Shown here one piece after another: positions 1 through 64,000 of a DNA stretch of 64,000 bases. Numbering within the stretch: position 1 is the first letter of the stretch; each line of letters opens with the position of its first letter. This DNA comes from Patescibacteria group bacterium (GTDB taxonomy: Bacteria; Patescibacteriota; Patescibacteriia; UM-FILTER-42-10): contig JAHJEX010000006.1 of NCBI GenBank assembly GCA_018825385.1, positions 186 to 64,185 on the forward strand. Direction: 5' to 3'. The notes under the pieces are model-generated. The model ran no database searches and was not told where the DNA came from. It saw nothing but the letters and a program-made list of their open reading frames with translations. Made by a program: the position numbers and the translations under genes.

Positions 1-20
1 CAGGCCTAACAGTTTTCAAG

Positions 21-263
21 ACTGTCCCATTCGACCGCTCTGGCACTCCTCCATATACTATTTGCGAACTTTAATAAAATTTACTAATTAGCAGTTTTTC
101 CCGCCGTAGGCGGTGGCAAGACTGTCCCATTCGACCGCTCTGGCACTCCTCCATATACTATTTGCGAACTTTAATAAAAATTTACTAATTAGCAGTTTTT
201 CCCGCCTTTGGCGGGACCCCGCCGTAGGCGGTGGCAAGACTGTCCCATTCGACCGCTCTGGCC
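21..263. repeat. tandem direct repeat: ~100-bp unit, about 2.4 copies (21-120; 121-239 with 1-nt and 17-nt insertions; partial 240-263)
   Basis: The unit recurs almost exactly and starts actgtcccattcgaccgctctggcactcc... Each unit ends with a short GC hairpin (ccgcc-gta-ggcgg). Copy 2 gains an extra hairpin (cccgcc-tttg-gcggg). The sequence between repeat cores is identical, so this is not CRISPR. Confidence 0.8.
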
Positions 264-309
264 CGCTTCGCTCTCGCGAAGCGAGGTGAGCACTCTTTCA
301 TTTTTTAGA

Positions 310-1053
310 CTAATTTATCCTACCATTATTGTTTGGATTTATCAACCCCTCTTTTGCCAGTACAAAAGCACTTACCGATCTACAGCCAGCCTTCTTTAAG
401 GCAAGAGAAGCTTCTTTGATAGTTGCTCCTGTGGTGAGAACATCATCAACAAGAATTATGTCTTTATTTTTAACTTGGTTAGGATCTGGACAAACAAAAG
501 AATTTTTTATATTCAGAAGCCTCTCCTTTTTATTTAGGGTCATTTGAGATTTTGTATTTCTTACTCTAACTAATAATTCAGAATTTGTTTGTACTTGCAG
601 AATCTGTGAAATCCTATCGCCAATAAGCTTTGACTGATTAAATCCCCTTTCCGCGAAACGTTTTTTGTGTAGGGGGATTGGCACAAGTATGCAATTTTTA
701 TTTACAGTAAAAGTTTTTTGCTCATCAAAAAAAAGATTTAGCAATAATGCAAATGCATCAGTGATGTTTGAAGCAAAATTGTATTTCAAATTATGGAGCA
801 TATTTTTGAGTAGGGGATTTTGATATGCGGTAAGGGCAAATAAGGAATCCAGTTGAGATTCATTTTGGCACGGCAAACACATCTTATTATCTTTAATATG
901 CTTACCACACCACAAACAAACATCCTTTGAATACAGGGGTATTTGTTCTGAACAATCTTTGCAAAGCCATGCTCCTTCAATTCCACAACCAAAACAGTTA
1001 GAAGGGAAAATAAGTTCAATAATGATTTGTAATATTTTTTTAGTCTGACTCAT
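310..1053 (-). CDS. comFC: ComF family protein (ComFC-like phosphoribosyltransferase with N-terminal double zinc ribbon)
   Basis: Zinc ribbon FPSNCFGCG...CKDC...CLWCGKH. PRTase motif ILVDDVLTTGATI. The longest ORF extends to 1128, but the Met at 1053 (MSQTKKIL...) gives the usual ComF N-terminus and lies just downstream of the clpC terminator. Confidence 0.8.
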   Translation of the reverse strand: MSQTKKILQIIIELIFPSNCFGCGIEGAWLCKDCSEQIPLYSKDVCLWCGKHIKDNKMCLPCQNESQLDSLFALTAYQNPLLKNMLHNLKYNFASNITDAFALLLNLFFDEQKTFTVNKNCILVPIPLHKKRFAERGFNQSKLIGDRISQILQVQTNSELLVRVRNTKSQMTLNKKERLLNIKNSFVCPDPNQVKNKDIILVDDVLTTGATIKEASLALKKAGCRSVSAFVLAKEGLINPNNNGRIN

Positions 1054-1058
1054 TTTGT

Positions 1059-1085
1059 AAAAAAAACCGGGCAAAGGACGCCCGG
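1059..1085 (-). terminator. rho-independent terminator downstream of clpC
   Basis: On the minus strand: CCGGGC-gtccttt-GCCCGG followed by T8. Confidence 0.6.
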
Positions 1086-1111
1086 CGATTGATAAATAGA
1101 TTATATAATAT

Positions 1112-3607
1112 TTAGTCTTCCAATACAACCTTTCTTTGCTTTGTCTTTACTTTAATTGATTCACCCTTCTGTACGTCATTTTTGAGCATTTTATCGGCAA
1201 GTGGATTTTCTACGTATTCTTGGATTACGCGCCTTACTTCTCGTGCTCCTTTTTCCGGTGCAAAACTTTTGTTTGTCAGCAGATCAATGGCAGTTTTAGA
1301 AAGCTCCATTTCAATTCCCTGTGCGTGTAATCTTTCCTTCAGCTCGGCAATCTGTATTTCAACAATTTTTCTAATTGAAGATTTGTCCAGTGGTTTAAAT
1401 ACAGAAATTTTATCTATTCTATTTAGGAATTCTGGCTTAAACTTTTTTTCCAATTCTTTCAACACCTGTTGTTTTATAGATTCATAATTAAGTCTAGATT
1501 CTTCTTTCTCGGACTCAAATCCAATCACGCCTTGGTTTAACAATGATAAGCCAACATTTGATGTGAGAATGATAATTGTGTTTTTGAAGTTTATCTTTTT
1601 TCCTATAGCATCGGTCAAATGCCCATCTTCTAAAACCTGGAGTAGTAAATTGAATATTTCAGGATGAGCCTTTTCTATCTCGTCAAATAGTACTACTGAA
1701 TATGGTTTTCGACGTACACTTTCGGTAAGCTTGCCTCCGTCCTTGTATCCAACATAACCTGCCGGCGCTCCAATTAGTTTAGATGCTTGAAAACTTTCTG
1801 AATATTCTGACATATCAATTCTGATTAAGGAATCATCGCTGCCGAAAACGGTTTTTGCTACAACCCTCGCCATTTCAGTTTTTCCTACGCCTGTCGGACC
1901 CAAGAAAATAAATGATCCAAATGGTCGATCAGGGTGGCTCAAACCGGCCCGTGATCTTTTTATAAATCCACTAATATCCTTTATTACTTCAGATTGCCCT
2001 ATGATGTGCTTACTTATTACTTTTTCTAGATTTATGATTTTTTCCTTATCCTCAATGCTTAATTCGGTCAAAGGGATTTTTGTAATTTTACTAATGACTT
2101 CAACAATATCTTCTTCGGTTATTTTTCCCAAAGGTTTTTGATGGAGCTCTGTCTGCTTCTTTTTTAGTTCTGCCAATTCCTTTACTAGATTGATCTCTTT
2201 GTTGCGAATACTCATTGCTTCTTCAAATTTTTCCTGCAGCACCGCGGTTTCTTTATCTTCATGACAGTTATGTAGATCTTTCTTGACTGCATTTAACTTT
2301 TCAGTAATGGGATCTAATTTCTGGTGGATACGGAATCTGGAAGCAGATTCATCTATCAAATCAATAGCTTTATCAGGAAGAAATTTATCCTGCATATAAC
2401 GTTCACTCAATCGCACCGCTGCTTCTAATGCTTCATCTGTTATTGTAACTCGATGATACTTTTCGTAATTTCCTCTTATTCCTTTTAATACCTCCAAAGT
2501 TTCTTCAACAGATGGTTCTTCAACAAGAATAGGTTGAAATCTTCTTTCTAACGCAGCATCAGATTCAATATGTTTTCGATACTCGTCAAGCGTTGTAGCG
2601 CCGATGCATCTTATTTCCCCTTTAGCAAGCGATGGTTTGAGAATATTTGCAGCATCCATAGATCCGGATGTAGTGCCGGCTCCAATAATCATATGAACCT
2701 CATCAATAAACAGAATTATATTTGAATCAGCTTTAATTTCGTCAATAATTTGTTTAATTCTTCCTTCAAACTCTCCTCTATAAATTGTTCCAGCAACAAC
2801 AAGACTTAAATCAAGGCTCAATACTTTTTTATCCTGAAGAATTACAGGTACATTACCCTCGGAAATGCGTTTAGCCAGTCCTTCTGCAATGGCAGTTTTT
2901 CCTGTACCGGGTTCGCCTATAAGAACAGGATTGTTTTTTGTACGTCGGGCCAAAACATGAATAAGTCTGCTTATTTCTTCATTTCTACCAATCACTGGAT
3001 CAATGTTTTTCTGTATATCTTTATTAGTTAAATCTGTGCAGAAAAATTCTAGAGCAGTCCCGGGAAGATTTTCTTTTATCTCATTGTCTCCAATACTAAG
3101 TTCTTTATTATCTTCAAAAATTCTTGTGATATCTGGAAATTTTGAAGTACTTTTTAAAACAGTGTTTAAATGTTGAGTTAGTTCGTCGATTTTGATATTA
3201 GATTGAGCAAACAATTTTTCAATTTCACTGTCTTTTATTTTTAGTAATGCATAAAGCAAATGCTCTGTCCCCACATATTTGTGGTGGTATTGTGAAGATA
3301 TGAGAGCTGATTTTTCAAGTACTTTTTTGCTCTCATCAGTAAATCGGGGTACTAGTGTTGAGATGCTTTTTACTGAATCAATAGGCTCCTTTACTCCGAC
3401 AGATGATTGTGAAATGCCACTTGGCCTTTGCCTAAAACCAACTTTTGTCAAAACCTCTGATCCGATACTCCCTCTTTGCTGTAGTAGTCCATTGAGCAGA
3501 TCAAGCGGACTTATTTTTTCGCGTTTTGATTGCAAAGCCAATTCTGACGCAGTTTTTAGCACGTTTTTGAGATTGGTAGTAAATTTATTTATAATATCAG
3601 GAGTCAT
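1112..3607 (-). CDS. clpC: ATP-dependent Clp protease ATP-binding subunit ClpC-like (two AAA+ modules, Clp_N repeats)
   Basis: Clp_N repeats. D1 Walker [17 protein letters not shown]2 Walker [16 protein letters not shown]. 831 aa with a short middle domain. Confidence 0.9.
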
Positions 3608-3624
3608 AGATGATGTATTGTTAA

Positions 3625-4518
3625 TTATGCCATCTCTCTGAGAGTTTTTATTCTCTCTTCTACAGGAGGGTGAGTAGAAAATAGCTTTGCTAAACCCTTT
3701 CGTGCTTTGTGACCAAATGGATTGGAAATATATAGATGTGCAGTTGAATTGTTTGCTCTTAACATTGGTTCAACATTCACTTTTTCTATTTTTTCTAGCG
3801 CATTGGCTAAGCCAGCAGGATATCTGGTCAAAAGTGCACCGGAAGCGTCAGCAAGGAACTCTCTTTTTCTAGAAACTGCCAGTTTTATTAGTTGGGCAAT
3901 GATCGGAGCAAATATTAGTAAAACAAGTCCTATAACCATTATTATAATTTGTAATTGTCCTCCACCTCGAGAACTTTTTCTACCGCCAAAAAAACTGATT
4001 CTAAAAAACCAATTAGATAGTAATGCTATCACACCAACACAAATAATTACCAAGGTCATTAATCGGATGTCGTAATTCTTTATATGGGACATTTCATGTG
4101 CTAATACTCCTTCTAATTCTTCATTCTCCAGTTTTTCAATTGCTCCGGATGTAACAGCAATTGAGGCATGCTCCGGATCCCGACCAGTAGCGAAAGCATT
4201 GATTGCTGGATCGGATATAATGTGAATCTTAGGCATAGCAATCCCGGCAGTTATACTCAAATTCTCCACCATACGATAAACATATGGATTTTGCTCTTTG
4301 GTAATCGGTTTTGCTCCCGAAGTCCACAAAGCAACCTTATCTCCAGAAAAATATCCATAAAGTGACATCAAAACTGCAATTATAAGGGCAAGAATCAACC
4401 CGAAATATCCCATCTCGGTTAATTCACCAAATACCCAGCCAACCAGTCCTATTATTACAACAAAAAGAACAATCAGTATTATAGACTTTCTCTTGTTGGA
4501 ATCAATTTGTTTATACAT
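3625..4518 (-). CDS. htpX: HtpX-type M48 membrane metalloprotease
   Basis: HExxH motif HEMSHIKNYD. N-terminal TM helices. Typical HtpX length. Confidence 0.85.
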   Translation of the reverse strand: MYKQIDSNKRKSIILIVLFVVIIGLVGWVFGELTEMGYFGLILALIIAVLMSLYGYFSGDKVALWTSGAKPITKEQNPYVYRMVENLSITAGIAMPKIHIISDPAINAFATGRDPEHASIAVTSGAIEKLENEELEGVLAHEMSHIKNYDIRLMTLVIICVGVIALLSNWFFRISFFGGRKSSRGGGQLQIIIMVIGLVLLIFAPIIAQLIKLAVSRKREFLADASGALLTRYPAGLANALEKIEKVNVEPMLRANNSTAHLYISNPFGHKARKGLAKLFSTHPPVEERIKTLREMA

Positions 4519-4533
4519 TTTCTAAGGTCATAG

Positions 4534-4556
4534 AAGCGCGGAAAAGAATTCCGCGC
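4534..4556. other. perfect 9-bp inverted repeat hairpin (agcgcggaa-aagaa-ttccgcgct) between lemA and htpX
   Basis: Seen directly in the sequence. Possible weak terminator or operator; the flanking T-tract is poor. Confidence 0.4.
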
Positions 4557-4579
4557 TCCGTTCTAAATTAGAATAAAGA

Positions 4580-5137
4580 TTAGAATTTTACTTCAACGTT
4601 TTCTCTTTGCTCTGCTTCTTCGATCTCAAAGAATTCTTTCTTCTTAAAACCAAGCATGCTGGCAATCATGTTGGTTGGGAATACCTGAAGTTTTGTGTTG
4701 AAATCGCGAACGTTGCCGTTGTAGAATCTTCTTGAAGCCTGAATTTTATTTTCTGTATCAGATAATTCATCCTGAAGCTTAGCAAAATTCTGATTTGCTT
4801 TAAGATCTGGATAATTCTCAGCAACAGCAAAGAGTGATTTAAGGGTTCCGGCTAACATGTTTTCAGCCTTTCCTTGTTCCTCTGGAGTTGTTGCCTGCAT
4901 CGCATTACTACGAGCCTTGGTCACGTTTTCAAAAAGCTGCTTCTCGTGTGAAGCATAACCCTTAACGGTTTCAACCAGGTTAGGGATTAAGTCATATCTT
5001 CGTTTTAGTTGAACATCAATATCTGACCAAGCTTCGTCTGTTCTATTTCTTAGGCGAATAAGACCGTTGTAGGTAGCTACAAACCAAAGAATAACAATGG
5101 CTATTATACCTACCACAACCCATAACAATGTACTCAT
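4580..5137 (-). CDS. lemA: LemA family membrane protein
   Basis: N-terminal TM helix followed by the LemA-like core ([34 protein letters not shown]). Confidence 0.8.
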
Positions 5138-5176
5138 GAATATTCCTTTCTTTAATAATTCTTAGATTTTTTGTTT

Positions 5177-5713
5177 TTAAAGCCCAATTGAGAGTACTTT
5201 TATTTCGTAAGCCTGAAAGCTTGTCTTTCCATAAATATTTTCATCAGCCTCTGCAATAATATTATCTCCTATCTGGATATCACTTATTTGAATTGATTTT
5301 TCTCGTTCATATTCCTCACCCTCTTCCAGCGAATCAGGATTAACAGGCGGTTTCGTAATATCTATTTTGCGAAAAATAGTGCTTTCTGTAGTAGTAATAT
5401 TAACGGTCTTTTCAACGGAAATATCATTTTCAGCTACTTTTGCGGTAATATCGATCTGATTACCGTTTACTCCTGTTACCTGGCCTTTGTATGCAGTAAT
5501 GTTTTTTGCTTCTTCATACTCATAACCAGCTGGTTGTATGGCCACTTGCTGAGTGCTCGGCTCTACAGCCTTTTCATCCGCATTGCTTTGTCCCCATTGA
5601 TATCCCACTATTAAAGTGACGGTTGCAACAATCACAGTAATTATTGTAGCAGTGAGAGCTACTTTTTCACAACTTTTCAAAAAAGTACTTTGATTACTTT
5701 TGCTGGTTGACAT
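5177..5713 (-). CDS. hypothetical signal-anchored secreted protein
   Basis: Single N-terminal TM helix; the rest is hydrophilic. No recognisable motif. Confidence 0.5.
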   Translation of the reverse strand: MSTSKSNQSTFLKSCEKVALTATIITVIVATVTLIVGYQWGQSNADEKAVEPSTQQVAIQPAGYEYEEAKNITAYKGQVTGVNGNQIDITAKVAENDISVEKTVNITTTESTIFRKIDITKPPVNPDSLEEGEEYEREKSIQISDIQIGDNIIAEADENIYGKTSFQAYEIKVLSIGL

Positions 5714-5847
5714 TTCTTTTTACTTATGTTAGAATAACTAATATACTATTGGCTATTTTCAGATTATATTATATAATTTTATTGGATGTTTTGTCAAAGC
5801 GGGTGCAAATAGATGCGTGGTAATTTCTCCCTTTAACAGATAAAAAT

Positions 5848-7428
5848 ATGAAGAAAAAAAACAAAAAATCATTGATAGCAGCTTCCCTGAAGGCAAGTAA
5901 GGTAGCTGTTTTTTGTTTAATTGTAGCGGGTTTTGGCATAGTTGGAGGGATTATCACCCCAAATGTGTTTGCAGCTGTTTGGCAATCTCCAACCGTCACT
6001 CCTCCTGATTTCCCTGCAGAATTAGAACCTCCACTAAACACATCCGTATTTGTCCAAGAAAAGAAGGGCGGTCTTAGTGTAGCAACTCTAGACGGTAGTT
6101 TAGGTGTGGGAACAACAGTTGTGGGCACAAACAAGCTATATGTGAATGGTACTACTTATTTAGAAGGAAATGTCGGTATCGATGGGACTTTGAGTGTTTC
6201 AGCAACGGCAAGCGTTTTAGATTTACTGACTAACAGTGCAACAGTAGCCAATGATTTGAATGTTAATAGCGGATTGCTTAGCGTAAATAGCAGTAGTAAT
6301 TCTATTTTTATAAATGCCATAAATGATTTTGGGATAGTAAACATTGCTGCGGGAGATGAGTCAGGAATATTTGCAAAAAACAATTCTAGCAGTAACGCAG
6401 CTATACAAGGGGTTAACAATTCTTTGCTAGGAGGCACTGGTGTTTATGGATATGGTCAAGAATATGGTATATGGGGGGTCTCTTCTACAAAATACGGCGT
6501 GTTAGCTGATGCAAGAGATTTTGGAGCAGGAGGATTATATGCAAGAGGAGGAGACACTCGCTACGGAGCTGTTGGCCGGGGATTATATGGAGTTATAGGT
6601 TTGGATAATACAGAAGATGTTAATAACCCCACATTCAATGGTCCTGCTGAAACTCTAGCCGGATTGTTTGAGGGGTCTGTTGAAATAGTGCCAAGTGCCG
6701 GAGGAAATGCAGACTTGACTGTTAACAGTGATACGTTTGTTGTTGACTCTTCTACAAATAGAGTAGGAATTGGCACAAATAGTCCAATTGTTGCACTTCA
6801 TACCATAGGTGTTAGTGACCAATCAGCCGTTTACGCTCAGGCGGGAACAAACACAATGTGGCAAGATTATGATGGTCCCACTGCAACGGTGGCCGGTATA
6901 TATGGTGAAGGAGGAACTGTTACCTATGATGGTGCTGGAACAGGTTGGAATTTTGGCGTGTTTGGTAAGGCAGGTGATCCGGGGTCAGGAAGATCTGTAG
7001 GGATTATGGGATCCGATTTCAATGGAGTCGGCGATACATATGCCGGATGGTTTGATGGCAAAGTTGAAGTTGAAGGACAGGTGTCTGTCAGTGGTAAATT
7101 AAGCACCTTATCCAGTTTAGAAGTTGCTGGAGATATGGTTGGATACGGTGGTTTAAATCTCACTGGTGATATTGATATTTATGGAGATATCACATATTTA
7201 GGGAAACTAAGAATGGACGGCGGACTTCTGGTAATGCAAGGCGGAACGACATGTGATGTTGGACCTGACAACTATGCTGAAGGTACTATGTTTGTGTGTC
7301 ATTTCTGCCCAACCCCAACAGGACAGCGTAAGCATTCAGTAATGGCGAGAATGAATGGAGTATGGATCGATATTGGGTATACATTAGGGGATGCTTGTAA
7401 TGCTGGTCCTTATGTACCAGAAACATAG
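5848..7428 (+). CDS. secreted Gly/Asn/Thr-rich beta-repeat protein, paralog 1 (tail-fibre/adhesin-like)
   Basis: Signal peptide ending VFA|AVWQSP. Repeats LYVNGTTYLEGN, NRVGIGTNSP. C-terminal CxxC (VCHFCP). Roughly 60-70% identity to paralog 2, including near-identical nucleotide stretches. Confidence 0.75.
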   Translation: MKKKNKKSLIAASLKASKVAVFCLIVAGFGIVGGIITPNVFAAVWQSPTVTPPDFPAELEPPLNTSVFVQEKKGGLSVATLDGSLGVGTTVVGTNKLYVNGTTYLEGNVGIDGTLSVSATASVLDLLTNSATVANDLNVNSGLLSVNSSSNSIFINAINDFGIVNIAAGDESGIFAKNNSSSNAAIQGVNNSLLGGTGVYGYGQEYGIWGVSSTKYGVLADARDFGAGGLYARGGDTRYGAVGRGLYGVIGLDNTEDVNNPTFNGPAETLAGLFEGSVEIVPSAGGNADLTVNSDTFVVDSSTNRVGIGTNSPIVALHTIGVSDQSAVYAQAGTNTMWQDYDGPTATVAGIYGEGGTVTYDGAGTGWNFGVFGKAGDPGSGRSVGIMGSDFNGVGDTYAGWFDGKVEVEGQVSVSGKLSTLSSLEVAGDMVGYGGLNLTGDIDIYGDITYLGKLRMDGGLLVMQGGTTCDVGPDNYAEGTMFVCHFCPTPTGQRKHSVMARMNGVWIDIGYTLGDACNAGPYVPET

Positions 7429-7438
7429 AAAGATTTAA

Positions 7439-9010
7439 ATGAAAGAAGCACTTAAAAAGTTTAATAAAACAGCAACTATCAGTGTTTGCATTGCTCTATT
7501 ATGTCTTATTGCTGGATTCGGTGTGAATATTGTAATAGCGGCTACTTGGCAGGACCCAGCCGTAGCACCTCCTCATTTAGGCAGTTTGGAACCCGTTCTT
7601 AATACATCTCTATATGCTCAGGAGAAAATAGGGGGGCTTAATATAGCAACTCAAGACGGTAGTCTGGGTGTGGGTACTACAGTAGTGGGCACAAACAAAC
7701 TGTATGTGGGGGGCACTACTTTTTTGGAAGGAAATGCGGATATTAATGGCGATCTGAGTGTTTCAGCATCAACAAACGTTTTAGATTTACTGACTGACAG
7801 TGCAACAGTAGCCAATGATTTGAATGTTCATGGTGGCTTATTGAATGTTGATAGTGCAACTAATTCCATCTTTATTAACAGTATAAATAATTCAGGTTTG
7901 CTAAATGTAGAAGCAGAAGATGGATCAGGAATAGTTGCTATTAATAATTCTAACAGTAATGCAGCCATACAGGGAGTTAATGATTCTGTGGTAGGAGGGA
8001 CAGGCATTTATGGATATGGCTTGGAGTATGGAATATCCTCACGTAGTAGCACAGGATACGGGATCCTAGCAGATGCAAAGGATACTGGAATAGGGGGTGT
8101 ATTTGCAAGAGGAAGAGATACTGGTTATGGACTTATTGCTAGAGGATCGTACGGAGTTGTGGGGTTTGATAATACAGAAAACATAGACAACCCTGTTTTT
8201 AGCGGTCCTGGCACAACACTGGCAGGATTATTTGAAGGTTCTGTAGACATAATTCCAAGCGCTGGAGGAAATGCAGATTTGGGAGTAAATGCAAATACGC
8301 TTTTTGTAAGTTCTTTTACTGACAAAGTTGGAGTTGGTACAGGCAACCCTGCTACCAAACTACATATTTGGGGAGCAAGCGACCTTTCAGCAACGTATGC
8401 GAAGGCAGGGGTAAATACTGCAGTAGCGGAATATGATGGTCCCACTGCAACGGTGGCCGGTATATATGGCGAAGGAGGAACTGTTACCTATAGTGGCTCA
8501 GGAACGGGTTGGGATTTTGGCGTGTTTGGCAAGGCAGGTAACCCGGGGGTAGGCAGATCAGTGGGAGTGATGGGAGTAGAAGATGGAGGAGGTAGTGACC
8601 AAACTTTTGCAGGCTGGTTTGATGGAGATTTGATAATAGGTGATTCACTAGAAACGGGTGAATATACTTCAGCGGGTGAACTGGAAATTGCTGGTGATAT
8701 GATTGGGAATGGTGATCTCAGTCTTACGGGTAATATTGTCGGGCAAGAGGATATCGCGTATTTTGGGAAGCTAAAAATGACCGGGGGGCTTCCGTTTATA
8801 CATGGTAGATTATTTACATGTGATCTGGCTCCGACAAATTATGCTGAAGGTACTATGTATGTTTGTGCCTGGTGCCCTTCTCTAGAGGCAAGTCGTTTCT
8901 TTGCACTAAAGGTGCGTATGAATAGAACTTGGGTAACTCTTGGCTACACGAAAGGAGGTCGCTGTAGTGGATCTTACGACCCTGAAGTCCCGGTTGACTC
9001 GCTACCATAG
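7439..9010 (+). CDS. secreted Gly-rich beta-repeat protein, paralog 2
   Basis: Same architecture as 5848-7428. Shares IAATWQDP, LYVGGTTFLEGN, DGPTATVAGIYGEGGTVTY, VCAWCP. Confidence 0.75.
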   Translation: MKEALKKFNKTATISVCIALLCLIAGFGVNIVIAATWQDPAVAPPHLGSLEPVLNTSLYAQEKIGGLNIATQDGSLGVGTTVVGTNKLYVGGTTFLEGNADINGDLSVSASTNVLDLLTDSATVANDLNVHGGLLNVDSATNSIFINSINNSGLLNVEAEDGSGIVAINNSNSNAAIQGVNDSVVGGTGIYGYGLEYGISSRSSTGYGILADAKDTGIGGVFARGRDTGYGLIARGSYGVVGFDNTENIDNPVFSGPGTTLAGLFEGSVDIIPSAGGNADLGVNANTLFVSSFTDKVGVGTGNPATKLHIWGASDLSATYAKAGVNTAVAEYDGPTATVAGIYGEGGTVTYSGSGTGWDFGVFGKAGNPGVGRSVGVMGVEDGGGSDQTFAGWFDGDLIIGDSLETGEYTSAGELEIAGDMIGNGDLSLTGNIVGQEDIAYFGKLKMTGGLPFIHGRLFTCDLAPTNYAEGTMYVCAWCPSLEASRFFALKVRMNRTWVTLGYTKGGRCSGSYDPEVPVDSLP

Positions 9011-9037
9011 AATTACAAAACTTAAGGATAAATAATT

Positions 9038-10549
9038 ATGAGAAAAATGATTACCAAACTAAATAAAACAGCAATTATCAGTGTTAGCATTGCAGTATTA
9101 AGTTTGGCGGTTGGTCTGGGGGTGAATATGGTATTTGCCGCCTGGACCACCCCTTCGGAATCCCCTCCGGGGGGTGATATTGCCGCTCCGATCAATGTTT
9201 CAGGTGCGGACCAAGGCAAAATTGGAGGCCTTCGATTGGGAAGTAGTAATTTACCACCTGCGCCGTATATGCTTTATGTTGATGGGGATGTGTTTGTGGA
9301 AGGGAGCATAGTACCCGGTTCAGCCGGCAGTTACACCATCGGAAATGAAACGGTGGGTTCTTGGGATGAACTTTGGCTGAATTCCGATGCTGACGGAGGA
9401 ATATTGGAAAATGGTATTCACTTCGCCGATCCTTCTGTTGGTATTAGGTATGATACGGCGAATAACAGATTTGATTTTTATAAGGATTCAGTTGTACTTT
9501 CAATAGGCGATAATGGCGATCTAAATACAGTGGGAGGTATTACTGCCGCAGGCGGGATGAATATTGATTCTAATACTTTGGTTGTAAATAATGCGAATAA
9601 CAGAGTTGGTGTTGGCACGGCTTCGCCTACTTATGCACTGGACATTGATTCCGGAGACATGAGTATTGCAAACGGCCGTCTTGTTATTGGTTCGCCGACA
9701 TTTCCTGATGCAGATTCAACACTTTATGTCGGAACCTCAGCAAATCCTGTTTCAACAGTTAGAGCAATAGCGGCCTATACTGACAAGGATACTCCTGAAG
9801 GCGCAGTATCAACAATCTATGGAAATAACATGGGAAATAACTGGAAAGCGGCGGTTGAAGGGGAGTCACATTTTGGTTATGGGATACTTGGAATAACTGA
9901 ATCTGGCGGCAGGGCAGGAGTGATCGGATTCAATTATGGTTACAGGCGACAAGGTGAAGCTGGTGAGCCAGTTGGAACTGATTTTGCTGCCGCGACAAAA
10001 GGGAGGAGTTGTGTGGATTCAAGTTGTGACGGTTTTGGCAGCGGTTGGTATGGTAGTACTACCGCAGCCAGACCTATCAGAGCTACAGGTGTATTTGGGG
10101 AAGGTTCTCATACAGATCTTTCCCAGGGTTATATTTATACATATGGCGTTTATGCAATGGCGGGGCGTGCCAGTGCCGGTTCAAGTTCCGAGCATATTTA
10201 TACATATGGACTTTATGCTACTGAAGGGGCAGAAACAAATGGCGGTGTGAGTTATGCAGGGTATTTTGCGGGCGACGTGCATGTAGAGGGCAATTTAACC
10301 ACAGATGCAGGATCCAGTGTTGGGATTGGTACGACAGAATTAACGGATGCCCTGCGTGTCGGAGGCAATTTACGGGTGGATAGTGAAGATACAGATCCTG
10401 CCTATTTGCAAATGGATACAAGAAGTGGAGCACCTGTTATCGCTGATTGTGATGCTGCAGATGAAATTGGAAGAATGGTTTTTGATACGAATAGCAATCT
10501 TTTGTATGTGTGCGATGATAGCGGATGGCTATCTGCTACACTCAACTGA
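9038..10549 (+). CDS. secreted Gly-rich beta-repeat protein, paralog 3 (divergent)
   Basis: Same N-terminal signal and AAWTTPSESPP start. NRVGVGTASPTYALDIDSG motif. Different C-terminus (CDAADEIGRMVFDTNSNLLYVCDDSGW). Confidence 0.7.
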   Translation: MRKMITKLNKTAIISVSIAVLSLAVGLGVNMVFAAWTTPSESPPGGDIAAPINVSGADQGKIGGLRLGSSNLPPAPYMLYVDGDVFVEGSIVPGSAGSYTIGNETVGSWDELWLNSDADGGILENGIHFADPSVGIRYDTANNRFDFYKDSVVLSIGDNGDLNTVGGITAAGGMNIDSNTLVVNNANNRVGVGTASPTYALDIDSGDMSIANGRLVIGSPTFPDADSTLYVGTSANPVSTVRAIAAYTDKDTPEGAVSTIYGNNMGNNWKAAVEGESHFGYGILGITESGGRAGVIGFNYGYRRQGEAGEPVGTDFAAATKGRSCVDSSCDGFGSGWYGSTTAARPIRATGVFGEGSHTDLSQGYIYTYGVYAMAGRASAGSSSEHIYTYGLYATEGAETNGGVSYAGYFAGDVHVEGNLTTDAGSSVGIGTTELTDALRVGGNLRVDSEDTDPAYLQMDTRSGAPVIADCDAADEIGRMVFDTNSNLLYVCDDSGWLSATLN

Positions 10550-10570
10550 TTGTCTTAGTGAATAGTAATT

Positions 10571-12826
10571 ATGCAAAAACACAAAAAGAAATTAGTCATT
10601 TTCAGTACGGGGGTTTTTCTCTTAGTGTTAGTTGTTGTAGCGATCTTTAACATAACAAAGGTATCTGCGGATCAACCGCCTTGGGATGAAACAAATGTTT
10701 CCGGCTGGAACTGGTCGGGAATTGCAACCGAAAATAGTGCGCCAGGCGTTCCTGAATTCACTCACATCGGCTGGTTTAGCAATAACTGTTACAACTATTT
10801 TTCTACAGGCATGGAAAGCCGTTGTGGTGCTGACTTTGGAGTTAGAGTTGATCCCGTCACAGGCAACATTTCAGGTTATAGCTGGAATGGGATATTAGAT
10901 GACTCTGGTGCTGTAACAGGTGTTGGCTGGCTGGACTTTGACCCTCAACCTTTTCCTGGGCCACCATACTACGAAGCAAGAATTGAACCAGTTGGTTCAA
11001 CTTATGAAGGTCAAGTTTCAGGCTGGGCACGCATCAAATCAATAAAAGAACAGGGAGAATACCTAGGGTACGAAGATTGGGGATGGATTCTGTTAGGACC
11101 GGAGCCAGGTCCAAACCGCCAGTTCGGAGTAAATATAAACTCTACGACTGTGTCAGGATACGCATGGGCAGGCGGATATCTGGCTGGCGACCAATTACTT
11201 CCCGACCCTTATGAGAATGTTACTACCGGCTTGGGCTGGATCTCATTTGATACTGGCGATGCAAGTTATATTCTACCTGGTGAATTAGGTGAATTATCAG
11301 GTCATGCCTGGATGGGAAATTCTGATTCACTTGACCCGTCTTTTGACGCCAATATCGGCTGGGTTTCACTAAATTGTGGATCTGGTGGAACTACTGGGGA
11401 AGATATTTGTAAAGACACAAGTTACAAAGTACTTGTCAATAATTCAACGGGGGAAATATCTGGGTATGCTTGGATCGGAGAATCATCAGATGGTAATCCG
11501 ATTGGCTGGATAAATTTTGATCCTAATCCATATCCGGCAGGTCCAAACTATTCAGCAAAAGTTTTTTTAGAACAACAAACTGCAATCGACGATCCGTATG
11601 GTACCTATCAAAAGGGTGATGTAGTCGGATGGGCCCGACTAGTTTCATTAAAAAAAGAAGGAGCAAAGGGACATTTTGAAAATTGGGGCTGGGTAAAAAT
11701 GCATACAAGCGGTACTGAAGTTGAATACGGAGTATCCATGGATACTGATTCAGGGATTTTTGATGGATATGCTTGGTCAGGCGGGGGTACTGTATGTGTG
11801 GGCGCAGTATGTTATGATAACAGTGTGGGTTTAGGATGGATTTCCTTTCAGGACTATAGTGGTGTAAGTCAATTGCCACCGACCTACGTTGCACCGTTCC
11901 TAGAAACGGTGCAAGGGGACATTTATTCTAAAGTTGGGGTTGGATCTGGGGAAATATTCAGTCTTCCTACAAGCCCTTTGACTTCAGAGCTTTTCTATAA
12001 TTCGACCTTTTTAATACAGTCTGGTGGTGATATTGAACGCTATTCCAGTGAAAATGTTTCTGCTGATGATATTGAAGATTATTGGCGGAATTACCCCGAA
12101 TCTTTTGAACCTCCACTGGCTACTAACAAATATACAAATGTAATGGGCAAATTGGATGTTGACGGAATTACTTTTTCTGAGCAAGTATCCGCCGGTATTT
12201 TTGAAAATAAGTTTGGGACTATTGTTGAGGAATATTCAGGGGACACTTCAATAGAGGATTTATGGTTAGATGGTCTTTCTAAACTGCAGGGCAAGGTATA
12301 TTATATTCATGAGGGCGACCTCACCATAAATATACCAATGATAATTGATAATGGTAATGATGTTACTAATGATATTGCCTCAGGCACATTTATTGTTGAC
12401 GGCGACATGTTTATTGAAAAAGACATCACCTATGATTCACTCATTGTTGGAGAAAGTTATGTTGAGTTGGAAGATATTCCATCAGTTGTATGGATAGTAA
12501 AAGGAAATGTATATGTGAGTCCAAATGTGGCGGAAGTAGTGGGAAGTTTCGTAGTAGTTGGTAAAGAAAAAGACGGTGCATTAGAAGCTGGAACTGGTGA
12601 ATTTTATTCAGGAGCTGGAGATGTGAATTTAATAGTAAATGGATTGGTAGTCGCACATGAACTGTTCTTGCAAAGATCGGGAATTGGCACAGTCGAAAAT
12701 ATACAGGCCTCAGAGAGTATCTTCTATGATGGTAGGATAATCATTAATACACCGCCCGGGGTTGGAGATTTTGCAAAAGCACTACCTGTTGTCAGGGAAG
12801 TGGCGCCAATAGAGATTAGTCCATAA
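10571..12826 (+). CDS. large secreted protein with at least 8 copies of a novel G[YH]AW...GW[IL][SN]FD repeat and a C-terminal beta-rich domain
   Basis: N-terminal TM/signal. Repeats SGYSWNG...GVGWLDFDP, SGYAWAGG...GLGWISFDT, SGHAWMGN...IGWVSLNC, SGYAWIGE...IGWINFDP, DGYAWSGG...GLGWISFQD, interleaved with VSGWARI...WGW modules. Confidence 0.7.
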   Translation: MQKHKKKLVIFSTGVFLLVLVVVAIFNITKVSADQPPWDETNVSGWNWSGIATENSAPGVPEFTHIGWFSNNCYNYFSTGMESRCGADFGVRVDPVTGNISGYSWNGILDDSGAVTGVGWLDFDPQPFPGPPYYEARIEPVGSTYEGQVSGWARIKSIKEQGEYLGYEDWGWILLGPEPGPNRQFGVNINSTTVSGYAWAGGYLAGDQLLPDPYENVTTGLGWISFDTGDASYILPGELGELSGHAWMGNSDSLDPSFDANIGWVSLNCGSGGTTGEDICKDTSYKVLVNNSTGEISGYAWIGESSDGNPIGWINFDPNPYPAGPNYSAKVFLEQQTAIDDPYGTYQKGDVVGWARLVSLKKEGAKGHFENWGWVKMHTSGTEVEYGVSMDTDSGIFDGYAWSGGGTVCVGAVCYDNSVGLGWISFQDYSGVSQLPPTYVAPFLETVQGDIYSKVGVGSGEIFSLPTSPLTSELFYNSTFLIQSGGDIERYSSENVSADDIEDYWRNYPESFEPPLATNKYTNVMGKLDVDGITFSEQVSAGIFENKFGTIVEEYSGDTSIEDLWLDGLSKLQGKVYYIHEGDLTINIPMIIDNGNDVTNDIASGTFIVDGDMFIEKDITYDSLIVGESYVELEDIPSVVWIVKGNVYVSPNVAEVVGSFVVVGKEKDGALEAGTGEFYSGAGDVNLIVNGLVVAHELFLQRSGIGTVENIQASESIFYDGRIIINTPPGVGDFAKALPVVREVAPIEISP

Positions 12827-12953
12827 ATTTAGCACCCAGTATTCGGGTTAATAAATTAAGGAACATTTGCAAACTAATAAGTTATTCCTTAGACATAAAA
12901 TCAATTAGATTCTCACTCTAAACCCTAAATAAATAAAAACGAATAATAAACCT

Positions 12954-14063
12954 ATGGCACTATTTAGCTCAAAAAAAAGTTATATCGGAATTGATTTGGG
13001 AACATCCAGTATTAAGGTTGTTGAGTTAGAAAGCGAAAAGGGGAAACCGAAACTGATAACCTACGGTTTTGCTGAACAGTCGACAGATATTGTGAAAAGT
13101 GATTCTCAAGAAGTTCAAAAGGAAGTTGTGGCAACTTTAAAAGCAATAATGTCAAAGGCAAAAGTTACAACACCCAAAGCGATAGCAGCCTTGCCTAGTT
13201 TTGCGGTGTTCAGTTCAATTATTAGTTTGCCGGCTATGTCTAAAAAGGACTTAGTAGCTGCAGTCCGCTGGGAAGCAAAAAAGTTTGTTCCAATGCCCTT
13301 AGAGGAAATGATTCTAGACTGGAAAGTATTAGATGGTGGTAAGAGTGAGGAGAAAGATGGCAAGAAAGACAAAAAAAAGGAGAAAAAGGAGAACGCTATT
13401 CAACCCACAGGCGGATCAAAGAATTTCAAAGTACTGTTAACAGCTGCTCCCAAAACATTGGTCAAAAGGTATGTTGATATATTTAAGCAAGCAAACCTCC
13501 AATTGGTGAGTTTAGAAACTGAATCATTTGCCTTGGAGCGTTCGTTAATTGGGAATGATCGTTCAGCAACTATGATTGTAGATATTGGTGCTATTGCCTG
13601 CGATATTAGTGTTATTGTAGATGGCGTACCAATTCTGAATCGCAGTGTTGATATTGGGGGCAATACAATAACAAAGGCAATCGCAAATAGTCTTAATGTA
13701 AATCTAGAACGCGCAGAACAATTTAAGAGGGACTTTGGTATTTCTGGAGCTGGTGATTCATCGCAGGGACAAATTCCACGGACAATTGAATTTATTGTTA
13801 GTTCAATAGTCAATGAGATAAAATTTGTTCTCAACTTGTATCAGAATCAAGGAGAAAAACCTATTGAAAAAGTTGTACTAGCCGGTGGCTCTTCCTTTCT
13901 TCCTAATCTTACTAAATATTTAGAAAAAGTACTTAATATCAAAGTGTTTATCGGGGATCCCTGGGCACGCGTTGTGTATCCAATTGATTTGAAGCCAGTA
14001 TTGCAAGAACTAGGTCCTCGGTTTGCTGTTTCAATAGGGTTAGCAATGAGAGAAATAATTTAA
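12954..14063 (+). CDS. pilM: type IV pilus assembly ATPase-like protein PilM
   Basis: Actin-like fold start YIGIDLGTSSIKVVELE. PilM length and position ahead of pilN/pilO. Contains a Lys-rich internal insertion. Confidence 0.85.
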   Translation: MALFSSKKSYIGIDLGTSSIKVVELESEKGKPKLITYGFAEQSTDIVKSDSQEVQKEVVATLKAIMSKAKVTTPKAIAALPSFAVFSSIISLPAMSKKDLVAAVRWEAKKFVPMPLEEMILDWKVLDGGKSEEKDGKKDKKKEKKENAIQPTGGSKNFKVLLTAAPKTLVKRYVDIFKQANLQLVSLETESFALERSLIGNDRSATMIVDIGAIACDISVIVDGVPILNRSVDIGGNTITKAIANSLNVNLERAEQFKRDFGISGAGDSSQGQIPRTIEFIVSSIVNEIKFVLNLYQNQGEKPIEKVVLAGGSSFLPNLTKYLEKVLNIKVFIGDPWARVVYPIDLKPVLQELGPRFAVSIGLAMREII

Positions 14064-14072
14064 AATCATCTA

Positions 14073-15248
14073 ATGGATATAAATCTTCTAAAAGATAAAG
14101 AGGCGATAGGAGAAAAGTCAAGAAAAAAGACCGGAGGTGTTGGTATTGAGTTGACCCGACCGAATAAAGAAAAAGATGAAACAAAAAAACGCGTGAAAAA
14201 AGGTGGAATGTCCGAATTCTTTGCCAAGCTTTTTAAGAGAAAGAAAAAAGAGAGAATTCTATCACAGAAGGTCGTGAAAAAAGAAGAAAAAGTAAAGAAG
14301 ATAAGCCACGAAAAGATAAAAGAATCAAAAAAAATCCAGTCAGCTGGTGTATTGCAAGTTGAAATTGACAAAAAAACAAGTGCTGCAGAGAAATTAGTTA
14401 CTGATGAACCAAGTCCAACTAATGTGGAAAAGCGAGAGTTAAAAAGCATAGACAGAGATATCAGCGAAATGGAATCCAAACCTGAAATCCTAGAAAAAGA
14501 GGAAGATAAAAAACCCAGAAAAAAGTTCTTTACCTGGTCCTCTCCGGAAGATGATTCAAAAAACAAAAAAAATATTGTCGCTAATAAAAAGGAAGATACG
14601 AAAAATGGCATTGATAAAAAACTGACGAAAGTAATACCATTAGAAGAGAAAATACAATCACTGGATGTGAACCTTATTCCTGATGATGTTTTAGTTAAGC
14701 TTGAACCAAAATCAAAGCTTAGACAATTAGGGCTGGCGGTGATTATTATCGCTGTCCTAGTTGGTCTGATATATGGATATATGATGTATAGAGAATCAAA
14801 GATAGAAGGTGATATACAAGTAGTGGTGGTCGAAATCGAAAGCGTTGAACAGGAACTAAACAATCTAGGATATATCAGGGAAAGCGCATTGGTGTTAAAA
14901 AAGCAGATTGATTCTGTATCACAGTTGTTGAATGTTCACATTTACTGGTCGCAGTTTTTAGAATATCTTGAAAAATATACCTTGCCGGATGTTTATTACA
15001 AGAACTTAGCGGCAACAAAAGCAGGAATAGTAACATTATCAGCCTCAGCAGTAGATTTAGCGACTCTCGCTGATCAATACTTAATATTTCAAAATGCGTC
15101 TGATTTTGTAGAAAGTGTAACAATTGAAAGCGCGGTATCAGCACAGAATACTGAAGACAATGAAATAGGCTCAGGTGCAGTGGATTTCAATATCTCGTTA
15201 ACTATAAATCCTGACACTTTTTTCCTTAAAGATGATTTGCCGTTATGA
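14073..15248 (+). CDS. pilN: PilN-like bitopic pilus assembly protein with ~210-aa Lys/Glu-rich N-terminal extension
   Basis: Single TM helix (LGLAVIIIAVLVGLIYGYMMY) followed by a ~150-aa periplasmic domain. Position between pilM and pilO. The N-terminal half is low-complexity and K/E-rich. Confidence 0.6.
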   Translation: MDINLLKDKEAIGEKSRKKTGGVGIELTRPNKEKDETKKRVKKGGMSEFFAKLFKRKKKERILSQKVVKKEEKVKKISHEKIKESKKIQSAGVLQVEIDKKTSAAEKLVTDEPSPTNVEKRELKSIDRDISEMESKPEILEKEEDKKPRKKFFTWSSPEDDSKNKKNIVANKKEDTKNGIDKKLTKVIPLEEKIQSLDVNLIPDDVLVKLEPKSKLRQLGLAVIIIAVLVGLIYGYMMYRESKIEGDIQVVVVEIESVEQELNNLGYIRESALVLKKQIDSVSQLLNVHIYWSQFLEYLEKYTLPDVYYKNLAATKAGIVTLSASAVDLATLADQYLIFQNASDFVESVTIESAVSAQNTEDNEIGSGAVDFNISLTINPDTFFLKDDLPL

Positions 15249-15871
15249 GTTATTCATTTAAAAATAAAGTTTTTTCATTCATTGTAAAATACTTCAGATT
15301 TATTCTAGGGGCAGTTGTTATATTTCTTCTGGTTCTAAGTACTTACCTCATAATTTTGCCTAAATACAAGCAGATAGCTGATGAAGGATATCTAGACTAC
15401 GAACAGAAACAACAAACTCTCGAAGCGAAGAAAAATGAATTAAGAGAATTGCAGAAACTGCAGGAAGAACTTTCACAAATAACCACGGTTGAGATGGAGC
15501 GTTTAGAGAGGATATTACCTTCCTCTAAAGATATTCCGGATATCTTTTTACAAATGGAAAGTCTGGCGAGAGAAAGTGGACTGACAGTGAGTAGGGTAAG
15601 TATTGCAGAAACAAGTGGACGATCGAGTAATTCCAATTCTTCTGCTGCAAAAAATAGTGAAACAAATGTGAATCAGGCCGGTGGCATTCAGACGATTACC
15701 ATTTCACTGTCCGTAGAAGGAAATACTACTTATGATTCATTAAAAATACTGTTAGATAACATTGAAGACAATATGCGTATTGTTGATCTTGATTCACTTT
15801 CATATTCGCCACCAGAAACAGAAGGGGACAGCTCATTTTCAGTGAATCTTGCTACTTATTATCTGGAATAA
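15245..15871 (+). CDS. pilO: PilO-like pilus assembly protein
   Basis: N-terminal TM helix, then a coiled-coil (QKQQTLEAKKNELRELQKLQEEL), then a C-terminal domain. The 4-nt overlap with the upstream gene suggests translational coupling. Confidence 0.65.
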   Translation: MSYSFKNKVFSFIVKYFRFILGAVVIFLLVLSTYLIILPKYKQIADEGYLDYEQKQQTLEAKKNELRELQKLQEELSQITTVEMERLERILPSSKDIPDIFLQMESLARESGLTVSRVSIAETSGRSSNSNSSAAKNSETNVNQAGGIQTITISLSVEGNTTYDSLKILLDNIEDNMRIVDLDSLSYSPPETEGDSSFSVNLATYYLE

Positions 15872-15883
15872 TAATATTTATAT

Positions 15884-16753
15884 ATGCTAGTCCAAAAAAA
15901 ATCACAGAAAAGAAATATAATCCTTGGGGCAATCTTTGCTGTTTTGATTGTTGTAATGATATTTGTTTTAAATATGGGTCCCAGTGGTTCTGACGATGAC
16001 TTATTGAATGGCGTGTTGAATAATGAGAGTGTAGTAATATTACCGGCTGTTGTAGATATTGACAGTGCTTTTTTTGGAAAAAAGGATGTGGTTGGATTGC
16101 GTGATAGAAGTGGGCAACGCTATGTTGGACAATTTGCAAGTACTCCCACAGATTCCCAAATCACTCCAGCACCGGAAGGGGCATATATACTAAATATACA
16201 AGTCGGTGAAAAACTGATACTTTATTGGGATTTTAGTTCTAGATATGTTGCAGTTAAAATATATAGATCAGAAACGCAAGAGAAAAAAGGGGAATTGATT
16301 GCGGAAGTGTCCAATAGAAACTACTACCAGGATACTGGCATTGAAAATGGAGTTTACTACTATTACACGCTTATTGCAGTAGGGGCTAATGGTCAGGAAT
16401 CTGATGATTCTGTTAAAATGACCGGCAGTCCAACTGATATTTTTGCTCCACAAAGCCCAGTGGGATTAGCAGTTGCAGATTCAACGGATGGAAATCAAGT
16501 ACAAATTTCTTGGGTTGATCCTAAGGATAATGATTTTGCGTATGTTCGTATCTATCGCTCACAGATTGAAGGTAGTCTGGGAACTTTAATACTAGATAAA
16601 GCGGTTGAAAACAATACCTACGTGGACAAAAATGTTCTTGAAGATGTTGAATATTTTTATACTATTACATCGGTGGATACCTCAGGAAATGAATCTGAAA
16701 AATCGTTGTTACCTGTTGGTGGGAATAACAATCCGTTTCAACCATTATTTTAA
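15884..16753 (+). CDS. membrane-anchored protein with two fibronectin type III-like domains, pilus-associated by context
   Basis: N-terminal TM helix. Two FN3-like modules (LILYWDFSS...YYYYTLIAVGANGQES; VQISWVDP...YFYTITSVDTSGNES). Confidence 0.6.
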   Translation: MLVQKKSQKRNIILGAIFAVLIVVMIFVLNMGPSGSDDDLLNGVLNNESVVILPAVVDIDSAFFGKKDVVGLRDRSGQRYVGQFASTPTDSQITPAPEGAYILNIQVGEKLILYWDFSSRYVAVKIYRSETQEKKGELIAEVSNRNYYQDTGIENGVYYYYTLIAVGANGQESDDSVKMTGSPTDIFAPQSPVGLAVADSTDGNQVQISWVDPKDNDFAYVRIYRSQIEGSLGTLILDKAVENNTYVDKNVLEDVEYFYTITSVDTSGNESEKSLLPVGGNNNPFQPLF

Positions 16754-16770
16754 TTAGCAATAGATCATCA

Positions 16771-18537
16771 ATGGCAATCCCAAAACCAAACACAAATCAA
16801 AGCGAAGCAGTTGATCCTCTAGTAGAGGCCTTACTTGAAGGTAAATATATCAGCCAGACACAATACGCAGATGCACAAGAAAAGAGCAAAGCCTTGGCCG
16901 TATCTGTTCTTCAGGTTATCTCTGAGGAAAATATGGTTCCAGATGAAGAATTTGCTAAAGTAAAAAGCAAAGTATATGGAGTTCCTTTCATGGACCTATT
17001 TGGCAAGATGATTCGTTCAGATATTTTAAACATAATCTCACACGAACTCGCTCAAAACTACAAAATGGTTGCTTTCAATAAGGAAGCCAATGAGGTAAGT
17101 ATTGCTATGCTTCAGCCAAACGATTTTCATGCACTGGAAGCAGTAGAATTTTTAGCTAGGAAGAATCAATACAAAATAAAATATTATGTTACCTCGCAAG
17201 GAGCTTTTAACCATGTTCTTAAGCAATATGCAACGCTATCAGAAGAAGTGGAGCAAGCATTAAAAGGAACAGAAGCGGAAGCAAAAGCTGCTGAAGAAGG
17301 TATAGAATTAGCTGAAAAAGGACTGGAAGAGGTCATTAAAAAAGCACCAGTATCCAAAATGGTTTCAGTTATATTAAGGCATGCAGTTGAAGGAAGAGCA
17401 TCAGATGTCCATATCGAGCCGGTAGGAAATGAAACACGCGTACGTTATCGTATTGATGGTGTATTACATACGTCTTTGATTCTGCCAAAACATGTGCATC
17501 CATCTGTAGTGGCTCGTATTAAAGTGCTTTCTAATTTGAAAATTGATGAAACGAGAATACCTCAGGACGGTCGTTTTCGAATGAGCATTGATGGAAAGGA
17601 TATAGACTATCGTGTTTCAACGTTGCCACTTATTAATTATGAAAAAGTGGTAATGCGTATTCTAGACACAACTGAGGGAGGTAAGAAACTAGAAGATTTG
17701 GGTTTTGACGGTAGGAATGCAGAAGTGATGAGAGAAAATATCAAAAAAAGCCATGGAATGTTCTTGGTAACCGGTCCAACAGGTTCTGGTAAGTCAACAA
17801 CACTCTATTCTATTTTAACCGTTATGAATCAGGAAGGAGTGAATATAGTTACCTTGGAAGATCCGGTAGAATATTATTTAGCTGGAATTAATCAATCCCA
17901 AATCAATGCTGACGTTGGATTAACATTTGCTCGTGGTTTGAGGGCAATCTTGCGTCAGGATCCAGACGTAATCATGGTTGGAGAAATACGTGATAATGAA
18001 ACAGCAGAACTTGCAGTACACGCAAGTTTGACAGGCCACATAGTGCTTTCTACCCTACATACTAACGACGCGTTTGGTGCTATACCCAGATTAATTGACA
18101 TGAAGATTGAGCCCTTTCTAGTATCTTCATCTACAAATGTTATTATTGCCCAGAGACTTGTTCGGAGTATTTGTACTTATTGTAAGGCGGAAACGACAGT
18201 GCCAGAAGAATTAGAAAATGAAATATGGGTTGAATTAGAAAAGATTCCAAAGGCAGCGATTCCCGAAGACGTAAATGCCACCCGTCCTCTAAAGTTCTAC
18301 AAAGGAAAAGGATGTGCTCGTTGTGAGCATACTGGTTATAAGGGAAGACTGGCAATCTCAGAAGTATTAGAAATCAATGATGTGTTAGAAAAAATAATTA
18401 TGTCTGGAAGCAACACTGATGAAATAAAAGAAGAATTCAAAAAGCAAGGAATGATTTCACTTAAAGAAGATGGCATAATTAAAGCACTTCAGGGCAAAAC
18501 TACTATTCAGGAAGTCTGGAATGTTACAAGAGAATAA
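16771..18537 (+). CDS. pilB: type IV pilus assembly (extension) ATPase PilB / GspE family
   Basis: N-terminal GspII-like domain. Walker A GPTGSGKSTT. Walker B/Asp box DPDVIMVGEIRD. Tetracysteine motif CTYC...CARC. Confidence 0.9.
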   Translation: MAIPKPNTNQSEAVDPLVEALLEGKYISQTQYADAQEKSKALAVSVLQVISEENMVPDEEFAKVKSKVYGVPFMDLFGKMIRSDILNIISHELAQNYKMVAFNKEANEVSIAMLQPNDFHALEAVEFLARKNQYKIKYYVTSQGAFNHVLKQYATLSEEVEQALKGTEAEAKAAEEGIELAEKGLEEVIKKAPVSKMVSVILRHAVEGRASDVHIEPVGNETRVRYRIDGVLHTSLILPKHVHPSVVARIKVLSNLKIDETRIPQDGRFRMSIDGKDIDYRVSTLPLINYEKVVMRILDTTEGGKKLEDLGFDGRNAEVMRENIKKSHGMFLVTGPTGSGKSTTLYSILTVMNQEGVNIVTLEDPVEYYLAGINQSQINADVGLTFARGLRAILRQDPDVIMVGEIRDNETAELAVHASLTGHIVLSTLHTNDAFGAIPRLIDMKIEPFLVSSSTNVIIAQRLVRSICTYCKAETTVPEELENEIWVELEKIPKAAIPEDVNATRPLKFYKGKGCARCEHTGYKGRLAISEVLEINDVLEKIIMSGSNTDEIKEEFKKQGMISLKEDGIIKALQGKTTIQEVWNVTRE

Positions 18538-18569
18538 ATAATAAAACAATAGAATTAAAAGAAACAACT

Positions 18570-18965
18570 ATGCAAACAACTGGAGCTGAATTAAATAAAA
18601 AGAAGATAGTTCTTGTGGAGGATGATTCTTTTTTGGCAGGGATGTATGTGTCAAAGTTGAATTTAGAGGACTTTGAAGTAAAATTAGCGGAGAACGGAGA
18701 AGATGGTTTGAAACTGGCTACAGCAGAAATACCTGATTTGATTTTGCTGGATATTCTTTTGCCCAGAATGGATGGATTTGAGGTTTTAAAGAAGCTAAAG
18801 CAAAATCCATCAACTGCAGATATTCCAGTTATTTTGCTCACGAATTTAGGTCAAAAAAAGGATGTTGATCGAGGCTTGGCCTTGGGCGCGAAGGACTATC
18901 TTATTAAGGCGCACTTTATGCCTAATGAGGTTATTGCTAAAATAAAGAAAATTCTTAAAACCTAA
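18570..18965 (+). CDS. stand-alone response-regulator receiver (CheY-like) protein
   Basis: Acidic pocket VEDD. Phospho-acceptor Asp in ILLDILLP. T/K motifs ILLTNLGQ...DYLIKA. No output domain. Confidence 0.85.
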   Translation: MQTTGAELNKKKIVLVEDDSFLAGMYVSKLNLEDFEVKLAENGEDGLKLATAEIPDLILLDILLPRMDGFEVLKKLKQNPSTADIPVILLTNLGQKKDVDRGLALGAKDYLIKAHFMPNEVIAKIKKILKT

Positions 18966-18969
18966 ATTA

Positions 18970-20064
18970 TTGCAACAACCAGAATCGACTCTCAGGACGA
19001 ATGAGCAGATAGAGATAAATCGAATATTAACATCAGTGGCAGAGTATAATGCTTCTGATCTTCATCTTTCTGTTGGTAATGTTCCTACTGTCAGAATTGA
19101 CGGAGAACTAACTCCATTACGTGAAGAAAAGGTAATTACTCCAGATTTTTTGGAAAAACTAAAGCTTTTTCTTTTAGATGAAAAGCAAAGAGAAATACTT
19201 GAAACTGAAAGAGAGATAATCTTTTCATATAATTTTCAAAATCGTATTAGATTCAAAATTAATCTCTTTTATCAAGAAGGATATTTATCTGCTTCACTTC
19301 GACTTATAGCTTCAGATACCAAAACATTAGTTGAGCTTGGTCTTCCAAAAGCAGTTGAGCAGGTTACAAAACTTAACAAAGGTTTGGTAATAGTTTGCGG
19401 ACCGTTTGGTTCAGGACGCAGTTCTACTCTTGCTGCAATTTTGAACGAAATTAACGATAATAGGAATGAACATATTCTAACCATAGAGAAACCGATTGAA
19501 TATGTGTTTATGGACAACAAGAGTATAGTTGAACAAAGAGAAGTAGGAAGAGATACGCGTTCATTTGAAAGAGCTTTAAAGTCAGCTTTCCAGGAAGATA
19601 TAGATGTCATTCTAGTGGGGGATTTAAAGAACAAGGAAGTGATTAAAAGTGTCTTGGATCTTTCTGAGGGGGGGCGATTAGTATTTGGCGGGATGGATAC
19701 AGACTCTTCAATTAAAACTATTGAAAAACTAATAAACAGTTTTGATGCACAAGAACAACAACAAACAAGAGTTCAGCTTTCGGAGGTATTAGCAGGAATA
19801 ATTGTGCAAAGATTGTTGCCAAGAGTGGGTGGGGGCAGAATACTAGTGGCAGAAATACTTATTCCAACCCCTCCAGTGCGAGCTGTAATACGAGAAGGTA
19901 ATCTTCTTCAGCTAAACAATGTACTCCAGACTTCAAGAGAAGAAGGAATGATATCCCTAGACAGATCGCTGGCAGAATTGGTTAAGACTGGTGAAATATT
20001 ATTAGATAGTGCACTACAATATGCAGTTGATAAAAATAATTTACAAATGTTAGCACAACGCTAA
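18970..20064 (+). CDS. pilT: PilT-family retraction ATPase paralog with atypical Walker A (GSGRSS) and Walker B (VGDLKN)
   Basis: PilT N-terminus (ASDLHLSVGNVPTVRIDGE). P-loop GPFGSGRSSTL (Lys replaced by Arg). DVILVGDLKNKE (Glu replaced by Asp). TTG start. Confidence 0.8.
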   Translation: MQQPESTLRTNEQIEINRILTSVAEYNASDLHLSVGNVPTVRIDGELTPLREEKVITPDFLEKLKLFLLDEKQREILETEREIIFSYNFQNRIRFKINLFYQEGYLSASLRLIASDTKTLVELGLPKAVEQVTKLNKGLVIVCGPFGSGRSSTLAAILNEINDNRNEHILTIEKPIEYVFMDNKSIVEQREVGRDTRSFERALKSAFQEDIDVILVGDLKNKEVIKSVLDLSEGGRLVFGGMDTDSSIKTIEKLINSFDAQEQQQTRVQLSEVLAGIIVQRLLPRVGGGRILVAEILIPTPPVRAVIREGNLLQLNNVLQTSREEGMISLDRSLAELVKTGEILLDSALQYAVDKNNLQMLAQR

Positions 20065-20075
20065 ATAAATTTATT

Positions 20076-21284
20076 ATGGCAGTTTACGATTACAAAGCAA
20101 AAGATGTTGAAGGAAACTCTGTCACCGGAGCAGTAGAAGCTTCTTCAGAAACAGTCGCGGTTGACATGTTAAAAGATAAGGATCTAATAGTCCTTTCTTT
20201 GAGCGAGCGAAGAAAACGCACACTCTTTCAAGCAAGTCTCGGGTTTCTAAATAGAGTTCCCAGAAAAGAGGTTGTAATTTTCTCCAGACAGTTAGCGGTT
20301 ATGATCTCTGCTACGGTACCAATTGTAAAAGCGTTGACTATTCTTACAAAACAAACAGAAAATATAACTTTCAAAATCATTGTTTCGGAAATTGCTGACG
20401 AAGTTGATGGAGGTGCAAGGTTGTCTGACACTTTAGGACGCTATCCGCAAGTATTTGATGATTTTTTCGTGTACATGATTAAATCAGGTGAAACAACCGG
20501 AAAATTAGACGAGACCCTAAATTATCTTGCCGATCAAAAAGAAAAAGATTACGATCTTACATCAAAGATCAAGGGAGCAATGATTTATCCTGTATTTATT
20601 TTGGGCGCCTTGGTAGTTGTAGGTATAGTTATGATGATCTTTGTAATTCCTCAGCTAACAGCCGTACTTGAAGAGGCAGGCACGGAACTGCCATGGGCAA
20701 CAAGAATGCTTATGGCGACTAGTGATTTTCTACAGAATTATTGGTGGTCTTTAATAGTAATTGCGATTGTCAGTACATTATCGTATCGTTTGTATTATCG
20801 AACCTCAACCGGGAAAAAACAAATTGATAAAATAAAACTAAGAATCCCAGTATTTGGCAACATTTACAAAAAAATATATCTGACGCGTTTTGCACGCAGT
20901 TTTTCTAATCTCATTGCCAGTGGTATTCCTTTGTCTAGAGCATTGGGGATCGTTGCCGATGTAATAGGTAATCATACATATAAGGAAATTACGCTAGAGA
21001 CAATCAAAGAGGTTGAAGATGGAAATTCAGTGTCAACTGTTTTCTTAAAACACAAAGAAGTTCCCGTAATGCTGTCACAAATGTTAACTGTGGGTGAACA
21101 AACCGGCCGGCTAGATAAAATATTAGCAAAGCTTGCTGATTTTTATGCTAAAGAAGTGGAGAATTTAGTTGCAAATCTTGTGAGCCTTATTGAGCCTATG
21201 ATTATCGCGCTGTTAGGTGTTGCTGTTGCTGTGTTGGTTGTATCCATATTGTTGCCTCTATACAGTCTTTCAACAGCTATTTAG
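20076..21284 (+). CDS. pilC: type IV pilus inner-membrane platform protein PilC (GspF family)
   Basis: Two GspF repeats, three TM segments, 402 aa. Position after pilT. Confidence 0.9.
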   Translation: MAVYDYKAKDVEGNSVTGAVEASSETVAVDMLKDKDLIVLSLSERRKRTLFQASLGFLNRVPRKEVVIFSRQLAVMISATVPIVKALTILTKQTENITFKIIVSEIADEVDGGARLSDTLGRYPQVFDDFFVYMIKSGETTGKLDETLNYLADQKEKDYDLTSKIKGAMIYPVFILGALVVVGIVMMIFVIPQLTAVLEEAGTELPWATRMLMATSDFLQNYWWSLIVIAIVSTLSYRLYYRTSTGKKQIDKIKLRIPVFGNIYKKIYLTRFARSFSNLIASGIPLSRALGIVADVIGNHTYKEITLETIKEVEDGNSVSTVFLKHKEVPVMLSQMLTVGEQTGRLDKILAKLADFYAKEVENLVANLVSLIEPMIIALLGVAVAVLVVSILLPLYSLSTAI

Positions 21285-21367
21285 AGATTCTCGTCTTGTC
21301 ATTTTCATTTACTATTTGTCATTTTTCTGCTATAATAATTCGTGTTGATAACTAGCAAACTGTTATA

Positions 21368-21399
21368 TTGACAAAATGGTAAAATTGTAGTAGTATAAT
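21368..21399 (+). promoter_or_regulatory. candidate sigma70-like promoter for the pilin gene (TTGACA ... TATAAT; 20-nt spacer or alternative TAGTAT at 17 nt)
   Basis: Perfect -35 and -10 hexamers are visible but the spacing is non-optimal. Upstream direct repeats ttgtcatttt x2 at 21296-21330. Strong SD GGAGGTG lies before the ATG at 21460. Confidence 0.35.
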
Positions 21400-21459
21400 A
21401 GCATAACTAATTGATTACTTAACAATTAAAATAAAATAGAAAGGAAGGGAGGTGAACAA

Positions 21460-21924
21460 ATGAGAAACAAAAAAGGTTTTACATTAATCGAGTTGTTAGT
21501 TGTTATCGCAATTATTGGTCTTTTAGCCACAATTGCAGTAGTAGCATTAAACAGCGCAAGAACAAGTTCACGAGATGCTAAGAGGATTGCTGATGTCCGA
21601 CAGGTACAAACCGGGTTGGAGTTATATTTTAACGCCGAAACGGATTACCCAACTTGTACTACAGCTGCTACCGTCGCGAGTTTGGACGGTGCTGGTTGCG
21701 CCGATGGGATAACAACTTACGTTTCTGGAATCTCCAATGTTTATGATCCCTCGGGTGATGCAACTACCGCTGCTTGTCTTGTCGATGCTACCGGTACGTG
21801 TAACTATTCTTATCAAGGAGTTGCGGAGGGAGACAGCTATACCATTTTATTCTGGCTCGAAGGTGATTCCGGATCATTGACAGGAGGAGAGATTCATACA
21901 GCGAGTGACGCAGGTATACTTTAA
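21460..21924 (+). CDS. pilA: type IV major pilin (prepilin with class III signal peptide)
   Basis: MRNKKG|FTLIELLVVIAIIGLLATIAV is a canonical prepilin cleavage/methylation motif. 154 aa. Cys pairs in the C-terminal half. Confidence 0.9.
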   Translation: MRNKKGFTLIELLVVIAIIGLLATIAVVALNSARTSSRDAKRIADVRQVQTGLELYFNAETDYPTCTTAATVASLDGAGCADGITTYVSGISNVYDPSGDATTAACLVDATGTCNYSYQGVAEGDSYTILFWLEGDSGSLTGGEIHTASDAGIL

Positions 21925-21938
21925 ACAAGAGATTTTAT

Positions 21939-21986
21939 AAAGGACCTACTAGTCTTCAAACGAAGCGGTGGGTCCTTTTGGTTTTA
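21939..21986 (+). terminator. rho-independent terminator after the pilin gene
   Basis: AAAGGACC ... GGTCCTTT stem with an internal cttc-aaac-gaag hairpin, followed by TTGGTTTT. Confidence 0.6.
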
Positions 21987-22028
21987 TGATGCTTGGTCAG
22001 GAAGTAGATATTCCTATATAATAAAGTT

Positions 22029-24026
22029 ATGAAAATAAATAAGATTCTATTTATTGTTCTTGGGGTGTTGGTTACAGCGCTTCCTCTTTTTTTAAACACG
22101 GCATCTGATACAGAGTTTACTTTTAATAAGACACTGCTTTTTCAACTTGGCATTCTGATAATACTTGTATTACTTTTTTTTAGTAATAAACTAAATATCG
22201 CTTTACTATGGAGTAAGTATAAGACGATAGCGTCTTTGTTACTTTTATATTTAGTTGTATTGGTACTTACTACAATATTTTCTGATTCATCTTTTATAAG
22301 TTTTTTTGGAGCGGATAGAAAGCAAGGTTTGTTTCAATACTTATTCTATTTTTCCCTGATATTTATTGCTCTTGCTATTATCACAAAAATGAAACAAGTA
22401 TATAGATTGATATATTTTGTAATTAGCGGATCAATCCTAGTAAGTATTGTTGGAATTGTTGAGCAGTTGGGTTATAGAGTATTCGACTATACAATATTTG
22501 ATAAGGGGATAGCTTCTACTCTTGGTCATCCAAGTTTTCTTGGTGCATACATAGTTATGACAATACCACTTACGATGGCGTTAATCTTCATTATTTCTAC
22601 TAAGGTAATGAAGCTTCTGTTTTTATTTCTACTTATACTTCAAGGATTTGTTGTGTTTTTCTCGCAAACTCGAGGTGCTTGGATATCAATGATTGCAATG
22701 GTTGTATTTATTGGGATTATAGTTCTTATTAAGTACAAAAAAAGAAAATTACTTTATTCACTTTTGATTTTACTAGTTATTATTGTTGGTTTGATAGTGG
22801 GTACGGGGTTGATTCAAAAGGTTGTCGATTATCAGTCTGGATCGGGGGCATTGCGAATACTGTGGGCTGAACAAGCTTCCGAAGCAATTAAGAAAAGTCC
22901 GTTGTTAGGGTATGGGCTTGATATGCAAAAAGATGTCTTAATTAGCTATTATGATCCTCTACAAGGCGTATATAGTTATTACAATCTATTTACTGATCGT
23001 ATTCACAATGAATTTCTGGATCATGCATTTACATCTGGATTGATAGGACTGGGAACTTATTTAGCTATACTAATTCTAACATTTACTAGTGCAATTAGAT
23101 TCTTCTTAAAAAGTAATAACAGTAAAGAATCTGTAATTGTCTTGGCGTTGATTACTGGCATATTTGCATACATAGTTCAAGGGATGTTTAGTTTTTCCGT
23201 CACAATTCTATATGTATATTTATGGCTCTACATAAGCTTGATATTTATTACTATAAGGTTAGCAAGTAATAATAAAAAGGAAGATGTAATTGTACCTGTG
23301 AAGAATATGTCATATGTTAATTATCCGATAAGCTTAGTATTGATTGCGCTTATTGGAATTACTATCATGAGACCTATAATTGCTGACGGTTTTTTAGAGC
23401 GTATGACAAATATTAATTTGGAAAGTCGCTTCGCTGTTTATGAATTAAAGGATATTCACTCTAGTATTCTTCCTTATGTAAATAGTAGTTCAGGCGAATT
23501 ACCATACCGGATTCGATATGTTAATCTTTTATTGGCATTAGCAATTATGCAAGATACTGATGAAGAAAAAACAGAGTTGTTTGAATTGTGTAAAAATGAG
23601 TTGGATATTATAAGGCAGAAAAATTCATTAAATTTATATTATGATTTAAAAATGGGCGATTTAATGAGAGAGTGGGGAAAAATTGATTACAGCAAATTTG
23701 AATCTATGAATTACTATTATCAGCAGACAATAATAAAAAGTCCGAATTATGCTCTTCTGTATTATTATTGGGGTAGAGGATTAGAAGTTGAGGGTAATCT
23801 CACGGAAGCAAAAAAACAATATCTTAAGGCAATCACATTATTTGCAGATCCTGATACTTTTGGCATAGTTGATGAAATGAAAAAGCATTTAACGCTTTCA
23901 ATAGCGGCGGTATTTTTAAGATTATCAGAAGTTGAAAGCACGCTAGGTAATATTGATATTGCAAACACATACCACAAAAAAAATCAGGAGCTGATTGCCC
24001 CTTATCTTTCCCCAGAAATTCTGTAA
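22029..24026 (+). CDS. polytopic membrane protein with O-antigen-ligase/Wzy_C-like core and C-terminal TPR repeats (candidate O-oligosaccharyltransferase or polymerase)
   Basis: About 12 TM helices. FFSQTRGAWISMIAM region resembles the conserved SRGA segment of Wzy_C. TPR-like C-terminus. Sits immediately downstream of pilA. Confidence 0.6.
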   Translation: MKINKILFIVLGVLVTALPLFLNTASDTEFTFNKTLLFQLGILIILVLLFFSNKLNIALLWSKYKTIASLLLLYLVVLVLTTIFSDSSFISFFGADRKQGLFQYLFYFSLIFIALAIITKMKQVYRLIYFVISGSILVSIVGIVEQLGYRVFDYTIFDKGIASTLGHPSFLGAYIVMTIPLTMALIFIISTKVMKLLFLFLLILQGFVVFFSQTRGAWISMIAMVVFIGIIVLIKYKKRKLLYSLLILLVIIVGLIVGTGLIQKVVDYQSGSGALRILWAEQASEAIKKSPLLGYGLDMQKDVLISYYDPLQGVYSYYNLFTDRIHNEFLDHAFTSGLIGLGTYLAILILTFTSAIRFFLKSNNSKESVIVLALITGIFAYIVQGMFSFSVTILYVYLWLYISLIFITIRLASNNKKEDVIVPVKNMSYVNYPISLVLIALIGITIMRPIIADGFLERMTNINLESRFAVYELKDIHSSILPYVNSSSGELPYRIRYVNLLLALAIMQDTDEEKTELFELCKNELDIIRQKNSLNLYYDLKMGDLMREWGKIDYSKFESMNYYYQQTIIKSPNYALLYYYWGRGLEVEGNLTEAKKQYLKAITLFADPDTFGIVDEMKKHLTLSIAAVFLRLSEVESTLGNIDIANTYHKKNQELIAPYLSPEIL

Positions 24027-24034
24027 AGCAAATA

Positions 24035-25909
24035 CTATTCTTCTTCCATCTGCGCGACGATTGTTTCCCGCAGATTTTTTATTGTTTCGACCCGTGTAAT
24101 TAGTTGATTGTGCGTTTCTTGATCGGCATGAATTTTTTCTATATTTTCATTGTCAAAAAGATTTAGTGCAATATCTAAAACTTCAATTGCTTGATCGTAT
24201 TTTTCCTGACGCTGAAGAATAAAACCCAGCAACTGATACTGATATGCACCATTATGGGGATTGTAGCTAATTGCAGTCCGCAACTCTTTTTCTGCCTCTA
24301 AAATTTCATTGTCTTCTCCAGAACTTATAAAATTTAGGGCATAACCAAACGCTTCATGTCTTTTTGCAGAAAGCGGGTCAAGCTCAACGGCTTTTCTGGC
24401 ATATTTTGCACTCTTGTATTGATTTTCTTCGCGTATCCCTTTGTGATCCAGTATTCTTATTTGGTAGCTTTCCGAAAGATTGCCGTACAGATCGGCATCA
24501 AGGGAATTCAAGTTAACTGCCTTTTCCAACAGAGCAATAGAATCATCAACATCACCTAGGTCATCCTGAATTATGTCCATTCTTTTATTCCATAAATCTG
24601 TAATTGTTGGCACTACTATTATATATCCAACTATGAGCGACGAAACGAAAACAAAAATCTGGAACCGTAAATTATTATTTGTATTTTGAAGGTTTTTAGT
24701 ATCTTTTCCAAGAGGGGACTTTGCCAGAGCAAAGATTAATCCTACTTCAACAAACCATAACAGCAGCAAAGCAGGGATTTCCCAATCAATATCAACCAAG
24801 CTATGTCCAAATGAAGCTATAATCCCCCCAAATATTCCGACAGAATAATAGTATTGTGATTCATTTCCCTTTATTGTTATTCTGAATACATCTCTTGCTT
24901 TGCGTACAATAGAAAAAAGGAAAAACATAAATACTAAAAATCCAAACACACCCAGTTCTGTCAGAAAAAGCAAGATGCTGTTATGTGGGGATACTGAGAA
25001 TGACCAGACGTTCTGCTGGAAGTGAGTATAGATAGTTTCAAAATTACCAATTCCAACTCCAACTACGGGATTATGGGTAAACATTTCCCAACTAGTTTTC
25101 CAATAATCAATTCGATTATTAACTGCGTTTGACTGGATTGCGCTTGCTTGCTGGATCGATTCCCCGTTTGAGGGTGCATGAAGCTGTAATAAACCAAAAA
25201 TCAGAACAGTTATGATGACAATAACAAAGAGCAGTCTGGTTAAAAGTTGTTTAGTAGGTACTTTTCTTAATAACCATATAGTCAAGATAAAAACAATAGT
25301 CATTGCAAGCCAACTGGCTTGAGAAAATGTGAAGTATAGGTTAATTGCCAGTAAGACGGTAGTGATTCCGAAAAAAGTCTGTTCTCTCCGTTGTTTCTCA
25401 ACAAGAAACTGAGTCAATGTTATCGGTAAGGTAAGCAAAATAAATCCTGCAAAAATATTGCGCCAGCCAAAAAAAGAAGCAACACCTAAAGTTATATCTT
25501 GTAGTTGAAAGAAATTGACGATTCCGTTTAGAGCAGCAATGAGCGCAACGGCAGAAAGAGTAAATATAATAATTCTAAACTGCTTGCCGCTTTCAACAAA
25601 TTGAAAAACCAGCCAAAAAGCACCGATAATTAGCGTATACATCACTAAACCGAGGATGCTGTTATAGTGATATGCAGAAAACACAGTTGAGAGAATTAAG
25701 AAGAAAATAAAAGCTGTCAAAGCGATTGGAAGCTTCAACTTTTTTTTATCCAAGCTCGTAATGGCAAGCAATAAAACTGAAAGTATTATTACCTCAATTA
25801 TCGCCAATCCCCAGACAGAACGGCTGGACCATCCTAAAAGGGTGGATACGATAATTGCACCGATGCCAAATATTATAATTGAGGAAGATTTATTTACTAA
25901 AATTGACAT
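24035..25909 (-). CDS. second Wzy_C-like polytopic membrane protein with C-terminal TPR repeats (paralogous architecture to 22029-24026)
   Basis: Multiple TM helices. TFSQASWLAMTIVF motif. C-terminal TPR-like repeats (YQYQLLGFILQRQEKYDQAIEVLDIALNL). Convergent with the previous gene. Confidence 0.6.
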   Translation of the reverse strand: MSILVNKSSSIIIFGIGAIIVSTLLGWSSRSVWGLAIIEVIILSVLLLAITSLDKKKLKLPIALTAFIFFLILSTVFSAYHYNSILGLVMYTLIIGAFWLVFQFVESGKQFRIIIFTLSAVALIAALNGIVNFFQLQDITLGVASFFGWRNIFAGFILLTLPITLTQFLVEKQRREQTFFGITTVLLAINLYFTFSQASWLAMTIVFILTIWLLRKVPTKQLLTRLLFVIVIITVLIFGLLQLHAPSNGESIQQASAIQSNAVNNRIDYWKTSWEMFTHNPVVGVGIGNFETIYTHFQQNVWSFSVSPHNSILLFLTELGVFGFLVFMFFLFSIVRKARDVFRITIKGNESQYYYSVGIFGGIIASFGHSLVDIDWEIPALLLLWFVEVGLIFALAKSPLGKDTKNLQNTNNNLRFQIFVFVSSLIVGYIIVVPTITDLWNKRMDIIQDDLGDVDDSIALLEKAVNLNSLDADLYGNLSESYQIRILDHKGIREENQYKSAKYARKAVELDPLSAKRHEAFGYALNFISSGEDNEILEAEKELRTAISYNPHNGAYQYQLLGFILQRQEKYDQAIEVLDIALNLFDNENIEKIHADQETHNQLITRVETIKNLRETIVAQMEEE

Positions 25910-25912
25910 GTT

Positions 25913-26773
25913 CTACTTTTTGATTATTATTACCAAATGTGGATTCAAAAATGATCTTCGTATGAACTGAGGACCAGAAGAAACCATATTCATATAAAAA
26001 TTAAAGGGCTTGATGAATATTTTTAAGTACGGGTTAAAGTCAGTAACCTTAAATGAGAAATAATTTTTTAAAGGTAAAACCATCATTAAGCTATATTTAG
26101 TCTCTGACAAATATTCATTAATATCTTTGAAGCTAGCAAGGAAATCATTAGTTATAGAATGGAATCTCATTCCGTGTTTTTCATAATGCCAAAAGTCAAT
26201 AGGGAAAAGTCGATTTGGAAAACCGAATATGTTATAACCTCCCACTTTACTGACTCTTAGTAGTTCCTTAGCATACTGAGCTCTTTCCCTGTTTCTGATG
26301 TTTTTGCTTGATGTTTCCTCGACATGTTCAATAACTCCAAAATTCATTACAACATCAAAATATTTATCAGGAAAAGGCAAATTTCTTCCGTCAGCAATTA
26401 CTAGATTCTTGCTCTTTCTGCGATTCCAATAATTTATGCGATCTCCTGTATCAACAGCCCACGCCTCATACCCGATATCTGACAATACATCGATTTCGAC
26501 AGCAGATCCACACCCGACTGATAATATTTTTAGAGGACCTTCATTTTTAAAAAGTTTTTTGAATAGGGGAACAAGATATTTCTTTACCTTATTTATATTT
26601 GCTTCTTCCTCTTTTTCTATTGCCTCAGAACTTGTATCAGAAAAGTATTTTTCATAGGTCAGAAAATTTGGAAACTCCCCCTCGTAAGTAAAATATTTAT
26701 TACACTTAACGCAATAATATGCTGATTGTTGTTGATTAAGACTGTGCTGACATTTTGGACAGATATAGTTCAT
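25913..26773 (-). CDS. class I SAM-dependent methyltransferase with N-terminal Cys4 zinc ribbon
   Basis: CPKCQHS...CVKCNKYF ribbon. SAM-binding motif ILSVGCGSAVEIDVL. Confidence 0.75.
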   Translation of the reverse strand: MNYICPKCQHSLNQQQSAYYCVKCNKYFTYEGEFPNFLTYEKYFSDTSSEAIEKEEEANINKVKKYLVPLFKKLFKNEGPLKILSVGCGSAVEIDVLSDIGYEAWAVDTGDRINYWNRRKSKNLVIADGRNLPFPDKYFDVVMNFGVIEHVEETSSKNIRNRERAQYAKELLRVSKVGGYNIFGFPNRLFPIDFWHYEKHGMRFHSITNDFLASFKDINEYLSETKYSLMMVLPLKNYFSFKVTDFNPYLKIFIKPFNFYMNMVSSGPQFIRRSFLNPHLVIIIKK

Positions 26774-26777
26774 AATT

Positions 26778-27896
26778 TTATCTATTTGAGATATTTATTG
26801 TGTTTCTATATACTTCTAATGTTTTTTGAGCAGTTTTTTCCCATGAAAAATGTTTTAATAGATCATTTTTTAGCAAGTCAGATTTCGGTGATTCAAATGC
26901 TTCTAGTACAGTACTCTTGATTGAATTTATATCTGCAGGATTGCAATATTTAGCAAAGTTTCCCAGATATTCTTTTGCATATCCTCGATCAGTGCTTACA
27001 ACATTGCATCCTGCTAATCCGGCTTCTAAGCTTACTAAACCGCATGTTTCGAACCAGCTTGGCAACACATGTACTTTGGCAGCAGCATAAGCTGATTTTA
27101 GCATATCTTTCGTGATATCAGTAATAAGTGTGATATTTGGATTTTTGTTGACTTCACGGTGGATAAGTTGAAAATACTTTTTATGATTTTTTTGGGGTTT
27201 CCCAATCAACACCAGTTTAAGACCAGTATTTTTCAACGCATGTATTAGCGAGAGGTGATTTTTAATACTGGAAAAATTAGCAACACATAGTACAAAATCC
27301 TTAATGTTGTATTTTTTTGTAAATAGACCTGAATTCGAATTAACAAAATCCGCATCGATTCCATTTGGCACGACGTGATATTTATTATGTATTCCCAAAT
27401 CATTTTCCAGTTGTTTCATTTCCAGATCTGAATTTAGGAGGAGGGCATTAACATTGGAAAGCACTTTTTGCTGCTGTTGTACATATCCATGGGTAAGCTG
27501 AGAGAAGAACCGCTGATACAGATTAATATTTGTTATTGCTCTCAAAAACAGTTTAAAGAGTTCCTTTGTGTTTTTATCAGGAATAGTCTTCATAAAAAAA
27601 CTTTGAATACCATATCTTCCTTTACGATCCCACTCGTCAAAATTTTGATAAAGAGGCGTAAGGACTACGGGCTTTTGTTGATTTTTAGCATTCTGAAACT
27701 GAGCGTATGTTTCGTGCGGTCGGGTTATGTTAAAAAGATGGACAATATCGTATCCTGACAGGTCTGGTTCCAATTTTGTTGATATATTAACAGATACACC
27801 TATTTTCCTTAGATGTTCTAAAGTTCTATTTATTTGCAGAGTATCGCCGCCGGGATTGGATTCTAAATCAGTCCTGCTGTTTAAAAGAATTTTCAT
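26778..27896 (-). CDS. glycosyltransferase family 4 (GT-B, group 1)
   Basis: EX7E motif FETCGLVSLEAGLAGCNVVSTDRG. 372 aa. Confidence 0.8.
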   Translation of the reverse strand: MKILLNSRTDLESNPGGDTLQINRTLEHLRKIGVSVNISTKLEPDLSGYDIVHLFNITRPHETYAQFQNAKNQQKPVVLTPLYQNFDEWDRKGRYGIQSFFMKTIPDKNTKELFKLFLRAITNINLYQRFFSQLTHGYVQQQQKVLSNVNALLLNSDLEMKQLENDLGIHNKYHVVPNGIDADFVNSNSGLFTKKYNIKDFVLCVANFSSIKNHLSLIHALKNTGLKLVLIGKPQKNHKKYFQLIHREVNKNPNITLITDITKDMLKSAYAAAKVHVLPSWFETCGLVSLEAGLAGCNVVSTDRGYAKEYLGNFAKYCNPADINSIKSTVLEAFESPKSDLLKNDLLKHFSWEKTAQKTLEVYRNTINISNR

Positions 27897-28833
27897 ATTT
27901 TTTCAATTTATTCCTAGATATAAGAGTTAAAAAAAGAAAACCATAGTTTATTGCCTGGATATAATATTTTTTGCTAATTGACCCAATGATGATTCCAAAA
28001 AAGAAATAAAAAATACTTTTAAGCATTATGAAAAAATATAACTGGATAAATTTACCAAAAAAGTAGTGTTTCTTAAAAAATAGCAAAATATTATTGTATC
28101 CGAATATAATTGCCGGGGCTTTGTTAGAAGAACCACCATGTTTGTAGTGTATTACAGTGTCAATGGGAAAATAGTAGTTTTTGTATCCCTCCTGTTTAAT
28201 TCTATAACACAGATCAACTTCTTCTACATATAGAAAGAATTTTTCATCAAAGCCCGATACTTTGTCAAAAACCTTTTTCTTAATCATGAAACATGACCCT
28301 GATACCCAGTCGGGATTGAATTTATTTTGATATTTTTTTTCATTGAGTATATGATAGGAACTTTTTGGTTTGAATATTCGGTCTAGAAATAGAGCTTCTG
28401 CAATAATATTCCAGAGAGTAGGGAAGTTTCCGCATGAAGATTGAAGTGAACGATCGCTATTCATAATCTTAAAACCAATTGCACCAGCATCTTCATACTT
28501 TTCCGCAGCAGCAATCATTTTATTTAAAGCATTCTTTTCTAGTGCAGTGTCACTATTAATCAAAAGAAGATACTCGCCCCTTGCTATGGCAGCTCCCTGA
28601 TTATTAGCGACACCAAAACCCATATTTTTATCATTTTCAATTAACTTAATTTCAGGAAAATATTCTTTTACCATTTTCACCGTTTCATCAGATGAAGCGT
28701 TATCAACTACAATAATTTCAACTTCTTTATTGTGATTTTGATCATTAATTGAATTCAGACATTCCTTAAGAAGCTGTTTAGTATTATAACTTACAATGAT
28801 TATTGATAATATATTAGAACTAGATTGTTGCAT
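27868..28833 (-). CDS. glycosyltransferase family 2
   Basis: N-terminal GT-A signature IIVVSYNTKQLLKECL...EIIVVDNASSDET. The 29-nt overlap with the downstream GT4 gene suggests coupling. Confidence 0.8.
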   Translation of the reverse strand: MQQSSSNILSIIIVSYNTKQLLKECLNSINDQNHNKEVEIIVVDNASSDETVKMVKEYFPEIKLIENDKNMGFGVANNQGAAIARGEYLLLINSDTALEKNALNKMIAAAEKYEDAGAIGFKIMNSDRSLQSSCGNFPTLWNIIAEALFLDRIFKPKSSYHILNEKKYQNKFNPDWVSGSCFMIKKKVFDKVSGFDEKFFLYVEEVDLCYRIKQEGYKNYYFPIDTVIHYKHGGSSNKAPAIIFGYNNILLFFKKHYFFGKFIQLYFFIMLKSIFYFFFGIIIGSISKKYYIQAINYGFLFLTLISRNKLKKYENSFKQQD

Positions 28834-28886
28834 TAGCTATATCACGGTTATTAATATATCACTATCCTAAGAAATAAAATGTGTAT

Positions 28887-29924
28887 CTATTTTTTTTCAA
28901 GAATAGCACCAAGTATATAATATTCAGAATTAATGAAATTATACAAAATGTTCATAAAAAACCGAGCAGGAGCAAATAAGAGCAACTTTTTTATATACTT
29001 TTTCACAATGAAATCCTTGGTAGTCTTTTTTTTGTAAATATTGTTTCCTTCTTTACTAATTATGGGATCAGGAATATTTTTTCTTCTAGATAATGACGAA
29101 AAATAAGTAATCAATTTATTTTCTTTCATTGAATTATATTTGGAAAAATCTACAAAATGACAATTTAAATTACTACTATCGGCCATAAATTTAATACTAT
29201 TTTTAGTAAACCAAATAGTATGGACTGGTGGTTGTTCTGTAAACCAAACTGTTTTTTTGGGTAGATAATCTTTATTAGGTGTAGTTAAAATAATCTTTCC
29301 TTTTTTATTTAACAGTCTGATACAAATATGAATGAATTCAATGGGGTTAACAATATGTTCAATAAATTCTGTTGCGATAATAAAATCAAAATTTTCATTT
29401 GTTTTGAAATCATCATATGAAGTTAAATAGTAATTATCGCCAAAATTAGATTTGGCATATTGGATTGCTTCATTGGAAATATCTATTCCAATCGCATTGT
29501 GGCCAATTTTATTTAATGCATAAGTTAGATACCCGTATCCGCAACCTATCTCCAGGATTTTTTGTTTTGTTTTTTTACTTGAAAAAATATGATCTATCGA
29601 ATAATATGATGGTTCTTCATTTGCTAGGAAAAGAAGCGGATTCTTTTGGTCTTTGATTGTCTGTGCGTATCGATAATATCTATCATATCCTGGTGCGTTT
29701 TTTTGGGAATAGATGATATTATATATTGTTTTATTAGTACTTTCTTTTGAGATAAATTGAATGTTGCACTGATTACAACTAAAAATATTATAACTTGTTC
29801 CCTCAATATATCCTGGAAATTCTGAGTATATTTCAGTAATATTTTTTGATTTGCAAATTGGACAATCTATTTTTTTTAATTCCTGTTTTTCAATATTATT
29901 TAACATTGTTTGTTTGAACTGCAA
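28887..29924 (-). CDS. class I SAM-dependent methyltransferase with N-terminal zinc ribbon (paralogous architecture to 25913-26773)
   Basis: CPICKSK...CNQCNIQF ribbon. SAM motif ILEIGCGYGYLTYAL. Confidence 0.75.
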   Translation of the reverse strand: MQFKQTMLNNIEKQELKKIDCPICKSKNITEIYSEFPGYIEGTSYNIFSCNQCNIQFISKESTNKTIYNIIYSQKNAPGYDRYYRYAQTIKDQKNPLLFLANEEPSYYSIDHIFSSKKTKQKILEIGCGYGYLTYALNKIGHNAIGIDISNEAIQYAKSNFGDNYYLTSYDDFKTNENFDFIIATEFIEHIVNPIEFIHICIRLLNKKGKIILTTPNKDYLPKKTVWFTEQPPVHTIWFTKNSIKFMADSSNLNCHFVDFSKYNSMKENKLITYFSSLSRRKNIPDPIISKEGNNIYKKKTTKDFIVKKYIKKLLLFAPARFFMNILYNFINSEYYILGAILEKK

Positions 29925-29930
29925 TTTATT

Positions 29931-31355
29931 TTAGTGTATTTTAAATGCTTTTTTGAGTAAAGAGATAAATATATATTCTTTTGCAAGTATTAATGATAAT
30001 AAATAGAAAACAAAACTAAGTAAAAGAATTATTACTAAATTTAAACCGGCATATCCTAATGCAAGTATGAAAAGTGCCGTTGGTATTCCAAGCAATAATG
30101 GGGTTTTGATGACACCAGTCAAATCAATATTGAGTTTTAAGTATCTTTTTATGAAGATGAAGTAAAGAATAAATCGGCAAATTTCTAACAGGAAGAATGA
30201 CCAAGATGCTCCGTAATATCCAAAGAAACTTACTATTAACGTATTAGTAACGAGTGATGTAATGGTAATGATTAAAAATAAAACTACGAATTTTTTGACG
30301 TGTTTTGAATTTATTATGACTAAAGTAAGTGGAGCTGATAGAAAAAAGAATAGCATTGCCCAGCCCAATACTGCCAATACAGGTGCAGCATTGCTGAATT
30401 CTATATCAAATAGCGTATTGATTATTTGTTTAGACAATAGGGAATAGGTAATCGCTAAAGGAAAAGCAATTAGAAATAATGCTCTTATTGCATTTTCTGT
30501 GCTTTCTTTCAAATAAGTTTTAACCGTATCAATAGATTTTCTGGCAATGGATGGAAAAAACACAATAATCAGACTCGTTGGTATGAAAGTTAATGAAAGC
30601 ATCAGTTTAAATGCTGCATTGAAAATTCCTACATCTGCGATCGGAGCAAATTTGGAAATAATAATAACAACATTATATATGTAGACATAGCCAAAGATAC
30701 TCACCAGAGCAAATGGCAGACCGTTGATTAATAAATATTTACATAGAGCAAAATCAATTTTTAATTTAATTCTTAAAACTGATCTACACGCGACAAATAA
30801 ATAAATCAATGACAGAACAAAGTTTAAAGCGATAATAGCAAAAAAAATATTTTTTACACTATAATTCAACAAAAGCATAATTAAAGCAGTACAAGGATTG
30901 ATAATGTTTTGTATCATAAGAACTAAAGAAGATATTCCCATTTTTTCCAGGGAGATAACAAAAGCATTGAGGGTATTAATTAAAAAATTAGCAAAAATAA
31001 GCATGCCAAGAATTGCAATGAGCTGAAAGATCTGCTCTGAATATCCTAAAAATTTTGCAGATAGAATAATCAAAAAATAAATTATCAAAGCTATAAAAAA
31101 ACGGACCACAAGAGAATTGAAAAGATATTTTTCTAATTTTGAACTATCCCTCGAGATATCACGGATGGTAAGGTTTTCAATACCAAAATCTGCTATCCCA
31201 CTGAAAAGCATAACGAAACTAAATGACAGAGTGTAAATCCCAAACCACTCGGTACCGAGCAGACGGGCAATGATCGGAACAGAAAAAAAGGAAATAATTT
31301 TTGTGAATGTTTGTCCTCCAACAACAAATATAGTATTCCTGACTAATTTTCCCAT
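29931..31355 (-). CDS. Wzx-like oligosaccharide flippase (MOP superfamily polysaccharide biosynthesis protein)
   Basis: 474 aa with about 12-14 TM helices. Typical length and topology. Sits in a glycan cluster. Confidence 0.65.
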   Translation of the reverse strand: MGKLVRNTIFVVGGQTFTKIISFFSVPIIARLLGTEWFGIYTLSFSFVMLFSGIADFGIENLTIRDISRDSSKLEKYLFNSLVVRFFIALIIYFLIILSAKFLGYSEQIFQLIAILGMLIFANFLINTLNAFVISLEKMGISSLVLMIQNIINPCTALIMLLLNYSVKNIFFAIIALNFVLSLIYLFVACRSVLRIKLKIDFALCKYLLINGLPFALVSIFGYVYIYNVVIIISKFAPIADVGIFNAAFKLMLSLTFIPTSLIIVFFPSIARKSIDTVKTYLKESTENAIRALFLIAFPLAITYSLLSKQIINTLFDIEFSNAAPVLAVLGWAMLFFFLSAPLTLVIINSKHVKKFVVLFLIITITSLVTNTLIVSFFGYYGASWSFFLLEICRFILYFIFIKRYLKLNIDLTGVIKTPLLLGIPTALFILALGYAGLNLVIILLLSFVFYLLSLILAKEYIFISLLKKAFKIH

Positions 31356-31436
31356 GAAATCAATTTACAATTAGTATAAATAATGGTATTATTATACCAG
31401 AAAATTGACTTAAAATAAAGATGAGTTTCCTTTATT

Positions 31437-32114
31437 ATGGCTCTATTTCACAATCTTTTCAAATATATTTTTGATTTATTTATTGCTCTTATACTACTTG
31501 TGCCAGTAGTGTTTTTTAGTATGGTGATTGGGATAGTAATCAAACTGGAGTCGCACGGCCCAGTTTTTTTTAAGCAAAAGAGATTCGGAAAACATAACAA
31601 GCCATTTGTGATGTATAAATTTCGAACAATGGTTAAAGATGCAGAGAAACAGCGGGGGTCATTAGAACAAAAGAATGAAGCTGAAGGATTTCTTTTTAAA
31701 CTCACGGAAGATCCAAGAGAAACCAAATTTGGCAGAAAACTCCGAAACATAGGGCTTGACGAAGTTCCGCAGATTTTTAATGTCCTGAAGGGAGAAATGA
31801 GTTTTGTCGGTCCTCGCCCGCTGCCTGTAAATGATGTGAACTTTGAAAAATTGAGAGCAAATCCAAATCAATATAGACAATGGGAAATACGTGAGTTAGC
31901 AAAGCCAGGAATCACTGGTCTATGGCAAGTGAATCCGGGTGAGCATTCTTTTGAAGAAATGCTAGATATGGATGAAAAGTATGTTACAGAGTATTCACTC
32001 ATTTCTGATTTGAATATTTTCCTTAAAACAGTGATGATGGCACTAAGAGGAGTTTTCCCCGGACTTTTTGCAAGGGCAGGTAAAAAAAAATTAATAGAAG
32101 ATAAGAATATTTAA
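31437..32114 (+). CDS. small (PglC-type) polyprenyl-phosphate phosphoglycosyltransferase (Bac_transf family)
   Basis: One N-terminal re-entrant helix. Signature DEVPQIFNVLKGEMSFVGPRPLP. Confidence 0.85.
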   Translation: MALFHNLFKYIFDLFIALILLVPVVFFSMVIGIVIKLESHGPVFFKQKRFGKHNKPFVMYKFRTMVKDAEKQRGSLEQKNEAEGFLFKLTEDPRETKFGRKLRNIGLDEVPQIFNVLKGEMSFVGPRPLPVNDVNFEKLRANPNQYRQWEIRELAKPGITGLWQVNPGEHSFEEMLDMDEKYVTEYSLISDLNIFLKTVMMALRGVFPGLFARAGKKKLIEDKNI

Positions 32115-32115
32115 A

Positions 32116-32853
32116 ATGATGGGATTATTAGTTTTTCTGTTTGGACTTATCATAGGTAGTTTTCTTAATGTAGTAATATATAGACTGAAACACAAAAAAA
32201 ACTTTTTAAAAGGAAGATCTTTTTGTACTCATTGTAAAAAAACTTTGTCAGCAATAGACCTTGTTCCGGTTCTGAGTTTCATATTTTTACGCGGAAAATG
32301 CCGGCACTGTCAGAAAAGGATTTCAAAGCAATACCCAATGGTTGAATTGGGCACTGGAATAGTTTTTCTTATTTTGTATATCAAATTTGGCTTAACTCTG
32401 GAGTTTTTTATCCACGCACTTTTTTCAGTATTTTTGATTATAATTTTTGTTTATGATTTGCTTTACTATTTGGTCTTAGATGTTGTTTCTGTCCCTGCCA
32501 TAATTGTAGGATTTGCGGGGTCTTTGCTATTAGGATTATCACTGACGAATCTGCTGATTGGTGGTATAATAGGGTTGAGTTTTTTCCTTTTACAGTTTGT
32601 AATTTCAAGGGGAAAATGGATTGGCGGGGGGGATCTGAGACTTGGTTTGATGTGTGGGTTTATGGTTGGATGGCCAAAGATCCTTGTGCTTCTGGTAGTA
32701 ACTTATATTAGTGGAGCTATTATTTCGGTATTCCTATTAGCTTCGAAAAAAAAGAAATGGAAGGACTCAGTTCCACTTGGTATATTTCTTACACTTGCTA
32801 CGCTAGTTGTAATATTGTTCGGTGATAAAATTATTGACTGGTATACTCTATAA
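32116..32853 (+). CDS. pilD: prepilin peptidase (A24 family)
   Basis: N-terminal SFLNVVIYRL. Zinc-binding CTHC...CRHC. Catalytic GGGDLRLG motif. Polytopic. Confidence 0.9.
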   Translation: MMGLLVFLFGLIIGSFLNVVIYRLKHKKNFLKGRSFCTHCKKTLSAIDLVPVLSFIFLRGKCRHCQKRISKQYPMVELGTGIVFLILYIKFGLTLEFFIHALFSVFLIIIFVYDLLYYLVLDVVSVPAIIVGFAGSLLLGLSLTNLLIGGIIGLSFFLLQFVISRGKWIGGGDLRLGLMCGFMVGWPKILVLLVVTYISGAIISVFLLASKKKKWKDSVPLGIFLTLATLVVILFGDKIIDWYTL

Positions 32854-32855
32854 TT

Positions 32856-33632
32856 ATGTTCACAATGAAGTGTTTCAGTCCAAGGGTAAGAAGGGGATAC
32901 ACATTACTGGAAATGGTAATTGCTGTATCTTTGTTTGTTATTATCTCTGTAGTTGTTTTAAATAATTTTCGACAAGGCCAGAAACTGGACGATTTAAAAA
33001 CTGGTTCAGTTGAAATGGTAAGCAATTTTCGCGAAATGCAGACTCTTGGGATGTCTGGCCAAGTAGTAAATATTTGTCATGGCGGAGAAAATGATCTGGA
33101 TTCCTGTGCTGAAGATACTGATTGTCCAAATGGTGTTTGCGGTTTAGTGCCGGCTGGAGGATTTGGTATTTCGATTGGACCTGTTAACGAAGGTGATGAT
33201 GGTGAAGTGCACTGTTATGATGCAGGGGCGAGTAAACCTTGTCGAACCAACTATACACTGTTTGCTGATACGGTAAGTCTTTTTGGAATCAACGGAAGAT
33301 TTGAAAAAAATAATGATATTACCTTGGACGTTTATGATCTGCCGAATAATGTACGAATCAGAGATTTTCATGTTGTTTGTTCCTGGAAAGATGAACCAGA
33401 GTACACACCATGTCCACCTGCTAGTCCTTTTGGAATTGATGTTTCTTTCCGTCCTCCCAGACCAACTCCCTTCCTTCATTCGGCCTATGGTGGATTTCCA
33501 GGTACAACATATTCGGAACTGAGCGTTAAAATTTTAATAGAACATATCAGTGCGGGAAAATGCCGCATGGTAACAATTAATGGCATATCCGGTCAGGTAA
33601 GTGAGAATCCAGATCCTGATTGTCATATATAA
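32856..33632 (+). CDS. pilin-like protein (pseudopilin / minor pilin)
   Basis: Prepilin motif RRG|YTLLEMVIAVSLFVI. Cys-rich globular domain with DTDCPNGVCG. Confidence 0.8.
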   Translation: MFTMKCFSPRVRRGYTLLEMVIAVSLFVIISVVVLNNFRQGQKLDDLKTGSVEMVSNFREMQTLGMSGQVVNICHGGENDLDSCAEDTDCPNGVCGLVPAGGFGISIGPVNEGDDGEVHCYDAGASKPCRTNYTLFADTVSLFGINGRFEKNNDITLDVYDLPNNVRIRDFHVVCSWKDEPEYTPCPPASPFGIDVSFRPPRPTPFLHSAYGGFPGTTYSELSVKILIEHISAGKCRMVTINGISGQVSENPDPDCHI

Positions 33633-33647
33633 TAGATCAATAGTTTC

Positions 33648-34289
33648 ATGTTATCCAAAAGAATACTAAAGAATAATAAGGGACAAAATCTGATAGAACT
33701 AGTTGTTGCTATCAGCATTATTCTGATTGGTGTTGTAAGTACACTCGTTCTAACTATGGCAACAATCAGAGGAGGAAAGGCAAGTGAAATGCAGACAATA
33801 GCCAGTAATCTTGCCCGAGAAGGAATAGAGGCAGCAAAGCAGCAAAGGTATAACAATTGGTTAAGAATTGAATCGAATGATCTTTCGTTTATAGACTGGG
33901 ACGATGGACTATACAGTATTGATAATTCATCAAATATTGCAAGGGCCGATTTTAATCCTGCAAGTTCTCCTAATTGGGAAATAAATTTTGCAGTTGATGC
34001 AAGCGCTTCCGACATCTGTATTTCAAATGAAGAATGTTTACTATATTTCCAAAATGGAATATATTCTCATAATTCTTCTGGCGTTCCCTCCTCTTTCTAC
34101 CGGGTTATTACTATTAATCCTATCTGCATAAAAAGTGGAATAGAAATAATTAGAACTGACTCTGCCCAATGTATAATTTCTGATGGTGAAGAAAAAATTG
34201 GTTTACAGGTAATTTCTGATGTGCGCTGGCGGATAAGAAATAGTTGGAACTCAGTTGTATTCGAAGATCATTTATACAACTGGAAATAA
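33648..34289 (+). CDS. pilin-like protein (pseudopilin / minor pilin)
   Basis: KGQNLIELVVAISIILIG is an N-terminal prepilin-type helix. Confidence 0.8.
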   Translation: MLSKRILKNNKGQNLIELVVAISIILIGVVSTLVLTMATIRGGKASEMQTIASNLAREGIEAAKQQRYNNWLRIESNDLSFIDWDDGLYSIDNSSNIARADFNPASSPNWEINFAVDASASDICISNEECLLYFQNGIYSHNSSGVPSSFYRVITINPICIKSGIEIIRTDSAQCIISDGEEKIGLQVISDVRWRIRNSWNSVVFEDHLYNWK

Positions 34290-35044
34290 TGAAATATACA
34301 ATGAACGGGAAAAAAGAGAATTTGATATCAAAGCAAGACGGATTTTCCCTCATGGAGATGGTAGTCGTTTTGGCTGTTTTTTCAATGACTGCGTTAATGG
34401 CTGTCGATTTGTTTGTTACTATAACAAATGTTCAAAGACAGGTACGCAATCTTCAAGCAGTACAAAGTGATGCCCGATTCGCTATGGAATCAATGGTAAG
34501 AGAAGTAAAGACAGGGACGATAGATTATGAATTTTATAGGGGTTATTGTAGGGGAGGAAGTGAGGAGGATGGTAATGACTATTCCCTTTGTACCAGCGAT
34601 TTCGATTGCACAGTCGGCGGGGAATGCCTAGTAGTTGATTTATCTGATGGGCCTACTGATATTTTGGTCACAAGAGACCATGAGAATAACCAAATTTTAT
34701 ACAGATTAAACGGGGACGCTATAGAAGTGTGTTCCAATAGATCGCTCTATCGAGCTCGATGTGCATATGGCGCTAACTGGCAAACTGTGACCCCAGAAAA
34801 GGTGAAGATGACGGAAATGGCTATGTATATTTTCCCGTTTTCTGACCCATATTCAACTAAGACAAGTTGTACTGTTCATGAGGATTGTGATTCCGGAATT
34901 TGCGATACTGATACAAATTTTTGCGAAATACCAGACTTTCAACCAATGGTTACAATTGTATTAGAAAGTGAAGCAGGGAAAGATGAAGATCAAGAGAAAA
35001 TAAATCTTCAAACAACTGCAACCTCAATGATATACCGACGATAA
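34289..35044 (+). CDS. pilin-like protein (pseudopilin / minor pilin)
   Basis: DGFSLMEMVVVLAVFSM prepilin helix. Start chosen at the ATG overlapping the upstream stop (taATG), in frame with the ORF reported from 34244. Motifs SDFDCTVGGEC and HEDCDSGIC. Confidence 0.75.
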   Translation: MKYTMNGKKENLISKQDGFSLMEMVVVLAVFSMTALMAVDLFVTITNVQRQVRNLQAVQSDARFAMESMVREVKTGTIDYEFYRGYCRGGSEEDGNDYSLCTSDFDCTVGGECLVVDLSDGPTDILVTRDHENNQILYRLNGDAIEVCSNRSLYRARCAYGANWQTVTPEKVKMTEMAMYIFPFSDPYSTKTSCTVHEDCDSGICDTDTNFCEIPDFQPMVTIVLESEAGKDEDQEKINLQTTATSMIYRR

Positions 35045-37288
35045 ATGAAAATATTTATTCAAAAATTAGAAACAAATCTGCCCGGAAAAAAAGACGAATC
35101 CGGGCAAGCGTTATTGCTTTCATTGTTGATCATGGCAACTATTACTGCTGCGGGTATTGGGTTTGCCACTCTTATTATCAGCCAAATTAGGGCAGCGGAA
35201 AACATTGACAATGCTATTACGGCTACATATGGTGCTGAGAGTGGACTGGAAAAAGCCCTGCATATTGTGAAAACAAATCGTCTTAGCGGTGCATCATTAT
35301 CAGGTACTATTACAGAAATAGAAGGGCTTACAGATTCACCGGCGTTTTCCAAAAATGGTTTGAGTGTTGAATTTGATGAAGATGCTATTTCAAGTACGGA
35401 ACTAAACAATAAATTTTCACTTTCGCAAGACAAATCAAAACAAATAGACTTTTACAATCCCGATGATCCTTTTGGTGCAACAACAGGTATCAATGCTTTA
35501 TATTTATCCTGGGACAATAATCCACTTCCAACTAATGATTTGAATTATGCATCCGGATACGGGACAGGTTCTGAATGGGTGGAAGTAACCTGGACTGGAT
35601 GGAACGCAGACGGAGATTCATTCGAGAATGTTGAGAAAGTTTTACTTTCGAGTGGTGACCTAGCTTTTGATAATCCAGGTGGTTTGTGTCCTGCAGATTC
35701 ATATATTCAGTGCACTACTATTCAGCTAGATCCTGTGGGTGGAGCTGAGTTATTGTATTATCAGGTGAGAATAAAAGCACTCCATGCAGATATAGACGAT
35801 ATCGAAATAAAAGCGCTTAATGCGGCTGATGAATTGGTGAATATCCCTTCACGCGTTTATATTAAAACTATAGGAAAATACGGGCGTACTCAGCAAGCGT
35901 TAAATGCATCCTTACCGTGGAAAATTTCTGCCTCGGGGTTATTTGATTACGTAATATTTTCCGAAGAGCAAATCGACAAAGCTCCTGAGACAAACTATCA
36001 GACCTCAGGAACGATTGAGATAGAAAGAGGGATTGCGATCAGCGAAGCAAATACCTCATGTGGATGTAGTGCCGATTTTGATAATTGTTCTCGATATCCC
36101 ACTTGTTTTGGTTCACCAAACTGCACCGGCCCACTGGGCTTAGGTTTTGAGGCGGAATATTGGCAGTCGTCACTTGCTTGTAACAAAAACATACTCGCCG
36201 ATCTTGGAAGTGATATTCGACCCAGCGGTTGGGGTACTTGCAATTTATATTATCTTCCAGGAGCATGCAGTAGTGGTGAAGAATACGCACAAATAAAAAA
36301 ATTAATTACTGCTGATGATTTGCCATACAATGAAGGGGATTACTATGTTTCAATGAGAGCCTTATATAATTCTAACCAAAATTCAGAGGAATTTTCAGTA
36401 ATTATTGATGATGGCAGCTGTAATCCGGATACAACCTGTCAGAGGATAGATGTAAGAGATTTATATGCTACAATGGCTAATCCGGCTGTCACTGAGTACA
36501 AAACATGTATTTCTCAAACAAAATTGCATATTGAACCGAACGATACAATTATTTTTGAATATAGAAATGGTGACGAAAACAACAGTGTTGATTTAGACTG
36601 GTATCAATTTTCAAGCGGCATCCCGCCGGGAGTTTCAGAAAGATGTGATTCTGATTTCACTCCGTTAAAGATCCAAATGGAAAACGGTATTGAAAGAAAT
36701 AAAATAATTAATGATCAGTGTACGTGCATTGACTCCACATGCAAAGAGATAGGGAGTGATTGTCTAAAAATTGGTTGGAATCCCGGTACCTTTGATGATT
36801 TAGAATCACCCGTTGTGCAATGTTATAGATATTCTAACGAAACCGAATTCCCGTCTTCTGGTGTTGGTAAGTGGGATGTTGAGAATCGCGCAAATGGTTG
36901 GGGGGCATGTCTATTTAACAGTGACCGATGGATGAGATATGTAGTCCCTAAGGGTGTTAGTTCTGGACCATATTTTATTTCAATACGAGCTGGGTTTACA
37001 GAAGATACGGGAAACATAGTAAAGGTTGAAGTATATGATGGTCCTGCGCCAAAAGGAAAAATAGTAGATACATTTATATCAAATGATTTGTGGGGATCTG
37101 CAAATACGCCGGCAAATGCATTCGTAGAGTGCACCTTCCCTAATCATGTAGTTTTGAAGTTCGGATATGAAATAAAATTATCAGTAACTAATAGTGATAC
37201 ATATATTGATTGGTTTGAAATTTCTGATACTCCTCCCGGCTATCACAGCTGTTTTGGTTCTGCAATTCCATATGGTGTAACACCATGA
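35045..37288 (+). CDS. large PilX-N-like pilus-associated protein with ~650-aa Cys-rich extracellular region (candidate tip adhesin)
   Basis: N-terminal GQALLLSLLIMATITAAGIGFATL resembles the PilX_N hydrophobic segment. More than 25 Cys. Lies directly after the three pseudopilins. Confidence 0.6.
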   Translation: MKIFIQKLETNLPGKKDESGQALLLSLLIMATITAAGIGFATLIISQIRAAENIDNAITATYGAESGLEKALHIVKTNRLSGASLSGTITEIEGLTDSPAFSKNGLSVEFDEDAISSTELNNKFSLSQDKSKQIDFYNPDDPFGATTGINALYLSWDNNPLPTNDLNYASGYGTGSEWVEVTWTGWNADGDSFENVEKVLLSSGDLAFDNPGGLCPADSYIQCTTIQLDPVGGAELLYYQVRIKALHADIDDIEIKALNAADELVNIPSRVYIKTIGKYGRTQQALNASLPWKISASGLFDYVIFSEEQIDKAPETNYQTSGTIEIERGIAISEANTSCGCSADFDNCSRYPTCFGSPNCTGPLGLGFEAEYWQSSLACNKNILADLGSDIRPSGWGTCNLYYLPGACSSGEEYAQIKKLITADDLPYNEGDYYVSMRALYNSNQNSEEFSVIIDDGSCNPDTTCQRIDVRDLYATMANPAVTEYKTCISQTKLHIEPNDTIIFEYRNGDENNSVDLDWYQFSSGIPPGVSERCDSDFTPLKIQMENGIERNKIINDQCTCIDSTCKEIGSDCLKIGWNPGTFDDLESPVVQCYRYSNETEFPSSGVGKWDVENRANGWGACLFNSDRWMRYVVPKGVSSGPYFISIRAGFTEDTGNIVKVEVYDGPAPKGKIVDTFISNDLWGSANTPANAFVECTFPNHVVLKFGYEIKLSVTNSDTYIDWFEISDTPPGYHSCFGSAIPYGVTP

Positions 37289-37296
37289 TATAAAGA

Positions 37297-39342
37297 GTGG
37301 CCTTGGTAAAAATGAATAAAAAAGACGCAAAAGCGCGCATAGCAAAACTAAAAATAGAAATTAATCATCACCGGTATTTGTATCACGTTTTAGATAAGCC
37401 GGTGATTTCTGATGCTGCTCTGGATTCACTTAAACATGAATTGGACAAACTTGAAAAAGAGTACCCCGAATACATTACGCCAGATTCTCCGACACAGCGC
37501 GTAAGCGGAAAGGCACTAAATAAGTTTGAAAAGGTTATTCATAAAACTAAAATGGTTTCTTTGAATGACGCGTTTTCAAATTCTGAAATTAGAGAATGGG
37601 AAGAAAGAAATAATAGGCTATTACCAGACAACGTAGATTTAAACTATTACACAGAAATCAAGATGGATGGATTGGCAATATCCTTGATATATAAAAATGG
37701 GAAGTTAGAAAAGGGTGTAACCAGGGGAGATGGTAGAATTGGTGAAAACGTTACGAACAACATCAGAACAATTGATGCAATACCATTGAAATTGAAAACT
37801 GATAAACTGAAGCAGAACACTACCGATGAGATAGAAGTAAGAGGGGAGGTTTATATGGAAACAAAAGTTTTTGAAGAGTTGAATGAAATTCAGAAAAAGA
37901 ATAATCAACCGGAGTTTGCAAATCCCAGAAATGCTGCAGCGGGTTCTATTAGGCAACTGGATCCCAAGGTTGTCAGGGAAAGAAAACTGGATTTCATGGC
38001 ATATGATTTAATCACTGATCTGGGACAAAAAACCCATGAAGAATCTCATGATTTACTTGAAAAATTAGGATTTGCTGCCAAACTGCTACACGAGAGAAGT
38101 ATGAAGTGTAAATCTCTTGATGAGGTTTATAAACAGTTCGAGTGGATAGAGAAAAGAAGAAATAGTCTTCCATTTTGGATTGATGGGGTAGTGATAACTG
38201 TTAATGAAATAGAAACATACAAAAAACTAGGCATTGTTGGTAAGGCCCCGCGAGGTTCAGTCGCTTATAAGTTTCCGGCAGAGCAGGCCACAACTATTGT
38301 CGAGGATATTCAGGTTCAAATAGGAAGGACGGGAGCGCTTACTCCTGTAGCGCATCTTAGGCCGGTCCGAGTTGCAGGTAGTATTGTTTCCAGAGCTACT
38401 CTTCATAATGAAGATGAAATAAAAAGATTGGATTTGCGGATAGGTGATACAGTTATCATTCAAAAAGCAGGTGATATCATCCCGGATATAGTTGAAGTTC
38501 TCCCCAAAATGAGAACAGGAAAAGAAAAAAAATTCAATATGCCAAAATTATGTCCCATGTGTAAATCAAAAGTATTAAGAAAAGAAGGAGAAGTTGCGCA
38601 TTATTGTACGAGTAATAATTGCTTTGCTGTTCAAAGAGAGAAAATATACCACTTTGTTTCAAAGAAAGCATTTGATATTGAAGGGCTTGGACCTAAGATA
38701 ATTGATCAGTTGTATGAAAATGGTCTGATAAAAAATGTAGTGGATATTTTTGATCTTACTTTTGATGAATTGAAATCATTAGAGCGTTTTGCAGAGAAGT
38801 CTGCCGAAAATACAATAAAGGCGATTGAGAATTCCAAAAGCATTACCCTGTCTCGCTTTGTTTATGCATTAGGAATTCGCCACGTTGGAGAGGAAACTGC
38901 AATTGATTTGGCAGACAATTTTGGTAGCATTAATAAATTGCAAAAAGTTGACAGAAATACTCTCAATACTGTACACGAAATTGGCGACATAATGGCAGAA
39001 TCTATTACAAAATTTTTTAAAGAAACAAACAATAGAAATATAATCAATGGTCTTATCAAAAGAGGAGTTACAATTATTGATCCAAAAAAAAAGAAAAAAA
39101 CAGCAATTACGGGTAAAAGCATAGTAGTAACAGGGACGCTCAATTCCTTGTCTCGCGAAGAAGCAAAAAAGAGGATAAGAGAAACAGGCGGTAATGTTTC
39201 TAGTTCAGTAAGCAAGCAAACTGATTTTGTAGTTTGTGGTGATAATCCTGGGTCAAAATATGATAAGGCGAAAAAGCTTAATATTACTACTGTTTCCGAA
39301 ACAAAATTCCTTGCCTTGCTGAAGCAAAAAATGATAGAATAG
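37297..39342 (+). CDS. ligA: NAD-dependent DNA ligase
   Basis: Adenylation motif KMDGLAIS. OB fold. Zn finger CPMCKSK...CTSNNC. HhH and C-terminal BRCT (IVVTGTL...). Confidence 0.95.
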   Translation: MALVKMNKKDAKARIAKLKIEINHHRYLYHVLDKPVISDAALDSLKHELDKLEKEYPEYITPDSPTQRVSGKALNKFEKVIHKTKMVSLNDAFSNSEIREWEERNNRLLPDNVDLNYYTEIKMDGLAISLIYKNGKLEKGVTRGDGRIGENVTNNIRTIDAIPLKLKTDKLKQNTTDEIEVRGEVYMETKVFEELNEIQKKNNQPEFANPRNAAAGSIRQLDPKVVRERKLDFMAYDLITDLGQKTHEESHDLLEKLGFAAKLLHERSMKCKSLDEVYKQFEWIEKRRNSLPFWIDGVVITVNEIETYKKLGIVGKAPRGSVAYKFPAEQATTIVEDIQVQIGRTGALTPVAHLRPVRVAGSIVSRATLHNEDEIKRLDLRIGDTVIIQKAGDIIPDIVEVLPKMRTGKEKKFNMPKLCPMCKSKVLRKEGEVAHYCTSNNCFAVQREKIYHFVSKKAFDIEGLGPKIIDQLYENGLIKNVVDIFDLTFDELKSLERFAEKSAENTIKAIENSKSITLSRFVYALGIRHVGEETAIDLADNFGSINKLQKVDRNTLNTVHEIGDIMAESITKFFKETNNRNIINGLIKRGVTIIDPKKKKKTAITGKSIVVTGTLNSLSREEAKKRIRETGGNVSSSVSKQTDFVVCGDNPGSKYDKAKKLNITTVSETKFLALLKQKMIE

Positions 39343-39348
39343 ACAAAC

Positions 39349-39648
39349 ATGGCAATAACAAAAGAAGAGGTTAAACATTTAGCAAAGCTCGCTCGAATTG
39401 GGCTTTCCAAGGAAGAGGTTGATAGATTTCAAAAACAAATCACCTCTATTTTAGATTATGTTGATATGCTAAAGAAGGTTACTGTTGAGAAAGGGGAAAA
39501 GATTGTCATGTCAGACGTTGAGAATATTTTAAGAGATGATGTAGTAAAACAATCAAAGAATCAAGAAAAACTTATTGAACAAGCACCTGATCAAAAAAAC
39601 GGTTATATTAAGGTAAAAACAATTTTGAAAAAAAATGAAACTATCTGA
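39349..39648 (+). CDS. gatC: Asp/Glu-tRNA amidotransferase subunit C
   Basis: The ~95-aa GatC pattern EEVKHLAKLARIGLSKEEVDRFQKQITSILDYVD. Confidence 0.85.
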   Translation: MAITKEEVKHLAKLARIGLSKEEVDRFQKQITSILDYVDMLKKVTVEKGEKIVMSDVENILRDDVVKQSKNQEKLIEQAPDQKNGYIKVKTILKKNETI

Positions 39649-41104
39649 GCTTTCACTTAAAGAAGCATCACAGAAAATTCAGGCTCGAGAAATCTCTTCT
39701 TTGGAGTTAACACGCGAATATTTAAATAATATTGAGAAGGTTGAACCGAAGGTTTCTGCCTACCTTGAAGTGACTAGTGATTTGGCAATCAAAGGAGCGA
39801 AGGCGGCTGATAAAAAAGTAAAAGAGGGGAATTATAACTCTCCTCTCTTGGGTATTCCTGCTGCGCTGAAAGATAATATGTTGGCTTTGGGAACACGCTC
39901 TACAGCTGCTTCTAGAATTCTGCAAGAATATCAGTCAGCGTATGATTCAACAGTAGCCGCAAAATTAAGTTCAGAGGGAATGGTGCTGATGGGCAAAACA
40001 AATTTAGATGAATTTGCGATGGGTTCTTCAACAGAAAACTCAGCATTTCAGAAAACAAAAAACCCTTGGAATTTAGAAAAGGTTCCGGGCGGCTCCTCTG
40101 GCGGTTCAGCAGCTGCGGTGGCGGCAGGGGAATGTGTATATGCGCTAGGATCCGATACAGGCGGGTCAATTCGACAGCCAGCAGCGTTTTGTGGAGTTGT
40201 TGGACTTAAACCAACGTATGGAAGAGTATCACGTTACGGATTAATAGCGTTGGCATCTTCCTTGGATCAAATAGGCCCTCTAACTAAAACTGTAGAGGAT
40301 TCAGCACTGATTCTAAATGGGATTGCTGGGCAAGATCAAAATGATTCAACAACTGCCCCAGTGCCTGTGGAAGATTATACAAAAAATCTTTCAAAAAGTA
40401 TTAAAGGTCTAAGAATCGGTATTCCCAAGGAATATTTTGTAGGTGGAATCAACAAAGATGTAGAAAAGACTGTTCGACAATCAATAACACAATTAGAGGA
40501 TTTGGGCGCAAGTATAAAAGAAGTTAGTCTTCCATTTACCGACTATGCTTTGGCAGTTTATTATATTATTTTACCTGCCGAGGCTAGCGCCAATCTTTCA
40601 CGATATGATGGTGTTCGGTATGGGTATTCTATTATTAAGGACGACAAAAAAATAAAGGACCTCTTTTCCGTATATAGTGAATCACGTGCAAAAGGATTTG
40701 GTGACGAGGTTAAGCGAAGAATAATGATTGGTACCTATAGCCTTTCAAGTGGGTTTTATGATGCATATTATCGTAGAGCTCAGAAAGTTCGTGAACTTGT
40801 TAAAAATGATTTTGCTGAAGTTTTTACTGATGTGGATGTTTTGGCTACTCCAACTACTCCAACTACTGCTTTTGGGTTGGATGAAATGATGGATGATCCG
40901 CTTACCATGTATCTTTCAGATATATTTACAGTTTCTGCTAATATTAGTGGCATTCCAGCTATTTCAGTACCTTGTGGATTTTCAGACGGTCTTCCGGTTG
41001 GACTTCAATTCATGGCGAAACCGTATGCAGAAAGCCTGCTTTTACAGGTTGCACATCAATTTGAACAGAATAATAGTTGGTACAAAGAAAAGGCGGTAAT
41101 ATAA
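39635..41104 (+). CDS. gatA: Asp/Glu-tRNA amidotransferase subunit A (amidase signature enzyme)
   Basis: Amidase signature [14 protein letters not shown]. Catalytic Ser-cisSer-Lys context. 489 aa. Overlaps gatC. Confidence 0.9.
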
Positions 41105-41192
41105 GAGCGTATTGCAAATTCTATAACTTTATGTTATAGGTAAGAGAGAGAAATCAATTCATAAAACTAATAATTACAATTCAATATCATAT

Positions 41193-41585
41193 ATGAGTAC
41201 TAAACAAAAAATCCTCCTAATTGAAGATGACAAGATGTTACTTGAGATGTATACAGCTAAGTTTACTAGAGAGGGATTCGATATTAAAACTGCAGAAAAT
41301 GGGTCAGATGGGCTTAAAGCGGCTCGTGAAATGAAACCAGACATGGTTTTGCTGGATATCATTATGCCGAAGCTTGACGGGTTTGCTACCTTGAAAGAAA
41401 TACGAAAAGACGAAAATATAAAGGATGTGCCGGTAATATTACTAACTAACTTGGGTCAGGACCAAGACATTCAAAAGGGAAAAGATCTTGGTGCCGATGA
41501 TTATTTTGTAAAAGCAAATCATACCCCGACTGAAATAGTCGAAAAAGTTCAGGAATTACTTAAGAAAAAAGGAGTAGGAAAATAA
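41193..41585 (+). CDS. stand-alone response-regulator receiver protein (paralog of 18570-18965)
   Basis: IEDD, VLLDIIMPKLDGF, ILLTNLGQ, DYFVKA. Stop overlaps the ndk start (taATGa). Confidence 0.85.
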   Translation: MSTKQKILLIEDDKMLLEMYTAKFTREGFDIKTAENGSDGLKAAREMKPDMVLLDIIMPKLDGFATLKEIRKDENIKDVPVILLTNLGQDQDIQKGKDLGADDYFVKANHTPTEIVEKVQELLKKKGVGK

Positions 41586-42064
41586 TGAAACAAAGAACAT
41601 TAGTTATTATCAAGCCTGATACATTACAAAGAAATCTATTAGGTGAGGTGATTTCCCGTTTTGAAAGAAAGGGTTTAAAAATCTTAGCGATGAAAATGAT
41701 TTCTATAGATGATGCGTTAATTGCGGAGCATTATGAACACCATAAAGACAAACCATTTTTTAGTGATTTAAAAAGATTTATGCAATCAGCTCCTGTGGTG
41801 GTGATGGTCTTGCAGGGGTATGGTGCAGTGGAGGCTGTTCGTCTGATTGTCGGGCCAACATCAGGGAGAGAAGCCGATGCAGGAAGTATTAGAGGCGATC
41901 TTTCTATGAGTAAGGGGCATAATATTATACATGCGTCTGATTCAAAGAAAAATGCGGAAATAGAAATATACAGATTCTTTAATGAAGATGAATTATTCAA
42001 CTACAAGAAAATTGATTTTTCAGCCATTTATGATGGCGAAGAATTAAAGGAAATGGAGAAATAA
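41585..42064 (+). CDS. ndk: nucleoside diphosphate kinase
   Basis: TLVIIKPD. Active-site NIIHASDS. Confidence 0.9.
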   Translation: MKQRTLVIIKPDTLQRNLLGEVISRFERKGLKILAMKMISIDDALIAEHYEHHKDKPFFSDLKRFMQSAPVVVMVLQGYGAVEAVRLIVGPTSGREADAGSIRGDLSMSKGHNIIHASDSKKNAEIEIYRFFNEDELFNYKKIDFSAIYDGEELKEMEK

Positions 42065-42192
42065 CTTGACAGTATAATCCTGTTGGTTTATTATTCAGTC
42101 TAACGATAAAGAGATGCAAAACATTATTTCAAAAATTAAACTAATTATTTCCAGAACCTCTGGCTAGTTTTGCATTAAATAGATATCAATGA

Positions 42193-42217
42193 AACTAGCC
42201 GAAAGGCTAGTTTTTTG
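42193..42217 (+). terminator. rho-independent terminator after ndk
   Basis: AACTAGCC-gaaa-GGCTAGTT followed by TTTTTT. Confidence 0.65.
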
Positions 42218-42429
42218 AAACTCATGAACTACAAATCAAATCTCATTATTAATAACATTGCTATCATCATCTATTGTAGATGAGAGGTTTGGTTATAAAT
42301 TCAGCAGAAAACATTTCAACAAACCAGCCTCTCAAAAGCTGGTTCTTTGTTTATCCGAGGAAGTTTGATGATTGATTAGAGAATTCAAATTTTGAATTAT
42401 CCAACGAGTTATCAAAAAAGACTCGAATT

Positions 42430-42801
42430 TTGTACCTTAAATTGCCAGAAGCAATCCTCTCTGGCGTAACTACCTACTTCAACAAGCGAGAAACAATAAA
42501 GCAAGGACATTGTCATCGCAAAAAGTGTCTAGCTTGTCCTAATCAGTTCAAAAAAAAGGGGGGGGTGATTGATGTGCGATCAAGTCAAGCTGATGATGGA
42601 GTAAAACGGGGACAGATAAACCATGATGAACGCATTTGTCCTGAGACACTATTCGGTGCTTTCTATGACATTGAGTGTGAACGTTGGAGATGTTGTAAAT
42701 GCAGGCTGTCATTGAGCAACTGCGTTTGTCTTGAGCTTGTTGCTCAAAAGGATCAACTCGAAGACTTGGGAGGGAATGAGAATGAACGAGACAGCAGTTA
42801 A
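42430..42801 (+). CDS. Cys-rich small protein (10 Cys), no ATG start, contains an A8G8 homopolymer tract
   Basis: The ORF has no in-frame ATG, so a TTG/GTG start is required. HCHRKKCLACP and CERWRCCKCRLSLSNCVC motifs. Local GC is higher than the genome average. Confidence 0.4.
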   Translation: MYLKLPEAILSGVTTYFNKRETIKQGHCHRKKCLACPNQFKKKGGVIDVRSSQADDGVKRGQINHDERICPETLFGAFYDIECERWRCCKCRLSLSNCVCLELVAQKDQLEDLGGNENERDSS

Positions 42802-43189
42802 CCTGAATCATCAGGATGTTCTTTGTCCGAATGGCGTTATGCTAATGGACAGTGGACAATGCAAGTGTGTTGATTGTGGATTGCAACCCAGCATTTGCTG
42901 TTGTCCGCTGAAGCCTGAAATCACTGTGATCGAACTGGATGGGGAGTTCGATATGACCGGTGGAGGCTATACTGCTATTGACGGCTGGGGTTACAGCAGA
43001 AAGCCGCGTGTAGGCTTGGTCTGCCAAAACGGCGTAGTCATCCAAGACGGTGAACCGCGCTGTATTGACTGCGAACTTACTCCCGATACCTGCTGTTGTC
43101 CTGACAAACCCATTGTGACTTTCGTGGACATCGGTGATCATTACCTCATGACTCCCAATTTTCACGCTGGCGATGACATAGCTATGTAA
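42775..43189 (+). CDS. Cys-rich protein with internal duplication of a ~45-aa C-x-N-G-V...C-x-D-C-x-L-x-P-x-x-CCCP-x-KP module
   Basis: Strong SD GGAGGG lies 5 nt before the ATG at 42775 (the reported ORF extends to 42731). Two aligned repeats: LCPNGVMLMDSGQCKCVDCGLQPSICCCPLKP and VCQNGVVIQDGEPRCIDCELTPDTCCCPDKP. Confidence 0.55.
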
Positions 43190-43531
43190 TGCCAGCATAT
43201 TTGCATCTTTAGCCCAAGATTAAATCAAATCAAGGGCTTTTTTTATTATATTTGACGTAATTTTTTTCTGTGGTACTATTAAATATAATTATGAAATACA
43301 CAATTAACCACAGTTCAATAATCCAAAAGACCGTTGCCACGGGTAGCTTTGGTTTCTTTTTTGGTTATTTTAACCCTCGAACTGATGGCTGATTAGTGCA
43401 TTTCTAAATATATCACTTCAAGTATAAGCCATCAGTAAGATGGTTTTTTTGATATATTTATAGCTCTTTATTATCAAAATCAATCAATAGTAGACTACTT
43501 CATTCCCCAACCAAGGACAAAGGAGAGGATA

Positions 43532-43714
43532 ATGCAGAAAAAGAATCCTAACCAAGGAACAAACGGATCTGATCAGGACAATGAACAGCAAGGAAAGAAG
43601 CCTGTGTTTCGGCAGTCACGGCGCCAACGGTCCAGAAAAGAGTATCGTCCCTATTTTGTGAGAAGTCCCGGCCTGCCCACTGTACAAACAGAGGGCTCAG
43701 AAGAAACGGAATAG
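43532..43714 (+). CDS. small highly basic disordered protein
   Basis: Strong SD AAAGGAGAGG before the ATG. Arg/Lys/Gln-rich 60-aa ORF. Higher local GC. Confidence 0.45.
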   Translation: MQKKNPNQGTNGSDQDNEQQGKKPVFRQSRRQRSRKEYRPYFVRSPGLPTVQTEGSEETE

Positions 43715-43740
43715 TGTTCTTCCATCAGGAGGCAAGACCA

Positions 43741-43893
43741 TGTTTGGAGAGGCTCCAAAAGGAGATACAGTAAAGAGGAAAACGCAAGTGAATAAAACGG
43801 GTCAGAAGGATTTGCAAATTGGCAAATATGCTCTGGCCGTTACGGGATGCGGAATGGTATTTGTCGAAAAAAAAGCAGAACCCAAGAAGTAGC
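43741..43893 (+). CDS. small (50-aa) Lys-rich protein, below the ORF-track size cutoff
   Basis: SD AGGAGG lies 7 nt upstream of the ATG at 43741. MFGEAPKGDTVKRKTQVNKTGQKDLQIGKYALAVTGCGMVFVEKKAEPKK. Followed by a hairpin plus T7 (about 43905-43940). Confidence 0.4.
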
Positions 43894-43962
43894 GTACACA
43901 ATGATTTTGGCTAAGGCTCCATAATATCCAGGGGCCTTTTTTTATTACAACATATTAATAAC

Positions 43963-43992
43963 TTGCCAAAAAATATATCGAAGGGATATACT
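43963..43992 (+). promoter_or_regulatory. candidate promoter TTGCCA-N18-TATACT
   Basis: Hexamer match read from the sequence. No obvious downstream gene for ~240 nt. Confidence 0.3.
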
Positions 43993-44233
43993 TAAAGTGC
44001 TCTACTGTTAGGGTCTAGCTTAATCCAGTTCTACAGGATTATCGCATTGAGAGCCCTAAATTACTATTTTCTGAGGAATCTAGTTGCGGGCACCAAATTT
44101 TATATGGGAGCTATGCGATTATCTAGTCCTTACTGGTAGGGCATTCAATATTTACTCATCATTTGTGATATCTGACGATGAGATATAAAAAACATTTACA
44201 ATAAGAGAAAAGGAAAACAATATTATCCATTTC

Positions 44234-44548
44234 TTGATACTTAGTGAGTGTTCAGAAAGCAAGAAATGTGATATAATAAAATCAATCTTAGTATTAGTGA
44301 TTCACCTTATGCTTTACAAAGATGAACTTCTAAATGCAATAAAAGCATCTGTCGAATTTGAGGACAACTTCATAGTCTCCTTTAGTAATTTTATGAATTC
44401 TGAAATAAATGCAGTAGATTTTGATCCTAAAACAAAGAAAGAGGTCATAAAAATATTTCAGTATCTAAAAGATGATTCATCAAAGCACAAAAAAATTCTT
44501 GAAGAGGTTGAAGAATTGATAATTAATAATCAGAAAGATGAATACTAA
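44234..44548 (+). CDS. small hypothetical protein with E...KHxxxLEE motif (possible half of a split four-helix-bundle/ferritin-like protein)
   Basis: EFEDNF and DDSSKHKKILEEVEE spacing is reminiscent of a diiron-site E/ExxH pair. Very tentative. Confidence 0.35.
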   Translation: MILSECSESKKCDIIKSILVLVIHLMLYKDELLNAIKASVEFEDNFIVSFSNFMNSEINAVDFDPKTKKEVIKIFQYLKDDSSKHKKILEEVEELIINNQKDEY

Positions 44549-44768
44549 TATTGTTAAAGTCATTCAGAGGACATTTACCTTTCAAAGACTAGAGAAAGAT
44601 GCGGAAAAAATGTATTTTGATATAGTCTCACAGATAAGCGATGAGAAAATTATTTCTACTCTGACTAGTATTATGCAAGATGAGCAAAAACATTATAAAG
44701 CTTGCTCAAAAATTCTAGAGATTTTTAAACAGGAGTATCCTGAAGAATACATGGAAGCGAAAATATAG
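44538..44768 (+). CDS. small hypothetical protein with E...EQKHY motif, overlaps upstream ORF by 11 nt
   Basis: LEKDAEKMYFDI...MQDEQKHYKACSKILE. The overlap suggests translational coupling with 44234-44548. Confidence 0.35.
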   Translation: MNTNIVKVIQRTFTFQRLEKDAEKMYFDIVSQISDEKIISTLTSIMQDEQKHYKACSKILEIFKQEYPEEYMEAKI

Positions 44769-44823
44769 TGGTTTTTTCTTTAAGAAAAAGTAGCTTTAGT
44801 GCTCCTGAAGAATACAAGAAAGC

Positions 44824-44852
44824 AAACGCTCCGAAAACTCAGAGCGTTTTTG
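44824..44852. terminator. bidirectional hairpin terminator between convergent genes
   Basis: AAACGCTC-cgaaaactca-GAGCGTTT followed by TTTTG. The minus-strand reading also ends in a U-rich tract. Confidence 0.5.
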
Positions 44853-44854
44853 AA

Positions 44855-46150
44855 TTACTTCACCTCCAGCTTGCCGTCCAGAAATTCTTCGTATCCTTTG
44901 AGATCTAGGAATCCATTACCACTAATGTTGATAAGAATGGTCTTTTTTGTTCCATTCTTTTTACATTGCAATGCTTCATCAATGGCGCCCTTTATAGCGT
45001 GGGCTGATTCTGGAGCAGGTAATATACCTTCAGTTTGGGTGAAGATCTTTGCTGCTTTCATAATATCACTTTGTTTAGCGGACATAGTTTCTATATATCC
45101 CTTTTCCACCAAATGACTGACAAGTGGTGCAGCACCATGATAACGCAATCCACCAGCTTGAATCTTAGGAGGAATAAAGTCAGAACCTAAGGAATGCATT
45201 TTGAATAGTGGCGTGGTTTCCGCGGTATCACCAAAATCATATTTGTATTCTCCCTTAGTGAGAGTTGGGCATGATTCAGGCTCAACTGCTACAACACGTA
45301 CTTTCTTCTTTTTAGTAATTACGTCTCCAATGAATGGAAAGGCAATCCCAGATAGATTACTTCCTCCGCCGAAGCAACCATAGATCACATCAGGATATTC
45401 ATCATCTTTCTCTAACTGCAGTTTAGCCTCTTGTCCAATAATTGTCTGATGAAGTAGAACGTGATTAAGTACACTTCCTAAGGAATATTTTATTGTACCG
45501 TCTGATACTTTCTCCATAGCTTCGCTAATAGCAATACCCAGACTTCCCGGATGGTTAATATCCTCTTTCAAGAATTTCCTTCCAATGTTTGTTTGATTAC
45601 TCGGAGAGGGGAGTACCTCGGCGTCGAACATTCTCATATAACTAACTCTATATGGTTTTTGTTTGTAGTGTAGTCGGACATAGAATACTAAACACTTCAT
45701 GTCAAAGAATTTTGTTGCAAGCGAGAGTGCCATGCCCCATTGACCAGCTCCAGTCTCAGTAGTGATTGTTTTCGTGCCTTCTTGTTTATTGTAGTAGGCT
45801 TGAGCAAGAGCGGTATTCAACTTATGACTTCCAGTTAGAGAAGCACCTTCATATTTGTAATATATTTTTGCGGGTGTCCCTAAGTGTTTTTCTAATCTTG
45901 TGGCTCGGTAAAGAGGGGTTGCTCTATATCTCTTATAGATTTCCATTACCTCATCAGGTATCTCTATTCTTTTTTCTTGACTTACTTCCTGCTCTATTAA
46001 TGCTTTAGGGAACAATGGTTTAAGCATTTCCGGTCCGATCGGTTCATTGGTTTCTGGGTTAAGAGGAGGTGGTGGTGACTCGGGAAGGTCAGAAATAATA
46101 TTGTAGTAATGAGTAGGTATTTCTTTATCTGATAGTGATATTTTTGTCAT
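44855..46150 (-). CDS. trpB: stand-alone tryptophan synthase beta chain-like PLP enzyme (TrpB2 type)
   Basis: PLP-lysine motif SLTGSHKLNTALAQA. GGGSN-type glycine loop CFGGGSNLSG. 431 aa. No adjacent trpA. Confidence 0.85.
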   Translation of the reverse strand: MTKISLSDKEIPTHYYNIISDLPESPPPPLNPETNEPIGPEMLKPLFPKALIEQEVSQEKRIEIPDEVMEIYKRYRATPLYRATRLEKHLGTPAKIYYKYEGASLTGSHKLNTALAQAYYNKQEGTKTITTETGAGQWGMALSLATKFFDMKCLVFYVRLHYKQKPYRVSYMRMFDAEVLPSPSNQTNIGRKFLKEDINHPGSLGIAISEAMEKVSDGTIKYSLGSVLNHVLLHQTIIGQEAKLQLEKDDEYPDVIYGCFGGGSNLSGIAFPFIGDVITKKKKVRVVAVEPESCPTLTKGEYKYDFGDTAETTPLFKMHSLGSDFIPPKIQAGGLRYHGAAPLVSHLVEKGYIETMSAKQSDIMKAAKIFTQTEGILPAPESAHAIKGAIDEALQCKKNGTKKTILINISGNGFLDLKGYEEFLDGKLEVK

Positions 46151-46395
46151 TGTAATTTAGTTAATATTAATTAGTCATTGATTTTGTACAATCAACGCCA
46201 GATAAATGTTCCAAGATTTTTGAAATAATAGCGCATATTTTTGTAATTAAAAAACCGCCTGGTGAAAGCGGATAAATACACGAAAAAATTATCAGCTTTC
46301 TAGAGGCGATTTATGTTCCACCAATTAATTACTGTTTGTGTGGTTTTCATTTGCTCAAAGATAGCACAGAATATTACTGAGTGTCAAATATCAGG

Positions 46396-46424
46396 TTGAC
46401 TTTTGTTGGAAATTGATGTATAAT
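46396..46424 (+). promoter_or_regulatory. sigma70-like promoter TTGACT-N17-TATAAT
   Basis: Perfect hexamer spacing read directly from the sequence. Confidence 0.55.
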
Positions 46425-46451
46425 TGTAATACTAAAACAAAAATACATTTT

Positions 46452-46487
46452 ATGCTAACACTAGAAAGATTAAGGAAATATCATTAA
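46452..46487 (+). other. 11-codon mini-ORF (MLTLERLRKYH) ending 3 nt before a terminator hairpin; candidate leader peptide
   Basis: ATG ... TAA in frame. Lies between the promoter and the hairpin/T-run. Confidence 0.3.
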
Positions 46488-46489
46488 TT

Positions 46490-46521
46490 CCAACGAGTTC
46501 AACTCGCTGGCTTTTTTATTT
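46490..46521 (+). terminator. intrinsic terminator/attenuator hairpin immediately upstream of the histidine-kinase start
   Basis: CCAACGAGT-tca-ACTCGCTGG (one mismatch) followed by CTTTTTTATTT. The HK ATG is at 46534. Confidence 0.5.
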
Positions 46522-46533
46522 ATCAAGCAATAA

Positions 46534-48030
46534 ATGACCGACAAAGAAATACAATCAGTAGTCGATAATAGATATCAAAAAATCTTTGAGTTATCGCCAG
46601 AAGCGATTATTTTATTGGATCGAACTGGAAAAATAATTGATGTCAACAACAGGCTTTACGATTGGCTAGGCTACCGCCCTAGAGACATAATAGGACGGAA
46701 TGTTAGAAGCGTGTCTTTTTTGACCAGTGCCAGTAAAGTAATGATGTTGAAAAAATTTAGCCTGAGAATGCTTGGAAATGATGTGTCTCCATATGACCTT
46801 TTTTTTGTGGACAAAAAAGGAAATGAGCATATTGGACAAATATCATCAGCTTTGATTCGGAATAAATCTGGAAAAATAATTTCAGACCTTGTGATGATTT
46901 CAGAAGTTACAAAGCAACGACAAATGGAAGGAGATTTAAAAAAATTCCAACTAGCAGTCGAGGGTGCTTCTGACCATATAATTATCACAGATCCTGATGG
47001 AAAAATTTTATTTGCCAATAAGGCGGTTGAAAAAATTACAGGTTTTTCTCGGAAAAAAATTATAGGCCAAAAAGCGGGTAGCAAATTGAATTGGGGGGGC
47101 ACAATGGAAAATGCTTTCTACGATAGAATGTGGAAAACCATGAAAACAAAAAAAGTACCTTTTGAAGCGGAAATCAGAAATAGAAAGAAAAATGGAGAAG
47201 AATATGATGCTGTGGCCAGCATTTCCCCAGTTCTAAATAAAAAAGATGAAGTCCTATTTTTTGTTGGTATGGAAAGGGATATTACAAAAGAGAAGGAAGT
47301 GGATAGAGCAAAAACAGAATTTGTTTCCTTAGCATCTCATCAACTGCGTACTCCTCTTTCCACTATCAACTGGTATTCTGAAATGTTACTCGATGGGGAT
47401 GTTGGCAAACTCAACAAAGGTCAAAGAGAGTATTTGAAAGAAGTATATAAGGGAAATCAAAGAATGGTCGATCTTGTCAATGCACTACTTAATGTTTCAA
47501 GGCTTGAATTAGGTACTTTTGTCATTGAACCGGAAAAAGCAAACATTGTTGATATAGCAAAAAGCGTTATTCATGAAATGAAGCCTCAGATAGAGGCAGA
47601 AAAAATAGTATTTACACAGAAATATGATAATACAATTCCCGATATGATGCTTGATACGAAACTGATTCGTATGGTTATTCAAAACCTTCTGTCGAACGCA
47701 GTTAAATATAACTCAAAAAAAGGCAAGGTCGATATTAAGGTTAAGCAAAATAAAAAAAAGAAACTGGTTGAGGTTAATATTTCTGATACAGGAATGGGTA
47801 TTCTTAAAGGTCAACAAGACAAAATATTTACCAAATTATTTAGAGCAGATAATGCAAAAGAACGAGATACAGAGGGAACAGGATTAGGATTGTATATTGT
47901 CAAATCCATTATTGATCATTCTGGGGGAAAGACATGGTTTAAATCAGAGGAGGGCAAGGGAACCACGTTCTATGTTACACTTCCTTTGAAAGGTATGAAG
48001 AAAAAAGAGGGGACAAAAGAACTTAACTAA
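46534..48030 (+). CDS. cytoplasmic sensor histidine kinase (PAS-PAS-HisKA-HATPase_c)
   Basis: H-box LASHQLRTPLSTI. N box LSNAVKYN. G boxes DTGMGI and GTGLGLYIVKSI. Two PAS-like segments. No TM helix. Confidence 0.9.
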   Translation: MTDKEIQSVVDNRYQKIFELSPEAIILLDRTGKIIDVNNRLYDWLGYRPRDIIGRNVRSVSFLTSASKVMMLKKFSLRMLGNDVSPYDLFFVDKKGNEHIGQISSALIRNKSGKIISDLVMISEVTKQRQMEGDLKKFQLAVEGASDHIIITDPDGKILFANKAVEKITGFSRKKIIGQKAGSKLNWGGTMENAFYDRMWKTMKTKKVPFEAEIRNRKKNGEEYDAVASISPVLNKKDEVLFFVGMERDITKEKEVDRAKTEFVSLASHQLRTPLSTINWYSEMLLDGDVGKLNKGQREYLKEVYKGNQRMVDLVNALLNVSRLELGTFVIEPEKANIVDIAKSVIHEMKPQIEAEKIVFTQKYDNTIPDMMLDTKLIRMVIQNLLSNAVKYNSKKGKVDIKVKQNKKKKLVEVNISDTGMGILKGQQDKIFTKLFRADNAKERDTEGTGLGLYIVKSIIDHSGGKTWFKSEEGKGTTFYVTLPLKGMKKKEGTKELN

Positions 48031-48044
48031 ATATAACTTGAAAC

Positions 48045-48425
48045 ATGTCAAATAATTCCAAAAAAATCCTTGTCATTGAAGATGAGGAACCCGTAAGAAA
48101 AGTTATAGTAGATGCTTTACAGGATCTGAATTGTGAGGTTTTAGAAGCCAAAAATGGACAAGAAGGCCTGGACATTGCTCTTAGTGAACATCCGGGTTTA
48201 GTTTTACTTGATTTGATTATGCCGAAGTTGGCTGGTCAACAAGTATGTGAAAGACTACGCAGTGATACTTGGGGAAAAAATGTACACGTAATTATCTTGA
48301 CCAATCTCGACAGTAAAACTGAAAAAGAGGAATTAAAAGATCTTAGCGTTGACGATTACCTAGTAAAATCGAATTATAAGTTAGAGGAAATTATGGAAAA
48401 AGTTAAAAAAATATTGTTAATTTAA
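48045..48425 (+). CDS. stand-alone response-regulator receiver protein (third paralog)
   Basis: IEDEEP, VLLDLIMPKLAG, ILTNLDS, DYLVKS. Confidence 0.85.
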   Translation: MSNNSKKILVIEDEEPVRKVIVDALQDLNCEVLEAKNGQEGLDIALSEHPGLVLLDLIMPKLAGQQVCERLRSDTWGKNVHVIILTNLDSKTEKEELKDLSVDDYLVKSNYKLEEIMEKVKKILLI

Positions 48426-48427
48426 AA

Positions 48428-48486
48428 ATGATACAAAATAAAAAAATTCTTATTATCGAGGACAAAGACAATCAAAGGAGTGTTTA
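48428..48486 (+). pseudogene. 19-codon remnant resembling a receiver-domain N-terminus (MIQNKKILIIEDKDNQRSV*)
   Basis: KKILIIEDKDN parallels KKILVIEDEEP of the preceding REC gene. Truncated by a stop codon. Confidence 0.3.
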
Positions 48487-48520
48487 GTAGCGTGGATAAG
48501 GTAGTTTTTTAGCGAATTTA

Positions 48521-48529
48521 TGGTATAAT
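48521..48529 (+). promoter_or_regulatory. extended -10 promoter element TGgTATAAT upstream of the P-type ATPase gene
   Basis: TGnTATAAT match 9 nt before the ATG at 48538. Would give a leaderless or very short-leader mRNA. Confidence 0.4.
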
Positions 48530-48537
48530 AGTACAAT

Positions 48538-51237
48538 ATGGCTGATCAAAAGTTATATAATTTATCGGTTGAGGGTGCTTTAACCTCATTGACAACCACC
48601 AAGAATGGTTTGTCAACAACGGAGGCTCAAGATCGACTGCAAGAACACGGTTTAAACAAACTGCCGGAAGAAAAAAAGGCTTCCTGGCTTCTTTTATTAT
48701 TATCTCAATTCAGAAACTCCTTGGTATATATTTTACTAGTTGCGGCAGTGATCAGTTTCTTTTTGGAAGATTACATTGATATGTCCGTTATACTAGCGGC
48801 GGTTTTTGTCAATGTTGTTGTTGGCTTTATTCAGGAATACAAAGCCAATCAGGCAATGGAGAAATTGAAAAAAGTGATAACGTTTCTGGCAAGAGTAAAG
48901 AGAGATGATCAGGAGCAAGAAATAAAGGCAGAAGAGTTGGTCCCAGGAGACATTGTATTATTGAAAGCTGGAGATAAAATTCCGGCAGATGGACGAATAA
49001 TATTTTCAAAAGATCTCAGAGCGAATGAGGCAAGTCTTACAGGAGAATCAGTCCCTGTTAAAAAAGATGAAGCTCTGATCTCCGGGGAGGTAGTATTGGG
49101 AGAACAAAAGAATATGGTTTTCTTGGGAACGGTCATAGTGCAGGGGATGGCGGAAATAGTAGTTACAAAGACGGGAATCAATACTGAGCTGGGAAAAATT
49201 GCAGCCCTAATCAAAGAAACGCCAGAGGAGCACACACCATTTCAAAAGAAGTTGGACAAATTTAGTCGGCTACTTGGCTATTTAGCTCCAGCCGTGGCAA
49301 TTATAATAATGGTTATTGGAGTATTACAAGGCATACCTTTTGTTCAAATTTTTACAACATCTGTGGCAGTTGCAGTTTCAGCAATTCCTGAGGGATTGGT
49401 AATAGCGGTAACAGCTATTCTTGCAATTGGTATGCAGCGTATTTTAAAGCAGAAGGCTTTGGTCAAAAAACTGGTAGCTGCAGAAACGCTTGGATCGACG
49501 ACTGTTATCTGCACCGATAAAACAGGAACACTTACTCTGGGTGACATGAGAGTATCAAAGCTTGTAACTTTGAATCATGATTTAGAAGCTGAACAGCACT
49601 TAGCTAATCCTGGCAACATAAAGGAACAAACTGAACTTTCTTATTTATTTAGAATTGGTACTTTGTGCAATGATGCCGTCATTCAAAATCCGGAAGATGA
49701 ATTTTCTATGTGGAAGATGATAGGTAATCCTACCGAGCGCGCACTGCTTTCTGTAGGTGCACGTTTAGGGTTCCATAGAGAAAGTCTAGAAAAAGACGAA
49801 CCGCGATTGGATGAAATCCCGTTTGATTCTGATAAGAAATATATGCTGACTCTACACAGAGGAGCAAGGCGAAATATTTTGTATTTGAAGGGTGCTCCGG
49901 AAAGAATCATTGAAATGTCGAAGAAGATTCAGAACGGTACAACTATGAAGCCATTATCTAAGTCGTTGATAAGTCAGTTTGACGACAAATTTGAAGAAAT
50001 GAGCAGAACGGGTCTTCGAATTCTAGCATTTGCATATCTTTCTGTACCTACAACTGTAACTGATCTCAATAATGGAAAACAAATTAAGGAATATATGGAT
50101 CAATTTGTTTTTGTTGGGTTTACCGGAATTAAAGATCCACTGCGGAAAGAGGCAAAAGAAACAATCAAACTATGTAAACAGGCAGGTATTAAAATAGTGA
50201 TGATTACTGGAGATCATAAACTCACAGCACAAGCAATTGCAAAAGAGTTGGGATTAAAGAGCAATCCAGAGAATATAATGGAGGGTTCCGAACTAGCTAG
50301 TATTCGTCCTGAACAACTTGCCGAGAAAGTACAATATATTTCTGTTTACGCTAGAGTAACACCAAAGGACAAGTTGCAGATTGTTCATGCATGGCAGAAA
50401 AGAGGAGAGGTGGTCGCTATGACAGGTGATGGGGTAAATGATGCACCGGCAATTAAAGCTGCTGACATTGGGATAGCATTAGGATCTGGATCTGACGTGG
50501 CAAAAGAAACATCTGACCTAGTAATTCTTGATGATAATTTTAAAACCATTGTAGCAGCTGTCGAACAGGGAAGGATTATCTTTGACAATATCAAAAAAGT
50601 TTTCCTATATTTGCTTTCGGATAGTTTTGCAGAAATCACGCTAATAGTGGGGTCAATATTGGTCAGTGCGTTATTTATTAAGGATTTTCCATTGCCATTA
50701 TTAGCATCTCAAATTCTCTGGATCAATCTGGTAGATGATAGTTTTCCAAGCATTGCTTTGACTCTGGAACCAGGTGAAAGAGATGTAATGAAAGAGCCGC
50801 CAGGCGGTCAACAGAAGACTTTATTTACTTCAGAAATGAAAGCGCTTACTGTAATTATTAGTACTATTATGGGAATTGGGAGTTTAATCCTTTTCTGGTA
50901 TCTGACAGAGCATGGTTGGGACGTAGTCCATGCAAGGACGTTACTGTTCACAATATTTGCTATTAGTACTTTGCTCTATGTATTTAGCGTGCGCTCTGTG
51001 CGTCGCTCAGTTTTCAAGATGAATATCTTTGCTAATAAGCCACTTTTACTTGCTGTCGCAGTTGGATTCGGTTTGCAGCTGATTGCAGTTTATTTAGCAC
51101 CGCTACAAAAACTTCTACATACCGTCCCTTTGAATTGGGCAGATTGGGGAATAGTTTTAATAGCTAGTTTCATATTGATTGCCCTAATAGAGATGACGAA
51201 GGGCTATTATATTCATAAAAGATCAAAACAAAATTAA
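48538..51237 (+). CDS. P-type cation-transporting ATPase (type IIA Ca2+-ATPase-like)
   Basis: Phosphorylation motif ICTDKTGTLT. PEGL in TM4. Hinge MTGDGVNDAPAIKAADIGIA. 10 TM helices. 899 aa. Confidence 0.9.
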   Translation: MADQKLYNLSVEGALTSLTTTKNGLSTTEAQDRLQEHGLNKLPEEKKASWLLLLLSQFRNSLVYILLVAAVISFFLEDYIDMSVILAAVFVNVVVGFIQEYKANQAMEKLKKVITFLARVKRDDQEQEIKAEELVPGDIVLLKAGDKIPADGRIIFSKDLRANEASLTGESVPVKKDEALISGEVVLGEQKNMVFLGTVIVQGMAEIVVTKTGINTELGKIAALIKETPEEHTPFQKKLDKFSRLLGYLAPAVAIIIMVIGVLQGIPFVQIFTTSVAVAVSAIPEGLVIAVTAILAIGMQRILKQKALVKKLVAAETLGSTTVICTDKTGTLTLGDMRVSKLVTLNHDLEAEQHLANPGNIKEQTELSYLFRIGTLCNDAVIQNPEDEFSMWKMIGNPTERALLSVGARLGFHRESLEKDEPRLDEIPFDSDKKYMLTLHRGARRNILYLKGAPERIIEMSKKIQNGTTMKPLSKSLISQFDDKFEEMSRTGLRILAFAYLSVPTTVTDLNNGKQIKEYMDQFVFVGFTGIKDPLRKEAKETIKLCKQAGIKIVMITGDHKLTAQAIAKELGLKSNPENIMEGSELASIRPEQLAEKVQYISVYARVTPKDKLQIVHAWQKRGEVVAMTGDGVNDAPAIKAADIGIALGSGSDVAKETSDLVILDDNFKTIVAAVEQGRIIFDNIKKVFLYLLSDSFAEITLIVGSILVSALFIKDFPLPLLASQILWINLVDDSFPSIALTLEPGERDVMKEPPGGQQKTLFTSEMKALTVIISTIMGIGSLILFWYLTEHGWDVVHARTLLFTIFAISTLLYVFSVRSVRRSVFKMNIFANKPLLLAVAVGFGLQLIAVYLAPLQKLLHTVPLNWADWGIVLIASFILIALIEMTKGYYIHKRSKQN

Positions 51238-51256
51238 TTTGATAATGATTAAATAA

Positions 51257-52096
51257 ATGCCTGAATCAATAATTAATTGGCTGACTGATCATGGAATAAG
51301 AATAGCAATAATTATTTTGCTGGGGTTACTACTTGATAAAACTGTGGATAGGTTTGCTGATAGAACGATAAAAAAATTTGTTGTAAAAAAGCAACAACAT
51401 CGTGATATGGAAGAGATTGAACAACGGGCGGAAACCTTAACAGATGTATTTAATACCACAACATCTGTTGTTGTTACTTCAGTAGTAATTATGATGGTTC
51501 TTCCTGAACTTGGCATGGCAATCGGCCCGCTATTGGCTGGTGCAGGTGTTGTAGGACTCGCAGTTGGTTTTGGTGCTCAGAATTTGGTGCGAGATTTCTT
51601 TGCAGGATTATTTATTCTTATTGAAGATCAATATTCAATTGGTGATGTGATCCGAGTAGGTGATGTAGCGGGAAGTGTGGAAATTATAAATCTTAGAAGG
51701 ACGGTCCTTCGTGATTTAGATGGAGTACAACATCATATTCCAAACGGTGAGATCAAACTGGCTTCAAATCTTACAAAGGATTGGTCAAAAATAAATATCC
51801 AGGTTCCGGTTTCTTATGACACGAATATTGATATGGTTACAGCACTGTTAAATAAGATAGGAAAGGATTTAGCTGAAAGCGAAGAATACAAAGAATCATT
51901 TATTGATGCGCCAAACGTTTTGGGACTAGATAAATTTGGTCCCTCTGAGCTGCTTTTGAAAGTAGTTGCAAAAACTAGACCTGGGAAACAATGGGAAATG
52001 GCGCGTGAACTTAGAAAAAGGATTAAAACAACATTTGATGAAGAAGGAATTGAGATTCCATTTCCTCAGAGAGTGGTGCATCAGATTAACAAGTAA
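51257..52096 (+). CDS. mscS: small-conductance mechanosensitive channel (MscS family)
   Basis: Three N-terminal TM helices. Conserved beta domain IGDVIRVGDVAGSVEIINLRRTVLRDLDGVQHHIPNGEI. Confidence 0.85.
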   Translation: MPESIINWLTDHGIRIAIIILLGLLLDKTVDRFADRTIKKFVVKKQQHRDMEEIEQRAETLTDVFNTTTSVVVTSVVIMMVLPELGMAIGPLLAGAGVVGLAVGFGAQNLVRDFFAGLFILIEDQYSIGDVIRVGDVAGSVEIINLRRTVLRDLDGVQHHIPNGEIKLASNLTKDWSKINIQVPVSYDTNIDMVTALLNKIGKDLAESEEYKESFIDAPNVLGLDKFGPSELLLKVVAKTRPGKQWEMARELRKRIKTTFDEEGIEIPFPQRVVHQINK

Positions 52097-52102
52097 GTAT
52101 CA

Positions 52103-52122
52103 AAAAACCCCTCAGGTTTTTG
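52103..52122. terminator. weak bidirectional hairpin (AAAAACC-cctca-GGTTTTT) between mscS and the bL28 gene
   Basis: AT-rich stem with only 2-3 GC pairs. Lies between convergent genes. Confidence 0.25.
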
Positions 52123-52199
52123 AGAGAGGAACTTGACCCGGGCCAGGGCATTTAGAATAAATGCAACTGGCAACGGGTTGACAAATAATATTGAAAACG

Positions 52200-52376
52200 T
52201 TATTTTTTCAACTTAGACTGACTCTTAATACAACGTGCACAGGCCTTCACCTTTTTCCCTTCGTAAGTGGTCTTCTGCAAATTTAAAAACTGTTTACGTT
52301 TTGTGGAAATATTCGAATGACTTCTTGATACAGCGGAGAGCGCACCTCTTCCACATATTTCACAGACTTTTGCCAT
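52200..52376 (-). CDS. rpmB: 50S ribosomal protein bL28 (58 aa), absent from the ORF track because it is shorter than 60 aa
   Basis: Manual minus-strand translation gives MAKVCEICGRGALSAVSRSHSNISTKRKQFLNLQKTTYEGKKVKACARCIKSQSKLKK. This matches the bL28 pattern (CxxCG...NxSHSN..TKR.F.NLQ...CxxC). Confidence 0.75.
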   Translation of the reverse strand: MAKVCEICGRGALSAVSRSHSNISTKRKQFLNLQKTTYEGKKVKACARCIKSQSKLKK

Positions 52377-52452
52377 ACACTTATAATAGAATAGTTAATA
52401 AATCAAAATTCCGCTCTAGATTAACATAATTGAAATATAAACGCAAATATAA

Positions 52453-53094
52453 ATGATTCTAAAACTTCTTTTTGAAGAGCCTGCACTATTTTTGGCATGG
52501 ATATTGGCAATAATATTTGGAATTACAGTTCATGAATTTTCTCATGCATTTGCAGCAACTTTACAGGGTGATCGTACGCCAAAATACAATGGAAGGCTCA
52601 CTCTTAACCCCTTGTCACATTTAGATTTCCTTGGGTTTATAGTACTGCTTATTGCCGGATTTGGTTGGGGTAAACCGGTTGGATTCAACCCATATAATAT
52701 AAAAAACAAGAAATATGGTCCTGCCCTTATTGCTTTGGCGGGCCCGATTACCAATTTTATTGCGGTAATAGTTTTTGGGTTAATTTTAAAGCTGATTATA
52801 AGTAACGAATTATTGGGAGTTGAAAACTTACTAGTGATTTTTATAGCAGCTTTAGTCCAAATAAATCTAATTTTGGGTCTATTCAATCTGATCCCCATTC
52901 CTCCATTAGACGGATCTCATCTCTTATTTGCTGTACTAAAACCATCTGCTGATAATCTCAAAAGGTCACTTGAGAGGTATGGACCAATGATTCTTTTAGG
53001 ACTAATAATTTTTGATAATTTCTTTGGTTTTTCCATCTTTTCCTCAATTTTTGGAGGAATTTCTAATTTTGTTTTTCAAATTTTTGGATCATAA
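52453..53094 (+). CDS. site-2 protease family (M50) intramembrane zinc metalloprotease
   Basis: HEFSHAFAA (HExxH). LDG motif NLIPIPPLDGSHLL. Polytopic, 213 aa. Confidence 0.8.
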   Translation: MILKLLFEEPALFLAWILAIIFGITVHEFSHAFAATLQGDRTPKYNGRLTLNPLSHLDFLGFIVLLIAGFGWGKPVGFNPYNIKNKKYGPALIALAGPITNFIAVIVFGLILKLIISNELLGVENLLVIFIAALVQINLILGLFNLIPIPPLDGSHLLFAVLKPSADNLKRSLERYGPMILLGLIIFDNFFGFSIFSSIFGGISNFVFQIFGS

Positions 53095-53238
53095 ACGCAT
53101 AATAACTCTATAAAAAGGAGGGGGATTGACCCCGTTGGAGTGTTACTATACTCTAATGGGGTTGACCTACACAAATATATTTGGTACACTCAGCCGTGTG
53201 GTATAATATATAGTCAGATTATTTTTTTTATCCAAACA

Positions 53239-53664
53239 ATGCCTACCATAAATCAATTAATAAGAAAACCCAGAAAATCCCATAAGAAGAAGTCAAAGAC
53301 TCCTGCTTTGGAGATTACTTTAAATCCAATCAAAAGGAAAAAAACCAAACTTCCTAAGGGTTCGCCTTTTAAACAGGGCATCTGCGTAAAAGTGACTACA
53401 ATGACTCCTAAAAAACCTAACTCAGCTTTGCGTAAAATTGCCAGAGTAAGGCTTTCTAACGGAATGGAAGTAACGGCCTATATCCCTGGGATTGGTCATA
53501 ATCTTCAAGAACATTCCATTGTAATGATTCGTGGAGGAAGGGTAAAAGACCTTTCTGGTGTCAGATATCATGTAGTAAGAGGTGTATATGATACTCAGGG
53601 GGTAGATGGACGCAAACAAAGTCGCAGTATGTATGGGGCAAAGAAAGAGAAAGCTACTAAATAA
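53239..53664 (+). CDS. rpsL: 30S ribosomal protein uS12
   Basis: [13 protein letters not shown]...NSALRK...VRLSNG...GHNLQEHS...[12 protein letters not shown]. The reported ORF starts at 53140, but the conserved N-terminus begins at the ATG at 53239. Confidence 0.95.
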
Positions 53665-53675
53665 AAAAAAACTAG

Positions 53676-54140
53676 ATGAGAGGAAAACAAGCACCAAAAC
53701 GTGTTATTCAACCAGATTTGAAATATAATAGTGTTGTAATCGCGAAATTTATTAATCTAATAATGACTCGGGGAAAAAAATCTGTTGCTGAGCGGGTTCT
53801 TTATGACTCTTTTGATATTATTCAACAAAAAACCAAAAAAGATCCTCTGGAAGTGTTTAATCAGGCAATGAAGAATGTATCTCCAGTAGTAGAAGTAAAA
53901 TCACGTAGAATTGGGGGAGCCAACTATCAGATCCCTATTGAGGTCAAGGGAGATAGACGGTCTGCGTTGGCAATGCGCTGGATTATCACTGCTGCACAGT
54001 CTCGTAAAGGTAGGCCCATGAGAGAAAAGCTTTCTCAAGAATTAATGGATGCTGCGGAAGATCAAGGAGCAGCAATTAAGAAGCGAGAAGACGTCCACAG
54101 AATGGCTGAAGCTAATCGCGCTTTTGCTCATTTTGCTTAG
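53676..54140 (+). CDS. rpsG: 30S ribosomal protein uS7
   Basis: [28 protein letters not shown]...NYQIPIEV. Confidence 0.95.
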
Positions 54141-54169
54141 TTTTATTATTATAATCATTAATCACATCC

Positions 54170-56251
54170 ATGCCGAGAGAATATAGTCTAGAAAATACAA
54201 GAAACATTGGAATCATCGCTCATATCGATGCAGGAAAGACCACTGTAACTGAGCGAGTTCTTTATTATACAGGTAAAAAGCATAAAATTGGTGAGGTCCA
54301 TGAAGGTGAAGCAGAAATGGATTGGATGGAACAAGAGAAAGAACGTGGAATTACTATAACAGCTGCGGCCACTACTTGTTTTTGGAAGGATCATCGAATA
54401 AATATCATTGATACCCCAGGTCATATTGACTTTACAGTTGAGGTACAGCGCTCACTGCGCGTACTTGATGGGGGAGTAGTAGTGTTTGACGGTGTTGCTG
54501 GTGTAGAACCTCAGTCTGAAACTGTGTGGCATCAAGCAGATAAGTACAATGTTCCAAGAATTGCGTTTATTAATAAAATGGATCGTACAGGAGCTGACTT
54601 CTACTCTGATTTAGATTCTATTTATGAGCGTTTAACAAAAAATGCGCATCCAGCTCAATTGCCAATTGGTGCTGAAACGGATTTTACTGGTATTATTGAT
54701 CTCCTTTTAATGAAAGCGTATGTCTACAAAGATGACATGGGCAGGGAATGGGAAGAAACTGAAGTCCCAGATGACATGAAAAAAAAATCTGAGGAATATC
54801 GCAGTAAACTGGTGGAGGCTATTGTAGAGAATGATGACGGTTTAATGAGCCTATACCTTGAAGAAAAAGAGGTCCCTGTTGAAGATTTGAAAAAAGCTCT
54901 AAGAAAAGGAACTATTGCCAATACAATTGTCCCTGTTTTTGTTGGCTCAGCTCTCAAGAACAAGGGCGTACAATTTTTATTAGATGCTGTTACTGACTAC
55001 TTACCTTCCCCTTTAGATGTTCCTGCAGTTGAAGGTGAAGATCCAAAAACTGGAGAAAAAGTAGCCAGAGAACCAGACGATGAAGGTCCTTTTGCTGCAT
55101 TGGCATTTAAAGTTGCGGCTGATCCCTTCGTTGGAAAACTTACTTTTTTCCGTGTGTATTCTGGTAAAATTGAATCCGGTTCTTATGTGTTAAATCAAAC
55201 TACAGGAAAAAAAGAGCGCATCAGTAGAATTATTCGATTACATGCGAATGATAGAGAGGAAGTGAAAGAAGTATTCAGCGGTGATATAGCAGCGGGAGTT
55301 GGCTTAAAAGATACTACAACCGGGGATACATTATGTGATCTTGAAAAACCGGTTATTCTAGAGAAGATAATATTTCCAGAACCCGTAATTGCTGTTGCAG
55401 TTGAGCCAAAAACCAAAGCCGATCAGGATAAATTAGGGCATGCCTTAGCTAGTCTTTCAGAAGAAGATCCTACCTTCCGTGTAAAAACAGAGGAAGAAAC
55501 TGGTCAGACTCTAATTTCTGGAATGGGGGAATTGCATTTGGAAGTTATCGTGGATCGAATGAAAAGAGAGTTTAATGTTGAGGCAAATGTTGGTAAACCA
55601 TTGGTCGCTTATAAAGAAACAATCAAAAAAACTGCAATCGGAGAGGGAAAATTTGTTAGACAATCTGGTGGACGTGGCCAATATGGTCATTGTGTTCTTA
55701 ATGTTGAACCTTTGGAAAAGGGAAAAGGATTTGAATTTGTAGATAAAATTAAGGGCGGAAACATTCCATCTGAATATATCCCGGCAATTGAAAAAGGTAT
55801 GAAGGAAGCAATGGATAATGGTGTTTTGGCAGGTTATCCTTTAGTAGATATTCGGGCAACTGTAACAGATGGAAGTTATCATGAAGTTGATTCTTCTGAA
55901 GCGGCGTTTAAGATTGCTGGTTCAATGGGGCTTAAAGATGCCATAAGAAAAGCTGACCCAGTACTATTAGAGCCAATTATGAAAGTAGAAGTAACAACAC
56001 CCGAAGAGTTTATGGGTGATGTAATTGGTGATTTGAATTCAAAGCGTGCCAGTATTAAAGAAATGCGTGATCGAAAGAATATTAAGGTAATTGATGCGGA
56101 TGTTCCGTTAGCTGAAATGTTTGGTTATGCAACTACACTAAGATCTACTACTCAGGGAAGAGCCAGCTATTCAATGGAATTATCCCACTTTGCTGAAGTC
56201 CCCAAGAATGTCGCAAATACGATCATTGATGATTCTGCCGAAAAGAAGTAG
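54170..56251 (+). CDS. fusA: elongation factor G
   Basis: G domain [21 protein letters not shown]. 693 aa. Confidence 0.95.
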
Positions 56252-56286
56252 AATAAGAGTATAACTTACAATTATTAGCACCTATT

Positions 56287-56631
56287 ATGACTAACAATTT
56301 CAAATGGTTCCTGGTAGTTGCAGCATCTGTCCTTTGTATAATGATTATTTGGATTTATAAGGTCAACACTGTTGAAGAGTCTTCATTTTATCAGGTTATT
56401 GTTAGAGGAAGAATTAAGGTTGAAATATCAGTAGAACCAGAGGATGTTAAACCGGTCATATATATGGATAGTGAAAAAGTGGGAAACACTACACCATTAC
56501 TGCTAAAAGTTGCCCCAGATAACTATTTAATTCGAGTTGAAGCGGAAGGATATGAGTCTGCTGAACAGGAAGTAATAGTAAAAACACTAAGAACTACAGA
56601 GGTGAATTTCAAGCTACAATCCCTTGAATGA
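56287..56631 (+). CDS. small membrane-anchored protein with PEGA-like beta domain, inserted between fusA and tuf
   Basis: N-terminal TM helix. PEGA-like pattern PEDVKPVIYMDSEKVGNTTPLLLKVAPDNYLIRVEAEGYESAEQEVIV. Confidence 0.55.
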   Translation: MTNNFKWFLVVAASVLCIMIIWIYKVNTVEESSFYQVIVRGRIKVEISVEPEDVKPVIYMDSEKVGNTTPLLLKVAPDNYLIRVEAEGYESAEQEVIVKTLRTTEVNFKLQSLE

Positions 56632-56682
56632 AGCAATTTTGGCTAAAGTAAGCCAAAATAGTGTAATAGCTACTATGGAGAC

Positions 56683-56711
56683 TTGCCAAAATATTTACAC
56701 CTTGATATAAT
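56683..56711 (+). promoter_or_regulatory. sigma70-like promoter TTGCCA-N17-TATAAT upstream of tuf
   Basis: Hexamers and spacing read directly from the sequence. Preceded by the hairpin TTTTGGCT-aaagta-AGCCAAAA at 56634-56655. Confidence 0.5.
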
Positions 56712-56787
56712 CATCAATACTTTGATTAGACAATAAAACCTAATTTTAGCGAAATACTATATATTAAATAAATTAAAAATAAGCAAA

Positions 56788-57978
56788 ATGGCAGAAAAAT
56801 TTGACAGATCAAAACCGCATATCAATATTGGTACTATTGGGCATGTTGATCACGGAAAAACTACGCTAACTGCAGCAATTTTAAAATACCTTATTTCACA
56901 AGGAAAGACGGCCCAAGATAGGTCAGTAGACCAGATTGATAATGCCCCTGAAGAAAAAGAGCGCGGTATTACTATTGCTACATCACATGTAGAATATGAA
57001 ACTGACAAGCGTCACTATGCTCACGTCGACTGTCCTGGACATGCTGATTACATCAAAAATATGATTACTGGAGCAGCACAAATGGACGGTGCAATTCTTG
57101 TAGTTTCTGCTGCTGATGGACCAATGCCTCAGACTCGAGAACACATTTTACTTGCCAGACAGGTAGGTGTGCCTTATATTGTTGTTTTCCTCAACAAAAC
57201 TGATCAAGTTGATGATAAAGAGCTTGTTGATTTAGTTGAAGAGGAAATCAAAGATTTGCTAAAAAAATATGAATTTCCTGGCGATGAAACCCCAATTATT
57301 AAGGGATCAGCACTAAAAGCACTTGAAAATCCAGATGATGCTGAAGCAAATAAACCTATTCAAGAACTTATTGATGCAATTGACAGCTATATTCCAGATC
57401 CAAAAAGAGCAGTAGATGAAGACTTTCTTATGCCTATCGAGGATATTTTCTCAATCGAAGGTCGTGGGACAGTAGTTACCGGAAGGATTGAGAAAGGTAA
57501 AATAAACCTTAATGATGAAGTTGAAATTGTTGGAGTCAATGAAACAACAAAGACTGTTGTCACTGGAATAGAAATGTTCAACAAGCAACTTGATGAAGGC
57601 CAGGCTGGTGATAACGCAGGAATCTTGCTTCGAGGAACTAAGAAAGACGAAGTAGAAAGAGGACAAGTGCTTGCCAAACCTGGAACCATTACTCCGCATA
57701 CTGAATTTGAAGCTGAAATCTATGTTCTAAGCAAAGAAGAAGGTGGTCGTCATACTCCTTTCTCAAAAGGGTATAAACCACAATTCTATATTAGAACTAC
57801 AGATGTAACTGGTGAATTAATTTTTCCTGAAGGAACTGAAATGGTAATGCCTGGTGACACTGTATCTTTGGGCGTAAAACTGATTGTGCCTATTGCACTT
57901 CAAGAAAAGCAGCGTTTTGCTGTTAGAGAAGGTGGCCATACAGTAGCATCAGGAGTAGTAACTAAAGTAACAAAATAG
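56788..57978 (+). CDS. tuf: elongation factor Tu
   Basis: [26 protein letters not shown]. 396 aa. Confidence 0.95.
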
Positions 57979-57983
57979 GTATC

Positions 57984-58010
57984 GAGGCCCCTGTTTCGGG
58001 GGCCTCTTTA
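57984..58010 (+). terminator. rho-independent terminator after tuf
   Basis: GAGGCCCC-tgtttc-GGGGCCTC followed by TTTATCTG. Confidence 0.6.
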
Positions 58011-58048
58011 TCTGTCTAAATGAGCAAATTTAAAATATAAATTTTCAC

Positions 58049-58423
58049 ATGGTAACTGAACGGAAGACATCTGAAAAAAAAGATCAAAAAGGTGCAAACG
58101 GGGATGCCGATACAAAGGTAGTCCAGCGGATTCGAATCAAGATCAAAGCATACGACAGTAAGATTATTGATCAGTCGACTCGTACGATTATTGAAACTGC
58201 TGAAAGATCCGGTGCAAAAATATCCGGACCTGTGCCCTTGCCAACCGAAAAGAACAAGTACACGGTTAATAGATCTTCATTTGTTCATAAGACATCTAGA
58301 GAACAGTATGAAATGCGTATTCACAAACGCCTGATTGACATTATTGATCCTACTGCAAAGACTATCGATACGCTAATGAGCCTGAGTCTTCCAGCCGGAG
58401 TCGATGTGGAAATTAAAATGTAA
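58049..58423 (+). CDS. rpsJ: 30S ribosomal protein uS10 with ~25-aa charged N-terminal extension
   Basis: [18 protein letters not shown]...ISGPVPLPT...[19 protein letters not shown]. Confidence 0.95.
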
Positions 58424-58641
58424 AATAAAAACCTTTCAAAACAAAACATTCATAACTTATTTGGGTGTCAGTAATGATCCTGGGCACAGATCCAAGGATA
58501 TCGACTGGAGACTCAAAAACGTTATTACGGAGTCATAAATTCATCATACAAACTTAAGAGCGTAGTGTATCAGGGCTTAATCTGGGTCCGGATACTGATG
58601 ATGTAATTGTGGCTTTATCAGCCGCGATTTTTTTTAAAACT

Positions 58642-59451
58642 ATGAAATTTATTCTAGGTAAAAAACTGGGAATGTCGAGAAAGTTTCAAGAAGATGGAAC
58701 TGTTGTTCCTGTTACATTAGTTGAAGCCGGTCCTTGTGTGATTGTCCAAATAAAAACCGAAAAGAAAGATGGTTACAATGCTGTTCAGGTAGGTTTTGGC
58801 AAGAAAAAAAATGTCACAAAACCTGAAAAAGGACACGTAAAGGATTTGGAAACTTTTCGTTATTTGAGAGAATTCAGAGCAGATGGTGTAGATGCTTTTA
58901 AGAGGGGTGATGAATTTACTGCAGCAGTATTTAGTGAAGGTGATGAAATAAAAGTAACTGGTATTTCAATAGGCAAAGGATTCCAGGGCGTAGTGAAGCG
59001 CCATGGGTTCCATGGAAGTCCGGCAACTCACGGCCATAAAGATCAGTTACGAATGCCTGGTTCGATCGGATCTGCGTATCCAGAGCATGTTCGTAAAGGA
59101 AAAAGAATGGGTGGGCAAATGGGAAACCAGCAGGCAACTATAACTAATTTGAAGGTTGTGTCTGTGGATATAGAAAAAAATCAATTGGCAATTAAAGGCG
59201 GAATCCCCGGACCTACAAACAATCTTGTACTGATATATGGTGAAGGAGAAATGGTAATGAAACAGGAGAAAAATGAGGATATGAAAAAAGAAGTGAAGCC
59301 TGAAACAAAGCAAGAGACTCCAAAAAATAATGAAAAGGTGACAGGTAAACCAAAAGAATCAGTTAAAACTGCAGAAAAAATGGAAAACCCTTCGACTCGC
59401 CTCGATTCGGCGAAGCGGGCAAGCTCAGGGTCTAAAGAAGAAAAGAAATGA
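58642..59451 (+). CDS. rplC: 50S ribosomal protein uL3 with ~65-aa Lys/Glu-rich C-terminal extension
   Basis: MKFILGKKLGMSRKF...GKGFQGVVKRHGF. Start at the ATG at 58642 (the ORF track begins at GTG 58609). Confidence 0.95.
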   Translation: MKFILGKKLGMSRKFQEDGTVVPVTLVEAGPCVIVQIKTEKKDGYNAVQVGFGKKKNVTKPEKGHVKDLETFRYLREFRADGVDAFKRGDEFTAAVFSEGDEIKVTGISIGKGFQGVVKRHGFHGSPATHGHKDQLRMPGSIGSAYPEHVRKGKRMGGQMGNQQATITNLKVVSVDIEKNQLAIKGGIPGPTNNLVLIYGEGEMVMKQEKNEDMKKEVKPETKQETPKNNEKVTGKPKESVKTAEKMENPSTRLDSAKRASSGSKEEKK

Positions 59452-60098
59452 GCAAAGTAACTGTCTACAATCAAGAAGGAAATAACGTTGGCGATGTTGA
59501 ATTACCAGCACAAATTTTTGGTGTAAAGATTAGTCCTGAATTGGTTCAGCAGGCAGTTGTTAGACAACAAGCAAATTCTAGGCAGGTGATTGCTCACACA
59601 AAGGGACGTAGTGATGTTAGAGGTGGTGGCCGCAAGCCTTGGGCTCAAAAAGGAACCGGCAGAGCAAGGCATGGTTCAATTCGATCACCGCTATGGGCTG
59701 GTGGAGGCGTAACTTTTGGTCCTTCAAAAGAAAGAAATTTTTCGAAGCGAATGAATCGTAAGGCAAAGAAAAAAGCTCTATTAATGGCACTTTCAGACCG
59801 TGCCCGAGAAAAGAAAGTGGTTGTAGTTGATAATTTGAAGCTTGCTGAGATTAAAACAAAAACCTTGATGAATATTTTGAATAAGCTTCCAATAAAGAAT
59901 AACAAGACTTTAGTGATTGTTCCTGAAACTGACAAAATCATTACAAAATCTGCAAACAATCTACCAATGGTTGAAACATGCCAGGCAGATAATTTAAATA
60001 TTCTCCAGGTTTTAAATGCGGAGTATTTATTGATTGCAAAGGATAGCATTTTGAAGATGAAGAAAACATATTTCAAAAAAGAAGATGTAAAGAAATAA
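59448..60098 (+). CDS. rplD: 50S ribosomal protein uL4
   Basis: GGGRKPWAQKGTGRARHGSIRSPLWAGGGVTFGP. Confidence 0.95.
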   Translation: MSKVTVYNQEGNNVGDVELPAQIFGVKISPELVQQAVVRQQANSRQVIAHTKGRSDVRGGGRKPWAQKGTGRARHGSIRSPLWAGGGVTFGPSKERNFSKRMNRKAKKKALLMALSDRAREKKVVVVDNLKLAEIKTKTLMNILNKLPIKNNKTLVIVPETDKIITKSANNLPMVETCQADNLNILQVLNAEYLLIAKDSILKMKKTYFKKEDVKK

Positions 60099-60101
60099 AA
60101 A

Positions 60102-60623
60102 ATGGGATTACTTGATAAATTCAAAAAGAAAAGTAATACGAAAAAACCCGAAAAAAATGTAGAAAAGAAGTCTACAAAAACGGGGAAAGTTGATAGTGCA
60201 AAAAAGAAAAATCCTAAGACAAGATCGTTTGATCCCACACTAGTGCCATCTGCTGAAAAAGAAACTACATCAAAGAAAGATTCTTCAAAAAAGGAAGCGG
60301 TAAAACCATCACCAAAGAAAGCAAAAAAAGAAGATACCAAAAATGCATACCGTGTATTGATTCGGCCGGTCATCACAGAAAAAGCGACCAGCCTGGTTGC
60401 AAATGGTCAGTACGTTTTCGAAGTTGCGCCTGACGCAAATAAAGTTGAGATTAGAAAAGCAATCCAGAATTTGTATAGTGTTACGCCTGTAAAGGTAAGA
60501 ATAATGAATCAAAAGGCAAGAAGAGTCCAATACGGTCGCAATACAGGGACAACAAAGTTTTGGAAAAAGGCGATTGTGAATCTAAAATCTGGAGACAAGA
60601 TAGAAATACACGAGGGAGTTTAA
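60102..60623 (+). CDS. rplW: 50S ribosomal protein uL23 with ~80-aa Lys-rich N-terminal extension
   Basis: C-terminal core AYRVLIRPVITEKATSLVANGQYVFEVAPDANKVEIRKAIQNLYSVTPVKVRIMN. The N-terminus is KKPEK-rich. Confidence 0.9.
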   Translation: MGLLDKFKKKSNTKKPEKNVEKKSTKTGKVDSAKKKNPKTRSFDPTLVPSAEKETTSKKDSSKKEAVKPSPKKAKKEDTKNAYRVLIRPVITEKATSLVANGQYVFEVAPDANKVEIRKAIQNLYSVTPVKVRIMNQKARRVQYGRNTGTTKFWKKAIVNLKSGDKIEIHEGV

Positions 60624-60632
60624 TATAAAATT

Positions 60633-61466
60633 ATGGCAATCAAGAAATACAAACCTAATCATGCTGGAAGAAGAAAGTCATCTGTTGACGCATTTTCTGA
60701 TATTACTAAAAAGAAGCCAGAAAAGAAGCTTACAGTCATAAAGAAAAAGACGGGTGGTCGTAATGCTCAGGGCAGGATCACAGTTCGACACATAGGTGGT
60801 GGAAACAAAAGGTTCATAAGAATAGTTGATTTTAAAAGAAATATATTTGATGTTCCTGCAGAGGTTTTAGCAATTGAGTATGATCCTAATCGTAATGCAC
60901 GGATTGCCCTTGTGCAGTACGAGGGTGGAGAAAAGAGCTATTTCCTAGCACCAGTTAATTTGAGAGTGGGGACACGAGTTGTTTCTTCAAAAAGTAAAAT
61001 AGATGTGAAAGCTGGTAATCGCTCGACAATTGAAAATATTCCCCCAGGAGTTATGGTATATAATGTTGAGCTTTCCCCCGGCAAAGGAGGGGAGTTAGCA
61101 AGATCGGCAGGGAATGGTATCATGATACAGTCGGTTGAAGGTGATAATGCACAGTTAAAACTTCCTTCAGGAGAGATTCGATTGGTTTCCAGTAAATGTA
61201 TGGCAACAATTGGCCAAGTTTCTAATCCTGACTACAGACATATTAGGTGGGGAAAGGCAGGAAGAACTAGAAGAAAAGGTATTCGGCCAACAGTAAGAGG
61301 TAAAGCAATGAACCCCGTAGATCATCCACATGGAGGAGGAGAAGGCCGTGCTCCGATCGGTCTTAAACGTCCAAAGACTCCATGGGGCAAACCTGCGCTT
61401 GGAGCAAGAACCAGAAGAAAGGGAAAGAAATCAGATAAGCATATTATCAAAAGGAGAAATAAATAA
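60633..61466 (+). CDS. rplB: 50S ribosomal protein uL2
   Basis: GRNAQGRITVRHIGGGNKR...MNPVDHPHGGGEGR. Confidence 0.95.
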   Translation: MAIKKYKPNHAGRRKSSVDAFSDITKKKPEKKLTVIKKKTGGRNAQGRITVRHIGGGNKRFIRIVDFKRNIFDVPAEVLAIEYDPNRNARIALVQYEGGEKSYFLAPVNLRVGTRVVSSKSKIDVKAGNRSTIENIPPGVMVYNVELSPGKGGELARSAGNGIMIQSVEGDNAQLKLPSGEIRLVSSKCMATIGQVSNPDYRHIRWGKAGRTRRKGIRPTVRGKAMNPVDHPHGGGEGRAPIGLKRPKTPWGKPALGARTRRKGKKSDKHIIKRRNK

Positions 61467-61808
61467 ATGGCAAGATCACTAAAAAAAGGACCTTTTACAG
61501 ATCCTAAACTCCTCAAAAAGCTTTCAAATTTAAGGCAAGGGGATAAAACAATTATCAAAACTTGGTCTCGTTCATCCACAATCACTCCTGAGATGGTCGG
61601 ATTTACGATGGGTGTTCATAATGGCAGAGAACATATTCCGGTATATGTTGTAGAAAATATGGTAGGTCATAAGCTTGGAGAATTTTCACCCACTAGAACA
61701 TTTTTCAGACATGGCGGTAGGATGCAGAAGGAACAAGATGCAGCACAGGCTGAAAATAGGAAGAAGGAAATGGAATCTGCCGGAAAAGAGTTAGATAAAA
61801 AAGAATAA
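61467..61808 (+). CDS. rpsS: 30S ribosomal protein uS19 with short C-terminal charged extension
   Basis: [17 protein letters not shown]...[35 protein letters not shown]. Confidence 0.95.
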
Positions 61809-61835
61809 TAATTATTTAAGAAATCTCAGAAATAG

Positions 61836-62375
61836 ATGGAAGTCAAAGCAAAACTAAGTCGGTTAAAAATAGCGCCCAGAAAAGTGCGATTGGTTATTAA
61901 TGTTGTCAAAGGTATGGATGTAGAAAAAGCCGAGCACCAACTTCAGTTTATGCAAAAAGGTGCCGCAGCCCCAGTACTTAAACTTCTGAAATCTGCAATT
62001 GCCAATGCTGTTAATAATTCAAAACTAGAAAAAAGTAATTTGTATGTTAAAGAGATTACAGCGAATGATGGCCCAGTACTTAAACGTTGGAAGCCAAGAG
62101 CATTTGGCAGAGCGACAGAAATTTTAAAAAGATCTTCCCATGTAGAAATTGTTCTGGGTGAACTGAAGGAGTCTAAGCCAGTGGCAAAAGATGCAAAAAA
62201 GAAAGATGCTAAAGATCAAAAAGAAGAATTGAAAGTGGTTGATGCGAATGAGATCAGAAAAGAGACTCAAGGTGAGCAGGGAAGAGAAGAAAAAGGTGAA
62301 ACAAAAGACAGAAAGTCTGGGCGCCGTTTTAAAGGCATGAAAGATGCATTTATTCATAGAACAGGAGACAAATAA
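61836..62375 (+). CDS. rplV: 50S ribosomal protein uL22 with ~70-aa Lys/Glu-rich C-terminal extension
   Basis: Core MEVKAKLSRLKIAPRKVRLVINVVKGMDVEKAEHQLQFM...HVEIVLGE. The tail is KDAKKKDAKDQKEE-rich. Confidence 0.9.
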   Translation: MEVKAKLSRLKIAPRKVRLVINVVKGMDVEKAEHQLQFMQKGAAAPVLKLLKSAIANAVNNSKLEKSNLYVKEITANDGPVLKRWKPRAFGRATEILKRSSHVEIVLGELKESKPVAKDAKKKDAKDQKEELKVVDANEIRKETQGEQGREEKGETKDRKSGRRFKGMKDAFIHRTGDK

Positions 62376-62377
62376 TC

Positions 62378-63046
62378 ATGGGACGTAAAGTAAATCCACG
62401 AATATTTCGAATCGGAATTATCAATGAATCTAGTTCAAAGTGGTTTGCACAAAAGAACTATCGTGTTTTTTTGAAAGAGGATGTCCAAATTCGAGATTAT
62501 ATTAGAAAGAAATTACGTGAGGGTGGCGTAGCTAGAGTCGAGATTGAACGTTCTTCCGGCACAATCACCATAATTATTCATACAAGCAGACCTGGTGTAG
62601 TAATTGGACGAGGTGGTGCAGGAATCGAAGATCTGAAAAAGTTTATTAAACAAAAGTTCCTTGGTAGTCAAAAAATCAGTTTAAATATAAATATTCAAGA
62701 AGTAAGCAAGCCTGATGTTGTTGCTGAATTGATACTACAGGGACTGATTAGTCAAATTGAAAAAAGGCTTCCGTTTAGAAGAGTTATGAAGAGAGGGATA
62801 GATCAGGTCATTCGTGCCGGTGCAGAGGGAGTAAAGATAGTAATGGCCGGAAGGCTGAATGGAGTAGAGATTGCTAGAACTGAAACTCTTTCAGAAGGGA
62901 AAGTACCTCTTCACACTTTGCGTGCTGATGTTGACTACTCTCGTGGAACTGCACATACAACATATGGAACTATTGGGGTTAAGGTATGGATCTATAGAGG
63001 TGAAATATTTGAGAAAGATAAAAATAACATTAATAAAAAATCCTAA
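62378..63046 (+). CDS. rpsC: 30S ribosomal protein uS3
   Basis: MGRKVNPRIFRIG...KH domain GVVIGRGGAGIEDL...GRLNGVEIARTE. Confidence 0.95.
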   Translation: MGRKVNPRIFRIGIINESSSKWFAQKNYRVFLKEDVQIRDYIRKKLREGGVARVEIERSSGTITIIIHTSRPGVVIGRGGAGIEDLKKFIKQKFLGSQKISLNINIQEVSKPDVVAELILQGLISQIEKRLPFRRVMKRGIDQVIRAGAEGVKIVMAGRLNGVEIARTETLSEGKVPLHTLRADVDYSRGTAHTTYGTIGVKVWIYRGEIFEKDKNNINKKS

Positions 63047-63064
63047 AAGTCGAACTGAAATATA

Positions 63065-63478
63065 ATGCTGACACCAAAGAAATTAAAATACAGAAAACCC
63101 TTCAAACCGAATCCAAGAGGCAAAGCCTCAAGAAAGATGGAATTGGCTTTTGGCAGTTACGGTCTGAAATCACTAGAAAATTCATGGATTTCGGACAGGC
63201 AAATTGAGGCAGCAAGGCGAGCGATGACCCGGTTTGTAAAGCGTGGTGGTAAAATTTGGATTAGGATTTTCCCACACAGCCCCATTACTGCAAAAGGTGG
63301 AGAAGTCGGTATGGGGGGAGGAAAGGGATCAGTAGAGAGATATGTTGCTACAGTAAAAAGCGGAACAATGCTGTTTGAAATGGACGGTGTACCTGAGGAT
63401 ATAGCTCGTGAAGCATTTAGACTAGCTTCTCACAAGCTACCAGTTAAGACAAAAATACTTGTTAAGAGGGGATTATAA
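63065..63478 (+). CDS. rplP: 50S ribosomal protein uL16
   Basis: [11 protein letters not shown]...[24 protein letters not shown]...GKIWIRIFP. Confidence 0.95.
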
Positions 63479-63483
63479 GAATC

Positions 63484-63693
63484 ATGAAGTGGAAAGAATT
63501 ACAAGAAAAGAATGAGAATGAACTCCAGAAGCTCTTAGCTGTTTCAAGGGAGCATTTAAGGGAATTGCGTTTCAAAACACATAATGAACAGTTGAAGAAT
63601 GTTCGTGAGATTAGAATAGAAAAAAAGAATATTTCTAACATCTTGACTTTACTTAAACAAGAACAAACAAAAACTAAGACTTCTGATAAATAA
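63484..63693 (+). CDS. rpmC: 50S ribosomal protein uL29
   Basis: 69 aa. ELQEKNENELQKLLAVSREHLRELRFK. Confidence 0.85.
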   Translation: MKWKELQEKNENELQKLLAVSREHLRELRFKTHNEQLKNVREIRIEKKNISNILTLLKQEQTKTKTSDK

Positions 63694-63701
63694 TTATACA
63701 T

Positions 63702-63983
63702 ATGAGCGAAGAAATTACTACAAAAGAGCTTATTGATTCGACCAAGTCTGTCCCAAGAAAGAGAAAGTTCGTTGGCATTGTTGTTAGTGATTCTATGGAT
63801 AAAACAATTGTCGTTCGTGTCGATCGAGTTAAAACACACAAGAAATATCAAAAGCAATATGCTGTATCTAGAAAATACAAAGTACATGATGAAAAAAATA
63901 AATACAAAAAGGGTGATAAAGCTGAATTTATTGAATGTCGTCCTATTTCTAAAGACAAAAGATGGAGAGTTATTAATAAGTAA
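63702..63983 (+). CDS. rpsQ: 30S ribosomal protein uS17
   Basis: RKFVGIVVSDSMDKTIVVRVDRVKTHKKYQK...KVHDEKNKYKKGDKAEFIECRPISKDKRWRV. Confidence 0.95.
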   Translation: MSEEITTKELIDSTKSVPRKRKFVGIVVSDSMDKTIVVRVDRVKTHKKYQKQYAVSRKYKVHDEKNKYKKGDKAEFIECRPISKDKRWRVINK

Positions 63984-64000
63984 CTATTAATCAGTAACTT

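What the first reader, a model, noticed from the sequence alone, without database searches (positions are those of the whole stretch)
22029..25909. Two convergent, paralogous Wzy_C-like + TPR membrane proteins with stops 8 nt apart
The two genes share an architecture (about 12 TM helices, FSQ[T]RGAW / FSQASW motif, C-terminal TPR repeats) and face each other. The first is co-oriented with and immediately after pilA, a TfpO-like arrangement. The second heads the minus-strand glycan operon. One could be the pilin oligosaccharyltransferase and the other a polymerase or ligase for a different acceptor. The C-terminal TPRs are unusual for Wzy_C proteins and might mediate substrate-protein recognition.
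Basis: partly seen in the sequence, partly recalled or inferred. Interest (0 to 1): 0.55.

Follow-up and report, generated by a model that had tools for sequence, protein, structure and literature searches.

The report
Pilus-embedded glycosylation genes, two transferases
Two ancient sister membrane enzymes of the O-antigen-ligase/PglL superfamily, each carrying an outward-facing TPR domain, sit in a complete sugar-chain assembly cassette wedged inside the type IV pilus gene cluster of an uncultured Patescibacteria bacterium. They most likely attach sugars to the pilus protein, which has been predicted but never shown in this group.

Summary
A (22029-24026, +, 665 aa) and B (24035-25909, -, 624 aa) are convergent with an 8-nt gap. 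Both pass the Pfam Wzy_C cutoff and are full-length paralogues (hhalign 99.8%, E 5e-28). AF2 models (pLDDT 92/86) show a WaaL-like core, an extra 13th helix and a C-terminal TPR solenoid predicted to lie outside the cell.

- B is the last gene of the minus-strand operon, not its head.
- Wzy_C with a C-terminal TPR domain is common, not unusual.
- There are 13 TM helices, not 12.

The pair sits in a complete lipid-linked glycan cassette (PGT, GT4, GT2, two methyltransferases, Wzx) placed between pilA and pilD. The pilA -> A -> <- B layout persists in lineages down to about 31-33% identity.

The two enzymes have lost different motifs. A keeps the WaaL/PglL Arg-Arg-His triad but lacks the PglL-type H-x3-D/E motif. 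B keeps that motif but has Gln in place of the first Arg, with a basic residue in another loop.

B is present in every lineage. A is absent once and split twice.

Best reading: en-bloc O-glycosylation of type IV pilin. B is the core PglL-like transferase. A is either a second pilin-dedicated transferase or a polymerase. It is a new variant of a known kind, of moderate interest.

The parts
12954..21284 (+). Type IV pilus machinery: PilM, PilN-like, PilO-like, a 289-aa protein, PilB, response regulator, PilT and PilC.
   Evidence: NCBIfam and Pfam hits. The same order is found in related loci.
21460..21924 (+). pilA, the likely major prepilin and the proposed glycan acceptor. It has an N-terminal methylation motif. 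The globular part is 24% Ser/Thr, has 4 Cys and no Lys or Arg.
   Evidence: N_methyl 40.9 bits and IV_pilin_GFxxxE. The first 57 residues are identical or nearly identical across lineages, while the C-terminal domain is hypervariable. Composition.
21939..21986 (+). Terminator-like hairpin with a U-rich tail directly after pilA.
   Evidence: Folding energy -22.2 kcal/mol, z -3.9, with 0 of 200 shuffles folding as well. The hairpin is conserved with compensatory stem changes in 9 of 10 lineages, including the one that lacks A.
22029..24026 (+). Protein A, 665 aa. It has a WaaL-like 12-TM core (aa 1-413), a 13th TM helix (about aa 425-450) and an extracytoplasmic TPR-like solenoid (about aa 461-660, nt 23409-24023). 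It keeps R215, R276 and H326 and lacks the H-x3-D/E motif (QGMFSFS instead).
   Evidence: Wzy_C 68.4 bits. AF2 pLDDT 92.5, pTM 0.92. Foldseek to WaaL 7tpg_B at E 8.7e-7, target TM-score 0.68, with TPR hits at probability 1.0. Residue mapping to E. coli WaaL. Motif table.
24035..25909 (-). Protein B, 624 aa. It has a WaaL-like core (aa 1-397), a 13th TM helix (about aa 414-437) and an extracytoplasmic TPR domain (about aa 451-620, nt 24038-24559). It has Q197 in place of the first Arg, an invariant GWR150N loop, R266, H309 and H369-x3-D373-x-D375.
   Evidence: Wzy_C 70.9 bits and TPR_2 29.1 bits. AF2 pLDDT 86, pTM 0.87. Foldseek to consensus TPR at E 7e-6 and to WaaL at E 5e-5. Orthologue alignment. 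Motif covariation.
25913..26773 (-). Zn-ribbon plus SAM methyltransferase (MT1), 3 nt upstream of B's start.
   Evidence: Methyltransf_11 49 bits. No homologue was found in any of the related loci.
26778..27896 (-). GT4-family glycosyltransferase. In the orthologous loci searched (L001-L019) where the upstream region is readable, except L016, it lies directly upstream of B (starts within about 30 nt or overlapping). In the window MT1 intervenes and in L025 a toxin-antitoxin pair does; L021 has a PGT there.
   Evidence: Glycos_transf_1 62 bits. 62-81% identical in the orthologous loci.
27868..28833 (-). GT2-family glycosyltransferase.
   Evidence: Glycos_transf_2 110 bits.
28887..29924 (-). SAM methyltransferase (MT2).
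   Evidence: Methyltransf_23 69 bits.
29931..31355 (-). Wzx-type flippase, the first gene of the minus-strand operon.
   Evidence: Polysacc_synt 84 bits. Only 36-56% identical between lineages.
31437..32114 (+). Small phosphoglycosyl transferase that primes the lipid carrier. Its stop is 1 nt before the pilD start.
   Evidence: Bac_transf 199 bits. It is next to pilD in most related loci that reach it; a bAvd-like ORF (L006) or about 2 kb (L011) intervenes in the Kerfeldbacteria.
32116..32853 (+). PilD prepilin peptidase.
   Evidence: A24_N_bact 116 bits and Peptidase_A24.
32856..37288 (+). Minor-pilin-like proteins of 258, 213 and 266 aa, followed by a conserved 747-aa protein. These are possible additional acceptors.
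   Evidence: N_methyl hits at 24-26 bits. Conserved in related loci.

Best explanation
**What it is.** The region is the transferase core of a pilus-dedicated, en-bloc protein O-glycosylation system in a Patescibacteria (Kerfeldbacteria-related) bacterium.

**Proposed pathway (inferred from the gene set).**
1. The small phosphoglycosyl transferase, co-transcribed with pilD, primes a polyprenyl phosphate.
2. The GT4 and GT2 enzymes and two methyltransferases build a short methylated oligosaccharide on the cytoplasmic face.
3. Wzx flips it to the outer face.
4. A Wzy_C enzyme with a WaaL/PglL-type active site (Arg in the large outer loop plus the HN histidine) transfers it to Ser/Thr, or possibly Tyr, on the hypervariable, Ser/Thr-rich globular domain of the type IV pilin, and perhaps of minor pilins.

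**Role of the TPR (inferred).** An extra 13th helix places the C-terminal TPR solenoid outside the membrane beside the catalytic loop. There it would dock the protein acceptor.

**Roles of A and B.**
- B is the best candidate for the core O-oligosaccharyltransferase. It is always present, lies at the end of the tightly spaced sugar-assembly operon, and has the PglL-type H-x3-D/E motif.
- A is an accessory second transferase. It has the canonical WaaL Arg-Arg-His triad, lacks the PglL-type motif, and is lost once and split twice. It is either a pilin-dedicated O-transferase paired with a broader one, as with TfpO and PglL in Acinetobacter (my recollection of Harding et al. 2015), or the Wzy polymerase that lengthens the glycan.

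**Shown:** fold, topology prediction, motifs, gene content and conserved synteny.

**Inferred:** the acceptor, the donor, and the division of labour between A and B.
For: **Fold and active site.**
- Both proteins have the WaaL fold and pass the Wzy_C cutoff.
- R276/R266 and H326/H309 are invariant in a 40-sequence alignment. They map to E. coli WaaL R288 and H338 and to the C. metallidurans WaaL Arg and His.
- The histidine is required in TfpM, PglS and PglL (PMC9829042; PMC12800693).

**Topology.** A 13-TM, N-in model puts the TPR outside. PglS likewise has 13 TM helices and a periplasmic C-terminal domain that forms a cleft.

**Complete pathway inside the pilus locus.**
- PGT, GT4, GT2, two methyltransferases and Wzx are all present.
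- They lie between pilA and pilD, with a 1-nt gap between PGT and pilD.

**Conserved synteny.**
- The layout is conserved in about 12 lineages.
- pilA -> A -> <- B is kept at 31-33% identity (L021) and at 42-43% identity (L026 and L025).

**B as the core transferase.**
- B is present in 12 of 12 lineages. A is absent in L008 and split in both Kerfeldbacteria.
- B has HSLVDIDWEIP. The H and the D/E are conserved in 136 and 135 of the 153 aligned sequences. This matches the H400-x3-E404 motif that is conserved in PglL but not in WaaL. E404 is important for PglL activity.

**Pattern of divergence.** Relative to the window, the pilus machinery is 73-96% identical. pilA is 57-70%, A 31-67%, B 33-75% and Wzx 36-56%. 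This matches a variable surface-glycan and acceptor module.

**Precedents.** 21 of 31 pglL homologues lie next to pilin genes. WsfB is described as Wzy_C plus TPR.

**Organism.** The identical protein is recorded from a Patescibacteria group bacterium. By established knowledge this group lacks LPS, so a literal O-antigen ligase role is unlikely.
Against: - No biochemical data exist for any member of either family. Pilin glycosylation in Patescibacteria is only predicted (PMC11623550).
- Neither protein hits Pfam PglL_A (PF15864), even at E <= 10. The motif match for B is by eye on an alignment, without a PglL sequence in hand.
- B lacks the first Arg (E. coli WaaL R215 / PglL R224), which is reported as functionally important. 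Compensation by R150 is inferred only from covariation.
- The pilin of the lineage that lacks A shows no obvious difference from the others.
- More distant Wzy_C-TPR proteins are not next to pilins, so the architecture by itself does not imply a pilin acceptor.
- Other surface proteins could be the acceptor, for example the Gly-rich paralogues at 5848-10549 or an S-layer protein.
Confidence: 0.55

Rival explanations
1. A is the pilin-specific O-oligosaccharyltransferase, placed like TfpO just after pilA. B is a Wzy-type polymerase, or a ligase for a different acceptor, belonging to the sugar operon.
For: - A directly follows pilA in every lineage that has it.
- A keeps all three residues shared by WaaL and PglL (R215, R276, H326), whereas B lacks the first.
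- B is encoded together with the flippase and the glycosyltransferases, where wzy genes usually sit.
Against: - L008 keeps the whole cassette and pilA but has no A. If B were only a polymerase, that lineage would have no transferase in the locus.
- L015 keeps A and B with only PGT and GT4, which is a poor substrate set for a dedicated polymerase.
- B has a TPR domain and the PglL-type H-x3-D/E motif, and A lacks that motif.
- A's architecture (665 aa, 13 TM plus TPR) is not that of TfpO (440-470 aa), and the pilin has no C-terminal Ser/Thr.
- A conserved terminator separates pilA from A.
Confidence: 0.2
2. The cassette makes a cell-envelope glycopolymer or glycolipid-anchored polymer that is not attached to pilin. 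One paralogue would be the Wzy polymerase. The other would be a ligase to a glycolipid or wall acceptor, like the Wzy_C-family lipoteichoic acid ligase TacL of Streptococcus pneumoniae (my recollection). The position inside the pilus locus would reflect co-regulation of surface structures only.
For: - The gene set is a classical Wzx/Wzy-type set.
- Distant Wzy_C-TPR relatives sit in non-pilus contexts, next to PBP/MreB genes or PMT_2/YfhO genes.
- The best NCBIfam hits are to IctB-like and exosortase-associated putative ligases, all far below cutoff.
Against: - Synteny with pilA, and in most lineages direct PGT-pilD adjacency, is kept over deep divergence while the sugar genes themselves are swapped.
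- Both enzymes carry outward-facing TPR domains, which are typical protein-binding modules.
- No chain-length regulator or LCP-type ligase is in the locus.
Confidence: 0.17
3. The proteins are not glycan transferases at all. They would be IctB-like membrane proteins of another function; some database sources name relatives 'putative inorganic carbon transporter'.
For: The top NCBIfam hit is TIGR00947 (IctB family), at 49 bits for A and 88 bits for B. Some JGI names say the same.
Against: - The scores are far below the 366-bit cutoff.
- The catalytic Arg and His of WaaL/PglL are invariant.
- The genes are embedded among a PGT, glycosyltransferases and a flippase.
Confidence: 0.03

Closest known systems
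PglL / PglS O-oligosaccharyltransferases (Neisseria, Acinetobacter)
   Same: - Wzy_C domain and WaaL-like fold.
- A conserved Arg in the large outer loop and an essential His.
- 13 TM helices with an extra C-terminal extracytoplasmic domain (PglS).
- Genes frequently adjacent to pilin genes, 21 of 31 cases.
- B shares the H-x3-acidic motif that is specific to PglL rather than WaaL.
   Different: - No hit to Pfam PglL_A.
- The C-terminal domain is a 170-200-residue TPR solenoid.
- B lacks the Arg equivalent to PglL R224.
- The host is a Patescibacteria bacterium, not a proteobacterium.
- The whole glycan cassette is built into the pilus locus.
TfpO (PilO) with PglL in Acinetobacter; TfpO of Pseudomonas aeruginosa 1244
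   Same: A Wzy_C gene lies immediately downstream of pilA. Two Wzy_C paralogues lie near the pilin gene, one pilin-specific and one general (my recollection of Harding et al. 2015; class features from PMC9829042).
   Different: - TfpO is 440-470 aa without a C-terminal domain and modifies a C-terminal Ser/Thr. Here A is 665 aa with a TPR, and the pilin ends in ...AGIL.
- The two genes are convergent rather than tandem.
- The donor glycan genes are local, not borrowed from an O-antigen or capsule locus.
WsfB (Paenibacillus alvei) and WsaB + WsaA (Geobacillus stearothermophilus), predicted S-layer O-oligosaccharyltransferases
   Same: - A Wzy_C enzyme with a C-terminal TPR in a bacterium without an outer membrane, encoded within the glycan gene cluster.
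- In Geobacillus the TPR is a separate small protein next to the enzyme (PMC2943079). This mirrors the split form of A in Kerfeldbacteria.
   Different: - The proposed acceptor there is an S-layer protein (Tyr, Thr or Ser), not a pilin.
WaaL O-antigen ligase (PDB 7TPG; E. coli K-12 WaaL)
   Same: It is the best structural match for both TM domains, with target TM-scores of 0.68 and 0.64. A keeps the full R215/R288/H338 triad.
   Different: - WaaL has 12 TM helices and no TPR, and its acceptor is lipid A-core.
- Patescibacteria are not known to make LPS.
- B lacks the R215 equivalent.
Wzy O-antigen/capsule polymerases
   Same: They are often members of the same Pfam family and are encoded with Wzx and glycosyltransferases. 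Like Wzx, they diverge quickly between strains, and A is the more divergent of the two.
   Different: No extracytoplasmic TPR domain is known for Wzy (my recollection). There is no chain-length regulator in the locus. No diagnostic sequence feature could be tested.

Membership tests
Wzy_C superfamily (Pfam PF04932) | Score above the Pfam gathering threshold | tested here: met
   A scores 68.4 bits and B 70.9 bits against a cutoff of 31.7.
WaaL-type fold (GT-C_B membrane glycosyltransferase) | A 12-TM core with a large outer loop between TM9 and TM10, and structural similarity to solved WaaL | tested here: met
   AF2 pLDDT 92.5 and 86. Foldseek to 7tpg_B gives E 8.7e-7 with target TM-score 0.68 for A and E 5.2e-5 with 0.64 for B.
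WaaL / PglL catalytic residues | Arg (E. coli R215), Arg (R288) and His (H338), which are conserved in both WaaL and PglL | tested here: inconclusive
   A has all three (R215, R276, H326). B has R266 and H309 but Gln197 at the first site, with R150 in the GWRN loop as a possible substitute.
WaaL O-antigen ligase (function) | A lipid A-core acceptor, meaning an LPS-producing organism and a location in an LPS core locus | not testable with these tools
   The organism is a Patescibacteria bacterium. The locus is a pilus cluster, not an LPS core locus. Absence of LPS genes genome-wide could not be checked from a 64-kb window.
PglL O-oligosaccharyltransferase | Match to the PglL_A HMM (Pfam PF15864) | tested here: not met
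   There is no hit for A or B at E <= 10. HMMER's filters may hide very weak matches.
PglL O-oligosaccharyltransferase | Residues conserved in PglL but not in WaaL: H400-x3-E404(-x-P406) and G316-x-G318 | tested here: inconclusive
   B has H369-x3-D373-x-D375...P379 and G284-x-G286. A has G294-x-G296 but QGMFSFS in place of the H/acidic motif. The equivalence was judged without a PglL sequence in the alignment.
TfpO (PilO) pilin-specific O-transferase | Gene immediately downstream of pilA | tested here: met
   A starts 104 nt after pilA on the same strand, and this holds in all lineages that have A. A conserved terminator hairpin lies between the two genes.
TfpO (PilO) pilin-specific O-transferase | Size of 440-470 aa with no large C-terminal domain, and a C-terminal Ser/Thr on the pilin as acceptor | tested here: not met
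   A is 665 aa with TM13 and a TPR domain. The pilins end in ...AGIL...AGIQ or similar, with no terminal Ser/Thr.
TPR domain | Sequence match to TPR profiles and a helical-hairpin solenoid structure | tested here: met
   - B: TPR_2 scores 29.1 against a cutoff of 27, and the family profile matches consensus TPR at E 7.8e-20.
- A: it is below the Pfam cutoffs. Its model matches TPR structures at Foldseek probability 1.0, and it aligns to B's TPR.
IctB family (TIGR00947) | Score above the NCBIfam cutoff | tested here: not met
   49 and 88 bits against a cutoff of 366.
Wzy polymerase | Polymerisation of lipid-linked repeat units, usually with a chain-length regulator | not testable with these tools
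   No diagnostic sequence signature exists. No Wzz/PCP gene is present in the locus.

The most novel reading that the evidence does not exclude
The B-type proteins would define a previously unrecognised class of protein O-oligosaccharyltransferase. Its hallmarks are:
- Gln in place of the canonical first Arg;
- a relocated basic residue in a GW[R/K]N loop;
- the PglL-like H-x3-D/E motif;
- a membrane-anchored extracellular TPR.

This class would glycosylate type IV pilins in ultra-small bacteria without an outer membrane. It would be paired with an A-type paralogue that either targets a second acceptor or polymerises the glycan.

Together with the swappable sugar genes, the pair would give each lineage its own pilus glycan coat. 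That coat could affect host recognition or phage evasion in an episymbiotic lifestyle.
Probability: 0.3. Interest if true: 0.6.

Novelty: new variant of a known kind. Interest (0 to 1): 0.45.

Why it matters
- **Pili in this group.** Type IV pili are central to how cultivated Patescibacteria attach to their hosts. Whether their pilins are glycosylated is an open point: it has only been predicted from sequence (PMC11623550).
- **A concrete candidate.** This locus offers a self-contained, testable pathway of primer, transferases, flippase and two candidate O-transferases, physically tied to pilA and pilD.
- **Natural experiments.** The two paralogues have complementary motif losses. Natural variants also exist: A absent, A split into enzyme and TPR halves, and a minimal cassette of PGT plus GT4. 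Together these show which parts may matter.
- **Glycoengineering.** O-transferases with a modular protein-docking TPR could be useful for bioconjugate work, where only the PglL, PglS, TfpO and TfpM classes are currently used (PMC9829042).
- **Annotation.** The public name "O-antigen ligase family protein" is probably misleading for an organism of a group not known to make LPS.

Tried and rejected
- **Promoter and terminator scan of 21200-32300.** Counts were no higher than in shuffles. Only the pilA hairpin stood up when folded and compared across lineages.
- **tRNA and Rfam scans of the window.** Nothing was found.
- **Pilin sequence differences.** I looked for a feature separating the A-less lineage (L008) from the others. 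There was no clear difference.
- **Domain-wise divergence of A and B.** I asked whether the TPR or the core evolves faster. The catalytic loop is the most conserved part in both, and the TPR is about average, so this was not discriminating.
- **Pfam PglL_A at a permissive threshold.** No hit.
- **Single-sequence search of A's TM part against PDB sequences.** No WaaL hit. The link rests on structure and on Pfam.
- **Scans with B-specific peptides.** The GTDB genome scan gave only 4 loci and the metagenome scan 8. The family is narrow, so co-occurrence statistics rest on about 12 lineages.
- **Profile search with distant B-type representatives.** It did not return them; only P0075 became available for a context look-up.
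- **Model coordinates.** I could not check whether R150 of B sits where R215 of A does.
- **Rejected ideas.** The 8-nt convergent gap is not special. Orthologous gaps range from 1 to 36 nt, which is ordinary for compact genomes. A recent duplication is also ruled out, because both orthologue groups are separately conserved down to about 31-33% identity.

Full report
**1. The observation**

The two ORFs exist as described. A is 22029..24026 on the + strand (665 aa). B is 24035..25909 on the - strand (624 aa). Eight bases separate the stop codons.

Both pass the Pfam Wzy_C gathering score, at 68.4 and 70.9 bits against 31.7. They are homologous over nearly their whole length:
- BLASTP gives 23% identity over 409 residues, E 4e-13.
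- A profile-profile comparison of the two orthologue groups gives probability 99.8%, E 4.7e-28, over 517 aligned columns. These run from TM3 to the end of the C-terminal domain.

This is far beyond chance. Each protein also has its own orthologues down to about 31-33% identity. The duplication is therefore old.

**2. Anatomy of the two proteins**

AlphaFold2 models built on 40- and 43-sequence alignments are confident. A has pLDDT 92.5 and pTM 0.92; B has 86.0 and 0.87.

In both models the membrane part matches the cryo-EM structure of the WaaL O-antigen ligase, 7tpg_B. A gives E 8.7e-7 with target TM-score 0.68, and B gives E 5.2e-5 with 0.64. The C-terminal part matches TPR proteins at Foldseek probability 1.0.

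The evidence for the TPR differs between the two:
- B's TPR is also clear by sequence. TPR_2 scores 29.1 against a cutoff of 27, and the family profile matches consensus TPR at E 7.8e-20.
- A's TPR falls below every Pfam cutoff. It rests on the model and on its alignment to B.

The models show 13 membrane helices: the 12 of WaaL plus one more (A about 425-450, B about 414-437). With the N-terminus inside, Lys+Arg counts in short loops are 16 inside / 5 outside for A and 20 / 4 for B. The extra helix therefore carries the TPR domain to the outside, next to the large catalytic loop between TM9 and TM10.

**3. Active-site residues**

In a mixed alignment, the Arg of the large loop (A R276, B R266) and the HN histidine (A H326, B H309) are invariant. 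They remain so in 151 and 152 of the 153 aligned sequences.

I added E. coli K-12 WaaL to the alignment. The mapping is:

| E. coli WaaL | A | B |
|---|---|---|
| R215 (LTQTRATLL) | R215 (FSQTRGAW) | Q197 (FSQASW) |
| R288 | R276 | R266 |
| H338 | H326 | H309 |

Schulz et al. report that these three residues are important in WaaL and conserved in PglL. They also report that PglL proteins, but not WaaL, conserve Q178, N180, G316, G318, H400, E404 and P406 (PMC3643930).

B and most of its relatives carry H-x3-[D/E]-x-D...P (HSLVDIDWEIP) in the TM11-TM12 outer loop. The His is present in 136 of 153 and the acid in 135 of 153. The whole A family has QGMFSFS at that position instead.

B's subfamily always pairs the Gln at the first-Arg site with a basic residue in a GW[R/K]N loop between TM5 and TM6. 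This holds in 19 of 19 Gln-bearing sequences, against 14 of 125 relatives that keep the Arg/Lys.

Each paralogue has thus lost a different canonical element.

**4. Surroundings**

The identical proteins are on record from a "Patescibacteria group bacterium". The nearest named relatives are Candidatus Kerfeldbacteria.

Upstream on the + strand lie pilM, pilN-like, pilO-like, a 289-aa gene, pilB, a response regulator, pilT, pilC and the prepilin pilA at 21460-21924.

Downstream of B, the minus-strand operon reads Wzx -> methyltransferase -> GT2 -> GT4 -> methyltransferase -> B. Most gaps are 3-6 nt or overlaps, with one of 53 nt. B is therefore the last gene, not the head.

Across an 81-bp divergent intergenic region, a small phosphoglycosyl transferase (Bac_transf, 199 bits) starts the + strand again. 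One base later comes pilD, followed by minor-pilin-like genes.

A complete lipid-linked glycan pathway is therefore wedged between pilA and pilD.

**5. Comparative evidence**

I recovered about 12 informative lineages.
- **B** is present in all 12.
- **GT4** lies directly upstream of B in the orthologous loci L001-L019, apart from L016. In the window a methyltransferase intervenes, in L025 a toxin-antitoxin pair does, and L021 has a PGT there.
- **The PGT** sits next to pilD in most loci that reach it. A bAvd-like ORF or about 2 kb intervenes in the Kerfeldbacteria. In L021 a long PGT lies next to the B-like gene instead.
- **A pilin gene** adjoins A (or B in L008) in 11 of 11 loci that extend far enough.
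- **A** is intact in nine lineages and absent in one. The A-less locus is L008, on a 1.18-Mb contig, where pilA faces B directly.
- In two Kerfeldbacteria species A is split. The pieces are a 421-434-aa 12-TM enzyme, a 188-216-aa Y1-transposase-like ORF, and a 236-278-aa TM13+TPR protein. All are intact ORFs.
- L015 keeps only PGT, GT4, B and A.
- L021, at 31-33% identity, still shows pilin -> A-like -> <- B-like with the FSQASW and GWRN motifs.

Identity to the window differs by module:

| Gene(s) | Identity to the window |
|---|---|
| Pilus motor and platform (PilB, PilT, PilC) | 73-96% |
| pilA (variation all in the Ser/Thr/Gly/Ala-rich globular part) | 57-70% |
| B | 33-75% |
| A | 31-67% |
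| Wzx | 36-56% |

This is the usual pattern for a variable surface-glycan module.

More distant Wzy_C-TPR proteins are not next to pilins. The pilin link is therefore a property of these two families, not of the architecture in general.

**6. Is the TPR unusual?**

No. An exhaustive search with B against 1.84 billion cluster representatives gave 17,095 hits at E <= 1e-3 and 1,481 at E <= 1e-10. Of the 153 sequences aligned (B, its closest representatives and six A-family sequences), 145 have at least 120 residues beyond TM13.

Many hits carry precomputed TPR domains and come from other phyla. The literature describes WsfB of Paenibacillus alvei as Wzy_C plus a C-terminal TPR. In Geobacillus a separate TPR protein, WsaA, is encoded next to WsaB (PMC2943079). 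PglS has 13 TM helices and a periplasmic C-terminal domain (PMC12800693).

**7. Most likely mechanism**

The gene set, the fold, the outward-facing TPR and the conserved embedding in the pilus locus point to en-bloc O-glycosylation of type IV pilin. The proposed steps are:
1. The PGT primes the lipid carrier.
2. GT4, GT2 and the methyltransferases build a short glycan.
3. Wzx flips it.
4. A Wzy_C-TPR enzyme transfers it to the pilin, with the TPR docking the acceptor.

I rate this at about 0.55.

Within it, B is the better candidate for the core transferase. It is always present, lies at the end of the tightly spaced sugar operon, and has the PglL-type motif.

A is accessory, with two possibilities. 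It may be a second, pilin-dedicated transferase, as in the TfpO/PglL pair of Acinetobacter (my recollection of Harding et al. 2015; class features from PMC9829042). Or it may be a Wzy-type polymerase. I cannot separate these two:
- A's TPR and its fixed place after pilA favour the transferase reading.
- Its faster divergence, its dispensability and its lack of the PglL-type motif favour the polymerase reading.

A conserved terminator hairpin after pilA shows that pilA is largely its own transcription unit. It folds at -22.2 kcal/mol, z -3.9, and carries compensatory stem changes in 9 of 10 lineages. A would be expressed by read-through or from its own promoter-like element.

**8. Rivals**

It fits the A-less and minimal-cassette lineages poorly.
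- **A wall or glycolipid polymer pathway** that is merely co-located with the pilus genes is rated at about 0.17.
- **An IctB-like non-glycan role** is very unlikely, at about 0.03. The scores are far below cutoff.

**9. Comparison with known systems and novelty**

By function, the closest known systems are the PglL/PglS and WsfB-type O-oligosaccharyltransferases. By gene order, the closest is TfpO.

Membership in PglL by its Pfam model is not met. TfpO's size and acceptor features are not met. A literal WaaL function is unlikely in a group not known to make LPS.

I found no paper linking O-antigen-ligase-like genes with pili in Patescibacteria. The one detailed pilus study in the group only predicts pilin glycosylation.

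I class this as a new variant of a known kind, of moderate interest (0.45). It is a well-defined, testable candidate pilin glycosylation system in an under-studied group. It includes an instructive pair of diverged paralogues and several natural variants. Function remains inferred.

Noticed in passing
L006 11961-14828 and L011 11878-14447 (Candidatus Kerfeldbacteria): The orthologue of A is split into a 421-434-aa 12-TM enzyme and a 236-278-aa TM13+TPR protein. A 188-216-aa ORF with a faint Y1-transposase hit and an HxH-type motif (DHLHLLI / NHIHLLI) lies between them. All three ORFs are intact in two different species, so the two halves may work as separate polypeptides, like WsaB and WsaA.
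   Followed up: partly
window 21939-21986, and the equivalent position in L001, L003, L006, L008, L011, L015, L016 and L026: There is a strong hairpin with a UUUUGGUUUU tail right after pilA. It is conserved with compensatory stem changes (GGACC/GGUCC, GAACC/GGUUC, GAGCC/GGCUC). It looks like a conserved intrinsic terminator of the pilin gene.
   Followed up: yes
window 21994-22028: A promoter-like element (TGGTCA, 17 nt, TATAAT) ends 6 nt before A's ATG, and no Shine-Dalgarno-like sequence is visible. A might be translated from a leaderless or near-leaderless transcript. The promoter scan as a whole was not above chance.
   Followed up: no
window 5848-12826: Four large ORFs (526, 523, 503 and 751 aa) lie directly upstream of pilM. 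They have signal-anchor-like N-termini, and the first three have about 15-16% Gly; none has a Pfam hit. The local G+C is higher (0.42-0.45 against about 0.36). The first two are 60% identical, and the second and third share 32% over their N-terminal region. They may be surface proteins and therefore alternative glycan acceptors.
   Followed up: partly
window 25913-26773: The Zn-ribbon plus methyltransferase gene between GT4 and B has no homologue in any related locus. It appears to be a lineage-specific addition to the glycan pathway.
   Followed up: partly
L015 4072-9855: One lineage has a minimal cassette of PGT, GT4, B and A only. It has no Wzx, GT2 or methyltransferase in the locus.
   Followed up: no
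L025 837-1695: A nucleotidyltransferase/HepT-like toxin-antitoxin pair is inserted between GT4 and the B orthologue (P0075).
   Followed up: no
L010 13972-14427: The pilA orthologue contains an in-frame stop codon (LEGASG*LAAG). This is either a sequencing error or a pseudogene.
   Followed up: no
L006 2670-3035: In one Kerfeldbacteria genome, a 121-aa bAvd / 23S_rRNA_IVP-family gene sits between the PGT and pilD. This family includes the accessory proteins of diversity-generating retroelements.
   Followed up: no
window 18570-18965: A stand-alone response-regulator receiver gene lies between pilB and pilT. It is conserved at 83-95% identity in all related loci.
   Followed up: no

Follow-up and report, generated by a model that had tools for sequence, protein, structure and literature searches.

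Two conserved small-protein operons with predicted leader-peptide attenuators in a small clade of Patescibacteria

Four small genes (ORFs A to D) located downstream of ndk rather probably make up two operons that are specific to a small clade of Patescibacteria, have been inherited vertically, and are each regulated by transcription attenuation through ribosomes on leader peptides. Our best reading of these operons is that they encode small proteins induced by amino acid starvation. Patescibacteria (Candidate Phyla Radiation) are mostly uncultured bacteria with reduced genomes, dependent on hosts for amino acids, and to our knowledge, little has been reported on how they sense and respond to amino acid shortage. 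Here, we describe the cassette in a 64,000-nt stretch of DNA, referred to as the window, and in related genomes. Coordinates of the features are compiled in Table 1.

Table 1. Predicted features of the cassette and of the tandem-Trp comparison element
Feature	Position	Strand	Description
Promoter P1	42066..42094	+	TTGACA-17-TATTAT, directly 3' of the ndk stop codon; 11/12 consensus match
Leader ORF L1	42114..42167	+	MQNIISKIKLIISRTSG; Ile-Ile at codons 11-12
Terminator T1	42192..42216	+	AAACTAGCC-GAAA-GGCTAGTTTTTT; 5' arm alternatively pairs with 42161-42170
Leader ORF L2	42224..42283	+	MNYKSNLIINNIAIIIYCR; invariant Ile-Ile-Ile 2-3 codons ahead of the stop; 1:2 and 2:3 pairings predicted
Terminator T2	42320..42352	+	AACCAGC...GCTGGTT, then CTTTGTTT; antiterminator partner GAGAGGTTTGGTT (42283-42295)
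ORF A	42574..42801	+	75 aa from GTG, 7 Cys, one C-x2-C-x6-C-x-C module; SD AAGGGGGG
ORF B	42782..43189	+	135 aa, 13 Cys; two modules C-P/x-x-G-V...C-x2-C-x-L-x-P-x2-CCCP-x-K/x-P
Terminator T3	43211..43245	+	downstream of ORF B; hairpin of -10.4 kcal/mol, then T7; conserved in relatives
Promoter P2	43252..43279	+	TTGACG-16-TACTAT with upstream TG; TTGAC of the -35 element invariant in 6 genomes
Leader ORF L3	43291..43392	+	MKYTINHSSIIQKTVATGSFGFFFGYFNPRTDG; Phe/Tyr run, internal hairpin
Terminator T5	43425..43452	+	AGCCATCAG-TAA-GATGGTTTTTTT; 5' arm alternatively pairs with 43382-43390
ORF C	43532..43714	+	60 aa, pI 9.9; conserved core KPxF...R-x-YRPYFVxxPGLP; SD AAAGGAGAGG
ORF D	43740..43892	+	50 aa; SD AGGAGG; conserved part just C-terminal Y-x-LA-x-TGCGMVF(L/V)
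Terminator T6	43913..43945	+	downstream of ORF D; hairpin of -12.7 kcal/mol, then T7; conserved
Comparison element outside the cassette	46249..46387	-	promoter, leader ORF MKTTQTVINWWNINRL (46350-46300) with tandem Trp codons, terminator

The gene order ligA-gatC-gatA-response regulator-ndk-cassette-...-trpB2-like is shared by the window and five independently assembled Patescibacteria genomes (L001, L004, L006, L010, and L012), and a histidine kinase gene is a further conserved neighbor. Each of the six related genomes that were recovered has the cassette at this position, without patchiness, and this shared synteny rules out the chimeric assembly that the preliminary description had wanted checked. 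Carriers are rare: 2 of 185,579 species genomes have the cassette, as do three metagenome loci, of which two are the very contigs already counted. Homolog and profile searches detected no cassette homolog outside the clade, and a scan of viral contigs yielded no viral locus.

The increase in GC content claimed for positions 42430-43900 proved real when computed in windows over the 64,000 nt. Mean GC of the window is 0.371 (300-nt windows: standard deviation, 0.048; 99th percentile, 0.487), with peaks of 0.50-0.51 at 42800-43199 and 0.47-0.48 at 43500-43899. The interval as a whole reaches just 0.429, because an AT-rich stretch at 43190-43531 (0.316) splits two GC-rich coding patches, A plus B (0.463) and C plus D (0.463). 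ORFs B, C, and D have a GC content of 43-49% versus the window mean of 37%, and the excess is located at synonymous sites, with GC3 values of 0.50 (B), 0.46 (C), 0.41 (D), and 0.35 (A) compared to a background of 0.29 and a range of 0.21-0.38 over all other genes in the window. None of the 135-codon windows in 55 background genes (mean, 0.288; standard deviation, 0.042; maximum, 0.40) reached the GC3 of B, and comparison with background windows gave p values of ~0.002 for C and ~0.04 for D. Another GC-rich stretch, 5848-12826, differs in kind from the cassette, because GC1 and GC2 drive the rise there, GC3 being 0.28-0.32. The leaders between the cassette genes are AT-rich (GC, 0.30-0.32), and thus the GC effect follows the coding sequences and does not stem from a mutation bias across the region.

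The codon shift of the cassette genes extends to all degeneracy classes. In the encoded proteins, Ile content is half that of the background, Phe is not depleted in C and D, and Cys accounts for 6.6% of residues versus 0.8% in the background. Codon bias due to high expression was considered and rejected, since tuf, fusA, and ribosomal protein genes do not have the same bias. Selection for mRNA structure might contribute to the high GC3. In two genomes, the fold predicted for the B mRNA is more stable than those of shuffled controls (z = -3.6 and -3.7), but its consensus fold has little covariation, and no folding excess over shuffled controls was detected for the C-D mRNA (z = -0.25). An antisense ORF (42842-43198) overlies B in codon-for-codon frame; it is open because B avoids TTA, CTA, and TCA, and we treat it as a by-product.

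Strong Shine-Dalgarno (SD) sites, which had been noted for three of the ORFs and described as lacking in most other genes of the window, were confirmed and found to precede all four cassette genes, including A. Calculated energies of SD binding to the canonical anti-SD are -11.7 (A, GTG 42574), -10.7 (B, ATG 42782), -8.7 (C), and -10.3 kcal/mol (D). In the 57 other genes, the median is +0.1 kcal/mol, and four reach -8 kcal/mol or lower (Fisher p = 1.3e-4). The leader ORFs described below have no SD site, and the same is true of most genes in the window.

The AT-rich, seemingly noncoding stretches of the cassette hold conserved promoters followed by short predicted leader ORFs with alternative pairings. 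In unit 1, P1 is invariant in six genomes over its -35 element and the greater part of its -10 element. L1 has the same length, frame, and stop in these genomes and contains 5-7 Ile in 17 residues, with a Leu codon varying synonymously (CTA, TTG, CTG). Its TAG stop codon sits within the antiterminator strand GGCTAGTTTT (42161-42170), and in 6/6 genomes T1 is predicted at -12.9 to -14.2 versus -10.7 to -12.3 kcal/mol for the antiterminator. For leader 2, the corresponding ranges are -10.2 to -12.8 kcal/mol (T2) and -9.8 to -15.0 kcal/mol (antiterminator); the T2 stem, AACCAGC/GCTGGTT here, is AACCGGC/GCCGGTT in relatives, a compensatory change. An Rfam Thr_leader match to leader 2 (42243-42352) stayed below threshold, as did everything else in the Rfam scan of the locus. 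In unit 2, the L3 stop codon lies at the antiterminator strand CTGATGGCT (43382-43390), and L3 of the relatives reads MKYSINxSS...FFFGYFTH*. The long 1:2 hairpin of L3 is predicted at -42 to -52 kcal/mol and the antiterminator at -11.7 to -15.1 kcal/mol in six genomes, and covariation is seen in the internal stem, which has CAC/GTG in L012 and TGC/GCA in the others.

Several properties are common to the three leaders. L1 to L3 keep frame, length, and stop position in six genomes, and the III, II, and FFFGYF runs are invariant while adjacent codons vary. T1, T2, and T5 each consist of a conserved hairpin of -9 to -14 kcal/mol followed by a T-run; all three leaders have a predicted 2:3 antiterminator (-10 to -15 kcal/mol) in 6/6 genomes, comparable in energy to the terminators; and the leader stop codon is in or adjoining strand 2 in each case. 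Covariation in the leaders is thin, comprising one compensatory pair in T2 and the stem swap in L3 among six distinct sequences. AT richness by itself would also produce Ile (ATT) and Phe (TTT) codons, and the FFF codons of L3 overlap a U-tract following a hairpin.

When all intergenic regions of the window were scanned for short ORFs that contain a doubled residue and precede a terminator, exactly four elements emerged: L1, L2, L3, and a tandem-Trp (WW) leader upstream of the trpB2-like gene (44855-46150). WW is invariant in four genomes, while the N-terminal half of this leader varies. The element serves as an internal positive control for the attenuator reading, and it is the only one for which the sensed amino acid matches the pathway of the controlled gene; family-profile searches detected no relation of A, B, C, or D to Ile or Phe metabolism. 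The trpB2-like gene, although predicted to be attenuator controlled, has no SD site and a normal GC3, and thus attenuation alone does not explain the codon and SD anomaly of the cassette.

In the mechanism that we propose, the transcript from P1 would carry two tandem leaders with Ile runs (..LIIS.. and ..IIIxx-stop). A ribosome reaching the leader stop codon would mask the antiterminator strand and allow T1 and T2 to form, whereas a ribosome stalled on the Ile codons would permit formation of the antiterminator and, hence, read-through into ORFs A and B. In unit 2, the transcript from P2 would carry a single leader that ends in FFFGYF, and 1:2, 2:3, and 3:4 pairing by the logic of unit 1 would control C and D. 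Stalling at Ile or Phe codons would accordingly be the signal that switches the operons on, and A to D might act as starvation response factors binding a partner such as the ribosome, RNA polymerase, or a nucleic acid. In our reading, GC-ending codons together with strong SD sites give the cassette a translation regime of its own that is under selection. Possibly, and this is the weakest step of our interpretation, these features allow the cassette mRNAs to be translated even when starvation affects the common A/T-ending codons.

ORFs A and B share a module of ~45 residues, present once in A (and in A2 of relatives) and twice in B, in which the four Cys of a C-x2-C-x6-C-x-C core are invariant in 18 modules. 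The 123-aa reading frame without ATG noted initially does exist from TTG 42430, but just its last ~60 residues are conserved in relatives, the N-terminal extension to TTG 42430 not being conserved. The true start of ORF A is likely GTG 42574. The C-terminal FGAFYDxExxKWRCKxCRLSLxNCxC of A is kept in L001, L004, and L010, and its 3' end overlaps the start of B by 20 nt. For B, the two-copy architecture originally reported holds, with halves 43% identical (BLASTP E = 3e-13), but the size, given as 138 aa, comes to 135 aa with ATG 42782 as the start and to 137 aa with ATG 42776. Six B homologs were found, all in Patescibacteria. Differences at codon positions 1, 2, and 3 amount to 0.27, 0.24, and 0.57, and B evolves under purifying selection with a dN/dS of about 0.1-0.2. 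This dN/dS and the dominance of third-position substitutions rule out a noncoding RNA in place of ORF B.

The earlier impression that the module belongs to no described family was corroborated. None of A, B, C, D, and A2 had a significant match in Pfam, NCBIfam, PHROG, or PADLOC, and searches of PDB sequences with the family and module profiles gave no match; weak echoes of WYL_2 (E = 0.09) and NuoI (E = 0.15) were discounted. When 1.84 billion representative proteins were searched with a profile, the matches were the family itself and two others, P0007 and P0008, which we rejected as relatives because they are giant perfect-tandem-repeat proteins and hence score-accumulation artifacts. Word-index searches with ORF A and the module profile retrieved clade members alone. 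Two AlphaFold runs gave overall pLDDT values of 43 and 50, the latter with a local maximum of 73, and Foldseek matched the models to nothing in the PDB below E = 1. In these low-confidence models, the module is predicted to form a beta hairpin with Cys-Pro-x-Gly and C-x2-C-Gly turns. Going by its Cys pattern alone, it is possibly a small metal-binding, zinc-ribbon-like fold.

ORFs C and D had been introduced as two small basic proteins, which applies to both in this genome (D, pI 9.8) but not to D in relatives. C shows a dN/dS of 0.2-0.6. The coding signal of D is weak, with dN/dS values of 0.6-0.95 in some pairs.

The preliminary description had taken the cassette for horizontally acquired DNA, perhaps originating in a phage or in a symbiont's host. 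Atypical GC and GC3, strong SD sites, a tRNA-Pro(GGG) gene adjoining the cassette in relatives, and variation of the ndk-trpB2 interval among them (ATPase, GIY-YIG ORF, A and A2 in some but not in others) would fit such an island. However, we regard recent import as highly improbable, considering that homologs occupy the same context in five other genomes despite saturated dS of the flanking genes, an outcome that the preliminary description itself had named as refuting its view, that neither viral loci nor homologs outside the clade were found, that a PHROG scan of the cassette proteins gave no match, and that integrase or other mobility genes and flanking direct repeats are absent from the locus. 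Moreover, B has a GC3 of 0.50-0.63 in each of the genomes, versus 0.28-0.45 in flanking genes. With both the GC3 and the SD anomaly common to all relatives in spite of this divergence, we infer that the anomaly is maintained and is not the fading trace of an import. An ancient foreign origin, i.e., one acquisition by the clade ancestor from a higher-GC, SD-using donor, with the codon style kept by selection or by exchange within the clade, appears unlikely, albeit compatible with the attenuators. A codon shift over all degeneracy classes is what a different compositional background would produce, and the dS of C and D falls below that of the flanks in some pairs (L004-L010: C, 0.25 versus gatA, 2.7), hinting at within-clade exchange or synonymous constraint. 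Yet no donor is known, AT-rich promoters and leaders of native style are interleaved with the cassette genes, and the dS of B is 0.8-3, which implies that its synonymous sites turned over while GC3 stayed high.

With respect to regulation, the conserved AT-rich stretches might instead represent ordinary terminators or small RNA (sRNA) genes, with A to D expressed constitutively or in response to other signals. The minimum-energy fold of leader 1 closes a stem over the entire small ORF, joining the start codon to GUUUUGCAU (whole-leader z = -5.7), as would fit an sRNA or riboswitch-like element; T1 could simply terminate the ndk transcript; and a conserved unclassified RNA of ~150 nt directly downstream indicates that the locus does encode sRNAs. 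We nevertheless consider this explanation fairly unlikely, given that no promoter-like site was found between T2 and ORF A, that ORF frame, length, stop-in-antiterminator geometry, and codon runs are kept in six genomes, and that the WW leader shows attenuation to exist in this clade. It was also conceivable that A and B are metallothionein-like metal buffers or carriers of Fe-S or Zn, acting in metal homeostasis rather than in a starvation response. CxxC, CxC, CCC, and Cys-Pro motifs in A and B, along with their share in the Cys enrichment of the cassette and the P-type cation ATPases adjoining it in some relatives, would agree with this function. It is nonetheless very unlikely in our view: these ATPases are of the P2 type (Cation_ATPase_N/C), not heavy-metal pumps, and vary in position, no metal regulator site was found, and the control elements upstream of A and B bear amino acid codon runs. 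Moreover, metallothioneins typically contain more than 15% Cys, few or no aromatic residues, and no regular secondary structure, whereas B contains 9.6% Cys, F, Y, and W, and predicted beta strands. Small size, clade restriction, and fast evolution of the Cys-rich proteins could further bring to mind precursors of RiPPs or bacteriocin-like products, but we deem this extremely improbable, as the conserved neighborhood contains no maturase, radical-SAM enzyme, protease, or exporter, the ORFs have no leader/core architecture, and the two-module repeat of B is conserved over its whole length.

Under the attenuation reading, the locus offers a testable set of sensors, with leaders for Trp, Ile (twice), and Phe and with orphan proteins as the would-be output. 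If it is correct, Ile or Phe shortage would induce orphan small effectors rather than biosynthesis in a host-dependent lineage. On a more tentative and somewhat doubtful note, host-dependent Patescibacteria might possess a compact ribosome-sensed starvation regulon, with four attenuators in 4.3 kb, in which Ile and Phe sensors induce private Cys-rich metal-binding and other small proteins with their own translation regime of strong SD sites and GC-ending codons, neither of which the genome otherwise uses, acting on the ribosome, RNA polymerase, or host interaction and not in biosynthesis. The C-x2-C-x6-C-x-C/CCCP module represents a new candidate metal-binding mini-domain. The cassette also illustrates cleanly how deviant GC3 and SD usage may reflect selection on a set of genes and not a recent import, a reason for caution when islands in small AT-rich genomes are called from composition.

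The cassette resembles genomic islands in its local GC and codon deviation, different translation signals, and a variable locus near a tRNA gene in relatives, but it is syntenic and found throughout the clade, has no integrase, repeats, or donor, and retained its anomaly over saturated synonymous divergence. Like zinc-ribbon and rubredoxin knuckles, the module of A and B is short, has a predicted beta hairpin and four invariant Cys, and is tandemly duplicated. It differs from them in its C-x2-C-x6-C-x-C spacing, with CCC in B, instead of two CxxC knuckles, and by the absence of a Pfam, NCBIfam, or PDB profile match. A parallel also exists to starvation-tuned codon usage, in which tRNA isoacceptors are selectively charged and nonoptimal codons favor translation during amino acid starvation (PMC5066624). 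In the cassette, genes predicted to be expressed under limitation likewise use codons that are rare elsewhere in the genome. Here, however, the shift extends to two-fold NNY boxes, in which one tRNA normally serves both codons, and thus isoacceptor choice is not the whole explanation.

Enterobacterial attenuators (trpL, pheL/pheM, ilvL, and thrL) combine a short ORF carrying a codon run for one amino acid with a terminator and a mutually exclusive antiterminator at the leader stop. We found no literature report of leader-peptide attenuation for this Patescibacteria lineage. The Ile and Phe leaders described here differ from the enterobacterial ones in that the genes behind them encode small orphan proteins and not biosynthetic enzymes or tRNA synthetases, in the tandem arrangement of two Ile leaders, and in matching no Rfam family at threshold. 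They share with them the codon run near the end of the ORF, the intrinsic terminator, and the exclusive antiterminator with its 5' strand at the stop. Leader 2 recalls thrL through its weak Thr_leader match, the leader of the trpB2-like gene resembles trpL in having WW followed by 5 codons and the stop, and the FFFGYFTH* end of L3 is similar to that of pheM (..FRFFFYFST*).

Four forward-strand ORFs, A to D, form a cassette that follows gatA, a response regulator gene, and ndk, in that order. The preliminary description listed the first as a 123-amino-acid protein with ten Cys residues and no ATG start. An ORF of this kind does extend from a TTG codon, but its first ~48 codons are unconserved among relatives, and translation likely begins at the GTG at 42574, giving a shorter protein with fewer Cys residues. 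In the window genome alone, the Shine-Dalgarno (SD) region of ORF A is an A8G8 homopolymer pair (42550-42565); this run is slippage-prone, and ORF A expression could vary through slippage. The two-copy architecture ascribed to ORF B was borne out by its halves, which are 43% identical (E = 3e-13), with the start most likely to be moved to the second ATG, where SD spacing is proper. ORF B is clearly coding, with differences of 0.27, 0.24, and 0.57 at its first, second, and third codon positions and a dN/dS of about 0.1-0.2. ORF C (dN/dS 0.2-0.6; conserved core R-x-YRPYFVGxPGLP) is probably coding, and a coding role of ORF D, conserved only in its C-terminal YxLAxTGCGMVFL, is weakly supported. 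Both are small basic proteins, as described, with a pI near 9.8.

The six database relatives of ORF B (55-65% identical) all derive from "Patescibacteria group bacterium" metagenome-assembled genomes. Their gene order is ligA, gatC, gatA, response regulator, ndk, a ~600-nt gap, the Cys-rich gene, two small ORFs, and then the trpB2-like PALP gene on the strand opposite the cassette. Cassette loci were found twice in a scan of 185,579 species (one genome each) and three times in a metagenome scan, two of the latter being the same contigs; a viral scan returned none. Neither flanking direct repeats nor mobility genes were found at the cassette. The earlier reading as horizontally acquired DNA is thus unsupported, since homologs occupy the same context in related genomes, and this shared gene order also excludes chimeric assembly. 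With moderate confidence, we infer that both operons were inherited vertically in a narrow Patescibacteria clade.

Features of the cassette and of the neighboring Trp leader, in window positions
Feature	Position	Strand	Description
Promoter before L1	42066-42094	+	Near-perfect
L1, first Ile-rich leader		+	17-codon ORF MQNIISKIKLIISRTSG; stop codon inside GGCTAGTTTT
T1, terminator after L1		+	AAACTAGCC-GAAA-GGCTAGTTTTTT
L2, second Ile-rich leader		+	18-19-codon ORF; invariant Ile-Ile-Ile, 2-3 codons before stop
T2, terminator after L2		+	Differs from other genomes by a compensatory A-T to G-C change
ORF A	42430-42801 as listed from TTG; likely true start GTG 42574	+	75 aa, 7 Cys; SD AAGGGGGG
ORF B	42776 or 42782 to 43189	+	Second ATG (42782) most likely start
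P2, promoter	43252-43279	+	In B-C spacer
L3, leader		+	B-C spacer ORF ending FFFGYF; internal covarying hairpin; stop codon at CTGATGGCT
ORF C	43532-43714	+	Forward ORF in interval
ORF D	43740-43892	+	Forward ORF in interval
Trp leader with promoter and terminator	46249-46387	-	Upstream of divergent trpB2-like PALP gene 44855-46150

The first ~300 nt 3' of ndk are better conserved than the cassette genes themselves. For both L1 and L2, the terminator 5' arm has an alternative pairing partner in all six genomes, namely the strand at the leader stop codon; the predicted antiterminators (-10 to -15 kcal/mol) are comparable to the terminators, and their strand at the stop codon can be sequestered by a strand further upstream. 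The B-C spacer has the same design, the CTGATGGCT strand being the alternative pairing partner of T5, the terminator after L3. The cassette would accordingly consist of two attenuator-controlled operons, A-B behind two tandem Ile leaders and C-D behind one Phe/Tyr leader. We consider this picture of regulation and inheritance somewhat better than an even bet.

No promoter-like site was seen between T2 and ORF A. This stretch (42353-42440) contains two further hairpins, of which CGAGT...ACTCG followed by TTTTGT is kept in relatives and could serve as one more signal for termination or processing. Arrays of direct and inverted GTAATT/AATTAC repeats lie between the ORF B terminator and P2 in four relatives (L001 6470-6575, L006, L010, and L012) and are missing from the window; they could be a regulator binding array.

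The Trp leader upstream of the trpB2-like gene is a 16-codon ORF, MKTTQTVINWWNINRL, with TGG TGG at 46323-46318. Four genomes (window, L001, L004, and L006) share these tandem Trp codons without change, the first half of the ORF varies freely, and the 5' arm of the following terminator comprises the last leader codons. As an internal positive control, such a textbook leader before a Trp-forming enzyme indicates that leader-peptide attenuation is in use in this clade. Between its terminator and the trpB2-like start there is another small ORF rich in aromatic residues, MRYYFKNLGTFIWR. All window intergenic regions were also scanned without bias for a short ORF that starts with ATG, contains a doubled residue, and is followed by a hairpin and T-run ahead of a gene on the same strand; exactly four matches came back: L1, L2, L3, and the Trp leader.

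Mean GC of the window is 0.371, that of a low-GC bacterial genome. The reported rise in GC holds for 300-nt peaks over ORF B (0.50-0.51; window 99th percentile, 0.487) and less so over C-D (0.47-0.48), but the whole interval reaches just 0.429 because a stretch of 0.316 GC (43190-43531) parts the two GC-rich coding patches. Third codon positions account for the excess: GC3 reaches 0.50 in B, 0.46 in C, 0.41 in D, and 0.35 in A, compared with 0.21-0.38 in all other genes, and among 55 background genes no stretch of 135 codons attains the value of B (maximum 0.40, mean 0.288, standard deviation 0.042). The shift reaches all codon classes. In NNY boxes, the share of codons ending in C is 0.40 in the window cassette against a background of 0.24, and 0.52 against 0.25 in relatives; codons ending in A are avoided (TTA, 0.26 to 0), and Ile content is halved (8.6% to 4.4%). 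The claim of strong SD sites agrees with pairing energies to ACCUCCUUA, which were -8.7 to -11.7 kcal/mol in all four cassette genes, with a median of +0.1 in 57 others, only four of which reached -8 kcal/mol or below (Fisher p = 1.3e-4).

Elsewhere, SD strength across the window peaks at a type IV pilin-like gene (21460-21924; N_methyl motif; SD AGGGAGGTG, -12.6 kcal/mol) with raised GC (0.44) and near-normal GC3 (0.34). Four consecutive large ORFs (5848-12826; 503-751 amino acids) upstream of pilM-like genes have an overall GC of 0.42-0.46, with GC1 and GC2 raised, and no Pfam match. Their GC3 is ordinary, which makes them a different phenomenon; they may encode pilus-associated or surface proteins.

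Relatives' loci (~41% GC) repeat the anomaly, with GC3 of 0.58-0.63 in B and 0.45-0.64 in D and A2, a 55-amino-acid paralog of A, versus 0.32-0.45 in flanking genes; GGAGG-type SD sites precede A2, C, and D, and flanking genes mostly lack them. Between these genomes, dS of gatA, ndk, and the response regulator gene is saturated (above 1 or undefined) and that of B is 0.8-3. Synonymous sites have therefore turned over with GC3 still high, which suggests that some force maintains it. Regional mutation bias is ruled out by the cassette-embedded leaders, at only 30-32% GC, and the genome's high-expression codon bias by the absence of the GC3 excess from tuf, fusA, and ribosomal protein genes.

Translation of cassette messages during Ile or Phe shortage may be aided by their codon usage and SD sites, and the general idea of codon usage aiding translation under starvation has support elsewhere (e.g., PMC5066624). 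However, the shift extends to codon pairs that a single tRNA usually decodes, and the regime is missing from the attenuator-controlled trpB2-like gene. An ancient foreign origin is an alternative source of the anomaly, as is exchange within the clade, consistent with C and D having, in some pairs, a lower dS than their flanks. Selection for mRNA structure would fit ORF B, whose mRNA in each of two divergent genomes is significantly more stably folded than dinucleotide-shuffled controls (z = -3.6 and -3.7; window 42782-43189 and L004 6001-6408), but covariation in this fold is weak and the C-D mRNA has no excess (z = -0.25). In the consensus hairpin of ORF B, the palindrome TCCGGA pairs CP(D/N)G codons with CCP(E/D) codons.

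Relatives carry ORF A, A2, or both. Alignment of 18 modules, drawn from A, A2, and the two halves of B, revealed four invariant Cys residues, C-x2-C-x6-C-x-C, the C-x-C end of which is the CCCP motif noted before. That this module lies outside known families was confirmed: family libraries and PDB profile searches recognized no cassette protein, and an HMM scan run across all 1.84 billion representatives matched only the family itself and two repeat artefacts. AlphaFold yielded weak models (pLDDT 43 and later 50, the latter with module 1 at about 72) that suggest beta hairpins around Cys turns; Foldseek with the predicted model gave zero matches. The Cys pattern alone points to possible metal binding. 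Our best guess is that the products are small metal-binding and partner-binding proteins made under Ile or Phe shortage, and confidence in any biochemical role is low.

Downstream, a conserved structured RNA of ~150 nt (43963-44150, forward strand; L004 7250-7450) comes with a separate promoter, TTGCCA-18-TATACT (43963-43992). Conservation of this RNA between the window and relatives exceeds that of the surrounding sequence; it folds at -48 kcal/mol in RNAalifold and has no Rfam match at E <= 1. Directly 3' of it in relatives is tRNA-Pro(GGG) (L001 7813-7889, L004 7463-7539, and L006 7518-7594). The window, which has no tRNA genes, instead carries in 43893-44854 two ORFs (44234-44548 and 44538-44768; GC 0.27-0.30) with faint ferritin-like/DUF455 similarity. 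In one relative (L001 7553-7804), cassette and tRNA-Pro are separated by an inserted small ORF that is GIY-YIG-like, and the locus in L001, L006, and L010, unlike that in the window, includes an 836-amino-acid P-type cation ATPase. As these two genes differ among genomes, the ndk-trpB2 interval is a variable zone around a fixed cassette.

Among known protein systems, the module resembles zinc-ribbon knuckles but fails motif and profile tests for them; it is not a metallothionein, and the cassette lacks a RiPP context. No Rfam family reached threshold for the control elements, and a literature search of limited scope turned up no account of leader-peptide attenuation for Candidate Phyla Radiation bacteria. 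The proposed working of these elements is like that of the enterobacterial trp, phe, and ilv leaders, whose structural hallmarks they share, whereas the genes controlled here do not match the cognate pathways. We therefore regard the cassette, with moderate confidence, as a new variety of this known regulatory type, controlling an orphan protein family.
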